Source: Bacilli bacterium
GTDB taxonomy: Bacteria > Bacillota_I > Bacilli_A > ML615J-28 > CAG-698
Direction: 5' to 3'
Assembly: GCA_028691715.1 (NCBI GenBank)
Contig: JAQUYR010000003.1
Location: 1 to 41,094 of the forward strand
Length of the DNA stretch: 41,094 bases
Part shown: positions 1 to 41,094 of the stretch, in pieces
How positions within the stretch are numbered: position 1 is the first letter of the stretch
How the letters are laid out: each line of letters starts with the position of its first letter
Notes under the pieces: model-generated
Database searches by the model: none
What the model saw: only the letters and a program-made list of their open reading frames with translations
Told to the model about the DNA's origin: nothing
Translations under genes and position numbers: made by a program

Positions 1-21
1 AGGAGCTAAGCTCCTTTTATT
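1..21. terminator. Palindromic hairpin at the window edge, next to the lysS stop
   Basis: AGGAGC-TAA-GCTCCT palindrome at 1-15, followed by a T-rich run on the + strand. It lies directly beyond the lysS stop codon (22-24 on the - strand). It is truncated by the window edge, so the - strand T-tract cannot be seen. Confidence 0.35.
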
Positions 22-1509
22 TTATTTACTACGCATATGAGGGAATAATAAGACATCTCTAATGGAATCTGCCTGACAAAGTAGCATAACCACTCTATCA
101 ATTCCAATTCCCAAACCACCAGTTGGTGGCATGCCGTATTCAAGCGCTTCAACATAATCAACATCCATTTCGTTCGCTTCATCGTTGCCTAAATCTTTTT
201 CCTTCAATTGATTTATAAATCTTTCCTTCTGATCGATTGGATCATTTAATTCACTAAAAGCATTGGCGTATTCCTTTTTATTTATAAATAGCTCAAATCT
301 TTCAGTAAAACGAGGGTTTTCGCTTTTTTTAGCAAGAGGGCTGATTTCAATTGGATGTCCAAAGACAAATGTCGGTTGAATTAGGGTTTCCTCTACATAT
401 TTTTCAAAGAATAGATTGATAATATGACCAACTGAGCGTTGGTGTTTGTTAACAGGAATCTCGTGTTCTTTGGCTAATTTTAATGCTACATCAAGATCAT
501 CAATTTTGAAGAAATCTAAATTTGTTATATCTTTTATAGCCTGGACCATATGAATTCTTTTAAATGGTTCGCCAAGGTGTATCACATTTCCTTGATATTC
601 AATATCTGTTGAATCCAAAACAGCTTTACTAATAGTTTTAAAGCAATCTTCAATTAAATCCATCATTCCTTCCATATCTGAATAGGCTAAATAAGCTTCA
701 ACAGTGGTAAATTCTGGATTGTGTGTAGCATCCATTCCTTCATTTCTAAAAAGTCTTCCGATTTCATAAACTGCCTCCATACCACCAACGATTAGACGTT
801 TTAAAGGTAATTCTGTAGCGATTCTTAAATAGAAATCCATATCCAAAGTATTATGATGGGTAATAAAAGGTCTGGCATTAGCCCCTCCTAAGATAGGCTG
901 TAAAATTGGAGTTTCTACTTCAACAAATCCCCTATTATCGAAGAAGTTTTGAAAGGCTCTGATGATTTTTGGTCTTAAGAAAGCAATCCTTTTTGACTCT
1001 TCATTGACGATTAAATCGACATAACGATGTCTTCTTGCTTCTTCCTTGTCTTGCAATCCATGAAATTTTTCTGGAAGAGGTCTTAAAGCTTTTGAAAGAT
1101 GCGTATATTTATTGGCTTTTACTGTGATTTCTCCAGTGTCAGTTCTAATAACTTGTCCACTTATACCAACAATATCACCAATATCACCTTTTTTGAAAAC
1201 TTCATATTCATCTTCGGTTAAATGGTCGCTGCGAACATATATTTGTAATTGCCCGAATTTATCCTGAATATGCATAAATCCGACTTTACCCTTGCATCTT
1301 CTGGTCATAATTCGACCAGCAACAGACACATAAACATTTAATTCTAATAATTCTTCTTTTGTTTTTGATTCATATTTTGTCTTTAACTCAATGGAATTAG
1401 TAGTCCTTTTAAAGGCGCTACCAAAGGGATCAATTCCCTTTTCTCTTAGCATATCCAATTTTTGGCGTCTAATTAATTCCTGATCGTTTAAGTTTAATTC
1501 ATCTGCCAT
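22..1509 (-). CDS. lysS: Lysine--tRNA ligase (class II)
   Basis: 495-aa ORF with a GAGGTGA SD 6 nt upstream of the ATG. It has an N-terminal OB-fold region and a class II core, with motif 2 ([17 protein letters not shown]) and motif 3 ([14 protein letters not shown]). The layout is that of a full-length bacterial LysRS. Confidence 0.95.
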
Positions 1510-1581
1510 TGATATTCACCTCATGTTTCTTTTTCTTATTATAGCATAAAAAAAATAATTTACAACTAAATAAGTTATAAA

Positions 1582-2289
1582 TTATTCCTCGATGTATTTT
1601 TGTAAAACCTTTGTGATAACACAATAACCATCCAAAGATATATGTAAACCCTCAACAGTATACTCTTTTTTTAGGTTCCCCAAATCGTCTAAAAGATGAG
1701 GATATATATTTATAAAAGGAATATCTATCATTGTAGCATAATCCTTAATCTGTCTATTAATGCTCTCAATTGTCCCTGTTTTTCTTCTGCCAACCATTAA
1801 TTTACTACATAAAAGAGCTTTAGGATTAATCGGATATAGAGATATCAAATATAATTTTGTATCAGGTAATTTTTCTTGAAGTCTTGTGAGAATAAGTTTA
1901 ATATTCTTAACAACATAATCAGCATCCTTACCTTCGTTGAGATCGTTTGTACCTATTTGTAAAAATATTTTTGTTGGCTTCATCATTATAACATTAGATT
2001 CCAATCTCGCCAAAACACCATCAGTGGTATCACCAGCAATTCCCCGATTATAGATATTATATCCATGAAAAAACTCATCTACCCGATAAAATTCGGTTAA
2101 GGAATCTCCTAAAAGGACAATGCTGTTTTCCTGAATGTTTCTATTTAAAAGTTCGTAATACTCTTCTTTATCATTTTTACTCGTCTTTAAGTATTTTAAA
2201 AAAGAAATAAACAAAATAATCGTGAGTGTAGCAATTACTAGAAGTATTAAGATAAAAAGAATCAATAAAAAGACCTTGATAATTTCCAT
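1582..2289 (-). CDS. Membrane-anchored SGNH/GDSL-family hydrolase
   Basis: GGAGGA SD. N-terminal TM helix (VFLLILFILILLVIATLTIILFI). SGNH blocks are present: LLGDSLTE (block I), GIAGDTT (block II), QIGTNDL (block III) and EGLHIS (block V). It ends only 72 nt upstream of lysS, so it is probably co-transcribed with it. Confidence 0.85.
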   Translation of the reverse strand: MEIIKVFLLILFILILLVIATLTIILFISFLKYLKTSKNDKEEYYELLNRNIQENSIVLLGDSLTEFYRVDEFFHGYNIYNRGIAGDTTDGVLARLESNVIMMKPTKIFLQIGTNDLNEGKDADYVVKNIKLILTRLQEKLPDTKLYLISLYPINPKALLCSKLMVGRRKTGTIESINRQIKDYATMIDIPFINIYPHLLDDLGNLKKEYTVEGLHISLDGYCVITKVLQKYIEE

Positions 2290-2412
2290 AAAGAGTCCTC
2301 CGTGATTATTATAACATATATGTTCTAAATATAGAAATAATAGTTTATATTTTCTATTTTTTATGATATAATTTATAAAAAGAAATTAAAATAATAAAAC
2401 GACGAGGTTTTT

Positions 2413-2952
2413 ATGGAATGGATTTATACGGGAGCATTATTTGTTGCTGGGGGTATCCTCTTTATCATTTTTTCGATTTATAGAGGAATAAAAGATAATA
2501 AAACAATAACTGAAGTGCTAAACTGCTTAGCAGAACAAAACAACATGAAATTGAGTATAGTCTCCAAGAAGGAATATAATTATCTTCTGGAAGATGATGA
2601 TGTTAAAATCTATTTAAATGTGATAAAGATACCTTCAAATTCTTCTGTAACCATCAATTCTAGAAACACATGGTGCCTAAGATGGGGAGGAAAAAGGATG
2701 GGTAGAAGTTATCCGAACATGAGATATATGAATGAGTTAGTTCCTTTTCTCAAAAAGGATTACTCTGATGACAAAAAAGTTGTTAAAGTTGTGGTTCTCT
2801 ATCCCAATACAGAAGTGATTTTAAAATATCTGAATGAAAGTGAGCTAGCAACAGTTACAGTTAGTGACTTGAGTTATGGAATGAAGGTTATCAGATTTAG
2901 TGATTTGGAAGATGATTTTTTAAATTTAAAGAATGGGAAGGATAAAAAATGA
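2413..2952 (+). CDS. Hypothetical membrane-anchored protein (one N-terminal TM helix)
   Basis: 179-aa ORF with a GAGGT SD and a TM helix near the N-terminus. Its stop overlaps the next start (ATGA at 2949-2952). There is a weak NERD / PD-(D/E)xK-like pattern (EDDDVKIYLNVIK...NTWCLRW), which I cannot confirm. Confidence 0.55.
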   Translation: MEWIYTGALFVAGGILFIIFSIYRGIKDNKTITEVLNCLAEQNNMKLSIVSKKEYNYLLEDDDVKIYLNVIKIPSNSSVTINSRNTWCLRWGGKRMGRSYPNMRYMNELVPFLKKDYSDDKKVVKVVVLYPNTEVILKYLNESELATVTVSDLSYGMKVIRFSDLEDDFLNLKNGKDKK

Positions 2953-3881
2953 AAAAATTATTATTATTTATAACATTGTTTTTGGTTCTCTTAGTAGCAA
3001 ATGGTTGTGGAACAAGCGATAAGGCCGATATATACACTACAGTATATCCGATAGAATATGTTACTAAAGAAATCGTCAAGGAATATAAAACGGTCAAATC
3101 GGTATATCCCCGAGGAGCAGAAGTTCATGATTACGAGCCATATCCTAAGCAAATTATTGCCATTGCTGATTGTGATATTCTCTTTTATATTGGATTAGGA
3201 CTGGAGCCATTTATTGAAAATGCTCTGACAACAACTTTTAAGGATTTAAAAACAATAAAAGTAACCGATGGACTTCAACTTGTTGAAATGGATGGAACTC
3301 ATACTCACGAAACAACAGAAGTAGAAAGTGATGATGAAACCATTGCCTATGATACTCATGTATGGCTTGATCCTATTGCTATGATAGCTGTTGCTGATAC
3401 TGTTTTAAGGGAATTGGTAAAAATATATCCCGAATATGAGGATGAGTTTACAGCTAATACTACAGCTTTAAAAGAAGAATTGATGAAACTGAATGAGGAA
3501 TTTATAACAGCTCTATCAGATGAAAAAATAACAAGTAAAACAATCATGGTTGATCATGATGCTTATGCCTACTGGTCTTTGAGATACGGAATCAGTCGCA
3601 TTAAACTTCGTGGCGATAACGAGAGCAATGAAGTCGACCCCGCAACATTAATTGAAAAAGTAAACCTAGCAAAATCTTTGGGAATTAAATATGTCATTGC
3701 TACTAAAAATGAAACGGAATCAGCCTTATTTGAACAATATTTAACAAGCTTAGGAGCTGAAAGAGAAGAATTACATCATTTAGGAACAATCACCACCAAT
3801 GAATTGAAAGCTGGAAAAAACTATCTTTCAATAATGCGTGAAAACTTAGATGTTTTAATTAAAGTGTTACCAAGAGCGTAA
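2949..3881 (+). CDS. Metal (probably zinc) ABC-transporter substrate-binding lipoprotein, cluster A-I / ZnuA-AdcA-TroA family
   Basis: Lipobox LVANGC. Family motifs are present: EVHDYEP, DTHVWLDP and DHDAYAYW. A His/acidic loop (DGTHTHETTEVESDDE) is typical of zinc-specific members. Confidence 0.85.
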   Translation: MKKLLLFITLFLVLLVANGCGTSDKADIYTTVYPIEYVTKEIVKEYKTVKSVYPRGAEVHDYEPYPKQIIAIADCDILFYIGLGLEPFIENALTTTFKDLKTIKVTDGLQLVEMDGTHTHETTEVESDDETIAYDTHVWLDPIAMIAVADTVLRELVKIYPEYEDEFTANTTALKEELMKLNEEFITALSDEKITSKTIMVDHDAYAYWSLRYGISRIKLRGDNESNEVDPATLIEKVNLAKSLGIKYVIATKNETESALFEQYLTSLGAEREELHHLGTITTNELKAGKNYLSIMRENLDVLIKVLPRA

Positions 3882-3909
3882 AAGATTAGGAAACTAATCT
3901 TTTTCTTTT
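3881..3909 (+). terminator. Rho-independent terminator after the metal-binding lipoprotein gene
   Basis: Hairpin AAGATTAG-GAAA-CTAATCTT, followed by TTTCTTTTG. Confidence 0.6.
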
Positions 3910-3937
3910 GCAAATGGTAAAAAAAACAAAAAAATAC

Positions 3938-3966
3938 TTGATTTATATGTTCGATTGTAGTAAAAT
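3938..3966 (+). promoter_or_regulatory. Sigma-A-type promoter for the tRNA pair
   Basis: TTGATT, 17 nt spacer, TAAAAT, about 30 nt upstream of tRNA-Tyr. Confidence 0.5.
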
Positions 3967-3998
3967 AATAAAGCAGTTTATAAATCTGCAAGTAACAT

Positions 3999-4083
3999 GG
4001 TGGGGTAGCGAAGTGGCTAAACGCGGTGGACTGTAAATCCACTCTCTACGAGTTCGGTGGTTCGAATCCACTCCCCACCACCA
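3999..4083 (+). tRNA. tRNA-Tyr (anticodon GTA), long variable arm, encoded CCA
   Basis: Acceptor GGTGGGG/CCCCACC. Anticodon stem GTGGA/TCCAC with loop CTGTAAA. Long variable arm, T-loop TTCGAAT, and 3' ACCA. Confidence 0.93.
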
Positions 4084-4097
4084 TTTTCTTTATTAGT

Positions 4098-4126
4098 TCA
4101 TAAAAACTCGGTTGAGTTTTTTATGA
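4098..4126 (+). other. Strong stem-loop between the two tRNAs
   Basis: TCATAAAAACTC-GGTT-GAGTTTTTTATGA, about 12 bp with one bulged T. The T-run sits inside the 3' arm rather than after it. Confidence 0.4.
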
Positions 4127-4134
4127 CAGGCTAT

Positions 4135-4209
4135 AGGGCTATAGCCAAGTGGTAAGGCAAAGGACTTTGACTCCTTCACTCTCTGGTTCAAATCCAGATA
4201 GCCCTGCCA
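4135..4209 (+). tRNA. tRNA-Gln (anticodon TTG), encoded CCA
   Basis: Acceptor AGGGCTA/TAGCCCT. D arm GCC-AAGTGGTAA-GGC. Anticodon stem AAGGA/TCCTT with loop CTTTGAC. T arm TCTGG-TTCAAAT-CCAGA, and 3' GCCA. Confidence 0.93.
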
Positions 4210-4283
4210 TCTTTAAATTGATACTGCTCTTAATTGAGTGGTTTTTTTATTTGGTATACAAAAACACTTTGTAAATAAAAGCG

Positions 4284-4312
4284 TTGTCTTTTACAATTTA
4301 ATATTATATAAT
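4284..4312 (+). promoter_or_regulatory. Candidate sigma-A promoter for the large c-di-GMP gene
   Basis: TTGTCT, 17 nt spacer, TATAAT. This would give a leader of about 160 nt before the GTG at 4481. Confidence 0.45.
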
Positions 4313-4480
4313 TATACAAATGGCGTTTTTTTAAGGAAAAGAACGCTTGGGAGATAAGAGAATAAAAAAATATTTTAACTTAAGGACATTGTTCACTAGT
4401 TGTATTATTTTATCAAGGGGATAATATAAAACATTGAGGGCTTTTAATATTAAAAGACTTAGAAACAAGAGGAACACATA

Positions 4481-7400
4481 GTGAATTCAAGGAAAAAGAT
4501 TTTATTTATTGATAAGGATATAAAAAACGCTCTTTTACTGAAAGAGATTTTTTATGGTGATTATGATATTATATCTTCTTCTAGCAATGAAAAAACAAAA
4601 GAGATCCTTGATGATGTTAAAAATCAAATAGCAGTAATCTTGTTCAGTGGTGATTTAATTGAAAAGGATAATGCGAATGAAATTAAAGAGTATTTTAAAA
4701 GTATTTCCCAATTTTCTATACCAACGATTGGAGTAATCACTAAAGAAGAAGATGAATTAGAAAATATGCTTCTCAGTTTTGGAGCAATTGATTGTATTAC
4801 AAAGCCATATAATGCAAAAAATATTTATCAGAAGATAAAGAACATTGTGAATTGGGAAGAAAAAAACAATAAAGAGAAGGATCAAATTGCCTTTCAATTA
4901 CAAGCGATTATGGATAACATGATGGGAAGTGTAATTCTCATCGAAGTTGGAGAGAAATGTCGCTGTATTCATGCAAACAAGGGATTTTTCTCTTATAATG
5001 GTTATTCAAATGAAGAATATTTGAGCAAGTACAGAGATGATATGGAAAAATATATTCATCCAGACGACTGTGAGAGAGTAAGAGTTGCCATTAAAGAAGG
5101 CCTTGAAAGCAACAGGACTTTCACATTTGAATTCCGCGAAATATTAAAGGACAATTCCATAAAATGGGTTCATATTCAAGGGACTCAAATACCATATGAA
5201 GAAAGCGAATACCCAGTAATCTTGTCAGTGTTAACGGATATAACCAAACTTAAGGATACAGAAATAGAACTGACAAAGACATCACTACAATTGTCTTCCG
5301 TGATTGATAATTTGTCATGTGGAATAGCTATCTTTGAAGTTGGAGAATCTTTAAAATTGGTTTATGGAAATGATAGACTAGCATCAATGACAGGATATTC
5401 TAAGGAGGAATACAAAAAGTATTTCGGTAATGATATTCTTCTTTTAATTCACAAAGATGATGCTCAGGATTTTCTTGAAGAGATTAATAAGGCAATCGTA
5501 AATGAGGAGATTGTTAAGTGTTCTTTTAGAATCACCAGAGGTAATGGCGAGATAGCTTGGGTTCGCTTAAGCGCTGAAAAAATTGGTGAAGAAAATAATC
5601 ATCCTTTACTATATTGTGTCATCCTTGATATTAACAATGAGAAGGAACAAGAAGAAAAGAATATCAAAACAACAGAAGAATTGAAATATCGGGCTGATTA
5701 CGATTTGCTTACAGGTATATATAATAAAAATGCTTTTTGTCGGGCGACACTGGCGATGTTAAAAAGGAATCCCGAGACAAAATACATATTGTTACAATGG
5801 AATGTTGAACAATTTAAGATAATAAATGCCTTAATGGGTATCAGTATGGGCGATGCTATTATAAAAAGAATAGCCAATAAGTTTGCCCAATTGCTATCAA
5901 GAAATGGTACATACGGACGCTTAGAAGCTGATCACTTTGTGACATGCTTTCCAAAATATTCACTTGATATCGAGACAATGCACCAGGAAATTTCAGAGAG
6001 CCTAAAAGAATTGAGTTTAAATAACCAAATTGTTTTAGATATTGGTATTTTTGAAATAGATGATACAAATGTTTCTGTTGAACAGATGTGTGACTTTGCG
6101 GGTTTAGCAATGCAGTCAATAAAGGGGAAATTTTTGAAGCATCATGCTTACTATGATGATGATTTGCGCAAGAGACTTTTTGAAGAGAGAGAAATTTCCA
6201 GTGAAATGTTTTTTGCATTAGAAAATCATGAATTCGTTATTTATCTTCAACCAATATATAGCCTTTCAAAAAACAAAACCATTGGAGCTGAGGCTCTTGC
6301 AAGATGGATTCATCCTCAAAAGGGAATTATTAGCCCTGGAGTATTTATTCCTATTTTTGAAAAGAATGGTTTTATATCACAACTCGACTTCTTTATTTGG
6401 GAAGAAGCTTGTAAATATATCAAAAAGAGAATGGAAAACAATCAGGAAATTGTTCCTATTTCGGTAAATGTTTCTCGCTTAAGCTTATATAATCATTCCT
6501 TGTGCCAAGAAATAATCGATCTTGTTGAAGCATATGGAATAAATCCCAATTATCTGCGATTGGAGATAACAGAAACGGCATATAATGATAATCCTAATCA
6601 GTTATTAAAAACTGTAGCAGAATTACAAAAAAACGGCTTCAAAATTTTAATGGATGATTTTGGAAGTGGTTATTCTTCATTAAATACGTTGAAGGATATA
6701 CCAGTAGATATTTTAAAAATTGATATGAAATTCTTAGGTGGACTTGGTGAATCAAAAAAAGCTGAAAGTATTTTAACTTCAATAGTTAGAATGGCAAAGT
6801 GGCTAGATGTTCCAATTGTTGCTGAGGGAGTTGAAACTAAGACTCAACTTGAATTTTTAAGAAGCATTGGTTGTGATAGAATCCAAGGATACTTTTTTTC
6901 TCAACCATTGCCGATTAGTGCATTTGATAAATATGTTAGTACAAAAACAAAGGTTCAGGTAGCGACTTCTCCTTTGCAACTTGTGGCAAACAGCTTTGAT
7001 TTGGAATCATTGTTCAGCGGAAATGAACTCTTAACATATTTTTTGAGCAATATCACTAATGGTGTTGGTGTTTATGAATTAAATAAAAACAGTCTCAATA
7101 TTCTAAGAGGAAACGAAAGCTATTATAGTATAATGAAACATACTTCGGAATCTTTTTATAGAGACGCCCATAATGTTCTAAACAAAGTCTATGAAGATGA
7201 TCGCAAGGCTTTGATTAGTTCTTGTAAAAGAGTTGCTAGAAGTCAAAAAATTGAAAAAATAAAATTCAGAAGATATCGCAATGATGGTGTTTTGATTTGG
7301 CTCGATGCCAATATCAACTACTTAGGTGGAAGTGAAGAAAGACCATTGATATCAATAACTGTTAATGACATTACAGATATTGTTGAAGACAGAAAAGTTA

Positions 7401-9088
7401 TTGTTGAACAAGAGCAAACAATAACAAGAACATATAAATTTTTAGACAATTTGTATGATACTATTCCTTGTGGTATTATCCAATATACTATTTCTGATAA
7501 TCCTAAATTGATCTCAGCTAACCAATCAGCATGTAATATGTTGGAATATGTTAATGAGAAAGCCTTAATTGAAGATGTTCAAGGGGATGTAACAAAAATT
7601 ATTTCTCAAGAAGATATTGATTCAATATATCGTAAAATGAAATCATTTATTGGAGAAACAAAAAAGATCAGTCATGAAAGTCTTTTTAGAAAGAAAAGCG
7701 GACTTTTTGCGTGGTATCGGGGAATAGCAACCAAAGCAGTTAATGCTGAGGGTGTTGAATTAATTCAAAACATTTTTGTAGATATCAGTGAAGAAAAGTA
7801 TAAAGAAGCGATTTATAATCAAAATGTCTTTATTTTAAATGAATCATTATCCGCTTTAAGAACTGGTGTTGTTCATTGGGAAGATGGTAAAAAAGCGAAA
7901 ATAATTTACTTGAGCAAATGTGTCTGTGATATTTTTGGTTATTCCCAAGATGAATATTCTCGCCTTTTGATGAATGGTAAAATATCTTCTTCTGTAAAAT
8001 GGAGTGAATTAGGATTTGATGAGGAAAGATTGTTAACTTTTGGTAATCAGGAAGAAAAGGTTATTTCTCTGGAAAGAAAAAATGGTGAAAAAGTAATAGT
8101 CAGAGTTATCTTTTCTTTAAATATAAATAATGAAAATCAACTTAACTATCATGCCATGATTACTGATGTTACTGATCAAATAAAGAAGGATCAGGAAATG
8201 ACTAGTAAGATAGAACTATATGAGAATCTTTTAGCAACAGCGAAGAGTATAATTTTTAGTTATGATAATGTGACAAAAATTATGAATTGTTCCCGAGTAT
8301 CTCCAAAAGGAATTCAGGAGTTTTTAGTAGTTAATGATTTTCCAAATAAGGTTCAGGAAACAAAAAAAATTCACCCTGATTACAAAAAAGAATATATGAA
8401 AATAATGTTAACTGCCTACCAAAAGGAGCAAGAAGGATCTTATGATTTTTTGGGAAACGATCAAGGTAAGAGTTATACCTGGAAACGCTTGCTCTATAAA
8501 GTGATTAAGAATAGTGAAAACGATAATTATCGAGTTATTGGGCGGATATTAGATATTCAAGCCGATGTTGAGAAAGCCACTAAAATGAAAGAACGTGCTC
8601 AAAGGGATTTGATGAGTGGCTTATATAATCGTGTAGTCACTGAAGAATTGATGAAAGAGAGATTGAATTCTCTAAGAAAACAGGAAACTGTAGCCTTCTT
8701 TATGTTTGATATTGATCAATTTAAGGAGATAAATGATGAATATGGACATCTAGTCGGCGATAAAATGATATCAAAAATAGCCAATCTTTTAAAACAAAAA
8801 TTTGGTAGTAAAGCTATAATTGGTCGCCTTGGTGGCGATGAATTTGCTGTTTTATCAGAGGTGGAGAACACCGAAGCTAAAGCTTTAGCAAAAGCTGAAG
8901 AGATTCTTAAGGGAACAAGAGAATTGAGCAAATCGATGAATTTAAAGTTTACCATAACCACAAGCATTGGAATTTCTTTTGCTCCTCGTGATGGAAAGAG
9001 CTTTAAAACTTTATTTATGAATGCTGATAAAGCGATGTACAAGGCTAAAAATGAGGGTAAAGATTGTTGTAAAATCTATAAAAGCTAG
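4481..9088 (+). CDS. Multidomain cytoplasmic c-di-GMP turnover protein: REC-like, 2 PAS, degenerate GGDEF, EAL, about 4 PAS, GGDEF
   Basis: GTG start 7 nt after AAGAGGA; 1535 aa with no TM segment. By-eye domain order:
- REC-like N-terminus (KILFIDKD..., ...CITKPY);
- two PAS domains;
- a GGDEF fold with GRLEADHF in place of GGDEF;
- an EAL domain with all catalytic motifs (EALARW, VNVS, EITET, DDFGSGYSS, KIDMKF, AEGVET, QGYFFSQP);
- four further PAS-like repeats;
- a C-terminal intact GGDEF (GRLGGDEFAV). Confidence 0.9.
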   Translation: MNSRKKILFIDKDIKNALLLKEIFYGDYDIISSSSNEKTKEILDDVKNQIAVILFSGDLIEKDNANEIKEYFKSISQFSIPTIGVITKEEDELENMLLSFGAIDCITKPYNAKNIYQKIKNIVNWEEKNNKEKDQIAFQLQAIMDNMMGSVILIEVGEKCRCIHANKGFFSYNGYSNEEYLSKYRDDMEKYIHPDDCERVRVAIKEGLESNRTFTFEFREILKDNSIKWVHIQGTQIPYEESEYPVILSVLTDITKLKDTEIELTKTSLQLSSVIDNLSCGIAIFEVGESLKLVYGNDRLASMTGYSKEEYKKYFGNDILLLIHKDDAQDFLEEINKAIVNEEIVKCSFRITRGNGEIAWVRLSAEKIGEENNHPLLYCVILDINNEKEQEEKNIKTTEELKYRADYDLLTGIYNKNAFCRATLAMLKRNPETKYILLQWNVEQFKIINALMGISMGDAIIKRIANKFAQLLSRNGTYGRLEADHFVTCFPKYSLDIETMHQEISESLKELSLNNQIVLDIGIFEIDDTNVSVEQMCDFAGLAMQSIKGKFLKHHAYYDDDLRKRLFEEREISSEMFFALENHEFVIYLQPIYSLSKNKTIGAEALARWIHPQKGIISPGVFIPIFEKNGFISQLDFFIWEEACKYIKKRMENNQEIVPISVNVSRLSLYNHSLCQEIIDLVEAYGINPNYLRLEITETAYNDNPNQLLKTVAELQKNGFKILMDDFGSGYSSLNTLKDIPVDILKIDMKFLGGLGESKKAESILTSIVRMAKWLDVPIVAEGVETKTQLEFLRSIGCDRIQGYFFSQPLPISAFDKYVSTKTKVQVATSPLQLVANSFDLESLFSGNELLTYFLSNITNGVGVYELNKNSLNILRGNESYYSIMKHTSESFYRDAHNVLNKVYEDDRKALISSCKRVARSQKIEKIKFRRYRNDGVLIWLDANINYLGGSEERPLISITVNDITDIVEDRKVIVEQEQTITRTYKFLDNLYDTIPCGIIQYTISDNPKLISANQSACNMLEYVNEKALIEDVQGDVTKIISQEDIDSIYRKMKSFIGETKKISHESLFRKKSGLFAWYRGIATKAVNAEGVELIQNIFVDISEEKYKEAIYNQNVFILNESLSALRTGVVHWEDGKKAKIIYLSKCVCDIFGYSQDEYSRLLMNGKISSSVKWSELGFDEERLLTFGNQEEKVISLERKNGEKVIVRVIFSLNINNENQLNYHAMITDVTDQIKKDQEMTSKIELYENLLATAKSIIFSYDNVTKIMNCSRVSPKGIQEFLVVNDFPNKVQETKKIHPDYKKEYMKIMLTAYQKEQEGSYDFLGNDQGKSYTWKRLLYKVIKNSENDNYRVIGRILDIQADVEKATKMKERAQRDLMSGLYNRVVTEELMKERLNSLRKQETVAFFMFDIDQFKEINDEYGHLVGDKMISKIANLLKQKFGSKAIIGRLGGDEFAVLSEVENTEAKALAKAEEILKGTRELSKSMNLKFTITTSIGISFAPRDGKSFKTLFMNADKAMYKAKNEGKDCCKIYKS

Positions 9089-9114
9089 GAGTATGCCAAA
9101 AGGCATGCTCTTTT
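9089..9114 (+). terminator. Rho-independent terminator
   Basis: GAGTATGCC-AAAA-GGCATGCTC (one G-T wobble), followed by TTTT. Confidence 0.6.
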
Positions 9115-9245
9115 CGATTAAAATCCCGATAGGAAATATTTAACAGTATAATGATTAATAGTTTTATTCATATTGTCAGAAAGCCTTTACAAAATGTTGA
9201 ATTTCTATTATAATATTATGGAATATATAAAAAAAGAGGATGAAT

Positions 9246-9878
9246 ATGGAACGAACTGTTGCAAAGTGCTTATTAGAAATAAAAGCAATATTTTTTGGGT
9301 TTTCGACGGAATATATCTCTTCTAAAGGTGAAAGGTTGCCAGTTTATTGCAATAATCGAGTAATTCTTTCTTATCCAAGAGTTAGAAAAGTAATAACAAA
9401 ATGGTTGACCAATGTCATTAAAGAGACTTATCCGGATGCGGAGATGATAATCGGTACTTCAATTGCTGGAACATCATTTGCTGTTTTGATCAGTGATGCT
9501 TTAGGATTACCATCAGGATATGTTTTAGAAGCGAATGCTTCAAGTGCTTCTGAGGAGAGAATCAAAGAAGCTTTTAAGCCGGGGATTAAAATAGTTGTAA
9601 TAGATGATACAATATGTACAGGAGTAACTCTTGTCAGTGTTGTTGAGACCTTGAGAAGATTTGGTTGTAATGTCTTAGGTGGGGTTTCATTGTTTTCTTA
9701 TGAACTAGAAAAGACTGATAAAATGTTAGAGGATAAAGGAATAAAATACACAGCCTTGACTAATTTTGATACAGTCACATTAATTGGACAACAGACAGGG
9801 AAAATTAGTTATAATGAATATTTACAGGCTTTAAAGTTTAAAGAAGAACCGTTTACTGATAATTGGTATAAGAAATAA
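9246..9878 (+). CDS. Orotate phosphoribosyltransferase-like (Bacillus-type PyrE fold) protein with a divergent catalytic loop
   Basis: The second ATG is preferred because AAAGAGGA lies 5 nt upstream; the track start at 9240 overlaps that SD. PyrE-like features are the N-terminus (KCLLEIKAIFF, PVYCNNRVILSYPRVR), the PRPP motif (IVVIDDTICTG) and the C-terminus (NWYKK). The flexible loop reads YVLEANASSASEERIKEAF and lacks the usual Arg/Lys/His residues. Confidence 0.7.
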   Translation: MERTVAKCLLEIKAIFFGFSTEYISSKGERLPVYCNNRVILSYPRVRKVITKWLTNVIKETYPDAEMIIGTSIAGTSFAVLISDALGLPSGYVLEANASSASEERIKEAFKPGIKIVVIDDTICTGVTLVSVVETLRRFGCNVLGGVSLFSYELEKTDKMLEDKGIKYTALTNFDTVTLIGQQTGKISYNEYLQALKFKEEPFTDNWYKK

Positions 9879-9891
9879 GAAAAGGAATTGC

Positions 9892-10611
9892 ATGGAGACT
9901 CTAAAAATAGCTAAAGAAAAGGTAAAAATGATAGCCCATCGTGGAATTAGTGGGTTAGAAAAAGAAAATACAATGGCTGCTTTTATTGCAGCTGGAAATC
10001 GTAGTTATTATGGAACTGAATGCGATATCCACTTAACAAAAGATAATGTTTTTGTTGTCTGTCATGATAGTCACACGGGGAGAGTTTCTCCAATAAAAAA
10101 AATTATTAGTGAAACCACTTATGAAGAATTATCAAATATCTGTCTTTATGGATTTGAAAGTAAAACCACAAGATCATATTTACGTGTTCCAACACTGAAA
10201 GAATATTTGGAGACATCAAAAAAGTACGAGAAGCATTGTATTATTGAAATAAAATGTGATCTTGAAAAAAGGGATGTTGAGAAATTATTAAATGAGATTG
10301 ACGAGTTTGAGTATATTGATAATGTGACCTTCATTTCATTTAATCTTGAGAATTTGAAGAAAATTCGTCGAGTGAATAAAAAAATTCAACTACAATATTT
10401 AACATCAACATTTACCAAAGAATTACCAGAATTGTGTAAGAAAGAAAAGGTTGATATCGATATAAATTATCAGGAGTTGACACAAGAAGCGGTTAATGAC
10501 TTTCATAATTTAAATATTAAGGTCAATGCCTGGACGGTTAACAATCCTATTGAAGCCTTGATTTTGGTTTCATGGGATGTTGATTTTATCACAACCAATA
10601 TTCTTGAATAG
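9892..10611 (+). CDS. Glycerophosphodiester phosphodiesterase (GDPD family)
   Basis: IAHRGISGLEKENTMAAF and ECDIHLTKDNVFVVCHD match the GDPD active-site signature. 239 aa, with no signal peptide. Confidence 0.85.
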   Translation: METLKIAKEKVKMIAHRGISGLEKENTMAAFIAAGNRSYYGTECDIHLTKDNVFVVCHDSHTGRVSPIKKIISETTYEELSNICLYGFESKTTRSYLRVPTLKEYLETSKKYEKHCIIEIKCDLEKRDVEKLLNEIDEFEYIDNVTFISFNLENLKKIRRVNKKIQLQYLTSTFTKELPELCKKEKVDIDINYQELTQEAVNDFHNLNIKVNAWTVNNPIEALILVSWDVDFITTNILE

Positions 10612-10647
10612 GCTTTTGGAATAGGATTATTCCAGAAGCTTTTTTTA
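10612..10647 (+). terminator. Rho-independent terminator
   Basis: 12-bp stem GCTTTTGGAATA-GGAT-TATTCCAGAAGC (one wobble), followed by TTTTTTT. Confidence 0.75.
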
Positions 10648-10692
10648 TTTGATGGGCTAGTTATATAATGAAATAATATCTACGAAAAGCTT

Positions 10693-10721
10693 TTACAAGA
10701 TAAGTATGAATGTGATATAAT
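10693..10721 (+). promoter_or_regulatory. Sigma-A promoter for glyA with an extended -10
   Basis: TTACAA, 17 nt spacer ending in TGA, then TATAAT. The leader is too short for a riboswitch. Confidence 0.55.
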
Positions 10722-10741
10722 AACTAATCGAGGTGATATTT

Positions 10742-11980
10742 ATGAGTTTATACCAGAAGGATTATCAAGTATACAAAGCCATTAATCAGGAGCTTAAGAG
10801 ACAACAAGATAATATTGAGCTTATAGCTTCTGAAAATTTTGTTTCCAAGGAAGTAATGGAGGCACAAGGTTCAATAATGACGAATAAATATGCAGAGGGG
10901 TATCCTAGTGCTCGCTATTACAGTGGTTGCGAGAACGTTGATATTGTTGAAAGATTGGCAATTGAAAGACTTAAAAAGCTGTTTGGAGCAAAGTATGCCA
11001 ATGTTCAGCCTCATTCAGGGTCACAGGCTAATATGGGAGCATATCGGGCAATACTTAAGAGTAAAGATGTGGTTTTGGGAATGGCTCTTGATCAAGGTGG
11101 TCATTTAACCCATGGACATCCATTAAATTTTTCTGGAATTGATTATAAATTTATACCATATTATGTAAACAAAGAGACAGAAGAAATAGATTATGAAGAA
11201 TTAGAAAAAACAGCCATTCTAGAGAAGCCTGCTTTAATAGTTGCTGGAGCAAGTGCTTACTCAAGAAAAATAGATTTTAAGAGATTTAAAGAAATTTCTG
11301 ATCTTGTTGGAGCAAAGTTAATGGTAGACATGGCTCATATTGCCGGTCTTGTTGCTGCTGGGCTTCACCAAAATCCAGTATTATATGCTGATATTGTTAC
11401 AAGCACTACCCATAAGACACTAAGAGGCCCTCGTGGAGGAGTAATCCTGACAAACAATGAAGAAATAGCTAAAAAAATAGACAAGACTATTTTCCCAGGA
11501 ATTCAGGGAGGACCATTGATGCATGTTATAGCTGCCAAGGCTGTGGCTTTTAAAGAAGCCTTAAGAGAGGATTTTATTACCTATCAAAAACAAGTAATTG
11601 CTAATGCTAAAACCTTAGCCGATGAGCTGATGAAAAGGGGACTAATATTAGTTGCGAAGGGAACTGATAACCATTTGTTGATTGTAAACACTAAAAAATC
11701 TTTTGGTATGACTGGTAAAAAAGCGGCTAATATTTTAGATAGTGTCGGAATAACCTGCAACAAAAACACTGTTCCTTATGATACTGAAAAACCAATGGTT
11801 ACTAGTGGTATCAGGATTGGAACTGCAGCTGTAACAACTAGAGGATTTAAGGAAAAGGAAATGTCTAAAGTAGCTGAGTTAATTGATAGGGCTTTAAGAA
11901 ACTATGATAACTCAGAAGAACTAGAAGTGATTAAAAGGGAAGTTAGAGAACTGACCACAGCCTTTCCTCTTTACAAATAG
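10742..11980 (+). CDS. glyA: Serine hydroxymethyltransferase
   Basis: ATG at 10742 is preceded by GAGGTGA; the track start at 10733 is a GTG lying inside that SD. Diagnostic SHMT motifs: [18 protein letters not shown], and [14 protein letters not shown] with the PLP lysine. Confidence 0.95.
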
Positions 11981-12113
11981 GGATTTTGGCAATCTTTAAA
12001 AATAATTCTTTATTTTATTGGTAAATTATGGTAGTATAAAGAAAAGAATTGGGTGAGGGAAACTTTATTGTTGGACACACTCTTCATCTTTATGAAGAAC
12101 AATGGAGGAGAAT

Positions 12114-13238
12114 ATGAGATATAGAATTGAGAAGGATTCTCTTGGCGAAAAAATAATTCCAGCTGAATCTTATTTTGGAATTCAAACACTGCGTTCAAAA
12201 GAACTGTTCCAAATTACTAAACATGGGCAATGTCGTCAGAACATTAAAGCATTCGCTCATGTTAAAAAAGCATCAGCAAAAACGAACTATGAGTTTGATT
12301 TTATTTCAAAAGAAAAAGCTGAAGCTATCAGTTTAAGCGCTGATGAAATATTAAATGGACGATTACATGGCCAATTCATAACCGATTCAATACAGGATGG
12401 TTATGGAATGGGAATGAATATGAACGCCTGTGAAGTAATTGCTAATCGTGCTAATGAAATGATGGGCGGTGAAAAAGGTCGCTATGATAGAGTTGACCCC
12501 AATAAAGATGTCAATCTTAATCAGGATAATGAAGAAGTTGTTGTTTTGACAGGGAAAATAACCACCATTAGGTTGGTCAAAAAATTACTGACCGAAGGCA
12601 AAAAATTATCAAATGCCTATTATGAAAAGATTGAGCAATTAGAATTAAAAAAAGATGATGAAAAATCTTTAGGATATCAACTAGCTTCCTTTGCTAGCCT
12701 GTTGGACAAGGATTTAAAGCGTTTGGATAAAGCTCTTGATTCTATGCTAGAGATTCATTTTGGGGCAGCATTAGACATTAGTGATGAGCATCGTCGTGAG
12801 GAGTATCTCAAAAAATTTGTCAAGAATTTGAGTTTATCAAACAGCGAAAGTTATTTCTACGCAAAGAATCAATATGATTCTAGCAGAAGTTTGAACTGCT
12901 TTATGATGGTTTCTTCAATTTTAAAAAATCTAATCATTAATTTTTCGAAGGCAGCCAGTGATTTAAAAGCCATGTCCAATAGAGGAGAAATTAAGATACC
13001 TCAGGTTCAGGACTTCTTAACATTTCAGGATGTCAATGTTGTTTTAGATATGGTTAGGCAAATATCTTTTTACATAATGGGTAATGATTTGACCATTTCT
13101 CGCGCTGTTGAAGAGGGAGAACTAGAAATAAATGTCTTCAAGCCGATGATATTTGCTTGTCTATTTGAAAGTACAAATTTAATCAGAAGAACAATCAGAA
13201 CGGTTAGAGAAAAAGTTGTAGAACCAATGACCTTATAA
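12114..13238 (+). CDS. Aspartase/fumarase-superfamily (Lyase_1 fold) protein, truncated and with degenerate catalytic signatures
   Basis: ATG at 12114 follows GGAGGAG; the alternative start is 12102. The N-terminus RIEKDSLGEKIIPAESYFGIQTLRS closely resembles aspartate ammonia-lyase, and MGNDLTISRAVEEGELEINVFKPMI matches the post-SS-loop helix. The conserved regions C1, C2 and C3 are all altered (see findings). At 374 aa the protein is about 100 aa shorter than typical family members. Confidence 0.75.
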   Translation: MRYRIEKDSLGEKIIPAESYFGIQTLRSKELFQITKHGQCRQNIKAFAHVKKASAKTNYEFDFISKEKAEAISLSADEILNGRLHGQFITDSIQDGYGMGMNMNACEVIANRANEMMGGEKGRYDRVDPNKDVNLNQDNEEVVVLTGKITTIRLVKKLLTEGKKLSNAYYEKIEQLELKKDDEKSLGYQLASFASLLDKDLKRLDKALDSMLEIHFGAALDISDEHRREEYLKKFVKNLSLSNSESYFYAKNQYDSSRSLNCFMMVSSILKNLIINFSKAASDLKAMSNRGEIKIPQVQDFLTFQDVNVVLDMVRQISFYIMGNDLTISRAVEEGELEINVFKPMIFACLFESTNLIRRTIRTVREKVVEPMTL

Positions 13239-13312
13239 AACATCTTTTGGTTATTAGGATTAACGTTTAAAATAATTAATTTCAGGAATAAACTTTGTAA
13301 ATCTAAGTAGAG

Positions 13313-13346
13313 TAAAAAAAGGCCTTATGACAAGGCCTTCTTTTTA
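13313..13346. terminator. Bidirectional terminator between convergent genes
   Basis: AAAAAAA-GGCCTTATGACAAGGCC-TTCTTTTT, a hairpin flanked by an A-run and a T-run. Confidence 0.7.
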
Positions 13347-13384
13347 TATCAATAAAAGATTATATTTAATTTTTAAAAGTAATT

Positions 13385-14182
13385 TTATAAAACAAATTTG
13401 AACATTACTAAAGCTTCTTTATAATTTTGAGTTTGGTAAGCAATTCTATCACTACCGATAAGTTTACATCCAGGGAAGAATGAATTTCGGTAGGCATCTG
13501 TTTGTTTCTTATATTGAACTTCGATATCAAAATTACTAGGTAAATAAACTAGGTTATTTTTTAAATCTCTAGTAAGGGATTTATAGACTCCTTCTTCAAT
13601 TTCACGACAAGTTATATTTGGATGTTTAGAAATAACAGCATTGAATCGTCCCTCTTTACTGGCAACTGTTTCAATATTTGGATTTATTTCCTTAACCAGA
13701 TTTGTTAAATTGGCATCTCCACTTAAGAAAGCAACAGGAACTTTTAAGGTAGAGGCATAGTAAGAATTGATAGTAAATTCACTAGCAATTATGCCATTTA
13801 TTTTGATATGATGAATATGGGTATTCATCGTGTGCGATAGAGGGTTTCCACTAGAACGAGAAGGGCTATGATAACCGATAAAAATAACGGCATCAAAAGT
13901 ATTATCCAGTCCTGCCATCATACTGCAAGGAATTCCTTCCCAACCACGATGAAGTTTAACCTCTTCAGGTAAATCTAATATATCCAGATTTCTAGCACTA
14001 TCGTGGGCATCTTTAATTACAATTTCTGTAGCTCCAGCTTTGATTGCTCCAGCGCATGCGGCTTTTACCTCTCGCTGTAATTCTGATTGAAATTCTTTAT
14101 ATTTTGGACTTGAAGAATCGGTTTCTTCCCAATTACAAATTCCATTTACTCCTTCAATATCAACACTCATATAAACTTTCAT
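13385..14182 (-). CDS. dppA: D-aminopeptidase, peptidase family M55 (DppA-like)
   Basis: Start moved to the second ATG (MKVYMSVDIEGVNGI), which follows AGGAGGAG. The family-typical N-terminus and conserved His/Asp-rich blocks (IGYHSP, HTMN) are present. 265 aa. Confidence 0.8.
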   Translation of the reverse strand: MKVYMSVDIEGVNGICNWEETDSSSPKYKEFQSELQREVKAACAGAIKAGATEIVIKDAHDSARNLDILDLPEEVKLHRGWEGIPCSMMAGLDNTFDAVIFIGYHSPSRSSGNPLSHTMNTHIHHIKINGIIASEFTINSYYASTLKVPVAFLSGDANLTNLVKEINPNIETVASKEGRFNAVISKHPNITCREIEEGVYKSLTRDLKNNLVYLPSNFDIEVQYKKQTDAYRNSFFPGCKLIGSDRIAYQTQNYKEALVMFKFVL

Positions 14183-14302
14183 TTTCTCAACTCCTCCTGA
14201 CATTTACTATTTAATTATACATTAAAATTCGGATAAATAAAATAAATATTTTATTTATTAAGGAAATTATGGTATAATATAATTACATTTTGGAGGTAAA
14301 TA

Positions 14303-15016
14303 ATGGAAAAAATTAAATTGCGTACTAAGTTTGATTATAGGACTATGAAATATTGTAATATGTATTTATTAACATATAAGAGAAAAAGCTATATAATGTA
14401 TATCTTTTTAATTCTTTTAGCTCTTGGAGCAAGTGTGTATTTTGCTTTTTTTAATAATCCAGCAAACTATTTGATGGCGGGATTGTTTGTTTTGGTGAGT
14501 GTTTATGTTGGTTATCAAGCTTTGTCAGTTGAAAAGGCTTTGGATAAACATCTTGTCAGCTTCTTTTATAATAGACCTATTGTTGAACAAATTATTGAGA
14601 TAGATGAAGATAAGATAACAATTACTGCTTCTTCACGTCCAAACGAACCACAGGTATATGATTGGAGTTTTGTCAGCGAAATTCATGAAATTCCTCAATA
14701 CTATATGTTGTTTGTTGGAAAGAACACGCCTGTGATTATTGATAGAAGCATAGATGCTTTAATAGAAGGTTCTTTTGAAGATTTGGCTCGTCTTATCAAG
14801 GAAAAGGCTGAGACAAAACCATATAAGGTTGTTGATAAGAATATTATTAAAAAGCCAATAACTTATGTTCACAAATATATTGAACCAAAACAAAACATTG
14901 ATGAAGCAGAAGTATTCACTGATGAAGCAATTGATGATGAAACTAAAGAGGATGCTGAAGTTGTTGAAGTAGTCGAAGAAGAAATCGTTGAGGAAGAAAA
15001 AAACGAAGAGAAATGA
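14303..15016 (+). CDS. YcxB-like membrane protein with a polyacidic C-terminal tail
   Basis: GGAGG SD. Two TM helices are followed by a soluble domain (pattern ...IEIDEDKITI...YDWSFVSEIHEIPQYYMLFVGKNTPVIIDR). The tail reads DEAEVFTDEAIDDETKEDAEVVEVVEEEIVEEEKNEEK. Confidence 0.6.
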   Translation: MEKIKLRTKFDYRTMKYCNMYLLTYKRKSYIMYIFLILLALGASVYFAFFNNPANYLMAGLFVLVSVYVGYQALSVEKALDKHLVSFFYNRPIVEQIIEIDEDKITITASSRPNEPQVYDWSFVSEIHEIPQYYMLFVGKNTPVIIDRSIDALIEGSFEDLARLIKEKAETKPYKVVDKNIIKKPITYVHKYIEPKQNIDEAEVFTDEAIDDETKEDAEVVEVVEEEIVEEEKNEEK

Positions 15017-15534
15017 AAATAAAAATAAGTGCTAATTTTTCAGAACCAAGGGCAAAAACATTTTTTAGGTTCCATCTTTTAAGAAGAGCGAAAATAAGAT
15101 ATGGTTATTATGCTGTTTCGTTGTTTCTTATATTGATTAGTACTTTTTGTATGTTTATTCTAAATGAAGACATTATCGCTACTATTATTTTTGCAGCGGG
15201 GATTGCTGTTCTAATCATCTGGCCGATACAAGTCCAAGCAATGGTGAAAAAGATAATCGCTAGTAATCAAATAAGTGGAGCAAAGTATATCATCACTTTC
15301 GATGATGATAAATTAACCTATGATTTAGAGGGTAATATCCGTGAATATCAATGGAAAGACATTGATAGTGTTTGTGAGACAGATGATTGTTTATATGTTT
15401 ATACAGATCCTAATAGGGCTGTAATCATTCCCAAATTTGCTATGTTAAAGGATTCTAGAGAAGAATTAATTTCTTTTTTAAAGAGTAATGTTATATATAG
15501 AAAATATCGCTTTAAGCAGAAAGTAGAAGATTAG
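15013..15534 (+). CDS. YcxB-like membrane protein (tandem paralogue)
   Basis: ATGA overlap with the preceding gene. Same architecture: two TM helices, then ...ITFDDDKLTY...YQWKDIDSVCETDDCLYVYTDPNRAVIIPK. Confidence 0.6.
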   Translation: MKIKISANFSEPRAKTFFRFHLLRRAKIRYGYYAVSLFLILISTFCMFILNEDIIATIIFAAGIAVLIIWPIQVQAMVKKIIASNQISGAKYIITFDDDKLTYDLEGNIREYQWKDIDSVCETDDCLYVYTDPNRAVIIPKFAMLKDSREELISFLKSNVIYRKYRFKQKVED

Positions 15535-15537
15535 ATC

Positions 15538-15753
15538 ATGAAAAAAATTCTCATTTTTTTAGGGATATTATTAATATTGCTACTAGGGTTTACGACATTA
15601 GATGGTATTGCTTTAGTTATATTCCTATTAGTAATTTTTCCTTTGGTCTTTTTCTATTTACCAGTTATACTACGAATAGAGAAAAAAGAAGAATTGACTG
15701 ATGAAGCTAAAAAAGAAAGAGATAGGAATGATCGCTTTTCAAGGTGGGAGTGA
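15538..15753 (+). CDS. Small two-TM membrane protein (hypothetical)
   Basis: 71-aa ORF starting 3 nt after the previous stop. Two hydrophobic helices and a charged tail. The SD is weak. Confidence 0.45.
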   Translation: MKKILIFLGILLILLLGFTTLDGIALVIFLLVIFPLVFFYLPVILRIEKKEELTDEAKKERDRNDRFSRWE

Positions 15754-15754
15754 T

Positions 15755-16441
15755 ATGGTTGATAACTTCCCAATATTGTATGAAGATAACCACATTATTG
15801 TCGTTGTAAAGCCAGAAAATGTTTTATCGCAGGAAGACATTACCGAAGATGATGATATGCTTAGTATTGTTAAAAAATACTTGAAAGAGAAATATCAGAA
15901 ACCAGGGAATGTTTATCTAGGACTCGTCCATCGCTTAGACCGAAGGGTTGGAGGGGTCATGATTTTTGCAAAAACATCAAAAGCTGCTAGTCGTTTGAGT
16001 GAGGATATCAGGAATCATAATTTTCATAAAGAATATTATGCAATAGTAAAGGGTAAAATAGATAAATCAGGATCTTTAACTGATTATGTCATTAAAGAAG
16101 AATCTGAAAAAAACCATAAGGCAATGATTGTAAATAAAGATACAACGAATGCTAAAAGAGCAATTTTAGATTATCAATTTATTAAAGGCTTTAAAATCAA
16201 AGATATTGATTTCACTTTAATAAAAATTAATCTCATAACAGGAAGGTATAATCAAATTCGTTTACAGTTATCAAATTTCGGTTATCCAATAGTTGATGAT
16301 TATAAATACGGTTATACTGGTGAAAACTTTAATGATATGTTAGGACTTTGGTGTTACAAAATAAGATTTAATCATCCTGTATTAAAGAGAGAAATGGAAT
16401 TTTCTTATATAATAAAGGATGGGATTTGGAGTTTTATATGA
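15755..16441 (+). CDS. RluA-family pseudouridine synthase (no S4 domain)
   Basis: ATG at 15755 follows GGTGGGAG and lies 1 nt after the upstream stop. Catalytic motif GLVHRLDRRVGGVMIFAKT, plus RYNQIRLQL. 228 aa. Confidence 0.85.
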   Translation: MVDNFPILYEDNHIIVVVKPENVLSQEDITEDDDMLSIVKKYLKEKYQKPGNVYLGLVHRLDRRVGGVMIFAKTSKAASRLSEDIRNHNFHKEYYAIVKGKIDKSGSLTDYVIKEESEKNHKAMIVNKDTTNAKRAILDYQFIKGFKIKDIDFTLIKINLITGRYNQIRLQLSNFGYPIVDDYKYGYTGENFNDMLGLWCYKIRFNHPVLKREMEFSYIIKDGIWSFI

Positions 16442-18399
16442 AATCAAGAAGAAAATTTTTAGGATTAGCCACTTTTATTATTATTATTTGTTTTATCTTA
16501 CTATATAGTGTCATCAGTAATTCTTCAATAAAAATTGAAGCATATGATGCCATTATCGATGTTGATGAATCAGGAAATATGACAGTTGTTGAAACATGGA
16601 CAATTGATTATCCAACGGGATATAATGTTCGTTTCCGTGATTTGAAATTTTCAAAAGATCACTTAAACAATCCTCTTCTTGAGGGATTGGATTATTCTGA
16701 TGATAAGGCCTCTCTTGAATTAAATACTGTTGGTGTTCGTGTGTCCTATATTGACGGAGATGATGTTGTTGATGTCACTGATGATATTGAAATAGGCTAT
16801 TCCTTTAATGGCGATAATGATGAATTAGGGGAACCAATTGAGTGTTATCCAGATACTTATGAATGTGAATCAGTCTTTGTCAATTTAACCGCTATTGGTG
16901 GTATGAAAGAAAAGATGGTTTTTGAATATACTTATACTATAAATGGAGCAGTTACAGCTTACGATGATATTGCTGAACTGAATTGGGTATTATTTAAAGA
17001 TGTAGAAGCAAAGGTAAAGGAAGCAAATGTAAAAATAAACCTTTATACTAATAGCGATTTAGATTCTTTAAGGGTATGGGGACACGGATTGTCTAATGGA
17101 AACATTGATATAACATCGGTAAAAGAGATAAACATCGGAGCTAGAAATATCTCGACTGATGAAGAATTAGAACTAAGAATATTGATGAATAAGATGGCAG
17201 TAGCTAATATTTCTTCAAACAACACTATTGCTGGTGCTATGGAAGATAAGATTATATCCTATGAAGAAAATTTAGCCAGAGAAACAAATAGAGCTAATAT
17301 TATTGCAAAGATGATAAACTTGTTGACTTTGTTATTACTTTTACTGATGATATACATAATTTTAAAAGTATATAAAAAGTATGATAAAGAATACACACCA
17401 GAATTTTCGGGAATATATTATCGCGAATTACCATATGATTATAGTCCAGCTGAGATGAGTTATCTATATTATTTTGGAAAGACAAATGATGAGGATGCTA
17501 CAGCCACACTTCTAGACTTAGTCAGAAGAAAATATTTGAAAATAGAAGTAGTTCCTTCTAGTGAAAAGAGGAAAGAGGCTAATATGCAGATTTCCTTGGA
17601 AACAGGTCAAGACTTTTCAACGCTTTTACCACATGAAGCTCATATAATTAACTGGTTCATTAAGACTATTGGTGATGGCGAGAAGGTAACTATAGAACAA
17701 ATAGAAAAATATGGTAAGAAGAGCTATAGTGAGGCTAATGTTTTTGCTAAGCAGGGAGAGGCTTTCAAACAAAAAGTCAAAATAGCTGGTTCAAAACATG
17801 ACTTTTTTGAAAATGCTGCTGAAAGAGCCAAGGATAAGGCTCAGGGATATGCCTTTATTCCAATCGCTTTTGCTATTATTTGTTGGCTGATAGTTCCAAT
17901 GTTCAATGTTGATGCTACTGTTAATGGAATAATTTCTCTAGTAATCGGTATTTCTTACATGGTATATTTATGGTCAATTAAGAGAAGAAGTAAAAATGGA
18001 AATGAAGAGTTTGCAAAATGGAAAGCTTTTAAAAGATTTTTAGAGGAATTCAGTTCGATGAAGGATTATCCTATTCCGAGTATTATTGTTTGGGAGCATT
18101 ATTTAGTCTATGCAACATCTTTAAGGATTGCTGATAAAGTAATGGATCAACTGCGCATAAAATTGCCAGATATCAATACTGAAGAAAGTGGAGCAACATT
18201 TTTATCGCAAAGATACTATGTTCCTGGATTCTACTATGGATATATGTTTGGTAGAATATCAACTTCAGTATCAGTAGCAAGAAACAACTCAATAAGTACG
18301 ATTTCTAATCATAACATGGCAGGTGCTTCTGGTAGAGGAGGAGGCTTTAGTGGTGGCTCATCCTTTGGTGGTGGCGGCGGCGGAGCAAGAAGTCGTTAA
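16438..18399 (+). CDS. DUF2207-family membrane protein with a Gly-rich C-terminal tail
   Basis: ATGA overlap with the rluA-family gene. It has an N-terminal TM helix, a large extracytoplasmic domain, then further TM helices, and ends GRGGGFSGGSSFGGGGGGARSR, which is characteristic of DUF2207 proteins. Confidence 0.8.
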   Translation: MKSRRKFLGLATFIIIICFILLYSVISNSSIKIEAYDAIIDVDESGNMTVVETWTIDYPTGYNVRFRDLKFSKDHLNNPLLEGLDYSDDKASLELNTVGVRVSYIDGDDVVDVTDDIEIGYSFNGDNDELGEPIECYPDTYECESVFVNLTAIGGMKEKMVFEYTYTINGAVTAYDDIAELNWVLFKDVEAKVKEANVKINLYTNSDLDSLRVWGHGLSNGNIDITSVKEINIGARNISTDEELELRILMNKMAVANISSNNTIAGAMEDKIISYEENLARETNRANIIAKMINLLTLLLLLLMIYIILKVYKKYDKEYTPEFSGIYYRELPYDYSPAEMSYLYYFGKTNDEDATATLLDLVRRKYLKIEVVPSSEKRKEANMQISLETGQDFSTLLPHEAHIINWFIKTIGDGEKVTIEQIEKYGKKSYSEANVFAKQGEAFKQKVKIAGSKHDFFENAAERAKDKAQGYAFIPIAFAIICWLIVPMFNVDATVNGIISLVIGISYMVYLWSIKRRSKNGNEEFAKWKAFKRFLEEFSSMKDYPIPSIIVWEHYLVYATSLRIADKVMDQLRIKLPDINTEESGATFLSQRYYVPGFYYGYMFGRISTSVSVARNNSISTISNHNMAGASGRGGGFSGGSSFGGGGGGARSR

Positions 18400-18428
18400 A
18401 TATAAAATATGAAAATGGAGGAATAAGT

Positions 18429-19013
18429 ATGTTTTTAACAGTTGGTGGAACTATTGCGATTATTGCAGTAGTGTTGGTAGTTGTAGTATTAGTAGCTTAT
18501 ATCATTAGTGCTTACAACACCTTAGTACAATTAAGGAATAAAGTTAAAAATCAATGGCATCAAATTGATGTTCAATTAAAGAGAAGGTTTGATATGATTC
18601 CTAATCTTGTTGAAACAGTTAAGGGTTATGCTAAGCACGAGGAATCAATCTTCGGAGAATTTGCGAAGGCAAGAGGATTATATGCTCAAGCTTCTCAAAG
18701 TGGAAATGTTGCTGAAATGGCAGAGGCTAATAAGGGATTAGGTGGCGCTTTAAGTAGATTATTAGTTGTTCAGGAGAGATATCCTGAATTACAAGCCAAT
18801 ACTAATTTTCAACAGATGATGAAGGATTTAAAAGAAACAGAGGATAAAATTGCTTATCAAAGACAATTCTATAACGATGTTGTTCAGATCAATAACAACA
18901 AAATTGAAATGTTCCCAAGCAATATAATTGCAAAAATGTTTAATTTTAAAGCAGCTGAATTCTTTACACTAACAGAAGAAGCTCAAAGAGAAGCTCCAAA
19001 AGTAGCTTTCTAA
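18429..19013 (+). CDS. lemA: LemA family protein
   Basis: GGAGG SD. N-terminal TM helix, then LVQLRNKVKNQWHQIDVQLKRRFDMIPNLVETVKGYAKHE, the LemA signature. Confidence 0.9.
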   Translation: MFLTVGGTIAIIAVVLVVVVLVAYIISAYNTLVQLRNKVKNQWHQIDVQLKRRFDMIPNLVETVKGYAKHEESIFGEFAKARGLYAQASQSGNVAEMAEANKGLGGALSRLLVVQERYPELQANTNFQQMMKDLKETEDKIAYQRQFYNDVVQINNNKIEMFPSNIIAKMFNFKAAEFFTLTEEAQREAPKVAF

Positions 19014-19020
19014 AAAAAGT

Positions 19021-19050
19021 AGCATGTGAAAATCACATGCTTTTAATATT
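19021..19050 (+). terminator. Rho-independent terminator
   Basis: AGCATGTG-AAAAT-CACATGCT, followed by TTTAATATTT. Confidence 0.7.
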
Positions 19051-19172
19051 TAAACTAGATATTTATAGCATTGATTTAGCGCATTTTACTTGTGAGAACT
19101 TTTTCATAAGAAAAGTATAGCGACTATTGTTATAAAATGGTATAATCATCTCATGTTGAAAGGATTAAAGAT

Positions 19173-19748
19173 ATGAATTTATTAGAAGAAAGAATAAAAA
19201 AAGACGGAAAAGTGATAAACAACGAGATATTAAAAGTTGATAGTTTCCTAAATCATCAAATTGATGTTGAATTACTAAATAAAGTTTGCAAAGAACTAGC
19301 TAGTAAATTTAATGGTGTTGATAAAATAATAACAGTGGAAACAAGTGGTATTGCTTATGCTGTTGGTATTTCTCAACATTTAGGTAATGTTCCAGTAGTC
19401 TTTGCAAAGAAATCAAAATCACTCATTACTGATGAGAAAAACCTTTATGTAAAAGAGGTGAAATCTTTTACTAGAAAGACTTCTAGTCAAATATATATCG
19501 ATAAGTCCTATATCAAAGAGAATGAAAGATGCTTAATTGTTGATGATTTTTTAGCGGAGGGAAATGCCACTATGGGACTAGTCGCTATTTGTGAAAATGC
19601 TAAAGCAGTTATAACTGGTGTAGCAATTGTTATTGAAAAGAAATTTCAAGGTGGACGTAAGAGAATATTAGAAAAAGGAATTCACTTGGAATCGATGGCT
19701 GTCATTGAAAAATTCGTGAATAATGAGGTTATATTTGCTGAAAAGTAA
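19173..19748 (+). CDS. xpt: Xanthine phosphoribosyltransferase
   Basis: LLEERIKKDGKVINNEILKVDSFLNHQID is the Xpt N-terminal signature, and the PRPP motif is CLIVDDFLAEGNA. 191 aa. Confidence 0.92.
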   Translation: MNLLEERIKKDGKVINNEILKVDSFLNHQIDVELLNKVCKELASKFNGVDKIITVETSGIAYAVGISQHLGNVPVVFAKKSKSLITDEKNLYVKEVKSFTRKTSSQIYIDKSYIKENERCLIVDDFLAEGNATMGLVAICENAKAVITGVAIVIEKKFQGGRKRILEKGIHLESMAVIEKFVNNEVIFAEK

Positions 19749-19797
19749 ATATAATCTTTTTTTATAAAAAATACAAACGCTTTTATTCAAAAATGTC

Positions 19798-19826
19798 TTG
19801 AGATTTTTATCTGATTCTTTTATAAT
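19798..19826 (+). promoter_or_regulatory. Sigma-A promoter driving the riboswitch and nucleoside ABC operon
   Basis: TTGAGA, exactly 17 nt spacer, TATAAT. Confidence 0.6.
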
Positions 19827-19852
19827 ATAGACATCAGGTAATTCATCCTGAT

Positions 19853-19917
19853 ATTCGTATAATTGCCTAATTGGAGGAAAGTCTCTACGCTGAACCGTAT
19901 AATTCAGCACTACGAAT
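19853..19917 (+). promoter_or_regulatory. Purine riboswitch aptamer, guanine class (C at the specificity position)
   Basis: - P1: ATTCGTA / TACGAAT.
- J1/2: TAA.
- P2: TTGCCT / AGGAAA (one G-A mismatch), with L2 AATTGG.
- J2/3: GTCTCTAC, against the consensus GUUUCUAC.
- P3: GCTGAA / TTCAGC, with L3 CCGTATAA.
- J3/1: AC, then P1. The C corresponds to C74 of guanine-sensing members. Confidence 0.8.
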
Positions 19918-19938
19918 TAAAGATATTCTTTTAATGAT

Positions 19939-19968
19939 CTTTGATAATATCAAGGCTTTTCTTTTTTT
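19939..19968 (+). terminator. Candidate riboswitch expression-platform terminator
   Basis: CTTTGAT-AAT-ATCAAGG (7 bp, AT-rich, one wobble), followed by CTTTTCTTTTTTT. A competing hairpin, AAAGAT(19919-19924)/ATCTTT(19937-19942), overlaps its 5' arm. Confidence 0.5.
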
Positions 19969-20003
19969 ATTGGTCTATTGCGAGATAAAAAAAGGAGAAA
20001 AAA

Positions 20004-21260
20004 ATGAAAAAAAGTTTATTAATTGTTTTGACCGTATTTGCTATGGTTTTTTGTCTAACAGCCACTGGTTGTACTAAAGATGATGACACATTAAAGATTG
20101 GCATTATTTTAGTAGGCGATGAAACAGAAGGTTATTCTAAGGCCCATATGGATGGAATTAGCGAAGCTATTACTGCTAATGGACTTGAAGAAAACCAAGT
20201 AATTTACAAAAAGAGAGTTGCAGAGGACAGCACTTGTGCTGATGCTGCGGAGGATTTAATTTCTGCTGGATGTACATTAATTATTTCTAACAGCTATAGT
20301 CATCAAGATTATATCTATTCTGTTGCTAAGAAATATCCTAACGTTACATTTGTTGCCGCAACTGGTGATTATGCAGCTATTTCTGGATTATCTAATTTTA
20401 AAAATGCGTTTACAAATGTTTACGAATCACGTTATGTAAGTGGTATCGTTGCTGGTATGAAAATAGCAGAACTAGATGCTGCTGGTAAAATTACTTCTGC
20501 TAATTTAGATGCTGATGGAAAAGTTAAAGTTGGTTATGTTGGTGCTTTCACTTATGCTGAAGTTATTTCAGGATACACTGCTTTCTTCTTAGGTATCCAA
20601 TCTGTATATGCTAATGTTTCTATGGAAGTACAATTTACTGATAGCTGGTTCAATATTGATAAAGAGGCTGCTGCCGCTGAAGTTTTAGTTAATGATGGTT
20701 GTGTTATTATTGGCCAACATGCTGATTCTACTGGTGCTCCAAGTAAAGTTCAACAATTACTTAGCAACGGTAAAGTATGTTATTCAATTGGTTATAATGT
20801 TGATATGTTAGGTGTTGCTAATGAAGCAGCATTGACTAGTGCAACAAATGTTTGGGGTAAGTATTACACTTATGCTTTCAAACAAGCTATTGCTGGAGAA
20901 GAAATCGATACTGACTGGGCTAAAGGATATGCTGATGGCGCTGTTGCTATTACTACATTAGGTAGTTCTTGTGCTGCTGGTACAGCTGCAAAGGTTAGCG
21001 AAGCTGAAGATGCATTCAAAGCTGGTACATTACATGTATTTGATGTCTCTAAATTCACAGTTGGTGGAGAAAAAATTACTTCTCATGATTTTGATTTCTC
21101 ATATAGAGATTGGAGTAATGGTGGTAAAGTTGTTTTCCAAGGAGAAACAAAGAACGTGATTAAGACAAGTGGTTCTGTAAGTTATTTTGAAGAATCAACT
21201 TTGAGATCTGCCCCATATTTTGATTTAAAAATTGATGGTATCATTTGGTTAAATAAATAG
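20004..21260 (+). CDS. BMP-family (PnrA/NupN/Med-like) nucleoside ABC-transporter substrate-binding lipoprotein
   Basis: AGGAG SD. Lipobox LTATGC. BMP-family blocks are present: KIGIILVGDETEGYSKAH, GYVGAF and IIGQHADSTG. 418 aa. Confidence 0.9.
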   Translation: MKKSLLIVLTVFAMVFCLTATGCTKDDDTLKIGIILVGDETEGYSKAHMDGISEAITANGLEENQVIYKKRVAEDSTCADAAEDLISAGCTLIISNSYSHQDYIYSVAKKYPNVTFVAATGDYAAISGLSNFKNAFTNVYESRYVSGIVAGMKIAELDAAGKITSANLDADGKVKVGYVGAFTYAEVISGYTAFFLGIQSVYANVSMEVQFTDSWFNIDKEAAAAEVLVNDGCVIIGQHADSTGAPSKVQQLLSNGKVCYSIGYNVDMLGVANEAALTSATNVWGKYYTYAFKQAIAGEEIDTDWAKGYADGAVAITTLGSSCAAGTAAKVSEAEDAFKAGTLHVFDVSKFTVGGEKITSHDFDFSYRDWSNGGKVVFQGETKNVIKTSGSVSYFEESTLRSAPYFDLKIDGIIWLNK

Positions 21261-21270
21261 TAAGATAATA

Positions 21271-21312
21271 TATAGGGGACCAGACTCGTAATGGGTCCCC
21301 TATATCTATTTA
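21271..21312 (+). terminator. Intra-operon hairpin (attenuator or partial terminator) between the binding-protein and ATPase genes
   Basis: 11-bp GC-containing stem TATAGGGGACC / GGTCCCCTATA with a 12-nt loop, followed by TCTATTTAAT. Confidence 0.55.
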
Positions 21313-21329
21313 ATATGAGGAAAAAATGA

Positions 21330-22868
21330 ATGCAAAAAGCAATTGAATTGACTAATATAACGAAGACTTTTGGCGATGTCATCGCCAATAAAGATATAAA
21401 TTTAACAATAAAAAAGGGAGAAATACTTGCCCTTTTAGGTGAAAATGGTAGTGGGAAAACTACCCTACTAAATATTTTGTCAGGTATATATTATCCAGAT
21501 AATGGGAAAATATTTATCGATGGAAAAGAGGTTAAAATCAATTCCCCTAAAGATGCTTTTAATATGGGAATTGGAATGGTCCATCAGCATTTTAAATTGA
21601 TAGATGTTTTTAGTGCTTGTGAGAATATCATCTTAGGATTAAATGATGGTTTTCTTTGCAATATGAAAAAACACAAGAAAAATATCGATGCTCTTGCGAA
21701 AAAATATGGTTTTATCATTGATTTGGATAAGAAAGTTTTTGATATGTCCATTTCGGAGAAACAAACTATAGAAATTGTGAAACAATTATATCGGGGAACT
21801 GACTTTCTAATTTTAGATGAACCAACAGCTGTTTTAACCCCTCAAGAAATCATACAATTATTCAAAGTTTTAAAAGTTATGAAAAATGATGGTAAATCAA
21901 TCATTATTATTACCCATAAATTACAAGAAGTACTATCAATTTCTGATCGCGTTTCTGTTTTGAGAAAAGGCGAATTAGTAGGAACAGTAGATACAAAAGA
22001 TGCTACAAAAGAAAGCCTAACAGAAATGATGGTTGGAGAAAAAGTTATCCTGAATATTGAGAGATCGACCCCAACAAATGTTACAAAAAGACTTGAAATA
22101 TCCCATCTTAATTGTATTCACCGAACTGGTGTTCATGCCTTAAAGGATGTTTCCTTTGATCTCAATGCTGGAGAAATCTTAGGTGTCGCAGGTATTGCTG
22201 GTAGTGGTCAGAGGGAATTACTCGAAGCCATTGCTGGAGTTCAACACTGCAAAGCAGGATCATCAATTATTTATTATGATCCAATCAGTGGTAAAGAAGA
22301 ACAGTTAATTGGGAAGAATCCAAAGGAAATAAAAAAACTAGGAATTTCCTTCTCTTTTGTTCCTGAGGATCGTCTTGGCATGGGATTAATCGGTAATATG
22401 GATATTATTGATAATATGATGTTGAGAAGTTATGAAAATGGCAAAACACCTTTTTTAGAATACAAGGAGCCAACGATTTTAGCAAAGGATGTCAAGGATA
22501 AATTAGAAGTTATTACTCCTTCAATCCATACCAAAATAAGAAAATTATCTGGTGGTAATGTCCAAAAAGTTTTAGTAGGTAGAGAAATAGCTAGTTTTCC
22601 TAAAGTCCTAATGACGGCTTATGCTGTTCGGGGACTGGACATTAATACATCATATACTATATATAATATAATGAATGACGAAAAGAAGTCAGGAACTGCT
22701 GTTTTGTATGTTGGTGAGGATTTAGACGTGTTACTAGCTCTATGTGATCGGATAATGGTCATTTGCAATGGCCGAATAACAGGAATTGTTGATGCTAGAA
22801 CTAGCGATAAACAAACAATTGGCCATTTGATGACCAATAATGAAATAAGTGGTGAAGAAAATGAATAA
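21330..22868 (+). CDS. ABC transporter ATP-binding protein, duplicated ATPase (sugar/nucleoside CUT2 type)
   Basis: First half: Walker A GENGSGKTT, signature-like SISEKQ and Walker B FLILDEPT. The second half has GIAGSGQRE and LSGGNVQK. 512 aa. Confidence 0.92.
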   Translation: MQKAIELTNITKTFGDVIANKDINLTIKKGEILALLGENGSGKTTLLNILSGIYYPDNGKIFIDGKEVKINSPKDAFNMGIGMVHQHFKLIDVFSACENIILGLNDGFLCNMKKHKKNIDALAKKYGFIIDLDKKVFDMSISEKQTIEIVKQLYRGTDFLILDEPTAVLTPQEIIQLFKVLKVMKNDGKSIIIITHKLQEVLSISDRVSVLRKGELVGTVDTKDATKESLTEMMVGEKVILNIERSTPTNVTKRLEISHLNCIHRTGVHALKDVSFDLNAGEILGVAGIAGSGQRELLEAIAGVQHCKAGSSIIYYDPISGKEEQLIGKNPKEIKKLGISFSFVPEDRLGMGLIGNMDIIDNMMLRSYENGKTPFLEYKEPTILAKDVKDKLEVITPSIHTKIRKLSGGNVQKVLVGREIASFPKVLMTAYAVRGLDINTSYTIYNIMNDEKKSGTAVLYVGEDLDVLLALCDRIMVICNGRITGIVDARTSDKQTIGHLMTNNEISGEENE

Positions 22869-24006
22869 AATTAAAAAAGAGCCATTTATTCGTATTACGA
22901 AAAACAATAACGTTTCGCTTAATAAACGAATTTTAATAAGAGTTATTGCTATAGGAATTGCCCTAATTATTTCAACTATTTTTATTGTTGTTGTTTCCGG
23001 GAAGAATCCTTTCCCAGCATTTGGTTATTTATTCTCTGGTTCATTTGGGAACACAAATAAATTCTTTGGTTTTTTAAAGGAAGTTATTCTCTTGCTTGGA
23101 ATTTCAATAGCACTAGTACCAGCCTATAAAATGAAGTTTTGGAATGTTGGAGCTCAAGGACAAATCTTAATGGGTGCCTTGATGAGTGCTATCGTCATGA
23201 TTTATTGTTCTTCCCTACCAAATTGGTTGTTGTTAATAATGATTTTCTTAGCATCATTAGTTGGAGGAGCACTTTGGGGATTCCTTCCTGGTTTCTTTAA
23301 GGCTAAATTTCATACAAATGAAACTCTATTCACTCTGATGATGAATTATATCGCAATTCAATTGGTGAGTTTTGCAACCGAAAACTGGAGAGGGCCAAAA
23401 GCCTCAATAGGTATAATAAATGTTGTAAATGGAGAGGGTTGGCTACCAACAATTGGATCTAGTATAGGAAAAGATATTTTTATTCCTCTGCTAGTCATTG
23501 GATTACTAGTAGTAGTTATGTATTTTTATATGAAAAAGACAAAGCAGGGGTATGAAATAACTGTTATCGGTGAAAGCAGAAATACTGCTAAGTATGTTGG
23601 AATAAAATATAAATGGGTTATTGTCCGTACTTTGATAATTTCTGGTGCTTTATGTGGTTTGATTGGCTTCTTTTATGTAGCTGGTTTTGACCATACAATA
23701 TCCGCTGCAACATCTGGTTCCTATGGCTTTACAGCAATCATTGTTGCTTGGTTGGGTAATTTTAATCCAATATTAATGATTGTCTATGCTATCTTGATAG
23801 TCTTTTTAAATAAAGGAGCGATAAATTTAAAAAATGTCGCTTATTCACCAAATTTGAATGAATACTCATGTGAGTTTATCGTATTGGTAATAATTATTGC
23901 CATTATGTTATCAAAATTCTTCATCGAGTATCGCTTGGTTTTTAATTTTCCTAAGAAACATAAATTAAAGACTGATGAAGAAATAACTTCTAAGGAGGTT
24001 AAATAA
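22861..24006 (+). CDS. ABC transporter permease (nucleoside/sugar, NupP-like)
   Basis: ATG at 22861 overlaps the ATPase stop; the track's GTG at 22849 is less likely. The protein is polytopic, with about 9-10 hydrophobic helices. Confidence 0.85.
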   Translation: MNKIKKEPFIRITKNNNVSLNKRILIRVIAIGIALIISTIFIVVVSGKNPFPAFGYLFSGSFGNTNKFFGFLKEVILLLGISIALVPAYKMKFWNVGAQGQILMGALMSAIVMIYCSSLPNWLLLIMIFLASLVGGALWGFLPGFFKAKFHTNETLFTLMMNYIAIQLVSFATENWRGPKASIGIINVVNGEGWLPTIGSSIGKDIFIPLLVIGLLVVVMYFYMKKTKQGYEITVIGESRNTAKYVGIKYKWVIVRTLIISGALCGLIGFFYVAGFDHTISAATSGSYGFTAIIVAWLGNFNPILMIVYAILIVFLNKGAINLKNVAYSPNLNEYSCEFIVLVIIIAIMLSKFFIEYRLVFNFPKKHKLKTDEEITSKEVK

Positions 24007-24007
24007 T

Positions 24008-24991
24008 ATGGATAATATTATTTCTTGGATTTGTTTATCTGGTGTTTTCTCAACAATTTGTATTTTTGCATCTTGTGGGGAAATATTAACTGAAAAATCA
24101 GGGCATCTAAATTTAGGTGTTCCAGGTATTATGTATTTGAGTGGATTCGTCAGTTATTTTGCGGTCTATAGTTATGAAAAATCATGCGAAGATCCTAACA
24201 AATTTTTAATAATAGTAATCGCTATTTCAGTGGCTTTGGTAGTTGGAGCCTTGCTTGGTGGACTATACAGTATTATGTGTGTAACATTCAAATGTAATCA
24301 GAATGTTACGGGACTTGTCATTACAAGTTTTGGTATTGGATTTGGAAAATTTTTATCTTCAATGGCAGGCCTAACAGATACAAAAGCTATAATAAGTGGA
24401 GGAGTTTTTATCGAAGGTATTCCCCTATTGAAAGATATTCCTTTTTTGGGAAAACTATTCTTTAATTTTGGTTTAATGACCTATATCGGCATTATTGTTG
24501 CTGTTCTAGTCTACTTGTTTCTAAAGAAAACAAGATGTGGGCTAAATTTAAAAGCTGTTGGTGAATCAGCTGCAGTTGCTGATGCGGCAGGAATAAATGT
24601 CAATAGATACAAGTACTTAGCAACAATTATTGGTTGTAGTTTCTGTGGTTTAGCTGGTATGGTATATGTTCTTCAATATGGTGGTGGCCTGTGGTCAACA
24701 AACAATAATATTGAAGCCATTGGCTGGTTAGCTATAGCTTTAGTTATTTTTGCTTCATGGAAAACAATAAGACTTCTATGGGCAGCATTATTATTCGGAT
24801 TATTGTTCTGGGCTTATAATTTCTTGCCTGTTATCTTACCGATAGCATCATTTTCTGGTTCTTCAGAAATAATCAAGATGTTGCCTTATGTTGTTACAAT
24901 TATTGTTTTGATCGCTAATAGCGTAAAGAAGAGTAAACTAAATCAACCGCCTTCGTCGCTTGGTATACCATATTACCGCGAAGAAAGATAA
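24008..24991 (+). CDS. ABC transporter permease (NupQ-like)
   Basis: Starts 1 nt after the previous stop. Polytopic membrane protein, paralogous in layout to the preceding permease. Confidence 0.85.
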   Translation: MDNIISWICLSGVFSTICIFASCGEILTEKSGHLNLGVPGIMYLSGFVSYFAVYSYEKSCEDPNKFLIIVIAISVALVVGALLGGLYSIMCVTFKCNQNVTGLVITSFGIGFGKFLSSMAGLTDTKAIISGGVFIEGIPLLKDIPFLGKLFFNFGLMTYIGIIVAVLVYLFLKKTRCGLNLKAVGESAAVADAAGINVNRYKYLATIIGCSFCGLAGMVYVLQYGGGLWSTNNNIEAIGWLAIALVIFASWKTIRLLWAALLFGLLFWAYNFLPVILPIASFSGSSEIIKMLPYVVTIIVLIANSVKKSKLNQPPSSLGIPYYREER

Positions 24992-25018
24992 TTTTTTTGT
25001 TATAAAAAAGTAGTAATT

Positions 25019-25048
25019 AGTAAGAGAGATATCTCTTACTTTTTCTAT
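25019..25048 (+). terminator. Rho-independent terminator of the ABC operon
   Basis: AGTAAGAGAG-AT-ATCTCTTACT, followed by TTTTCTATT. Confidence 0.7.
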
Positions 25049-25067
25049 TGGGGAATATTATATAAAA

Positions 25068-25100
25068 AACGCAACAAAAAAAGCCTCTATAATAGAGGCT
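25068..25100 (-). terminator. Terminator of rpmE
   Basis: AGCCTCTATAATAGAGGCT hairpin. On the - strand it is followed by TTTTTTTGTTGCGTTTTTT. Confidence 0.7.
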
Positions 25101-25107
25101 AGATTTT

Positions 25108-25317
25108 TTATTTTTCCTTTTTTTCTAAACGCTTGTTGAACTTTTCAACACGACCTGCAGCTTGAACAAATTTTTGTTGTCCAGTGTAGAAAGGATGACA
25201 TTTAGCACAAGTATCAACACGCATTTCTTTTAATACTGATCCAGTTTCAAATGTATTACCACAAGTAGTACAAACAACAGTAATTTTGTTGTATTTTGGG
25301 TGAATTCCTTTTTTCAT
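25108..25317 (-). CDS. rpmE: 50S ribosomal protein L31, type A (zinc-ribbon form)
   Basis: The start is the ATG after GGAAGGAG (MKKGIHPKY...); the 93-aa track ORF is an upstream in-frame extension. 69 aa. CTTC...[10 protein letters not shown] carries both Cys pairs. Confidence 0.93.
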
Positions 25318-25371
25318 AGTTTTCGCTCCTTCCGCCATAGTTTCTATCAACCATAGTAAGTTTCTTGATAT

Positions 25372-25400
25372 ATTATACAATAAATTCATAAGAAAGTCAA
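25372..25400 (-). promoter_or_regulatory. Sigma-A promoter for rpmE
   Basis: On the - strand: TTGACT, 17 nt spacer, TATAAT. Confidence 0.55.
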
Positions 25401-25429
25401 GAAATAAAAAAGTATTTCAACACTGGTTC

Positions 25430-25885
25430 TCACTTATAAACCACTTTAAAATTTTCAAAGACGACTTCCATATCATCGGAAAAGGAAAAACTATTTTTTT
25501 CTCCTTCCTTTGTGAAGAATTTCCTGTGATTATTCTGCCAAGATTCAAGGCATTCATCCTCCCCCTCTTGCGAACATATTTCATATGTCATTTCTTTGAA
25601 GGGAATAATTATAACTTTTGTTGTCATGATAACGCATTTAGGAACATCGTTTTCATCGAGAACGATACTGTAATCTCCTGGTTTAGGAAGAGGGGTGTTT
25701 GTCATTTCATAAAGAGGCTTTGCCGAGGCGGTAGCTCTCTTTTTACCATCGATGACGAGATCAAGTAATTCTTTTGCCTGAATTTTATTAGATCCAAAAG
25801 AAAAAGCCTCATAATATAAGGTAGATTTTTTTAAATTGTTTTTCGTAAGAAAACTATACCAATAATTATTAATTATCTCATTCAT
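25430..25885 (-). CDS. ASCH domain-containing protein
   Basis: ATG at 25885; the alternative is a GTG at 25894. Typical Firmicute ASCH pattern: YEAFSFG...AKELLDLVIDGKKRATAS...PKPGDYSIVLDENDVPKCVIMTTKV...F. Confidence 0.78.
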   Translation of the reverse strand: MNEIINNYWYSFLTKNNLKKSTLYYEAFSFGSNKIQAKELLDLVIDGKKRATASAKPLYEMTNTPLPKPGDYSIVLDENDVPKCVIMTTKVIIIPFKEMTYEICSQEGEDECLESWQNNHRKFFTKEGEKNSFSFSDDMEVVFENFKVVYK

Positions 25886-26047
25886 GAGGTTCACCCTAGT
25901 TTTATTATATACATATTTTAAATTATTGTAAAGACAAATAGATTAAAAAGAATGACGATTTCCCAGGACAAAATTTTGAAAAAGGCTTTATATAATTGAG
26001 ATAATATTGTATAATATATATGTAAAAAAATGCAAAGGAGAACTACA

Positions 26048-26638
26048 ATGGATTTGCAATTAAAAGATGGCTGGATTGAAGTTATCGCTGGTAGCATGTA
26101 TGCTGGTAAAACAGAAGAGTTGTTGAGAAGAGTTAGAAGAATAGAATATGCCAAGAAAAATGTCATAGTATTCAAGCCTAAAATTGACAATCGCTATAGT
26201 GATTGTGAAGTTGTATCACACAATAATGGAAGAACAAAATCGGTTAATGTTTCTAAAGCTTCTGAGATTGCTCAGTATTTAAGCCAACCGCTTCCTTATG
26301 CCATAGCCATTGATGAGGTTCAATTCTTAGATGATGGGGTTATTGATGTCTGTGAAAGATTTGCTAACAAGGGTGTCAGAGTTATTGTTGCTGGTCTTGA
26401 CCGTGATTTTCGAGGAGAGCCTTTTGGGGTAATGCCTAAATTACTCGCTCGTGCTGAATATGTAACAAAACTAGCAGCTATTTGTAGTGTTTGTGGAGCC
26501 CCAGCAACAAGGACACAGAGACTGATAAATGGTTCACCAGCTAACTATAATGATCCAATCATTCTAGTCGGTGCAAAAGAACAATATGAAGCTCGTTGTC
26601 GTCATTGTCATGTTGTTCCTGGTAAGAAGTATGATTAA
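26048..26638 (+). CDS. tdk: Thymidine kinase
   Basis: ATG at 26048 follows AAAGGAGA. P-loop [11 protein letters not shown], then IAIDEVQFL, and a C-terminal zinc motif CSVCG...CRHCH. Confidence 0.93.
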
Positions 26639-27095
26639 GAATGATGAGTATTATATAAAAATAGCGATAAAAGAAGCGCAAAAAGCTTTTATCAAGAAAG
26701 AGGTTCCTGTTGGAGCGGTTTTGGTGAAGGATAATAAGATTATTGCCCGTGCTCATAATTTAATAGAGACAAAAAATAATGCTTTGTATCATGCTGAAAT
26801 AAATGTTATTAACAAAGCTATCAAAAAACTAGGGCAAAAATTTCTTAATGATAGTATTTTGTATGTTACGCTTGAACCATGTCTGATGTGTGCTGGTGCT
26901 ATACAACTAGCAAGAATTAAAAAAGTGGTTTATAGTGCCAAAGAACCTAAATTCGGATGTTTATCCAGTCAAGGAAATGCCTATCAAACATTTAAAGGAA
27001 ATCACAATGTAGAGATAGTTGGGGGATTATTAGAAGAAGTTACATCAAAAATGATGAAAGATTTTTTTATAGTAATAAGAGATAGTAAGCTATGA
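26631..27095 (+). CDS. tadA: tRNA-specific adenosine deaminase
   Basis: The internal ATG at 26631 overlaps the tdk stop by 8 nt and gives a 154-aa protein of normal TadA length. Motifs: [23 protein letters not shown] and [11 protein letters not shown]. Confidence 0.88.
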
Positions 27096-27102
27096 TATTA
27101 CC

Positions 27103-27131
27103 TTGCAATTTATCAATACATATATTATAAT
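27103..27131 (+). promoter_or_regulatory. Sigma-A promoter for SRP RNA
   Basis: TTGCAA, 17 nt spacer, TATAAT. Confidence 0.6.
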
Positions 27132-27142
27132 AGTTAGGTAAT

Positions 27143-27255
27143 AATCTCGCTTTAAGTACCTATATTCAATATCAGGCAACGAATCAGGTCAGGTCGTGAT
27201 TGAAGCAGCCTTAAGTTCAACTTGGTATGTGAGTATAGGTACTTAAGGTGAGATT
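27143..27255 (+). ncRNA. ffs: Small (4.5S-type) signal recognition particle RNA
   Basis: A long hairpin pairs AATCTCGCTTTAAGTACCTATA with TATAGGTACTTAAGGTGAGATT. The apical part carries the conserved domain IV motif CAGGTCAGGTC...GAAGCAGCC. It lies directly downstream of tadA, as in Bacillus. Confidence 0.82.
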
Positions 27256-27266
27256 TCATAGATTTA

Positions 27267-27299
27267 GAAAACTCTTATAAATTAAGAGTTTTTATTTTG
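27267..27299 (+). terminator. Terminator of ffs
   Basis: AAAACTCTTA-TAAA-TTAAGAGTTTT, followed by TATTTT. Confidence 0.7.
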
Positions 27300-27310
27300 G
27301 AGAAGAACAT

Positions 27311-28291
27311 ATGTTTAAAGTTGGAAATGTTGAAATAAATAATCAAATAGTTTTAGCCCCTCTTGCAGGGTATACCAATAAGGCATATCGCAAGATAATC
27401 AAGAAATTTGGGGTGGGACTTGTATTTACCGAGATGATAAGTGCCAAAGGCTTAATATACGATAATGATAAAACATGGGAGTTAACCGACATCGATAAAG
27501 ATGAACATCCAATTGCCGTTCAGTTATTTGGTGGGAATGCTACGGATTTGGTCAAAGCGGCAGTCATGATTGACCAGAGGAGTAAAGCAGATATCATCGA
27601 TATCAATATGGGCTGTCCGGTAAAAAAGGTGATAAAGGCTGATTCAGGAGCAAAGATGCTTCTAGATATCAACAAGGCATATGATATAGTTCATCAGGTC
27701 GTTTTAGCTGTTACAAAACCAGTAAGTGTTAAAATTAGAGCGGGTTGGGATCATAAAAGTATTAACTGTGTTGAATTTGCAAAAGCCATGGAAAAAGCTG
27801 GAGCTTCAATGATAACAATTCATGGAAGAACAAAAACCGACTTATATGGGGGAAAAGTAAATTTAGACTATATAAAAAAAGTTAAGGATAGTGTTAAAAT
27901 ACCAGTTATTGGTAATGGTGATATTAAAAATATTAATGATGCCCGGATAATGTTTGAGTACACTGGGGTTGATGCTGTAATGATTGGACGAGGAACATTT
28001 GGAAATCCTTGGTTGATGCGCGATTTAGTTGACTATTTCTCTGGCAGAACAACGGATGCTCCACCAACAAAATTGGAGAAAGTAGCGATGATTAAGGAGC
28101 ACTTTGAAGAGTTATTAAAGATAAAATCGGAAAAGATTGCTGTTTTAGAGATGAGAACATTAGCTGCCTGGTATGTTAAGGGATTTAGTTATGCTAAGGA
28201 GTTTAAAAGCAAATTACTGGGAATTAAAACAAAAGATGAAATGAATTTATTGATTGAAGAATTAGAGAGAAGCATAAACGAGGAAAAATAA
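27311..28291 (+). CDS. dusB: tRNA-dihydrouridine synthase
   Basis: Dus-family motifs: LAPLAGYTNKAYR, DINMGCPVKKV, HGRT, GNGDI and GRGTFGNPW. 326 aa. Confidence 0.9.
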   Translation: MFKVGNVEINNQIVLAPLAGYTNKAYRKIIKKFGVGLVFTEMISAKGLIYDNDKTWELTDIDKDEHPIAVQLFGGNATDLVKAAVMIDQRSKADIIDINMGCPVKKVIKADSGAKMLLDINKAYDIVHQVVLAVTKPVSVKIRAGWDHKSINCVEFAKAMEKAGASMITIHGRTKTDLYGGKVNLDYIKKVKDSVKIPVIGNGDIKNINDARIMFEYTGVDAVMIGRGTFGNPWLMRDLVDYFSGRTTDAPPTKLEKVAMIKEHFEELLKIKSEKIAVLEMRTLAAWYVKGFSYAKEFKSKLLGIKTKDEMNLLIEELERSINEEK

Positions 28292-30490
28292 ATGAGAACA
28301 AAATCAATGTCAGTTAAAGATAATGTATTATATATGGGAGAACATCGCCTACAGGATTTAGCAAAGGAATATGGAACTCCACTTTATGTTTATGATGAAA
28401 TTGGAATAAATGATAAGATAAGAAAATTTAAGGATAATTTTAACAGTGAAAAATTTAACTGTGAAGTTGTCTATGCTTCTAAAGCATTTATCGCTCCATA
28501 TCTTTGTAAGATTTTAGAAAAGAATGATTTAAGTATCGATTCAGTTAGCGAGGGAGATCTTTACTTGCTCAAAAAAAGTGGTTTTCCGATGAATAAAGTC
28601 GTAGCTCACGGGAATAACAAATTGATGAATGAACTGATTATGGCTCTTGATTATGGTGTTGAATACTTGGTTGTTGATAACCTAACAGAACTTTTACGCT
28701 TGGAGTATTTAGCAAGTCGCAAAAAGAAAAAACTAAAGACATTAATTAGGATTAATCCTGGCATTGAAGCTCATACTCATGCTTATATAGAGACATCACT
28801 TCTGAGTTCAAAATTTGGCGAGTCAATACATGCAACAGATATCTTGGAACAAATGGTTGAGGTATATCGAAATTCAGAGTATTTGACTTTAGAAGGATTC
28901 CATGCCCATATTGGTTCACAAATAAACAATCCCAATAGTTTTATCTCTGAGGTAAAAACGATGTGTCAGTTTATGAGAGATTTTTCTCAGAAGACAAAAT
29001 TTGAGTTTAAAACTTTGGATATTGGTGGAGGCTTTGCTATCAAGTATTTAGATGAAGATGTTGAAATTGATCTACCAACAATGCTTAATCTGATTGTAAA
29101 AGCCGTTGAAGAAGAAATAGAAGATACATCGCTAAAAATTGAAAAATTGATGATTGAACCAGGGAGATCACTGGTTGGCGATTCAGGAATAACTTTGTAT
29201 ACCTGTGGAAGCAAGAAAACAACCTTTAGTGGGAAAAAATACATCTTTATTGATGGAGGAATGGCAGATAATATCAGACCAGCCTTATATCAGGCAAAAT
29301 ATAGTGTTGATATTGCTAATCAGGTAAATACACCAGTTAAGGAAATGTATGATGTGGTTGGCAAGTGCTGTGAGAGTGGCGACATCATCGTGAAGGATGC
29401 TATGATTGGGGAAATTCATAAAGGCGATACGATGGTGGTTTATTCAACAGGTGCATACTGCTATTCGATGTCGATGAATTATAACAGTTTAGTCAGAGGG
29501 GCAGTTATCTTTGTCAATGGACAAAAAGTAACAACAGCAATCAGAAGACAGAGTTTTGAGCATTTATTTGACACATGTGTTTATGAGGAGAAGGAAATGA
29601 AAATATTTGATATACATAGTGATATGCTATACGATTTATATAAACAAAGTCTTATTGGAAATAACACAAGATTTTTAGATTTCCATGTTCCCCAGTTACA
29701 AAATAGCTGTATCAAGGGAGCAATTTGGACGATGTATTCACCAGATGATTTCAATTTACTAAAGGCTGTTAAAGTTGCTATGAGCAAAATAAACCTGAAA
29801 GACTTACCAGGCTTTCAGGTTATATTTGGTCTGGAGGGCTTACGAAATCTTGAGAAGGTTGAAGATATAAATAAGTTATATAAACTTGGTTTCAGACATG
29901 CTATGTTGACATGGAATGAAGCAAATAAGTATGCAACAGGAGTTGCTGGTGATGCCAATAGAGGATTAACTGATGAGGGTGAAAAACTGATAAAGAGAAT
30001 GGAAGAACTGGACATGATTATTGATCTAGCCCATTTAAATGAGAAGAGTTTTTATGGTGTTCTTAAAATCTCGAACAAAAATATTGTTTACTCTCATGGA
30101 TGTGTTAAAGATATATGCAATCATCGTCGTAATGTTACCGATGATCAAATGAAAGCCTTGAAGAAAGTGGATGGATTATTAGGATTAACCCTTGCTAAAA
30201 ACTTTGTCAGCTCTATTGAAGAGGAAAAGGATTTGGAACACTTCCTTGTTCATCTGGATTATGCTGTTGATATAATGGGTGTTGATAATGTTTGCTTCGG
30301 ATTTGACTTTATGGATTACCTATCAGAATTTCCAAATGATAATATAGTTGATGTCCCTAATGCTACAAAGGCATACAGGATAATTGATGGTATGAGAAAA
30401 AATGGATATTCTGAAGAAGAAATAAACAAGATTTGTTGGGGCAATTTTTATAATCGATTTAAAGACAAAATAATGTTAAAAGGAGAATGA
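28292..30490 (+). CDS. Fusion protein: diaminopimelate decarboxylase (LysA, aa 1 to ~430) joined to a peptidase M19 dipeptidase (aa ~436-732)
   Basis: The ATG abuts the dusB stop (TAAATG).
- LysA motifs: VVYASKAF (PLP Lys), HAHIGSQ, DIGGGF, EPGRSLVG, GKCCESGD and GAYCYSMSMNYNS.
- M19 motifs: IFDIHSD (HxD), GLEG, LTWNEANKY, IIDLAHLNEKS, YSHGC and GFDFMDY.
There is no stop codon between the halves. Confidence 0.85.
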   Translation: MRTKSMSVKDNVLYMGEHRLQDLAKEYGTPLYVYDEIGINDKIRKFKDNFNSEKFNCEVVYASKAFIAPYLCKILEKNDLSIDSVSEGDLYLLKKSGFPMNKVVAHGNNKLMNELIMALDYGVEYLVVDNLTELLRLEYLASRKKKKLKTLIRINPGIEAHTHAYIETSLLSSKFGESIHATDILEQMVEVYRNSEYLTLEGFHAHIGSQINNPNSFISEVKTMCQFMRDFSQKTKFEFKTLDIGGGFAIKYLDEDVEIDLPTMLNLIVKAVEEEIEDTSLKIEKLMIEPGRSLVGDSGITLYTCGSKKTTFSGKKYIFIDGGMADNIRPALYQAKYSVDIANQVNTPVKEMYDVVGKCCESGDIIVKDAMIGEIHKGDTMVVYSTGAYCYSMSMNYNSLVRGAVIFVNGQKVTTAIRRQSFEHLFDTCVYEEKEMKIFDIHSDMLYDLYKQSLIGNNTRFLDFHVPQLQNSCIKGAIWTMYSPDDFNLLKAVKVAMSKINLKDLPGFQVIFGLEGLRNLEKVEDINKLYKLGFRHAMLTWNEANKYATGVAGDANRGLTDEGEKLIKRMEELDMIIDLAHLNEKSFYGVLKISNKNIVYSHGCVKDICNHRRNVTDDQMKALKKVDGLLGLTLAKNFVSSIEEEKDLEHFLVHLDYAVDIMGVDNVCFGFDFMDYLSEFPNDNIVDVPNATKAYRIIDGMRKNGYSEEEINKICWGNFYNRFKDKIMLKGE

Positions 30491-30491
30491 A

Positions 30492-31580
30492 ATGAAGGAA
30501 ACTAGTATTGAAGGATTGAATCAGTTGATTCAAAAAGCTATTGAAGATGATGTTTTTCCCGGCGCTAATTATTGTTTAGTCACTGATAATGAGGATTATT
30601 ATGGAAGCTTTGGTAACAAGGCTAGTTACCCTCAAGTAGAAATAAATGATATCGATACTTTATACGATATGGCGTCTTGTAGCAAGGTTATAAGTACAAC
30701 AACTTCCATAATGATGTTATTGGAACAGGGAAAACTTCGTTTATATGATTCTGTTAAAAAATATGTTCCTCGTTTTCGCTATGAAAACATTACTATCTGG
30801 GATTTATTAACCCATTCATCGGGACTACCAGCTGATGTTATCCGATCATCGAAATTAAAAAATCGTGAAGAAGCTTTGGATAGAATTTTTGATTCGGTAT
30901 TAACATATGAAAAAAATTCTAAAGTTGTCTACTCTGATTTGGGATTCATTTTATTAGGATTTGTTGTAGAATCTATTAGTGGAATGACCTTGGACGAGTT
31001 TTCCAGAATCAATATTTTTGAACCACTGGATATGCTTTCAACAGGATATAATCCTGCTGATATTACCAGATGTGCTCCAACTGAAGAGAGAAAAGATGAG
31101 ATTTACAATGGTTTTCTCAGAGGAAAAGTTCATGATGAAAAAGCATTTATCTTAGGTGGAGTTGCTGGACATGCTGGATTGTTCTCCTGTGTTAAAGACT
31201 TGAATCATTTCATAAGAATGATTTTAAATGATGGTGTCTATGAAGGAAAACAAATATTGAGTAAAGCAACTATTGATTTGTTGTTTACTCCTCAAGTGGC
31301 AACAAAAAATGGTGTATCATTAGATGATGATACTAGAGGTTTGGGATGGATCGTTCGCGGAACATTTTGTTCAGCAGGAGATTTAGTCAGCAAAGAGACA
31401 ATTTTACACACAGGTTTTACGGGAACAAATGTTTTTATTGATCGCATTAATAGAGTTGGATTCACGATGTTGAGTAATCGTGTTCACCCAACAAGAGCAA
31501 ATGTTAAAATAATACCTTTTAGAGGAATGCTAGGAAATTATATAATATCTCATTTTGGAGGAAGAAACAGTGGAAATTAA
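30492..31580 (+). CDS. Beta-lactamase-fold serine hydrolase (class C / DD-peptidase / AmiE-like), cytoplasmic
   Basis: Starts 1 nt after the previous stop. Motifs SCSK (SxxK), YSD (YxN position) and HTGFTG (in place of KTG). No signal peptide or TM segment. 362 aa. Confidence 0.85.
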   Translation: MKETSIEGLNQLIQKAIEDDVFPGANYCLVTDNEDYYGSFGNKASYPQVEINDIDTLYDMASCSKVISTTTSIMMLLEQGKLRLYDSVKKYVPRFRYENITIWDLLTHSSGLPADVIRSSKLKNREEALDRIFDSVLTYEKNSKVVYSDLGFILLGFVVESISGMTLDEFSRINIFEPLDMLSTGYNPADITRCAPTEERKDEIYNGFLRGKVHDEKAFILGGVAGHAGLFSCVKDLNHFIRMILNDGVYEGKQILSKATIDLLFTPQVATKNGVSLDDDTRGLGWIVRGTFCSAGDLVSKETILHTGFTGTNVFIDRINRVGFTMLSNRVHPTRANVKIIPFRGMLGNYIISHFGGRNSGN

Positions 31581-32553
31581 GAAATTTAATGAAAAAATGA
31601 TTGGTGATGTTGTTAGATTATGGAATGAAAGTGTTGTTCCGTATTCGATATATGCTGAGTTTACAGAGGAGAGTTTCAAGGATAAATTCATAAATAATCC
31701 TTTTTATGATAATGATGGCAGTTGTGTTGTTGAAGAAGCGGGAAAAATTATTGCTTTTGGAAATGCAACATATAACAATAATGGTTTGGATGTTGAAAAA
31801 ACACCAGGGTATATCACTTGCATAGCGGTTGATAAAGCCTATTGGCGCCAGGGAATTGGAACAAAGATCCTTCACTATTTAGAAGAATTTTTAATGAGTA
31901 AAGGAAAAATTCTTGTTCGCAACTTTTTTGGAAATCCTATAAATCTTAAGTGGTATGTTCCTGGATATAGTAAACATGAACATGCTGGAGCTCCAGCGGT
32001 TGAAATCAATAGCCCGTATTATTTTTTATTGATGGCAAACGGTTATAACATCAATGGTCAACAGGATGCCTACCACATCGATTTAACAAAATATCAAATG
32101 CCTCAAAAGGTCATTGATAAAATCAACGAAAATGAAAAAGATGGTTACACCATTACAATATATGATGAAAAAATTCATTATGGCTTTGATGAATTATTTG
32201 ATGCTTTAGGCAGCGAAGGCTGGCGTCAGGCTATCAAGAATAACCTGGCAAAAGAAAAACCATTACCGATTCTTATTGTTCAAAAAGATGGGGAGATTCT
32301 TGGCTTCACCGGCCCGATAAATAATGAACCGAGTGGCAGAGCTTTTTTAGCTGGTGTTGCAATCCATCCAAAAGCTCAGGCTCGTGGTCTAGGAAAGACA
32401 ATGTTCTGTTCTTTATGTCAAAAATCAAAAGAAAATGGCTCAACATTTATGACTTTATTCACTGGTTCAGACAACAAGGCAAGAAATATATATCTTTACG
32501 CTGGACTTAGAGTGGTAAGATCTTTTGCGGTAATGAGAAAGGACCTTAAATAA
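31570..32553 (+). CDS. Double-GNAT N-acetyltransferase
   Basis: GTG at 31570 lies 8 nt after GGAGG; the alternatives are TTG at 31555 and ATG at 31597. There are two acetyl-CoA motifs, VDKAYWRQGIGTKIL and IHPKAQARGLGKTMF, so two GNAT folds sit in tandem. The gene overlaps the upstream gene's end. Confidence 0.8.
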   Translation: MEIKKFNEKMIGDVVRLWNESVVPYSIYAEFTEESFKDKFINNPFYDNDGSCVVEEAGKIIAFGNATYNNNGLDVEKTPGYITCIAVDKAYWRQGIGTKILHYLEEFLMSKGKILVRNFFGNPINLKWYVPGYSKHEHAGAPAVEINSPYYFLLMANGYNINGQQDAYHIDLTKYQMPQKVIDKINENEKDGYTITIYDEKIHYGFDELFDALGSEGWRQAIKNNLAKEKPLPILIVQKDGEILGFTGPINNEPSGRAFLAGVAIHPKAQARGLGKTMFCSLCQKSKENGSTFMTLFTGSDNKARNIYLYAGLRVVRSFAVMRKDLK

Positions 32554-32554
32554 A

Positions 32555-33244
32555 ATGGCAAAAACATTTATGGCAATTGGTGGTCATATAGGCGATATGG
32601 AATTGACAGCTGGATGTGTTTTAGCACATCAAGCGCTTCATGGTGATAAGATAATTACTGTGGCTTTGACAGCTGGAGAAAGAGGAAATCCTCAGGGAAT
32701 GAGTCAAGCTGAATATCGTGTCCAAAAGGTTAAAGAGGCTGAAACATTTGCTCAAATGTTAAATGGAGAGGCTATTGTTCTTGATTATCCCGATGGTGAA
32801 TTACCTAATAATGACACAGTTAGATGGCAAGTAGCAGCTTTAATCAGAAAATATCGTCCTAATGTTATTTTTACTCATTGGGGAAATAGTATGCATAAAG
32901 ACCACATCAATACTAATAGAATAGTTATTGATGCTGCCTTTTGGGCAGGAATTGATGTTGGTGACAAATTAGAAGGAACGCCTTGTTGGGCTCCGCTTTA
33001 TTTCTGTGAGAATTGGGAAGATCGCGAAGGATTTGATCCTTATATGATGGTTGACTGTAGCGATGGCTATGATTTATGGTGTCAAGCAATAAGTAAACAC
33101 TGGTTTATCATGAACAGCCCATCTTTTAGATATTATGATTACTATACTCATTTGACTTATGTTCGAGGAGCTTTAGGTAAATATCAACATGCTCAATGCT
33201 TTGATGTTAAAGGATATCAAAAATTTACAAAGGTGAGTTTCTAA
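32555..33244 (+). CDS. PIG-L / LmbE-family N-acetylglucosaminyl deacetylase-like protein
   Basis: Starts 1 nt after the previous stop. The N-terminal motif is AIGGHIGDMELTAG (family consensus AHPDDxE), followed by FTHWGNSMHKDH (the HxDH zinc motif). 229 aa. Confidence 0.78.
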   Translation: MAKTFMAIGGHIGDMELTAGCVLAHQALHGDKIITVALTAGERGNPQGMSQAEYRVQKVKEAETFAQMLNGEAIVLDYPDGELPNNDTVRWQVAALIRKYRPNVIFTHWGNSMHKDHINTNRIVIDAAFWAGIDVGDKLEGTPCWAPLYFCENWEDREGFDPYMMVDCSDGYDLWCQAISKHWFIMNSPSFRYYDYYTHLTYVRGALGKYQHAQCFDVKGYQKFTKVSF

Positions 33245-33245
33245 A

Positions 33246-34184
33246 ATGAAAAACAAACCCCAAAAACTTAGGATTAATGATACAATCGGATTAATATGCC
33301 CAGCATTTAAAAATCCTAATATGGATTCTGTCAATAGAGCTATTGAATATTTAAACAAAAAAGGTTACAAGGTGAAAGTTGGAGAATCTTGTACGGCTAG
33401 TGAAGGTTACTTAGCTGGCAGTGATAGCTTTCGGGCTCGTGATTTAGAAAAAATGTTTCTTGATGATGAGGTTAAAGCAATTGTGTGCATGCGTGGTGGT
33501 TATGGTGCTAGTCGCATGGTCGATTTAATAGACTATGAAATAATAAAAAACAACCCTAAAATCTTTTCAGGGTACAGTGATATAACGGTTTTATTAAATT
33601 CAATATATCGTAAATCCAATATGCCAACCCTTCATGGAATGGTCGGCTTCGCTTTTGGAAGTGATAAATTTGTTGATTTTAGCGAAAATGATTTTTGGAT
33701 GGCAACTACTGAGTTACAAAAAAATAGAATTTTAAGAACACCTGATGATAAAGCAAAGACCTTGGTTGAGGGCGTTGCTCAAGGTGAACTTGTCGGTGGA
33801 AATCTTAGTCTATTGGCAACGATGGTTGCTAGTGATTATGGAGCAGATTTTAAGGATAAAATAGTTTTTATCGAAGAAGTTGAAGAGGAACCATATAAAC
33901 TTGATCGCTATTTTTCAACACTTCGTCTTTCAGGGAAATTAAAGGAAGCAAAAGGGTTTATTTTTGGATATTTTACCGATTGCGAACCGAGTGAAAATCG
34001 TAAAGGAACTCAAAATTACTTAGATGTAATAAAAGATTATTTTCTGGAGTATAATAAGCCAACTATTTATGACTTTGCATCTGGTCATGATTATCCATTC
34101 ATTAATTTACCAATGGGAATAAAAGTAGAACTCGATGCTAATGACAAAACGATTAAGATCTTAGAAGAGTTTTATCAGGAATAA
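33246..34184 (+). CDS. ldcA: LD-carboxypeptidase (peptidase S66, LdcA/MccF family)
   Basis: Starts 1 nt after the previous stop. Motifs: IGLICPA, CMRGGYGASR, FSGYSDIT (nucleophile Ser), FIEEVEEEPYKLDR (Glu) and ASGHDYPFINLPMG (His). Confidence 0.9.
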   Translation: MKNKPQKLRINDTIGLICPAFKNPNMDSVNRAIEYLNKKGYKVKVGESCTASEGYLAGSDSFRARDLEKMFLDDEVKAIVCMRGGYGASRMVDLIDYEIIKNNPKIFSGYSDITVLLNSIYRKSNMPTLHGMVGFAFGSDKFVDFSENDFWMATTELQKNRILRTPDDKAKTLVEGVAQGELVGGNLSLLATMVASDYGADFKDKIVFIEEVEEEPYKLDRYFSTLRLSGKLKEAKGFIFGYFTDCEPSENRKGTQNYLDVIKDYFLEYNKPTIYDFASGHDYPFINLPMGIKVELDANDKTIKILEEFYQE

Positions 34185-34219
34185 TCTCGATAAAATATTA
34201 TAAGCAAAAGGAGAAGAAA

Positions 34220-35521
34220 ATGCAAAAAGCACTTAAAAGATATACCTTACCAGGATATGTGACGTATTATGGAACAACTAAGAAAGTTATGATACCTGTT
34301 GAATACCAGGAAAAAGAAGAAGAATTAAGAGGCGTGTGGTTCTCAACTGTAGCTAATATTGACATTCCTCAAATGACTGATGAAGAAAAGATTAAGGAAT
34401 ATTTATTAGGGGTAATCAAAAAAGTTAAAGAATATAATATGAATACGGTGGTCTTCCAAGTTAGACCGATGAATGATGCTTTTTATCAATCAAAGTTAAA
34501 TCCTTGGAGTCGTTATATAACTGGTGTAGAAGGTAAAAATCCTGGATTTGATGTCTTCGGTTTCTTTGTTGAGGAAGCAAAAAAAGAAGGAATTACTACT
34601 CATGCTTGGATTAATCCATATCGTGTTTCAACTCAAAAATTGAGCGATTTAAATCAAACAAAAGAAGAGTATCTGAAGACACTTGATAAGAACAATTTTG
34701 CTAGACGTCATCCTGAATGTGTCATTGAAACATCTTTAACAAAATTAATATTAGATCCTTCGAGCTCAAAAGTGAGAAAATTTGTTACGGATACAGTCAT
34801 TGAGATTGCTAAGAATTATGATATAAAGGCTGTTCACATCGATGATTATTTTTATCCTTATGAACCAATTGCTGATCCTCTAGAAGAGGAAAAATTTAAG
34901 AAGACTAAGTTTACAAAAATATCAGATTTCAGGCGAAATAATGTTGATAAACTGATTAAAATGATATCAGTTAATCTGAAAAAGCTTGACAAAAAGGTTG
35001 AATTTGGAATTAGCCCATTTGGAATATATCGTACAAATTCCAAACTTTTTGATGATCTGGATGATGAGGCGGCTTGGGACAAAGGATCAAACAACCATAA
35101 AGGATGTTTTAGCTGTTACAAAGGCTTATACGCTGATGTCTATTTATGGATGAAGAAAAAGTGGATTGACTACATTACTCCTCAAGATTATTTTGATTTT
35201 AGTAATACTAAAATTGATGAAAATAATCAAGAGGTATGCCGCGTGAGATATGCTGATCTAGCGAAATGGTGGAGCTGGGCAGCAAAGAAAACAGGAATTA
35301 AATTATATATGGGGCAAGGCATTTATCGCTATTCAGATGAAGGCGATTGGGCCAATCCAGAAGAAATAATTAATCAACTAAAGTTCAACACCTTATTTCC
35401 AAATATCATGGGAACAATGTTTTTCACATATAAAAATTTTGTAGAGGATAAATATGAATCATGTGTTAAAGGAAGAGAACTAATCAAACAACTTTGGACA
35501 AAACCAGTGAAGGAAATATAA
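34220..35521 (+). CDS. Glycoside-hydrolase-like family 10 (GHL10 / DUF187, YngK-like) TIM-barrel protein, no signal peptide
   Basis: AAAGGAGAAG SD. ELRGVWFSTVANIDIPQ and NTVVFQVRPMNDAFYQSKLNPWSRYITG match the GHL10 N-terminal signature, along with HAWINPYR and VHIDDYFYP. Confidence 0.8.
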   Translation: MQKALKRYTLPGYVTYYGTTKKVMIPVEYQEKEEELRGVWFSTVANIDIPQMTDEEKIKEYLLGVIKKVKEYNMNTVVFQVRPMNDAFYQSKLNPWSRYITGVEGKNPGFDVFGFFVEEAKKEGITTHAWINPYRVSTQKLSDLNQTKEEYLKTLDKNNFARRHPECVIETSLTKLILDPSSSKVRKFVTDTVIEIAKNYDIKAVHIDDYFYPYEPIADPLEEEKFKKTKFTKISDFRRNNVDKLIKMISVNLKKLDKKVEFGISPFGIYRTNSKLFDDLDDEAAWDKGSNNHKGCFSCYKGLYADVYLWMKKKWIDYITPQDYFDFSNTKIDENNQEVCRVRYADLAKWWSWAAKKTGIKLYMGQGIYRYSDEGDWANPEEIINQLKFNTLFPNIMGTMFFTYKNFVEDKYESCVKGRELIKQLWTKPVKEI

Positions 35522-35528
35522 AAATATA

Positions 35529-35558
35529 AGCAGCGTTGTTACTAAACGTTGCTTTTTA
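35529..35558 (+). terminator. Rho-independent terminator closing the dusB-to-GHL10 unit
   Basis: GCAGCGTT-GTTACTA-AACGTTGC (one wobble), followed by TTTTT. Confidence 0.65.
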
Positions 35559-35668
35559 TATAGGAAATAATCGATTAAAAATATGAAATGAATTGTATCA
35601 ACAAAGGCTAACATGTTGAAGAAAATAACCAGAAAAATAAAATGTCTTAATAAATTTAAAAAATCACC

Positions 35669-35697
35669 TTGAAAAAAAGAGTATTTTATAGTATAAT
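35669..35697 (+). promoter_or_regulatory. Sigma-A promoter for the GH20 / binding-protein / permease unit
   Basis: TTGAAA, 17 nt spacer, TATAAT. Confidence 0.55.
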
Positions 35698-35764
35698 TGT
35701 AGAAACTATTATATGGTTAAATTTTTCTGTTTTCGATTTAAAAAATAGCTATTAGGAGAAAACT

Positions 35765-37648
35765 ATGTATAAAATATACCCAAACGTAAAAAAATTCTCT
35801 ATGGAAATGGAGGAATTTGTTACAAAAGAAAAATTGACCGTTTTTTTTCGGGGAGAAGCGGAAAACGTTTTTACGAAAACCAATGATTTTATTGATGAAA
35901 AAGTTTCGGTGTTAGAGGAAGAGGCCGACATTATTTTTGTTAAGGATGAGAGTTTAGGGATTGAAGCCTATAAACTCGATGTTAAAAATAAAATCTATAT
36001 TTACTATAAAACTAGGAGTGGAGCTTTTTTTGCTCTACAGACTTTAAAACAGATTTTAATGCAATGTAGTGGAAGAATTAGATATCTACATATATTTGAT
36101 GAACCAGATATAAAGATCAGGGGATTAATGTTAGATATCAGCCGTGACAAAGTTCCAAAAAAAGAAACCGTGAAGTCAATTATTGATATGATGGCTGATT
36201 TGAAAATGAATCATCTGGAATTGTATGTTGAAGGATTCTCGTTTGGATATCAGAGTTTTAAACAATTTTTAGAAGAAGATGGATACATAAGCGTTGAAGA
36301 ATATCAGGAATTAGAGGATTATGCTAATTCAGTATGTATTGATTTTGTCCCTAACCAAAATGGATTTGGACATATGACTAAGTGGCTTGAAACTAAAGAG
36401 TATAAAGAGCTTGCTGAATGTCCAGAAGGAATCTTTCTTTGGGGAAGAAATCGCAAATCAAGCACACTAAATCCAATTGATCCAAAATCATTGAAATTGG
36501 TTACTAGGATGTATGATGATATGCTACCATATGCTAAATCTTCTTATTTTAACATGAATTTTGATGAACCTTTTGAATTAGGAAAAGGAAAATCAAAAGC
36601 TGAATGCGATGAAAAAGGTATTGGTAATGTCTATATCGATTTTGTTTTAAAAGCTTATGAGATTATTAAAAAATATCAAAAGACTCCTTTAATTTGGGGT
36701 GATGTTTTGATTAATCATCCTGAATTATTGCATAGATTACCTCAAGATATGATTTTCGTTGACTGGGGTTATGATGCTTTTCATCAATTTAATAAAAATT
36801 TGGAGATACTTAAAAAAGCAGGAGTTAAATTTATGGCAGCTCCAGGGACTACTAGCTGGGCTAGTTTTACAGGAAAGAATCGGGATTGGTCCGAAAACAT
36901 TACAAATGCTTGCCTAGCAGTTAAAGAGCATGGTGGTGAAGGAGTACTTCTAACCGATTGGGGAGATTTTGGACATCTTCAGTTTTTACCAATTACTTAT
37001 CCTGGTCTAGTTTTCATGGGATTATATTCTTGGAGAATCAAAGAGGGCACATATTTAAGTGTAAAAGATTATCTAAATAATTATATCTTTAAGGATGAAA
37101 CAGGCATTATCGGTGAATGTTTACTCGATTTGGGTAATTATTATCGCCTTGAAAATAGTTATGGTGGTAATGGTACGCCAACATTCTATAATTTTATGTG
37201 GGGTAGTATTGCTAATAGCGAAGAAAATAAAATTGAATATTATGTTTCTAAGGTAGAATCAAGTTTCTTAAGTTTTAAGAGGTTTAAGTTGTTTAGAAGA
37301 TTCTTTAGTTTTAAAATTGAAGAATTGAACATGACCGAAATGAAATGTGATGATGCTGATTTGGTTAAAGATGAATTATTACAATCCATTAGATTTGTAA
37401 AGATGATTCAAAAGGTTAATATTGGATTAAACGAAAGTATTGATTTGAATTTAAGAAAGAGATATTTAGAAGAAGTTGTGGCTTCAAGAGATATGTTTAT
37501 TAATGAGCAAAGTAGATTATGGCATGCTAGAAATAAATCAGGGGGATTTAAAGATAGTATATCCTATGTCATAGAATTTATCGATTTTGCTGAATATATG
37601 TTAGAATTTTTAAATAGAAGAGGTGAAGGTTATGAAATCCAAAATTAA
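35765..37648 (+). CDS. GH20-family beta-N-acetylhexosaminidase-like protein (non-canonical, HexD-like catalytic motifs), no signal peptide
   Basis: The N-terminal GH20b-like domain reads ...EAYKLDV...IYYKTRSGAFFALQTLKQIL. The barrel follows: IFDEPDIKIRGLMLDISRDKVP...MADLKMNHLELYVEG, with an Asp-Glu pair in NMNFDEPFELG. Confidence 0.68.
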   Translation: MYKIYPNVKKFSMEMEEFVTKEKLTVFFRGEAENVFTKTNDFIDEKVSVLEEEADIIFVKDESLGIEAYKLDVKNKIYIYYKTRSGAFFALQTLKQILMQCSGRIRYLHIFDEPDIKIRGLMLDISRDKVPKKETVKSIIDMMADLKMNHLELYVEGFSFGYQSFKQFLEEDGYISVEEYQELEDYANSVCIDFVPNQNGFGHMTKWLETKEYKELAECPEGIFLWGRNRKSSTLNPIDPKSLKLVTRMYDDMLPYAKSSYFNMNFDEPFELGKGKSKAECDEKGIGNVYIDFVLKAYEIIKKYQKTPLIWGDVLINHPELLHRLPQDMIFVDWGYDAFHQFNKNLEILKKAGVKFMAAPGTTSWASFTGKNRDWSENITNACLAVKEHGGEGVLLTDWGDFGHLQFLPITYPGLVFMGLYSWRIKEGTYLSVKDYLNNYIFKDETGIIGECLLDLGNYYRLENSYGGNGTPTFYNFMWGSIANSEENKIEYYVSKVESSFLSFKRFKLFRRFFSFKIEELNMTEMKCDDADLVKDELLQSIRFVKMIQKVNIGLNESIDLNLRKRYLEEVVASRDMFINEQSRLWHARNKSGGFKDSISYVIEFIDFAEYMLEFLNRRGEGYEIQN

Positions 37649-40600
37649 GTATAACCCACTAGTTGCTAAGAAGGCAATTCTTTGGCTATTATTAATAGCA
37701 ATTGTTGGTTTTTTAGGTGGTACGATAGTTCAAAGCTTTGAATCTGGACATAAATCGTCTTATTCAAAACTTCTTGACAATGAAATACCTGCTGGTAGTT
37801 ATGAAGATTATTTAAAATTACAAGCTGGAGTAAATCCAAATCGTCTAGATGAATTTGAGTTAGCTGATTTTTGGCAATACTTAAAATTTCCTGAAGGCGA
37901 GTCAATTTATGTTGATGGGAATACTGGCTTAGCTAGTGAAGATGCTGTTGGTTTTGCTGCTAATTATTTGATTGATGGCAAAAAAGGTTACTACACTAGT
38001 GAAGATGGTACAGTTACTTGGAATATTAATAACATTCCAAAAGCTGGTATGTATTATGTCAAGATAAACTATTACTTACCTGAAGGCGGCGGAAGCAATG
38101 CTGAAAGGTTAATTTCAATAAATGATGAGGTTTTATTTAATGATTTAAATAATGTTACCTTCTATCGTGTTTGGAAGGATAAAGAAGCTATTAAGCAAGA
38201 TATTACTGGTAATGATTTAAAGCCAACACAAGTGGAAGTTTATTCTGAAAGATCAACATACCTTCGTGATGAGACTGGTTATATATCAGAACCATTTATG
38301 ATTTATTTTGAAGAAGGTCAGAATACAATTTCTTTTACATCTCTTCGAGAAAATCTTATTATTTTTAGTTTTGAGATTGTTTCTGTATTTAGTACTTATA
38401 CATATGAAGAATATTTAGAAGCAAATAAAGATGCTAGGGTTACCAGTGGAACAATTGAGAAAATCGAAGCTGAAGCTGCTACTGAAAGATCTTCACCAAC
38501 TCTATATGCTACTAGCGATAGGACTAGTCCTTTGAATACTCCTTCTGATCCAGTTAAAACTAAATATAATGCAATTGGTGGATCAAAATGGTCGACACCA
38601 GGAGATTGGATTTCTTGGACGGTGACTGTCCCTGAAGCTGGTTTCTATAATATTTCTCTTCGTGCTAAACAAAACTTGTCAAGAGGTTTGTTTTCAACAA
38701 GAAAAGTATATGTTAATGGCGTTGTTCCATTTAAAGAAGCTAATAATGCTAGATTTTTCTATAGTAGTGATTGGGAGGTAATTACCATAGGTAGTGAAGA
38801 TGAAGCATATCTATTCTATCTTGAAGAAGGAGAGAATACGATTGCTTTAGAAGCAACCCTTGGTGATTATGGAGATCCTATTAGTCAGGTTCAACAAGTA
38901 ATAGATGATTTAAGTGATTTATATTTAAAGATAATTGCGATTACAACTGCTAGTCCCGATGAATATCAGGAGTATAATTTATATGGTGATAATGCCCGTA
39001 TTTCAACTGATGCTGATGGCAGGACTATGGAGGAAATATTTGCTGATAGTGCGGTTACTTTAAACCAAGTATCAGAATATATTACCAGTCTAACTGGAGA
39101 AAAGAGCAGTTTGAATAGCTCTTTGGATAAAATAGTTTTACAAATCGGTGGAGAAGTTACTAGAAATGGTAAGACCTCTGATTTAGGGGGCTTTGCTACA
39201 AAACCATGGAATGTTACAAAGGATTTAAAGGAGTTCAAAACAAATCTTTCGGCTCTAGGAACATGGATTTTGGATATCAAAGACCAATCATTAATAATTG
39301 AATGTCTATGGGTTCATTCACAAGATGTCGATTTACCAAAGGCAAATGCCAATTTCTTTACTCAGACATGGTTTAAAACTAGGGCCTTCTTCTTATCGTT
39401 CTTCTTTGATTATGAATCAATCGGAATAACTTCTACTGAAGGATTTGAAAAAGAAATCGAAGTTTGGTATTTAACAAGTGAATCTACTGGACGTGAGCAG
39501 GTTAATGCGGTAAAGAATTTGATTGATACAACATTTATTCCTGATACGGGAATAAATGTAATCTTAAAAATTCTGGCACCAGGTGTTTTATTACCAGCTA
39601 CTCTTGCAGGAACTGGTCCAGATGTTGCCATCAATGTTGCTGGAGGATTACCAGTAAATTATGCTTTGCGTGGAGCTATCTATGATGTAAGTCAACAAGA
39701 AGACTTCCACGAAGTAACAGGTATTTGCACAGCTGAAAATGCTGCTAAAGGTAATTGTACCCAAAACAATGGCAATTATACAGATACTGATTATGTAAAA
39801 TATGACTACCCTGAATATGCAAGGTTCCAATATAGTTCTATGGTTCCTTTCGAATTAGAGGGAAGTTACTATGCTCTTCCTAATACATCTTCGTTCTTAG
39901 TAATGTTCTATCGAACTGATATTTTTGAAGAAAACGGCTGGTCAGTTCCTAAAACTTGGGATGATGTTAAACTTTTAGTAACCGAATTACAAGTATCAAA
40001 TTTGGATTTCTATTTACCATTTGAAGATGCTGGATCAGTAATCTATGCTACGATGTTATATCAAATGGGTGGGCAATTCTATCGCAATGATGATAAAGAG
40101 TCTGATTTCGATTCCGAACTAGGAATGCAGGCCTTTGAAGATTGGTGCAGTTATTTTACTGATTATAGTTTCTTATTATCAGCAAACTTCACAAATAGAT
40201 TTAGAACTGGTGAAATGCCAATTGGTATTGCATCATATGAATTATTTAATACATTGACAGTTTTTGCTCCTGATATCATGGGTAAATGGACATTTGCTCC
40301 ACTACCAGGAACTTATCGTGAAGATGGAACTTATAATAACAGTGGTGTTGCTACAAGTACAGCCGTTGTTATTATGGAACAAGCCAGAGATAAGGATTCA
40401 TCTTGGGAATTTTTGAAATGGTGGACTTCTACAGAGACACAATATAGTTATGCTAGAGAATTAGAGTCAATTTTGGGAGCAGCTGCTCGTCATAATACTG
40501 CTAATATTGAAGCCTTTAAATTATTGCCTTGGTCTAAGTCTGAGAGAGAAATATTAGTATCACAATGGGAAATCACAGTAGGTCTTCCTGAAATTGCTGG

Positions 40601-40751
40601 TGGTTACTATGTTGGACGTAATCTAGAAAATGCTATTCGTGCGGTTATCAATGATGATACAAATCCACGAGAAACATTTAGTGATTATATTGTTCTAATC
40701 AATAGTGAAATCACAAGGAAACGTCAGGAATTTGGACTACCTGTTGATTAG
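37632..40751 (+). CDS. Membrane-anchored giant solute-binding protein: TM anchor, two CBM-like beta-sandwich repeats, linker, family-1 extracellular solute-binding domain
   Basis: ATG at 37632 overlaps the GH20 stop; the track's GTG at 37623 is less likely. TM helix AILWLLLIAIVGFLGGTIV. The internal repeat is WNINNIPKAGMYYVKINYY...FEEGQNTISF versus WISWTVTVPEAGFYNISLRA...LEEGENTIAL. The C-terminal ~450 aa look like a sugar-binding protein (WSVPKTWDDV, MPIGIASY, GKWTFAPLPG). Confidence 0.8.
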   Translation: MKSKIKYNPLVAKKAILWLLLIAIVGFLGGTIVQSFESGHKSSYSKLLDNEIPAGSYEDYLKLQAGVNPNRLDEFELADFWQYLKFPEGESIYVDGNTGLASEDAVGFAANYLIDGKKGYYTSEDGTVTWNINNIPKAGMYYVKINYYLPEGGGSNAERLISINDEVLFNDLNNVTFYRVWKDKEAIKQDITGNDLKPTQVEVYSERSTYLRDETGYISEPFMIYFEEGQNTISFTSLRENLIIFSFEIVSVFSTYTYEEYLEANKDARVTSGTIEKIEAEAATERSSPTLYATSDRTSPLNTPSDPVKTKYNAIGGSKWSTPGDWISWTVTVPEAGFYNISLRAKQNLSRGLFSTRKVYVNGVVPFKEANNARFFYSSDWEVITIGSEDEAYLFYLEEGENTIALEATLGDYGDPISQVQQVIDDLSDLYLKIIAITTASPDEYQEYNLYGDNARISTDADGRTMEEIFADSAVTLNQVSEYITSLTGEKSSLNSSLDKIVLQIGGEVTRNGKTSDLGGFATKPWNVTKDLKEFKTNLSALGTWILDIKDQSLIIECLWVHSQDVDLPKANANFFTQTWFKTRAFFLSFFFDYESIGITSTEGFEKEIEVWYLTSESTGREQVNAVKNLIDTTFIPDTGINVILKILAPGVLLPATLAGTGPDVAINVAGGLPVNYALRGAIYDVSQQEDFHEVTGICTAENAAKGNCTQNNGNYTDTDYVKYDYPEYARFQYSSMVPFELEGSYYALPNTSSFLVMFYRTDIFEENGWSVPKTWDDVKLLVTELQVSNLDFYLPFEDAGSVIYATMLYQMGGQFYRNDDKESDFDSELGMQAFEDWCSYFTDYSFLLSANFTNRFRTGEMPIGIASYELFNTLTVFAPDIMGKWTFAPLPGTYREDGTYNNSGVATSTAVVIMEQARDKDSSWEFLKWWTSTETQYSYARELESILGAAARHNTANIEAFKLLPWSKSEREILVSQWEITVGLPEIAGGYYVGRNLENAIRAVINDDTNPRETFSDYIVLINSEITRKRQEFGLPVD

Positions 40752-40765
40752 GATTGGAGAGTCAG

Positions 40766-41094
40766 ATGGAAAATAATATAAAACAAGAAAACAAACCAAC
40801 CTTTTTAAAGCGTTTCTCAAAGTGGAGAGAAGGAAGAAGAAAAAAAATCGACCAATGGAGTCGTAAGAAACCTTTCAGACGAAAGATGTATTTAAATAGA
40901 TCGCTATATCTAATGATGTTTCCATATCTTCTATTATTCACAACATTCACAGTAATTCCGGTTGTGATGAGTTTAGGATTGAGTTTCACAGACTTTAACC
41001 TTTTAGAATGGCCACCAGGATGGGTTGGTTGGGATAATTATCTTAACTTGTTCTTGGAAGACCCAATATTTGTAACAGCCTTAAAGAATACTTT
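40766..41094 (+). CDS. ABC sugar-transporter permease (MalF/LplB-like), 5' part only, running off the window
   Basis: This ORF is not in the track because no stop is reached. The ATG lies 5 nt after GGAGA. My translation is MENNIKQENKPTFLKRFSKWREGRRKKIDQWSRKKPFRRKMYLNRSLYLMMFPYLLLFTTFTVIPVVMSLGLSFTDFNLL.... The last part is the typical first TM helix and motif of CUT1 permeases. Confidence 0.75.
   Translation, partial: MENNIKQENKPTFLKRFSKWREGRRKKIDQWSRKKPFRRKMYLNRSLYLMMFPYLLLFTTFTVIPVVMSLGLSFTDFNLLEWPPGWVGWDNYLNLFLEDPIFVTALKNT

Follow-up and report, generated by a model that had tools for sequence, protein, structure and literature searches.

The window analysed here is a stretch of 41,094 nt, and all features described below lie on its + strand. 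It comes from an ML615J-28 (family CAG-698) bacterium and carries two neighbouring operons that are conserved together. The 5′ limit of the first is probably set by the SRP RNA gene ffs (27153 to 27248; 50.5 bits for Rfam RF00169, whose gathering score is 40) together with a weak AT-rich hairpin that follows it and ends 13 nt upstream of dus. The initial annotation had the packed unit begin with lysA-M19; when the sequence is read, it begins one gene upstream, at dus (27311 to 28291), whose stop codon abuts the lysA-M19 start in TAAATG at 28289-28294. The further junctions between 28292 and 34220 lie exactly where they had been placed. TGA-A-ATG at 30488-30494 joins lysA-M19 to a serine hydrolase gene, and TAA-A-ATG occurs twice, at 32551-32557 and 33242-33248. 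The tandem-GNAT gene starts at GTG 31570, preceded by GGAGGAAG, with an 11-nt overlap with the end of the serine hydrolase gene (31580); the same start is used by the gene caller of a public collection (P0001, 327 aa). A 35-nt spacer with a AAAGGAGAAG ribosome-binding site precedes the GHL10 ATG (34220).

An intrinsic terminator (35528 to 35562; a 10-bp stem at 35528-35554, then a T-run) closes the dus-to-GHL10 unit. In five relatives a hairpin and T-run are found at the same place; the stem sequence differs from that of the window, with pairing still possible. Transcription of the second operon would start from a promoter, TTGAAA-17-TATAAT (35669-35697), that matches 11 of 12 consensus positions. 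Within 35669 to 35730, some 30 conserved nucleotides (TGTAGAAACTATTATATGGTTAA) lie 3′ of this promoter. Six genomes keep promoter and stretch almost unchanged inside a spacer that otherwise diverges, and the stretch is possibly an operator. Thus, the terminator and fresh promoter annotated between the GHL10 and GH20 genes are both present and conserved in five relatives. The domain calls made earlier were matched by Pfam and NCBIfam profile searches, and the reported absence of signal peptides and TM helices from the enzymes agrees with our finding that none of the seven has an N-terminal hydrophobic segment.

The lysA-M19 gene (28292 to 30490) encodes a bifunctional protein, with diaminopimelate decarboxylase (LysA) at residues ~1-430 and an M19 zinc dipeptidase at ~436-732. 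The LysA part scores 408 bits against TIGR01048, an NCBI curated equivalog with a cut-off of 297.9, and the M19 part matches Pfam Peptidase_M19 at E 2e-63. Across 28 orthologues, the M19 metal-ligand motifs (HxD, E, H, H, D) are invariant or nearly so, as are YASKA, GGGF, EPGR, CESGD and RPALY in the LysA part, which we take to be the LysA active-site motifs. The fusion forms a single 50%-identity cluster among 1.84 billion (1.84e9) representative proteins; LysA adjoins M19 in 30 loci, fused in 25 and as separate neighbouring genes in 5. M19 enzymes reportedly favour L-Xaa-D-Xaa dipeptides.

The following gene (30492 to 31580) encodes a cytoplasmic beta-lactamase-fold serine hydrolase (Blac) of the PBP4B type (Pfam PF00144, E 2e-55). 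Its top NCBIfam match is PBP4B (E 1.4e-54), it is 33% identical over its full length to E. coli YfeW (PBP4B; E 1e-56), and its SxxK, YSD and HTG motifs are invariant in 37 sequences. The PBP4B gene is the last gene of the E. coli murQ-murP operon, and the B. subtilis murQ operon includes AmiE, a MurNAc-L-Ala amidase that shares the family PF00144 with Blac. We propose that Blac may likewise be a MurNAc-L-Ala amidase; alternatively, it might serve as a DD-peptidase or D-aminopeptidase.

Three genes that appear to act on amino sugars and stem peptides come next. The 327-aa acetyltransferase (31570 to 32553) has two GNAT domains by Pfam, and the PDB proteins that it matches by sequence are exclusively GlmA of C. 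acetobutylicum (5KF1 and others, 328 aa, E 3e-6); all 122 of the homologues found belong to this clade. GlmA is part of the C. acetobutylicum peptidoglycan recycling route, and we propose a GlmA-like N-acetylation of GlcN residues for the tandem GNAT. The PIG-L/LmbE-family zinc deacetylase (32555 to 33244; PF02585, E 9e-22) has TT1542, BshB1 and diacetylchitobiose deacetylase as PDB relatives and keeps GGHxGD and HKDH invariant across orthologues; it may de-N-acetylate GlcNAc or a GlcNAc- or MurNAc-containing fragment. The S66 serine peptidase (33246 to 34184; LD-carboxypeptidase/MccF family) has both the N- and C-terminal S66 domains and invariant Ser, Glu and His at the conserved positions, presumably the catalytic triad. 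It had been called an LD-carboxypeptidase. The family assignment stands, and the sole NCBIfam match, muramoyltetrapeptide carboxypeptidase, is a further link to peptidoglycan, although its 143.9 bits fall under a cut-off of 378. An LdcA-like identity is less likely, as B. anthracis MccF-like proteins are nearer in the PDB (1e-37) than LdcA (2.5e-26). A role in trimming stem peptides would fit the family.

The two putative glycosidases lie on either side of the terminator. The cytoplasmic GHL10 TIM-barrel enzyme (34220 to 35521) is a close homologue of the catalytic domain of Cwp19 (PDB 5oq2; E 2.6e-69, ~350 residues aligned). The active-site residues of Cwp19 fall in motifs (DDY, HAWxNPYR with its W and R, Q, S, QxY, G) that 34 orthologues keep unchanged or almost unchanged. 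Cwp19 is a proven peptidoglycan lytic transglycosylase, producing 1,6-anhydro-muropeptides, and cleavage of the MurNAc-beta-1,4-GlcNAc bond is the proposed activity here. The GHL10 family has more than one function; a Deinococcus member is reported to be active on starch. The cytoplasmic GH20-family enzyme (35765 to 37648) is beta-N-acetylhexosaminidase-like (GH20 catalytic domain at E 2.7e-17, GH20b at E 4e-11, each passing its cut-off), and every PDB relative is either a GH20 hexosaminidase or a lacto-N-biosidase. A D followed directly by an E, presumably the catalytic residues of GH20, does not vary among 31 orthologues; removal of non-reducing GlcNAc is the proposed reaction.

These homologies could also be read in terms of a biofilm matrix, with the sugar-active part of the locus directed at partly de-N-acetylated poly-beta-1,6-GlcNAc (PNAG), the GH20 enzyme acting like dispersin B, GHL10 like the C-terminal glycosidase domain of PgaB, and GNAT and PIG-L adjusting acetylation. 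The PNAG-processing protein PgaB is the closest structural relative of Cwp19, dispersin B (a GH20 enzyme) served as a mechanistic comparison, and a pair of re-acetylating and deacetylating enzymes would suit such a polymer. However, the direct sequence homology of GHL10 is to Cwp19, which is active on peptidoglycan, and the PBP4B-type hydrolase, S66, M19-LysA and an Amidase_2 protein found in Izemoplasmatales (see below) would be left without explanation. We consider a PNAG target very unlikely.

The second operon continues with a membrane-anchored binding protein of 1039 aa (37632 to 40751; SBP_bac_1/8 by Pfam). A start at GTG 37623 had been assumed for it; ATG 37632, favoured by its ribosome-binding site, is most likely used instead. 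A single N-terminal TM helix leads into two beta-sandwiches resembling CBM35/CBM6, after which come a helical linker and a solute-binding domain of the sugar (CUT1-like) type. The CBM modules of the initial annotation are weak in sequence (CBM_35 E 0.0015, below cut-off), but an AlphaFold model of residues 85-415 (pLDDT 87) supports them, matching CBM35/CBM6 with a Foldseek probability of 1.0 and target TM-scores of 0.6-0.7; the full-length model (pLDDT 84) matches oligosaccharide-binding proteins. The 5′ part of the first ABC permease, recognised by translation and TM segments, is cut by the window end (40766 to 41094). In relatives with 84-86% identity the operon runs on through a permease, an NHL-repeat protein, a Yip1 membrane protein, a DUF5696 protein and two further permeases, and BPD_transp_1 and the remainder of the cassette are found in one locus, L045. 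The transporter had been taken as an importer of murein. Its parts are a binding protein and a permease as annotated, but in walled Firmicutes the same cassette lies beside mannanase, GH43 or GH38 genes, so the cassette itself indicates a glycan and not murein. It is a generic, uncharacterised glycan-uptake cassette.

How far these genes travel together was counted across 25 genomes at species level, each carrying LysA and M19 followed by no less than 11.5 kb of sequence. Blac is present in all 25, and GHL10, GH20 and the binding protein in 24 each; the tandem GNAT is found in 20, S66 in 18 (absent from 7 of the 25 loci) and PIG-L in 10. S66, PIG-L and GNAT are thus dispensable in many relatives. 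Some 30 species, with 44-90% amino-acid identity, share the gene order, and over that range the catalytic motifs are invariant or nearly so. The suggestion that the set might lack conservation in relatives is therefore clearly contradicted.

Conservation also bears on whether the two operons belong together. One can envision unrelated neighbours: dus, lysA-M19 and the following genes as housekeeping, with LysA ending de novo lysine synthesis, and GH20, binding protein and ABC transporter using another GlcNAc glycan (chitooligosaccharides or host or fungal glycans), murein being a pattern imposed on broad family names. The terminator and separate promoter would fit, as would the queH, methionine-synthesis and other metabolic genes that intervene between the operons in at least 12 relatives, and a generic uptake cassette paired elsewhere with many different CAZymes. 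The weak curated-family matches of the binding protein are to chitobiose/GlcNAc and other carbohydrate binders, diacetylchitobiose deacetylases are among the PIG-L relatives, GlmA acetylates chitosan oligomers too, and the host order, predicted to have mDAP-type peptidoglycan, would need mDAP of its own. On the other side, the two units remain side by side in 24 of 25 genomes, even where identity drops to about 45%, with a Cwp19-type GHL10 in the first and its glycosidase partner GH20 in the second. In four more distant lineages (L053, L062, L073 and L102) the M19, PIG-L and Blac genes are mixed with those for GHL10, GH20 and the binding protein in a single block, and chitin would not explain the PBP4B-type hydrolase, S66, M19 and the LysA fusion. 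We regard unrelated units as unlikely.

We favour, with a probability of roughly 0.6, a model in which the two operons together import peptidoglycan fragments, dismantle them in the cytoplasm and convert mDAP to lysine. We imagine that the surface-anchored binding protein would capture glycan-peptides through its two CBM35-like modules and oligosaccharide-binding domain and pass them to the sugar-type ABC importer, the murein being that of neighbouring or dead cells, or else of the importing cell's thin wall. In the cytoplasm, GH20 would take off non-reducing GlcNAc, the Cwp19-like GHL10 would cut MurNAc-GlcNAc bonds, and the PBP4B-like hydrolase would release the stem peptide from MurNAc. Where present, the GlmA-like GNAT would re-acetylate GlcN of de-N-acetylated murein, so that the glycosidases could act, and PIG-L would deacetylate an amino sugar for catabolism. 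The stem peptide might then be trimmed by S66, in those genomes that have it, and by peptidases whose genes lie elsewhere; the M19 domain would split the resulting L-D dipeptides (mDAP-D-Ala, possibly L-Ala-D-Glu), and the fused LysA domain would decarboxylate the freed meso-DAP to L-lysine. From homology and gene order we infer each substrate and reaction, the sequence in which they follow one another, the supply of an L-D dipeptide to M19 and, if it occurs, channelling between M19 and LysA.

NagZ, AmiE and NamZ are jointly needed for peptidoglycan digestion, and the invariant trio of GH20, amidase-like enzyme and GHL10 mirrors this division of labour in B. subtilis. The locus offers no assigned enzyme for the gamma-D-Glu-mDAP bond and no gene of MurNAc catabolism; the window holds no MurQ, MurK, AnmK, NagA, NagB or Mpl-type ligase, and thus the route as drawn is incomplete. 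The murein-salvage reading offered earlier is partly supported: conservation, peptidoglycan-linked homologies (Cwp19, PBP4B, GlmA) and catalytic motifs speak for it, whereas S66 leans towards MccF-like proteins and the transporter does not itself point to murein. A variant of peptidoglycan recycling is plausible.

A relative (L001) that is 82-86% identical in locus proteins belongs to GTDB ML615J-28/CAG-698, genus JAAYBG01. The host, of the order ML615J-28, is an uncultured, wall-reduced relative of mycoplasmas; ML615J-28/CAG-698 members are predicted to be mostly walled, with mDAP-type peptidoglycan, and 75% of 'bioreactor group' (ML615) genomes have mraY and murG. Precursor steps of this synthesis are predicted to be missing in that order, which would create a need for scavenged muropeptides, and an incomplete mDAP-type wall is compatible with own-wall recycling and scavenging alike. 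The locus might then serve only turnover of the cell's thin wall, as in E. coli, B. subtilis and C. acetobutylicum, rather than feeding on the murein of others, with lysine a minor overflow of recovered mDAP. The predicted wall, mraY and murG would agree with this, as would the cytoplasmic location of all enzymes, a feature of the E. coli and C. acetobutylicum routes. However, the locus has no Mpl-, MurU- or AmgK-type re-use enzyme, its terminal reactions (dipeptidase, decarboxylase) are degradative, and the importer, with its pair of CBM-like modules and its two large proteins at the surface, has the build of a polymer scavenger. Wall-less organisms also keep parts of the set beside the same cassette: cultured A. 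laidlawii has Blac and a protein with two GHL10 domains, and in Izemoplasmatales MAGs GHL10 and Blac are joined by a surface lipoprotein that carries an Amidase_2 domain (MurNAc-L-Ala amidase); neither has a wall to recycle. Two other MAGs (L053 and L062) have a secreted GHL10 as well. Own-wall recycling alone is possible but seems doubtful to us.

Given the host's predicted mDAP-type wall, LysA may be the normal final step of host lysine synthesis; in a host with a complete DAP pathway, salvage would not be needed to account for LysA. The tRNA dihydrouridine synthase DusB, which scores 367 bits for TIGR00737 (cut-off 293), is encoded by a housekeeping gene at the head of the packed unit, and dus lies upstream of LysA/M19 in 22 of 25 relatives. 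The dus-M19 adjacency predates LysA and occurs without the rest of the set in two loci (L033 and L034).

We put at roughly 0.6 the probability that murein fragments are the substrate of this locus and that lysine is an end product, as an initial annotation had proposed. The best-supported reading, in which we infer all substrates and steps from sequence, is that peptidoglycan fragments are imported and then dismantled in the cytoplasm. A GH20 enzyme would remove GlcNAc, a GHL10 protein would cut MurNAc-GlcNAc bonds, and a beta-lactamase-fold hydrolase resembling PBP4B (the product of E. coli yfeW) would take the peptide off, a trio that would follow the NagZ/NamZ/AmiE logic. A GNAT protein would re-acetylate GlcN residues and a PIG-L protein would deacetylate an amino sugar. 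The peptides would be trimmed, an M19 dipeptidase would split L-D dipeptides, and LysA, fused to M19, would turn the freed meso-diaminopimelate (mDAP) into lysine.

The enzyme genes are tightly packed on the forward strand, and the ORF map together with direct reading of the junctions reproduces the packing first described. The dus/lysA-M19 junction is TAAATG at 28289-28294, and lysA-M19 is joined to the gene for the beta-lactamase-fold hydrolase (Blac; 30492-31580) by TGA-A-ATG at 30488-30494. The GNAT gene starts at a GTG (31570) behind a GGAGGAAG ribosome-binding site, with an 11-nt overlap with the preceding gene; this is also the start used in a public protein collection (P0001, a 327-aa tandem GNAT). 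TAA-A-ATG joins GNAT to PIG-L at 32551-32557 and PIG-L to S66 at 33242-33248, and GHL10 begins at ATG 34220 after a 35-nt spacer. The six genes originally counted are there, but the TAAATG junction ties the cluster to an upstream dusB (tRNA dihydrouridine synthase by NCBIfam; 27311-28291, forward strand), so that the packed unit has seven genes, with dusB at its head. Directly upstream of dus, on the same strand, is the SRP RNA gene ffs (27153-27248), followed by a weak AT-rich hairpin that ends 13 nt before the dus start (within 27153-27310). That gap leaves no room for a promoter of its own, and the dus-to-GHL10 unit may thus be transcribed by read-through from ffs. In 12 relatives, queH (epoxyqueuosine reductase) follows GHL10 (L012:7574-8173 and 11 other fetched loci), and there the enzyme operon is flanked by two tRNA-modification genes, dus and queH; a further relative, L029, has methionine-synthesis genes at that place.

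The domain assignments of the initial annotation were each confirmed by Pfam and NCBIfam. A hydropathy scan likewise agreed that the enzymes lack a signal peptide or transmembrane helix: all seven are without an N-terminal or transmembrane segment, and the binding protein has one N-terminal helix. The terminator and fresh promoter read after GHL10 were recovered by a signal scan at 35528-35554 and 35669-35697 (11/12 consensus), both on the forward strand. Both are kept in five relatives, where the terminator stem differs in sequence and can still pair. This promoter precedes GH20, the binding protein (SBP; 37632-40751, with ATG 37632 its most likely start) and a permease. Just 3′ of the −10 box of this operon (35698-35730), TGTAGAAACTATTATATGGTTAA hardly varies among six genomes, in contrast to the divergent remainder of the spacer, and the stretch may be an operator or leader element. 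The locus contains no regulator gene.

A terminator between the two units is what one would expect if unrelated units simply lay side by side, with LysA serving ordinary biosynthesis. Other genes are inserted between the units in relatives, and the importer cassette, as described below, is generic; both would suit such a juxtaposition. Conservation argues the other way. A scan of one genome per species gave 43 loci encoding LysA-M19 relatives, and the order by tblastn is Dus, LysA-M19, Blac, (GNAT), (PIG-L), (S66), GHL10, GH20, SBP, permease. In 25 genomes the available sequence reaches at least 11.5 kb downstream; of these, all 25 have Blac, and GHL10, GH20 and SBP occur in 24 each, Dus in 22, GNAT in 20, S66 in 18 and PIG-L in 10. 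The co-occurrence in 24 of 25 genomes and the interleaved arrangement of the genes in more distant lineages count against such a juxtaposition. The initial annotation had proposed looking for the gene set in relatives, and its order and membership are indeed largely kept in these genomes. All motifs identifiable as catalytic are invariant or nearly so across orthologues at 44-90% identity. Two other public assemblies, L124 (ENA ERZ18242344) and L125 (Logan SRR22315505), contain the locus in nearly identical form; L124 is a low-coverage contig in which GHL10 and the binding protein are fragmented, probably by assembly errors. A look-up of contigs encoding the window's own proteins gave two short, near-identical ones for GNAT and none for the binding protein or GH20.

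The peptide branch includes a fusion protein, with LysA as the N-terminal 430 residues and the M19 dipeptidase as the C-terminal 300. LysA scores 408.1 bits against TIGR01048 (equivalog cut-off, 297.9), with residues 9-427 covering model positions 5-414 of 417. The motifs YASKA, GGGF, EPGR, CESGD, RPALY and GAY, which we take to be its PLP-lysine and active-site motifs, vary little or not at all in 28 orthologues. The M19 part scores 214.8 bits in Pfam (gathering cut-off, 26). Its best match among M19 structures is GliJ, whose conserved motifs line up with DIHSD, GLEG, DLAH, YSHG and FGFDF; human renal dipeptidase was matched as well. At the putative zinc-ligand residues of this part (HxD, bridging Glu, two His, Asp), 28 orthologues show no variation. 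Where both LysA and M19 are present (30 loci), they are fused in 25 and encoded by separate neighboring genes in 5. Among 1.84 billion representative proteins searched, a single fused one was found, sharing 99% identity with the query; the remaining top matches were stand-alone LysA or M19. Judging by these sequences, the fusion is an invention of one clade, and the step that would form lysine is joined to the dipeptidase in a way found nowhere else in that collection.

What the two halves might do together follows from the chemistry of the stem peptide. M19 enzymes reportedly prefer L-Xaa-D-Xaa dipeptides, and cutting the stem tetrapeptide at the gamma-D-Glu-mDAP bond would yield two such L-D dipeptides, L-Ala-D-Glu and mDAP-D-Ala. 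The locus has no gene for an enzyme acting on that bond, none for MurNAc catabolism and none for an ATPase; further weak points of the model are that accessory genes are missing in many relatives and that GHL10 is a family with more than one function. The S66 protein could trim peptides. Its N- and C-terminal Pfam domains are well matched (E = 4e-40 and 1e-32), and the Ser of GxSD, the Glu of ExxxxxPY and the His of GH, presumably the catalytic triad as in LdcA, are invariant in 27 sequences. It scores 143.9 bits against NF008424, below the cut-off of 378, and its top PDB matches are B. anthracis MccF-like proteins (1e-37), with LdcA behind (2.5e-26 to 9e-22). Thus, the original call of an S66 LD-carboxypeptidase holds for the domains and the conserved Ser, Glu and His, while the protein is nearer to MccF-like proteins than to LdcA. 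In B. subtilis, an S66 homologue, YkfA, is encoded in ykfABCD and acts alongside enzymes for the processing of L-Ala-D-Glu and of gamma-D-Glu-diamino-acid peptides. The locus described here shares the S66 homologue but lacks both a YkfB-type epimerase and a YkfC NlpC/P60 endopeptidase; an epimerase would be unnecessary if M19 splits L-D dipeptides directly. A gene for an M55 (DppA-type) D-aminopeptidase (13385-14203, reverse strand; Pfam E = 6.6e-83) lies 13 kb upstream of the locus, unlinked to it, and its product may take part in the route.

For the glycan strand, GHL10 scores 180 bits in Pfam (cut-off, 27.9) and matches the catalytic domain of Cwp19, a peptidoglycan lytic transglycosylase of C. 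difficile, at E = 2.6e-69 over about 350 residues. Pairwise alignment shows the proposed Cwp19 active-site residues W36, Q77, W127, R132, D195, D196, Y197, S250, Q295, Y297 and G328 to be identical in GHL10 and F367 to be kept as well, with S368 replaced by Thr; the motifs around the active-site residues are invariant or nearly so in GHL10 orthologues. Cwp19 releases 1,6-anhydro-muropeptides from peptidoglycan. As a secreted autolysin of the S-layer, it carries a signal peptide plus three CWB2 domains, whereas Pfam and the hydropathy scan found no signal peptide, transmembrane segment or CWB2 repeats in the 433-aa GHL10 protein, which is the catalytic domain only. As a bare cytoplasmic domain, it must have imported fragments rather than sacculi as its substrate. 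Our literature search returned no account of GHL10 beyond Cwp19 and a Deinococcus enzyme, and the locus gives a functional context for cytoplasmic members of the family.

The beta-lactamase-fold protein has PBP4B as its best NCBIfam model (185.6 bits, below the equivalog cut-off of 385) and aligns along its full length with E. coli YfeW at 33% identity (E = 1e-56), with SxxK and HTG motifs that are invariant across orthologues. YfeW is exported, while its homologue here has no signal peptide. In E. coli, yfeW is the last gene of the murQ-murP operon, and AmiE, described as the MurNAc-L-Ala amidase of the B. subtilis murQ operon, is a PF00144 protein like Blac. No such linkage to murQ or murP is seen here, as neither the window nor the examined ORFs around the relatives' loci hold a gene for an SIS-domain etherase or a PTS. 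For GH20, the catalytic domain scores 63.6 bits (cut-off, 22.3) and GH20b 44.1 bits (cut-off, 26.1). Its NFDEP motif, whose D-E we take to be the catalytic pair, is invariant in 31 orthologues.

The GNAT protein has two GNAT domains in 327 aa, and its only PDB matches are to GlmA, weakly (E of about 3e-6) and over residues 11-118 in the N-terminal GNAT domain alone. GlmA, a tandem-GNAT glucosamine/glucosaminide N-acetyltransferase of 328 aa (PDB 5KF1), belongs to intracellular peptidoglycan recycling in C. acetobutylicum (Reith & Mayer 2011), a route in which muropeptides are cleaved in the cytoplasm, as is proposed here. The likeness is limited by the weak similarity to GlmA and by MurK and MurQ of that set not being found here. 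The PIG-L protein has the zinc motifs of its family and TT1542, BshB1 and diacetylchitobiose deacetylase as PDB relatives. PIG-L, a tandem GNAT and M19 could also suggest bacillithiol/mycothiol or mercapturate-like chemistry; we dropped this idea because no glycosyltransferase or cysteine ligase was found and because these three occur together with GHL10, GH20 and Blac. The sugar enzymes, taken by themselves, would be accounted for by a PNAG-type substrate, which would leave the peptide branch unexplained.

Digestion of murein fragments by this set of enzymes would resemble known systems in its logic more than in its parts. Among the closest is the murQ-murR-murP-amiE-nagZ-namZ operon of B. 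subtilis, where an exo-acting trio consists of a GlcNAc-removing glycosidase, the AmiE amidase and a MurNAc-cleaving glycosidase, all three being jointly needed to digest peptidoglycan. By analogy, GH20, Blac and GHL10 would map onto NagZ, AmiE and NamZ. The families differ, with GH20 in place of GH3 NagZ and GHL10 in place of GH171 NamZ, and the enzymes are cytoplasmic here and secreted in B. subtilis. In place of the MurP PTS, uptake would rely on an ABC system whose giant binding protein bears CBMs, and the locus lacks MurQ and MurR and has an added peptide branch (S66, M19-LysA). With E. coli it shares, on our reading, the dismantling of imported muropeptides in the cytoplasm, a peptidase of the S66 family and a homologue of PBP4B, whose gene is tied to MurNAc catabolism in that organism. 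It has no AmpG, AmpD (Amidase_2), GH3 NagZ, MpaA or Mpl. The mDAP released in E. coli murein recycling can reportedly feed LysA, but the tripeptide there is mainly reused, whereas here a dipeptidase fused to LysA would form the end of the route. We rate the chemistry as known and the enzyme families, the fusion, the importer and the host group as new. Peptidoglycan recycling is well described in a handful of bacteria, E. coli and B. subtilis among them, and here other enzyme families would act on the same bonds. Our literature search found no account of such a locus, in agreement with the earlier impression that the combination was new.

Whether murein is what the importer carries is less clear from the importer itself. 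A structural model of the binding protein (pLDDT 84) predicts a transmembrane helix, two beta-sandwiches, a helical region and an oligosaccharide-type binding domain. A fold search with the full-length model matched the binding domain alone (Foldseek target TM-score 0.72-0.82 to oligosaccharide-binding proteins), and a separate model of the N-terminal sandwiches (pLDDT 87) matched CBM35 and CBM6 modules, so the description of the protein as CBM-decorated holds. With a cluster-type oligosaccharide-binding protein and, in relatives, two BPD_transp_1 permeases, the system is a sugar-type (CUT1-like) importer. No ABC_tran gene lies in the cassette of L045 or L048, two of the fetched loci; such ABC sugar systems often share an ATPase encoded elsewhere. 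Homologues that align with nearly all of the binding protein at 35-41% identity are present in Paenibacillus, Bacillaceae, Lachnospiraceae, Oscillospiraceae and others, and the family, to judge from them, is not specific to murein.

About 70 of 79 fetched loci of these homologues, mostly from walled Firmicutes and one from a spirochaete MAG, contain an 8- to 9-gene cassette: an optional small binding protein, a CBM-bearing binding protein of about 1000 aa, two permeases, an NHL-repeat surface protein, a Yip1 5-TM protein, a DUF5696 surface protein and two more permeases (for example, L045:13136-21802 and L048:8353-21143). The close relatives L044 and L045 continue with this cassette after the first permease, which implies that the window ends inside it. 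The NHL protein of L045 carries a signal peptide and is anchored at its C terminus; the DUF5696 protein there is anchored at its N terminus. We found no mention of DUF5696 in the literature searched and no PDB sequence homologue of it. The DUF5696/NHL/Yip1 transport cassette, widespread in Firmicutes and absent from that literature, looks like an uncharacterised multi-component glycan-uptake machine. Its neighbors in those bacteria are GH26-CBM35, GH43 or GH38 genes and assorted regulators. It is such neighbors, rather than the cassette, that point to the substrate. Accordingly, of the uptake of murein fragments first proposed, the oligosaccharide-type binding protein and its CBM modules are borne out, while the family and cassette are generic and elsewhere stand beside varied CAZymes.

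The host bears directly on where the murein would come from. The first relatives found were labelled Acholeplasmataceae, Tenericutes or Mollicutes, and in a host without a wall LysA would have depended on murein from other cells. For this clade, that is ruled out by placement in ML615J-28/CAG-698 and the thin mDAP-type wall predicted for most of that order. The L001 MAG, whose proteins are 82-86% identical to those of the window, is assigned in a taxonomy table to ML615J-28, CAG-698, genus JAAYBG01 (PMC10868615). The same source predicts mDAP-type peptidoglycan synthesis in ML615J-28 with missing precursor steps, such that muropeptides would need to be scavenged, and a thin wall for most CAG-698 species (PMC10868615). 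In another survey, mraY and murG are present in 75% of genomes of a "bioreactor group" equated with ML615 (PMC7301438). A tblastn search with E. coli dcw proteins (FtsI, MurC to MurG, MraY, FtsW, DdlB, FtsA, FtsZ) found none in the flanks of about 10 kb on each side of the clade's loci, too little sequence for the result to bear on wall synthesis.

Recycling of the cell's own murein, as the sole role of the locus, would fit the predicted thin wall. Such a role fits poorly with the degradative end steps, with the polymer-scavenging build of the importer and with carriers that have no wall, the comparison that tells most. In Acholeplasma laidlawii, the cassette is preceded by a Blac homologue and a 1355-aa protein with two GHL10 domains (L051:127-4194, in strain 8195), which lacks a signal peptide and weakly matches a chitobiase C-terminal-like domain. 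Two Izemoplasmatales MAGs have GHL10, Blac and a 1093-aa Big_2/Amidase_2 (N-acetylmuramoyl-L-alanine amidase) lipoprotein ahead of the cassette. Four MAGs titled Acholeplasmatales or Bacilli (L053, L062, L073 and L102) combine M19, two or three GHL10 copies, GH20 and SBP in one block, some with PIG-L and Blac, one of the GHL10 copies being secreted in L053 and L062. Haploplasma modicum has M19, PIG-L and GNAT only. Peptidoglycan-type enzymes thus accompany this importer where recycling of own murein is impossible. A. laidlawii is a cultured organism without a wall, and its 1355-aa GHL10 protein would be a convenient experimental entry point.

One can envision a broader picture, which we hold tentatively and think somewhat more apt to be wrong than right. 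Wall-reduced or wall-less Bacilli (ML615J-28, and in partial form Acholeplasma and Izemoplasmatales) would feed on the peptidoglycan of other bacteria by way of a hitherto undescribed multi-component importer (CBM35-bearing SBP, NHL propeller, Yip1, DUF5696, two permease pairs), a cytoplasmic exo-lytic trio drawn from non-canonical families (GH20, Cwp19-type GHL10, PBP4B-type amidase) and M19-LysA making lysine directly from mDAP-D-Ala. If so, foreign murein would be the source of mDAP and lysine for these lineages. To go by the partial versions in Acholeplasma and Izemoplasmatales, wall-less bacteria might live in part on the walls of others, with consequences for how dead bacterial biomass is turned over in digesters and guts. 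ML615J-28, an order without cultured members, stands between the walled Firmicutes and the mycoplasmas, and genome surveys predict for it incomplete murein-precursor synthesis and muropeptide scavenging without naming the genes for uptake or processing. The locus is a concrete candidate for that dependence and, should the broader picture prove true, would supply the route behind it.

Elsewhere in the window, a 1535-aa protein (4481-9088) with several PAS, one EAL and two GGDEF domains represents elaborate c-di-GMP signaling in a small-genome relative of mycoplasmas. At 19835-24991, a purine riboswitch (Rfam, 51.5 bits) precedes a PnrA/Bmp-type nucleoside ABC transporter (binding protein, ATPase and two permeases), with genes for a thymidine kinase and a phosphoribosyltransferase nearby, an arrangement in keeping with a salvage-dependent lifestyle.

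Follow-up and report, generated by a model that had tools for sequence, protein, structure and literature searches.

Dipeptidases of the M19 family accept bulky side chains (for instance GliJ, LTD4), and Cummings et al. reportedly found in 2010 that the bacterial members prefer L-Xaa-D-Xaa substrates, including those with C-terminal D-Glu or D-Asp. Lmo2462 of Listeria monocytogenes is said to have been crystallized with a mimic of L-Leu-D-Ala. We know of no natural substrate of a bacterial M19 dipeptidase, and a literature search for the specificity of Lmo2462 yielded no paper. AmiE/YbbE presumably belongs to PF00144. It is the MurNAc-L-Ala amidase of Bacillus subtilis (PMC5061867), and Cwp19 of C. 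difficile is a peptidoglycan lytic transglycosylase (PMC6016235).

Both the diaminopimelate (DAP) decarboxylases (LysA) and the M19 dipeptidases are textbook families. Their joining in one protein is new: as supposed in an earlier note on this DNA, no paper on the architecture was found in the searchable literature. It is not rare, however, being widespread in public data, where the proteins are labeled 'diaminopimelate decarboxylase' only, so that pathway reconstruction misses the second activity. On balance, we consider it probable that LysA-M19 is a bifunctional enzyme that arose from fused, coupled genes and acts in a cytoplasmic pathway dismantling imported peptidoglycan fragments.

The fused protein and its two halves

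The window, that is, the whole stretch of DNA analyzed, comprises 41,094 nt from a Bacilli bacterium (GCA_028691715.1, JAQUYR010000003.1:1-41094). Its ORF at 28292..30490 (plus strand, ATG start) encodes LysA and M19 in a single chain of 732 aa, as stated in the earlier note, and the translation contains every motif quoted there, both for LysA (YASKAF, HAHIGSQ, DIGGGF, EPGRSLVG, GKCCESGD) and for M19 (HSD, GLEG, LAH, SHG, GFDF). The Pfam scan of this protein gives 162 bits for Orn_Arg_deC_N, 64 bits for Orn_DAP_Arg_deC, and 214.8 bits for Peptidase_M19 (PF01244; gathering cutoff 26).

That the fusion is genuine was borne out by a domain-architecture search. All three Pfam domains occur together in more than 105 clusters (90% identity) drawn from ENA, Logan, JGI, and NCBI, with proteins 51–99% identical and 725–739 aa long, and an intact fused ORF is present in at least 30 species-representative genomes among those examined. 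The carriers are Acholeplasmataceae, Mollicutes, and "Bacilli" MAGs; a protein from an independent contig (P0001) also has 732 aa and is 99% identical to the window fusion. An exhaustive search of 1.84 billion representatives yielded a single one that matches both halves; other lineages therefore lack the fusion. A sequencing or assembly frameshift error merging two ordinary genes would agree with the occurrence of split relatives one frame apart, but the number of independent clusters and species genomes refutes it at the family level, and many fused proteins have a non-start residue in place of the junction Met; an artefact is hardly conceivable.

The LysA half is predicted to be a meso-DAP decarboxylase. 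The fusion scores 408.1 bits with the NCBIfam lysA equivalog model TIGR01048 (cutoff 297.9), against 147 with the ornithine/lysine decarboxylase model DokD (cutoff 700), and it falls far below the cutoffs of the arginine decarboxylase and FslC models. Mycobacterium tuberculosis LysA (1HKV) matches end to end over residues 19–427 (E=1e-75), and the fold tested with Foldseek, a TIM barrel with a C-terminal beta domain, reaches TM 0.88–0.91 normalized on DAP decarboxylase chains, with E down to 3e-44. The PLP lysine K64 (YASKAF, aligned with YAAKAF of the M. tuberculosis enzyme), HIGSQ (206–210, including H206), GGGF (245–248, including G245–247), E289–R292, R329, Y333, C360, E361, and Y389 do not vary among 71 fused proteins. 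By analogy with the M. tuberculosis and M. jannaschii structures, we take R292 (EPGR), R329 and Y333 (DNIRPALY), C360 and E361 (CCESGD), and Y389 (TGAYCYS), all in motifs that align with those of M. tuberculosis LysA, to serve the distal (L) center of DAP and as the catalytic Cys-Glu of the partner subunit.

The M19 half has 297 aa, a size that fits the short Lmo2462-type M19 enzymes (311–318 aa). Its best Pfam stretch spans profile positions 104–318 only, and the N-terminal FDIHSD can be matched, though weakly, to the metal site HxD in GliJ. Profile matches in PDB are GliJ (2e-31), Lmo2462 (3e-30), Sco3058 (1.5e-27), and human DPEP1 (2.7e-26). In the AlphaFold model, strands and helices alternate from residue 438 to the C-terminus, as they would in a barrel fold. 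D440, H442, D444, E515, H581, H602, R613, and D672 are invariant. The metal ligands among them, which the earlier note had described as apparently intact (H442/D444, E515, H581, H602, D672), are so throughout the 71 fused proteins and all four orthologue groups; they align with the GliJ motifs HnD, iEG, DLSH, YSHS, and GSDF, the ligand list of the human enzyme (DPEP1) being taken from PMC9305348.

At the second-shell His position of the L-T-H motif, the family has an invariant Trp541 (TWNE); Lmo2462 likewise has TWN, whereas Sco3058 and GliJ have THN. This position presumably corresponds to the essential second-shell His152 of human DPEP1. We rejected an inactive or repurposed M19 enzyme as the meaning of this His-to-Trp replacement, since TWN is present in Lmo2462 too and is thus a trait of the subgroup of short bacterial M19 enzymes, no disqualifying loss. 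The segment H611-x-R613-N614 aligns with HaRNV of GliJ, and the invariant R613, in the RN motif after the second His, is presumably the Arg that binds the C-terminal carboxylate. The LysA-linked group is distinguished by S580A and S603G beside two zinc ligands, where other groups have Ser. Orthologues in related clusters without LysA agree with it in their metal ligands and in the polar residues of the pocket, hence the M19 activity would not be intrinsically dedicated to DAP. Judging from the sequence, both halves look catalytically competent.

The junction and the split relatives

In sister lineages, lysA and the M19 gene are adjacent in the same operon, the lysA stop overlapping the M19 ATG (TAATG), and one base change is enough to fuse genes coupled in this way. 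The window M19 half is 65% identical to a separate 300-aa M19 gene (locus L004). At the position of the Shine-Dalgarno-like GAGGAG, the split relatives have GAGGTGGAATAATG. By this comparison, Met436 apparently once served as the start codon of an independent M19 gene, and GAGGAG is apparently a relic of the split state, from which internal initiation of the M19 half at ATG 29597 is possible. The distant fused proteins have non-start residues instead of the junction Met, which makes them obligate single chains.

The fusion would have originated from neighboring, translationally coupled lysA and M19 genes by loss of the stop codon between them. Since an M19 orthologue with the same pocket is found in clusters lacking LysA, LysA was probably a later addition to the cluster that was then fused. 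In a neighbor-joining tree without support values, three fused clades are interleaved with split clades, corresponding to at least three state changes; comparison of junction length and sequence did not reveal their direction. Independent fusions, taken as a sign of selection, are thus no more than possible.

The operon and a possible route from wall fragments to lysine

The gene neighborhood of the fusion, absent from the earlier note, is listed in Table 1. The fusion gene stands second in a tightly packed operon with spacings of 0, 1, -26, 1, 1, and 35 nt. The Dus stop abuts the fusion ATG, and nearly all LysA-linked loci have Dus upstream of LysA. Gene order is kept at 50–65% identity, including around distant homologues, and none of the enzymes of the cluster has a signal peptide. 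In locus L059, the order differs, being S12, GNAT, PIG-L, S66, LysA, an insert of 1.7 kb, M19, and GHL10, so that LysA lies inside the cluster. The M55 gene recurs directly upstream of Dus in seven loci (L011, L013, L017, L021, L026, L035, and L036), and its product is possibly an accessory of the pathway.

Table 1. Features of the fusion and its neighborhood in the window
Feature	Coordinates	Strand	Basis or remark
M55 D-aminopeptidase (DppA-like)	13385..14203	-	PF04951, 279 bits; 14 kb upstream
Dus-family FMN enzyme (tRNA dihydrouridine synthase-like)	27311..28291	+	PF01207, 295 bits
LysA half, residues 1–435	28292..29596	+	Predicted fold-type III PLP meso-diaminopimelate decarboxylase, TIGR01048
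Junction, last ~8 residues of the LysA half (…TCVYEEKE)	within 28292..29596	+	
Shine-Dalgarno-like GAGGAG	29585..29590	+	6 nt upstream of in-frame ATG 29597; read from sequence
M19 half, residues 436–732 and stop codon	29597..30490	+	Predicted short Lmo2462-type binuclear-zinc dipeptidase; PF01244
PF00144 (S12) serine hydrolase, PBP4B-like	30492..31580	+	PF00144, 189 bits; no signal peptide
Tandem GNAT acetyltransferase, GlmA-like	31555..32553	+	Two GNAT domains; start codon uncertain
PIG-L/LmbE-family (CE14-type) metal-dependent deacetylase	32555..33244	+	PF02585, 78 bits
Putative S66 LD-carboxypeptidase (LdcA-like)	33246..34184	+	PF02016 and PF17676
GHL10 glycan-cleaving enzyme, Cwp19-like	34220..35521	+	PF02638, 180 bits; no signal peptide
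Terminator-like hairpin, end of first transcription unit	35528..35554	+	10-pair stem, then T run; consensus match only
Promoter-like site TTGAAA-17-TATAAT before GH20	35669..35697	+	11/12 matches; consensus match only
GH20 beta-N-acetylhexosaminidase	35765..37648	+	PF00728 and PF02838
1042-aa membrane-anchored protein with C-terminal sugar-type solute-binding domain	37623..40751	+	SBP_bac_8, SBP_bac_1 at residues 663–945
ABC permease gene, start only	40766..41094	+	Translation; runs past window end

The S12 protein has PBP4B as its best NCBIfam match (186 bits, under the cutoff of 385), and a PDB search with it returned generic esterases and peptidases only, with no functional assignment; it is a candidate MurNAc-L-Ala amidase (AmiE-like) or D-stereospecific peptidase. 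The sole PDB relatives of the tandem GNAT protein are 5KF1, 5KGA, and 5KGH (E=3e-6), the first being the glucosamine N-acetyltransferase GlmA (PMC10936415). The PIG-L protein is related to TT1542, BshB, and diacetylchitobiose deacetylases. The S66 protein scores 144 bits with the muramoyltetrapeptide carboxypeptidase (LdcA) model of NCBIfam, under the equivalog cutoff of 378, and was seen only in loci also having LysA, being absent from LysA-less cluster loci. The GHL10 protein matches Cwp19 (5OQ2) with E=2.6e-69; at the family level, GHL10 and GH20 are predicted to supply the glycan-cleaving enzymes for GlcNAc-MurNAc. The 1042-aa binding protein, the sole cluster protein with an N-terminal membrane anchor, begins with a hydrophobic helix and shows weak NgcE-type matches and, in its N-terminal part, a faint CBM35-like match; its orthologue in locus L003 is followed by BPD_transp_1 permeases.

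This neighborhood hints at a route from wall-derived DAP to lysine via the fusion. The earlier note had linked a D-amino-acid wall peptide to DAP decarboxylation, and the link fits the presence of the S66, PBP4B/AmiE-like, GHL10, GH20, GNAT, and PIG-L proteins and of the binding protein with its permease. The connection between DAP from the wall and lysine has good support. The architecture, the intact catalytic residues, the conservation of the operon, and the split and fused orthologues are observed, whereas the substrates of all enzymes, the order of the steps, and any physical channeling are inferred, as follows. Fragments would be imported by the membrane-anchored binding protein and the ABC permease, the glycan cut by GH20 and the Cwp19-like GHL10, and N-acetylation adjusted by the PIG-L deacetylase and the GlmA-like GNAT. 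The PBP4B/AmiE-like serine hydrolase would free the stem peptide, the S66 LD-carboxypeptidase would remove the terminal D-Ala, and the M19 half would hydrolyze an L-Xaa-D-Xaa bond of the remaining stem-peptide fragment. Released meso-DAP would finally be converted to L-lysine by the LysA half.

Several observations stand against a wall-fragment pathway. Among the ORFs of at least 100 aa in the 41-kb window, we found no MurQ, MurK, MurP, and no PTS or kinase for MurNAc, and recognized no gamma-D-Glu-DAP endopeptidase (NlpC/P60, M14/MpaA-type); such genes could be located in another part of the genome. The S12, S66, and PIG-L proteins all score under the NCBIfam equivalog cutoffs. In an RNA scan of the window, the operon showed no lysine riboswitch and no regulatory RNA of another kind. 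The RNAs of the window are two tRNAs, a purine riboswitch (19835–19932), and the SRP RNA (27153–27248).

Further, GH20, PIG-L, the NgcE-like domain, and the GH18 genes upstream of the cluster in L001 also fit the use of chitin or GlcNAc-glycans. The cluster could then serve mainly such glycans or glycopeptides, with LysA as an upstream housekeeping lysine gene and the fusion as a tolerated accident of the stop/start overlap, TAATG-coupled genes being a single base change away from it. The kinship of PIG-L with diacetylchitobiose deacetylases is in line with this, as is a Haploplasma locus composed of GH20, NAGPA, M19, PIG-L, and GNAT genes and having no peptide-specific ones. We consider this explanation unlikely, because S66, M55, S12, and the Cwp19-like GHL10 indicate peptidoglycan, S66 goes with LysA and in L059 lies beside it within the cluster, and the fusion stays intact over the range of 51–99% identity.

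Within the wall-fragment pathway, the bond cut by the M19 half can be assigned in two ways. In the first, suggested by the earlier note, M19 would split meso-DAP-D-Ala (L-center carboxyl linked to D-Ala) and hand DAP straight to the LysA site. The fusion would then join consecutive steps, the commonest reason for a stable fusion, and the window shows no other DAP-releasing peptidase. The M19 half also belongs to the TWN subgroup of Lmo2462, whose crystal reportedly held the L-Leu-D-Ala mimic; clusters without S66 keep M19; and S580A and S603G, next to the zinc ligands, are specific to the LysA group. But the mDAP-D-Ala bond of tetrapeptides would already be served by the putative S66 LD-carboxypeptidase of the operon, and free mDAP-D-Ala requires a preceding gamma-D-Glu-DAP cleavage, to which no enzyme is assigned. 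The AlphaFold model, with pLDDT 91 but pTM 0.64, leaves the interdomain geometry uncertain and so lends a channel no structural support. Since M19 orthologues sharing this pocket are also encoded where LysA is absent, the fusion could mean co-expression and not consecutive chemistry. We regard direct transfer from mDAP-D-Ala as doubtful.

Equally good as a candidate is L-Ala-D-Glu, or the removal of L-Ala from the stem peptide once it is freed. Here M19 would split L-Ala-D-Glu or take L-Ala off L-Ala-gamma-D-Glu-mDAP, in which D-iGlu has a free alpha-carboxylate; another enzyme would release DAP for LysA, and the fusion would only keep two parallel end steps co-expressed and at a fixed stoichiometry. 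The preference for L-Xaa-D-Xaa with D-Glu or D-Asp that bacterial M19 enzymes are said to have, and their reputed tolerance of bulky side chains (GliJ, LTD4), agree with this assignment. It would also account for M19 in clusters that lack LysA and S66, as walls of the DAP type and of the Lys type both contain L-Ala-D-iGlu. The release of DAP goes unexplained, though, enzymes of non-consecutive steps are less usually fused, and the recurrence of the fused and the adjacent state suggests a tighter coupling. We hold this division of labor to be possible, if rather less than probable.

Hosts, implications, and comparison with known systems

For the cell walls and DAP synthesis of the hosts, 1.39 Mb of flanks were searched by tblastn, with 14 E. 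coli proteins (Mur, Fts, Ddl, Dap, and Asd) as queries. These flanks gave no hit for dap, asd, mraY, ftsW, ftsI, murD-G, or ddl, a result too weak to prove loss of the DAP pathway. A genuine MurA was found in L013, of a fused clade, and divergent MurC-like ligases near L059, L063, L069, L074, and L075, so a wall-less host should not be assumed. A LacI-type regulator and TyrRS stand between these ligases and the cluster. An Mpl-type recycling role for the ligase found no support: its MurC score is better than its Mpl score, and both lie under their cutoffs. The genome paper on A. oculi lists DapF as one of two additional proteins encoded by that species; the other acholeplasmas compared with it may lack DapF. 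A literature search for Acholeplasma and muropeptides found no paper.

These data also bear on a role in de novo lysine synthesis, with the M19 half acting as an N-acyl-LL-DAP deacylase in place of DapE/DapL and joined to the enzyme that ends the pathway. As amidohydrolases, M19 proteins cleave N-acyl-amino-acid bonds, and a single pathway would hold the two activities. Nevertheless, no dap genes were found in the window or the 1.39 Mb of flanks, M19 is mainly linked to glycosidase and deacetylase genes even without LysA, and DapF would have to work between the two steps; we find this reading highly improbable.

Returning to the catabolic reading, a DAP decarboxylase inside an apparent wall-fragment operon implies foreign or recycled peptidoglycan as the lysine source. 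In its boldest form, which we consider unlikely, the missing peptidase that releases DAP would be the M19 half, meso-DAP would pass directly from the peptidase to the decarboxylase site, and the fusion would give reduced-genome Acholeplasmatales-like bacteria, no longer capable of de novo DAP synthesis and perhaps without a wall of their own, lysine from the wall fragments of their neighbors. If true, this would be the first physiological role for short bacterial M19 dipeptidases. LysA-M19 proteins are common in reduced-genome Bacilli and Mollicutes of guts, digesters, and sediments, and peptidoglycan as a lysine source bears on amino-acid cross-feeding and on apparent auxotrophies in uncultured gut Mollicutes. 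For bacterial M19 dipeptidases in general, a concrete hypothesis is that their physiological targets are L-Xaa-D-Xaa bonds of stem peptides.

Lmo2462 (3LU2/3NEH), a clear homolog by profile, shares with the window M19 half the ~300-aa size class, the metal ligands, and T-W-N, where the long M19 enzymes have T-H-N/S; in the window, M19 is fused to LysA, and A580 and G603 replace the Ser residues flanking two zinc ligands. With the long enzymes Sco3058, human DPEP1, and GliJ, it has in common the binuclear-zinc amidohydrolase fold with HxD, the bridging Glu, two His, and the catalytic Asp, but it differs in the Trp replacing the second-shell His, in a shorter N-terminal third, and in being cytoplasmic with no membrane anchor. 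The LysA half resembles the stand-alone enzymes of M. tuberculosis (1HKV) and C. glutamicum (5X7M) in full-length homology, the PLP lysine, the DAP-binding motifs, and TM ~0.9. Unlike them, it carries a C-terminal 297-aa M19 domain behind a junction of at most 8 residues, and its gene lies in an apparent wall-fragment catabolic operon and not among dap genes. The bifunctional aspartate kinase/DAP decarboxylase (NF006515) likewise has a LysA domain within a larger protein of lysine metabolism; there the partner catalyzes the first biosynthetic step, whereas here it is a peptidase associated with a catabolic cluster.

Finally, the window operon resembles the peptidoglycan recycling operons and routes murQRP-amiE-nagZ-ybbC and ykfABCD of B. 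subtilis and AmpD/LdcA/MpaA/Mpl of E. coli in combining a hexosaminidase with a candidate amidase for MurNAc-peptides and a putative LD-carboxypeptidase, and in the proposed cytoplasmic processing of imported fragments. MurQ, MurK, MurP, and NlpC/P60 or MpaA-type gamma-D-Glu-DAP peptidases were not found in the window, and the operon uses GH20, GHL10, PIG-L, and a GlmA-like GNAT. It also includes LysA, so that DAP would become lysine and not a precursor for wall synthesis.

The fused protein and its distribution

An earlier note had read a single 732-aa ORF of the window as an in-frame fusion of diaminopimelate decarboxylase (LysA) with an M19 dipeptidase; the ORF listing contains it at the coordinates proposed, and every motif quoted there is present in the translation (see the table). 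Both decarboxylase domains and Peptidase_M19 are recognized by Pfam, the latter scoring 215 bits where the gathering threshold is 26. Residues 9-427 match the lysA equivalog TIGR01048 of NCBIfam (408 bits, cut-off 297.9), whereas the NCBIfam models of ornithine/lysine, arginine, and N-citrylornithine decarboxylases all score far under their own cut-offs on this half. The M. tuberculosis LysA 1HKV aligns with the LysA half end to end (E=1e-75), with the PLP-lysine motif, EPGR, DNIRPALY, CCESGD, and TGAYCYS all matched. Structure prediction with AlphaFold2 from 71 fused homologs gave a model of mean pLDDT 91.4, whose decarboxylase portion overlays the known structures of meso-DAP decarboxylases at TM about 0.9. 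LysA and M19 enzymes each form dimers. How the two domains of the fusion are placed relative to each other is not predicted with confidence (pTM 0.64), so that the model gives no information on the channeling suggested in the earlier note.

The M19 half comprises residues 436-732 (297 aa). Its best Pfam stretch spans profile positions 104-318 only, and its N-terminal FDIHSD can be matched, though weakly, to the HxD metal site in GliJ; the fusion model has strands alternating with helices from residue 438 up to its C-terminal end, the pattern expected of a barrel fold. The zinc ligands of the human M19 enzyme are His20, Asp22, Glu125, His198, and His219 (PMC9305348). The counterparts of this binuclear site in the fusion, H442/D444, E515, H581, and H602, are invariant in 71 fused proteins, as are D672 and R613. 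One polypeptide carries the intact catalytic residues of both LysA and M19.

The His of the canonical L-T-H is replaced in the fusion by Trp541, inside an invariant TWNE. Loss of function was considered as the meaning of this replacement and dropped, as the Listeria protein Lmo2462 also has TWN. Since TWN is shared with Lmo2462 (3LU2/3NEH), an M19 protein of 311-318 aa, and Sco3058 and GliJ have THN, Trp541 marks the short bacterial M19 subgroup of which the M19 half is a member. The metal ligands and polar pocket residues of M19 are identical across all four ortholog groups, and by sequence the LysA-linked M19 hardly differs from that of the other groups. Specific to it are A580 and G603, each beside a zinc-binding His, where the LysA-less M19 orthologs and Lmo2462 have Ser; they may represent a small pocket adaptation or merely phylogenetic signal.

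LysA-M19 is a conserved architecture and not an artefact. More than 105 of the 5.8 billion protein clusters searched match the fusion at 51-99% identity, with lengths of 725-739 aa and all three Pfam domains. ENA, Logan, JGI, and NCBI all contribute to these fused clusters, whose named entries, from Acholeplasmataceae or Bacilli MAGs, are labeled "diaminopimelate decarboxylase". A profile scan of one genome per species gave 247 relatives of the M19 half, and a fused ORF is present in at least 30 of the 79 loci fetched around such relatives. By name, the sources of the fusion are Acholeplasmataceae, Mollicutes, "Tenericutes", and "Bacilli" MAGs. Examples of fusion-bearing MAGs are GCA_012838705.1 (DUOT01), JAQUVC01, JAAYBG01, and MSHB01, and GCA_964622435.1 is among the relatives with separate genes. 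When 1.84 billion representatives at 50% identity were searched exhaustively, just one matched both halves; the architecture is therefore restricted to a single family, with no origin in other phyla.

The operon and its relatives

The fusion lies in a conserved operon of wall-type hydrolases, whose gaps from Dus to GHL10 are 0, 1, -26, 1, 1, and 35 nt. No signal peptide was found on any cluster enzyme, so these enzymes would act on imported material. The general idea of a link from wall peptide to lysine, put forward in the earlier note, gains support from this wall-hydrolase neighborhood, which had not been cited there. The M55 D-aminopeptidase recurs beside the cluster in seven relatives. 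AmiE/YbbE of B. subtilis is a PF00144 protein. Its activity is that of a MurNAc-L-Ala amidase (PMC5061867); GlmA N-acetylates glucosamine (PMC10936415), and Cwp19 is a peptidoglycan lytic transglycosylase (PMC6016235). The binding protein is unusually large (1009-1247 aa in relatives), and the roughly 620 residues ahead of its solute-binding domain have only a faint CBM35-like match.

Features of the window
Feature	Window position	Description
PAS/EAL/GGDEF cyclic-di-GMP protein	4481-9088	1535 aa; notable for an apparently small, low-GC (about 32%) Mollicutes-like genome
Aspartate ammonia-lyase-like ORF	12102-13238	378 aa, profile positions 2-394 of 474, short at C-terminus; may be truncated or a pseudogene
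Purine riboswitch	19835-19932	Upstream of the following operon
PnrA/Bmp-type nucleoside ABC transporter operon	20004-24991	
Small SRP RNA	27153-27248	Immediately upstream of the Dus-LysA operon
Dus-family gene	27311-28291	First gene of run; 0-nt gap to fusion
LysA-M19 fusion	28292..30490 (+)	Second gene of run; 732 aa
LysA/M19 junction	29585-29599	GAGGAG and Met436 ATG
A580	about 30029-30031	Beside zinc-binding His
G603	about 30098-30100	Beside zinc-binding His
PF00144 (S12) serine hydrolase		Third gene of run; best model PBP4B
Tandem GNAT		Fourth gene of run; GlmA structures are the only solved relatives
PIG-L deacetylase		Fifth gene of run
S66 LD-carboxypeptidase		Sixth gene of run
GHL10 protein		Seventh gene of run; C. 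difficile Cwp19 match, E=2.6e-69
Terminator-like hairpin and near-consensus promoter		After GHL10
GH20		After hairpin and promoter
Binding protein	37623-40751	After GH20; 1042 aa; N-terminal membrane anchor, C-terminal sugar-type binding domain
ABC permease		After binding protein
M55 D-aminopeptidase		14 kb upstream

The gene order of this run is kept around fused homologs of 54-56% overall identity and around split relatives, that is, loci with lysA and M19 as separate genes. More distant M19 orthologs, 38-45% identical, belong to the same S12/GNAT/PIG-L/GHL10/GH20/binding-protein cluster, there without LysA and without S66; their sources are MAGs of gut Mollicutes, Bacilli, and Erysipelotrichaceae. 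The M19 of Acholeplasma and that of the cultured Haploplasma modicum, a member of Acholeplasmatales, occur with PIG-L and GNAT, beside GH20 and a NAGPA-type glycosidase. Membership in clusters devoid of LysA indicates that the primary association of M19 is with the cluster, and suggests that LysA arrived later, as S66 probably did too. LysA might be taken for a chance neighbor at the cluster edge; against this argues an Acholeplasmataceae MAG (locus L059) with a different order, S12-GNAT-PIGL-S66-LysA-(1.7-kb insert)-M19-GHL10, in which LysA lies inside the cluster. The insert of L059 (8230-10000) holds three small ORFs, one lipoprotein-like and one encoding a membrane protein.

Several further genes accompany the cluster. 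Dus and lysA are kept in synteny across nearly all LysA-linked loci (L001-L054), and in L045 and L055 the M19 gene directly follows Dus, without LysA. This Dus may be either a housekeeping tRNA enzyme or a member of the pathway. The epoxyqueuosine reductase gene queH is inserted in the cluster in two distant fused lineages, after GHL10 in L001 (16419-17033) and after S66 in L003 (14158-14775). In the Acholeplasmataceae MAG of L001, three GH18 genes (3906-8229), one of them EndoS-like, closely precede the Dus-fusion operon, which hints that this wider locus also targets chitin or N-glycans.

Split and fused states

In about 18 loci, lysA adjoins a separate 300-aa M19 gene in the same operon. 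The M19 start is overlapped by the lysA stop in L004 and L005 (GAATAATGAAA), whose separate LysA and M19 products share 63% and 65% identity with the corresponding halves of the window protein. In L017, split lysA and M19 share a frame with one stop codon between them (9986-9988), a single substitution from the fused state. At the junction in the window, the ATG of Met436 is a surviving former start, in frame, with the Shine-Dalgarno-like GAGGAG 6 nt upstream, and internal initiation at Met436 could yield a separate M19 product in this lineage. Distant fused proteins have H, P, K, Q, S, Y, A, or G at this position, so no internal start is left there. The junction is only about 5-8 residues long across all fused forms. 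A neighbor-joining tree from the joined sequences of both halves, computed without support values, has three fused clades interleaved with split clades. At least three changes between the fused and split states are needed; their direction, recurrent fusion or fission, is shown by neither the unsupported tree nor the junctions.

Hosts, proposed pathway, and known systems

As a probe of wall loss and DAP auxotrophy, E. coli proteins were compared with 1.39 Mb of locus flanks, in which dap and asd genes had no matches and most mur/fts genes were absent. A genuine MurA fragment is present in a MAG of a fused clade (L013, 1-840, minus strand), and divergent ligases of the MurC family, which score under both the MurC and the Mpl cut-off, were found at L059 (1-537), L063, L069, L074, and L075. 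About 2.7 kb, with a LacI-type regulator and TyrRS, separates these upstream MurC-like ligases from the cluster. Some hosts therefore retain wall-synthesis genes, and a wall-less state of the hosts cannot be assumed; recycling and scavenging of wall fragments are both compatible with the host evidence. In the A. oculi genome paper, DapF is one of two additional proteins listed as encoded by A. oculi, which is only suggestive.

We propose that imported peptidoglycan fragments would be deglycosylated by GH20 and GHL10, with their acetylation adjusted by PIG-L and GNAT; S12 would free the stem peptide, S66 would trim it, the M19 half would cut an L-Xaa-D-Xaa bond, and the LysA half would decarboxylate the released meso-DAP to lysine. 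Candidates for the M19 bond are mDAP-D-Ala, named in the earlier note, L-Ala-D-iGlu, and possibly a DAP-freeing bond. Neither a gamma-D-Glu-DAP peptidase of the NlpC/P60 or M14 type nor a MurQ-type gene occurs in the window, which leaves a gap in the scheme and modestly favors the M19 or S12 protein as the one that would release DAP.

Both halves clearly belong to known families. The searchable literature yielded no paper on the LysA-M19 fusion, nor any on the use of muropeptides by Acholeplasmatales. The fusion operon is similar to the systems for peptidoglycan recycling in B. subtilis and E. coli; unlike them, it has different glycan enzymes and includes LysA.
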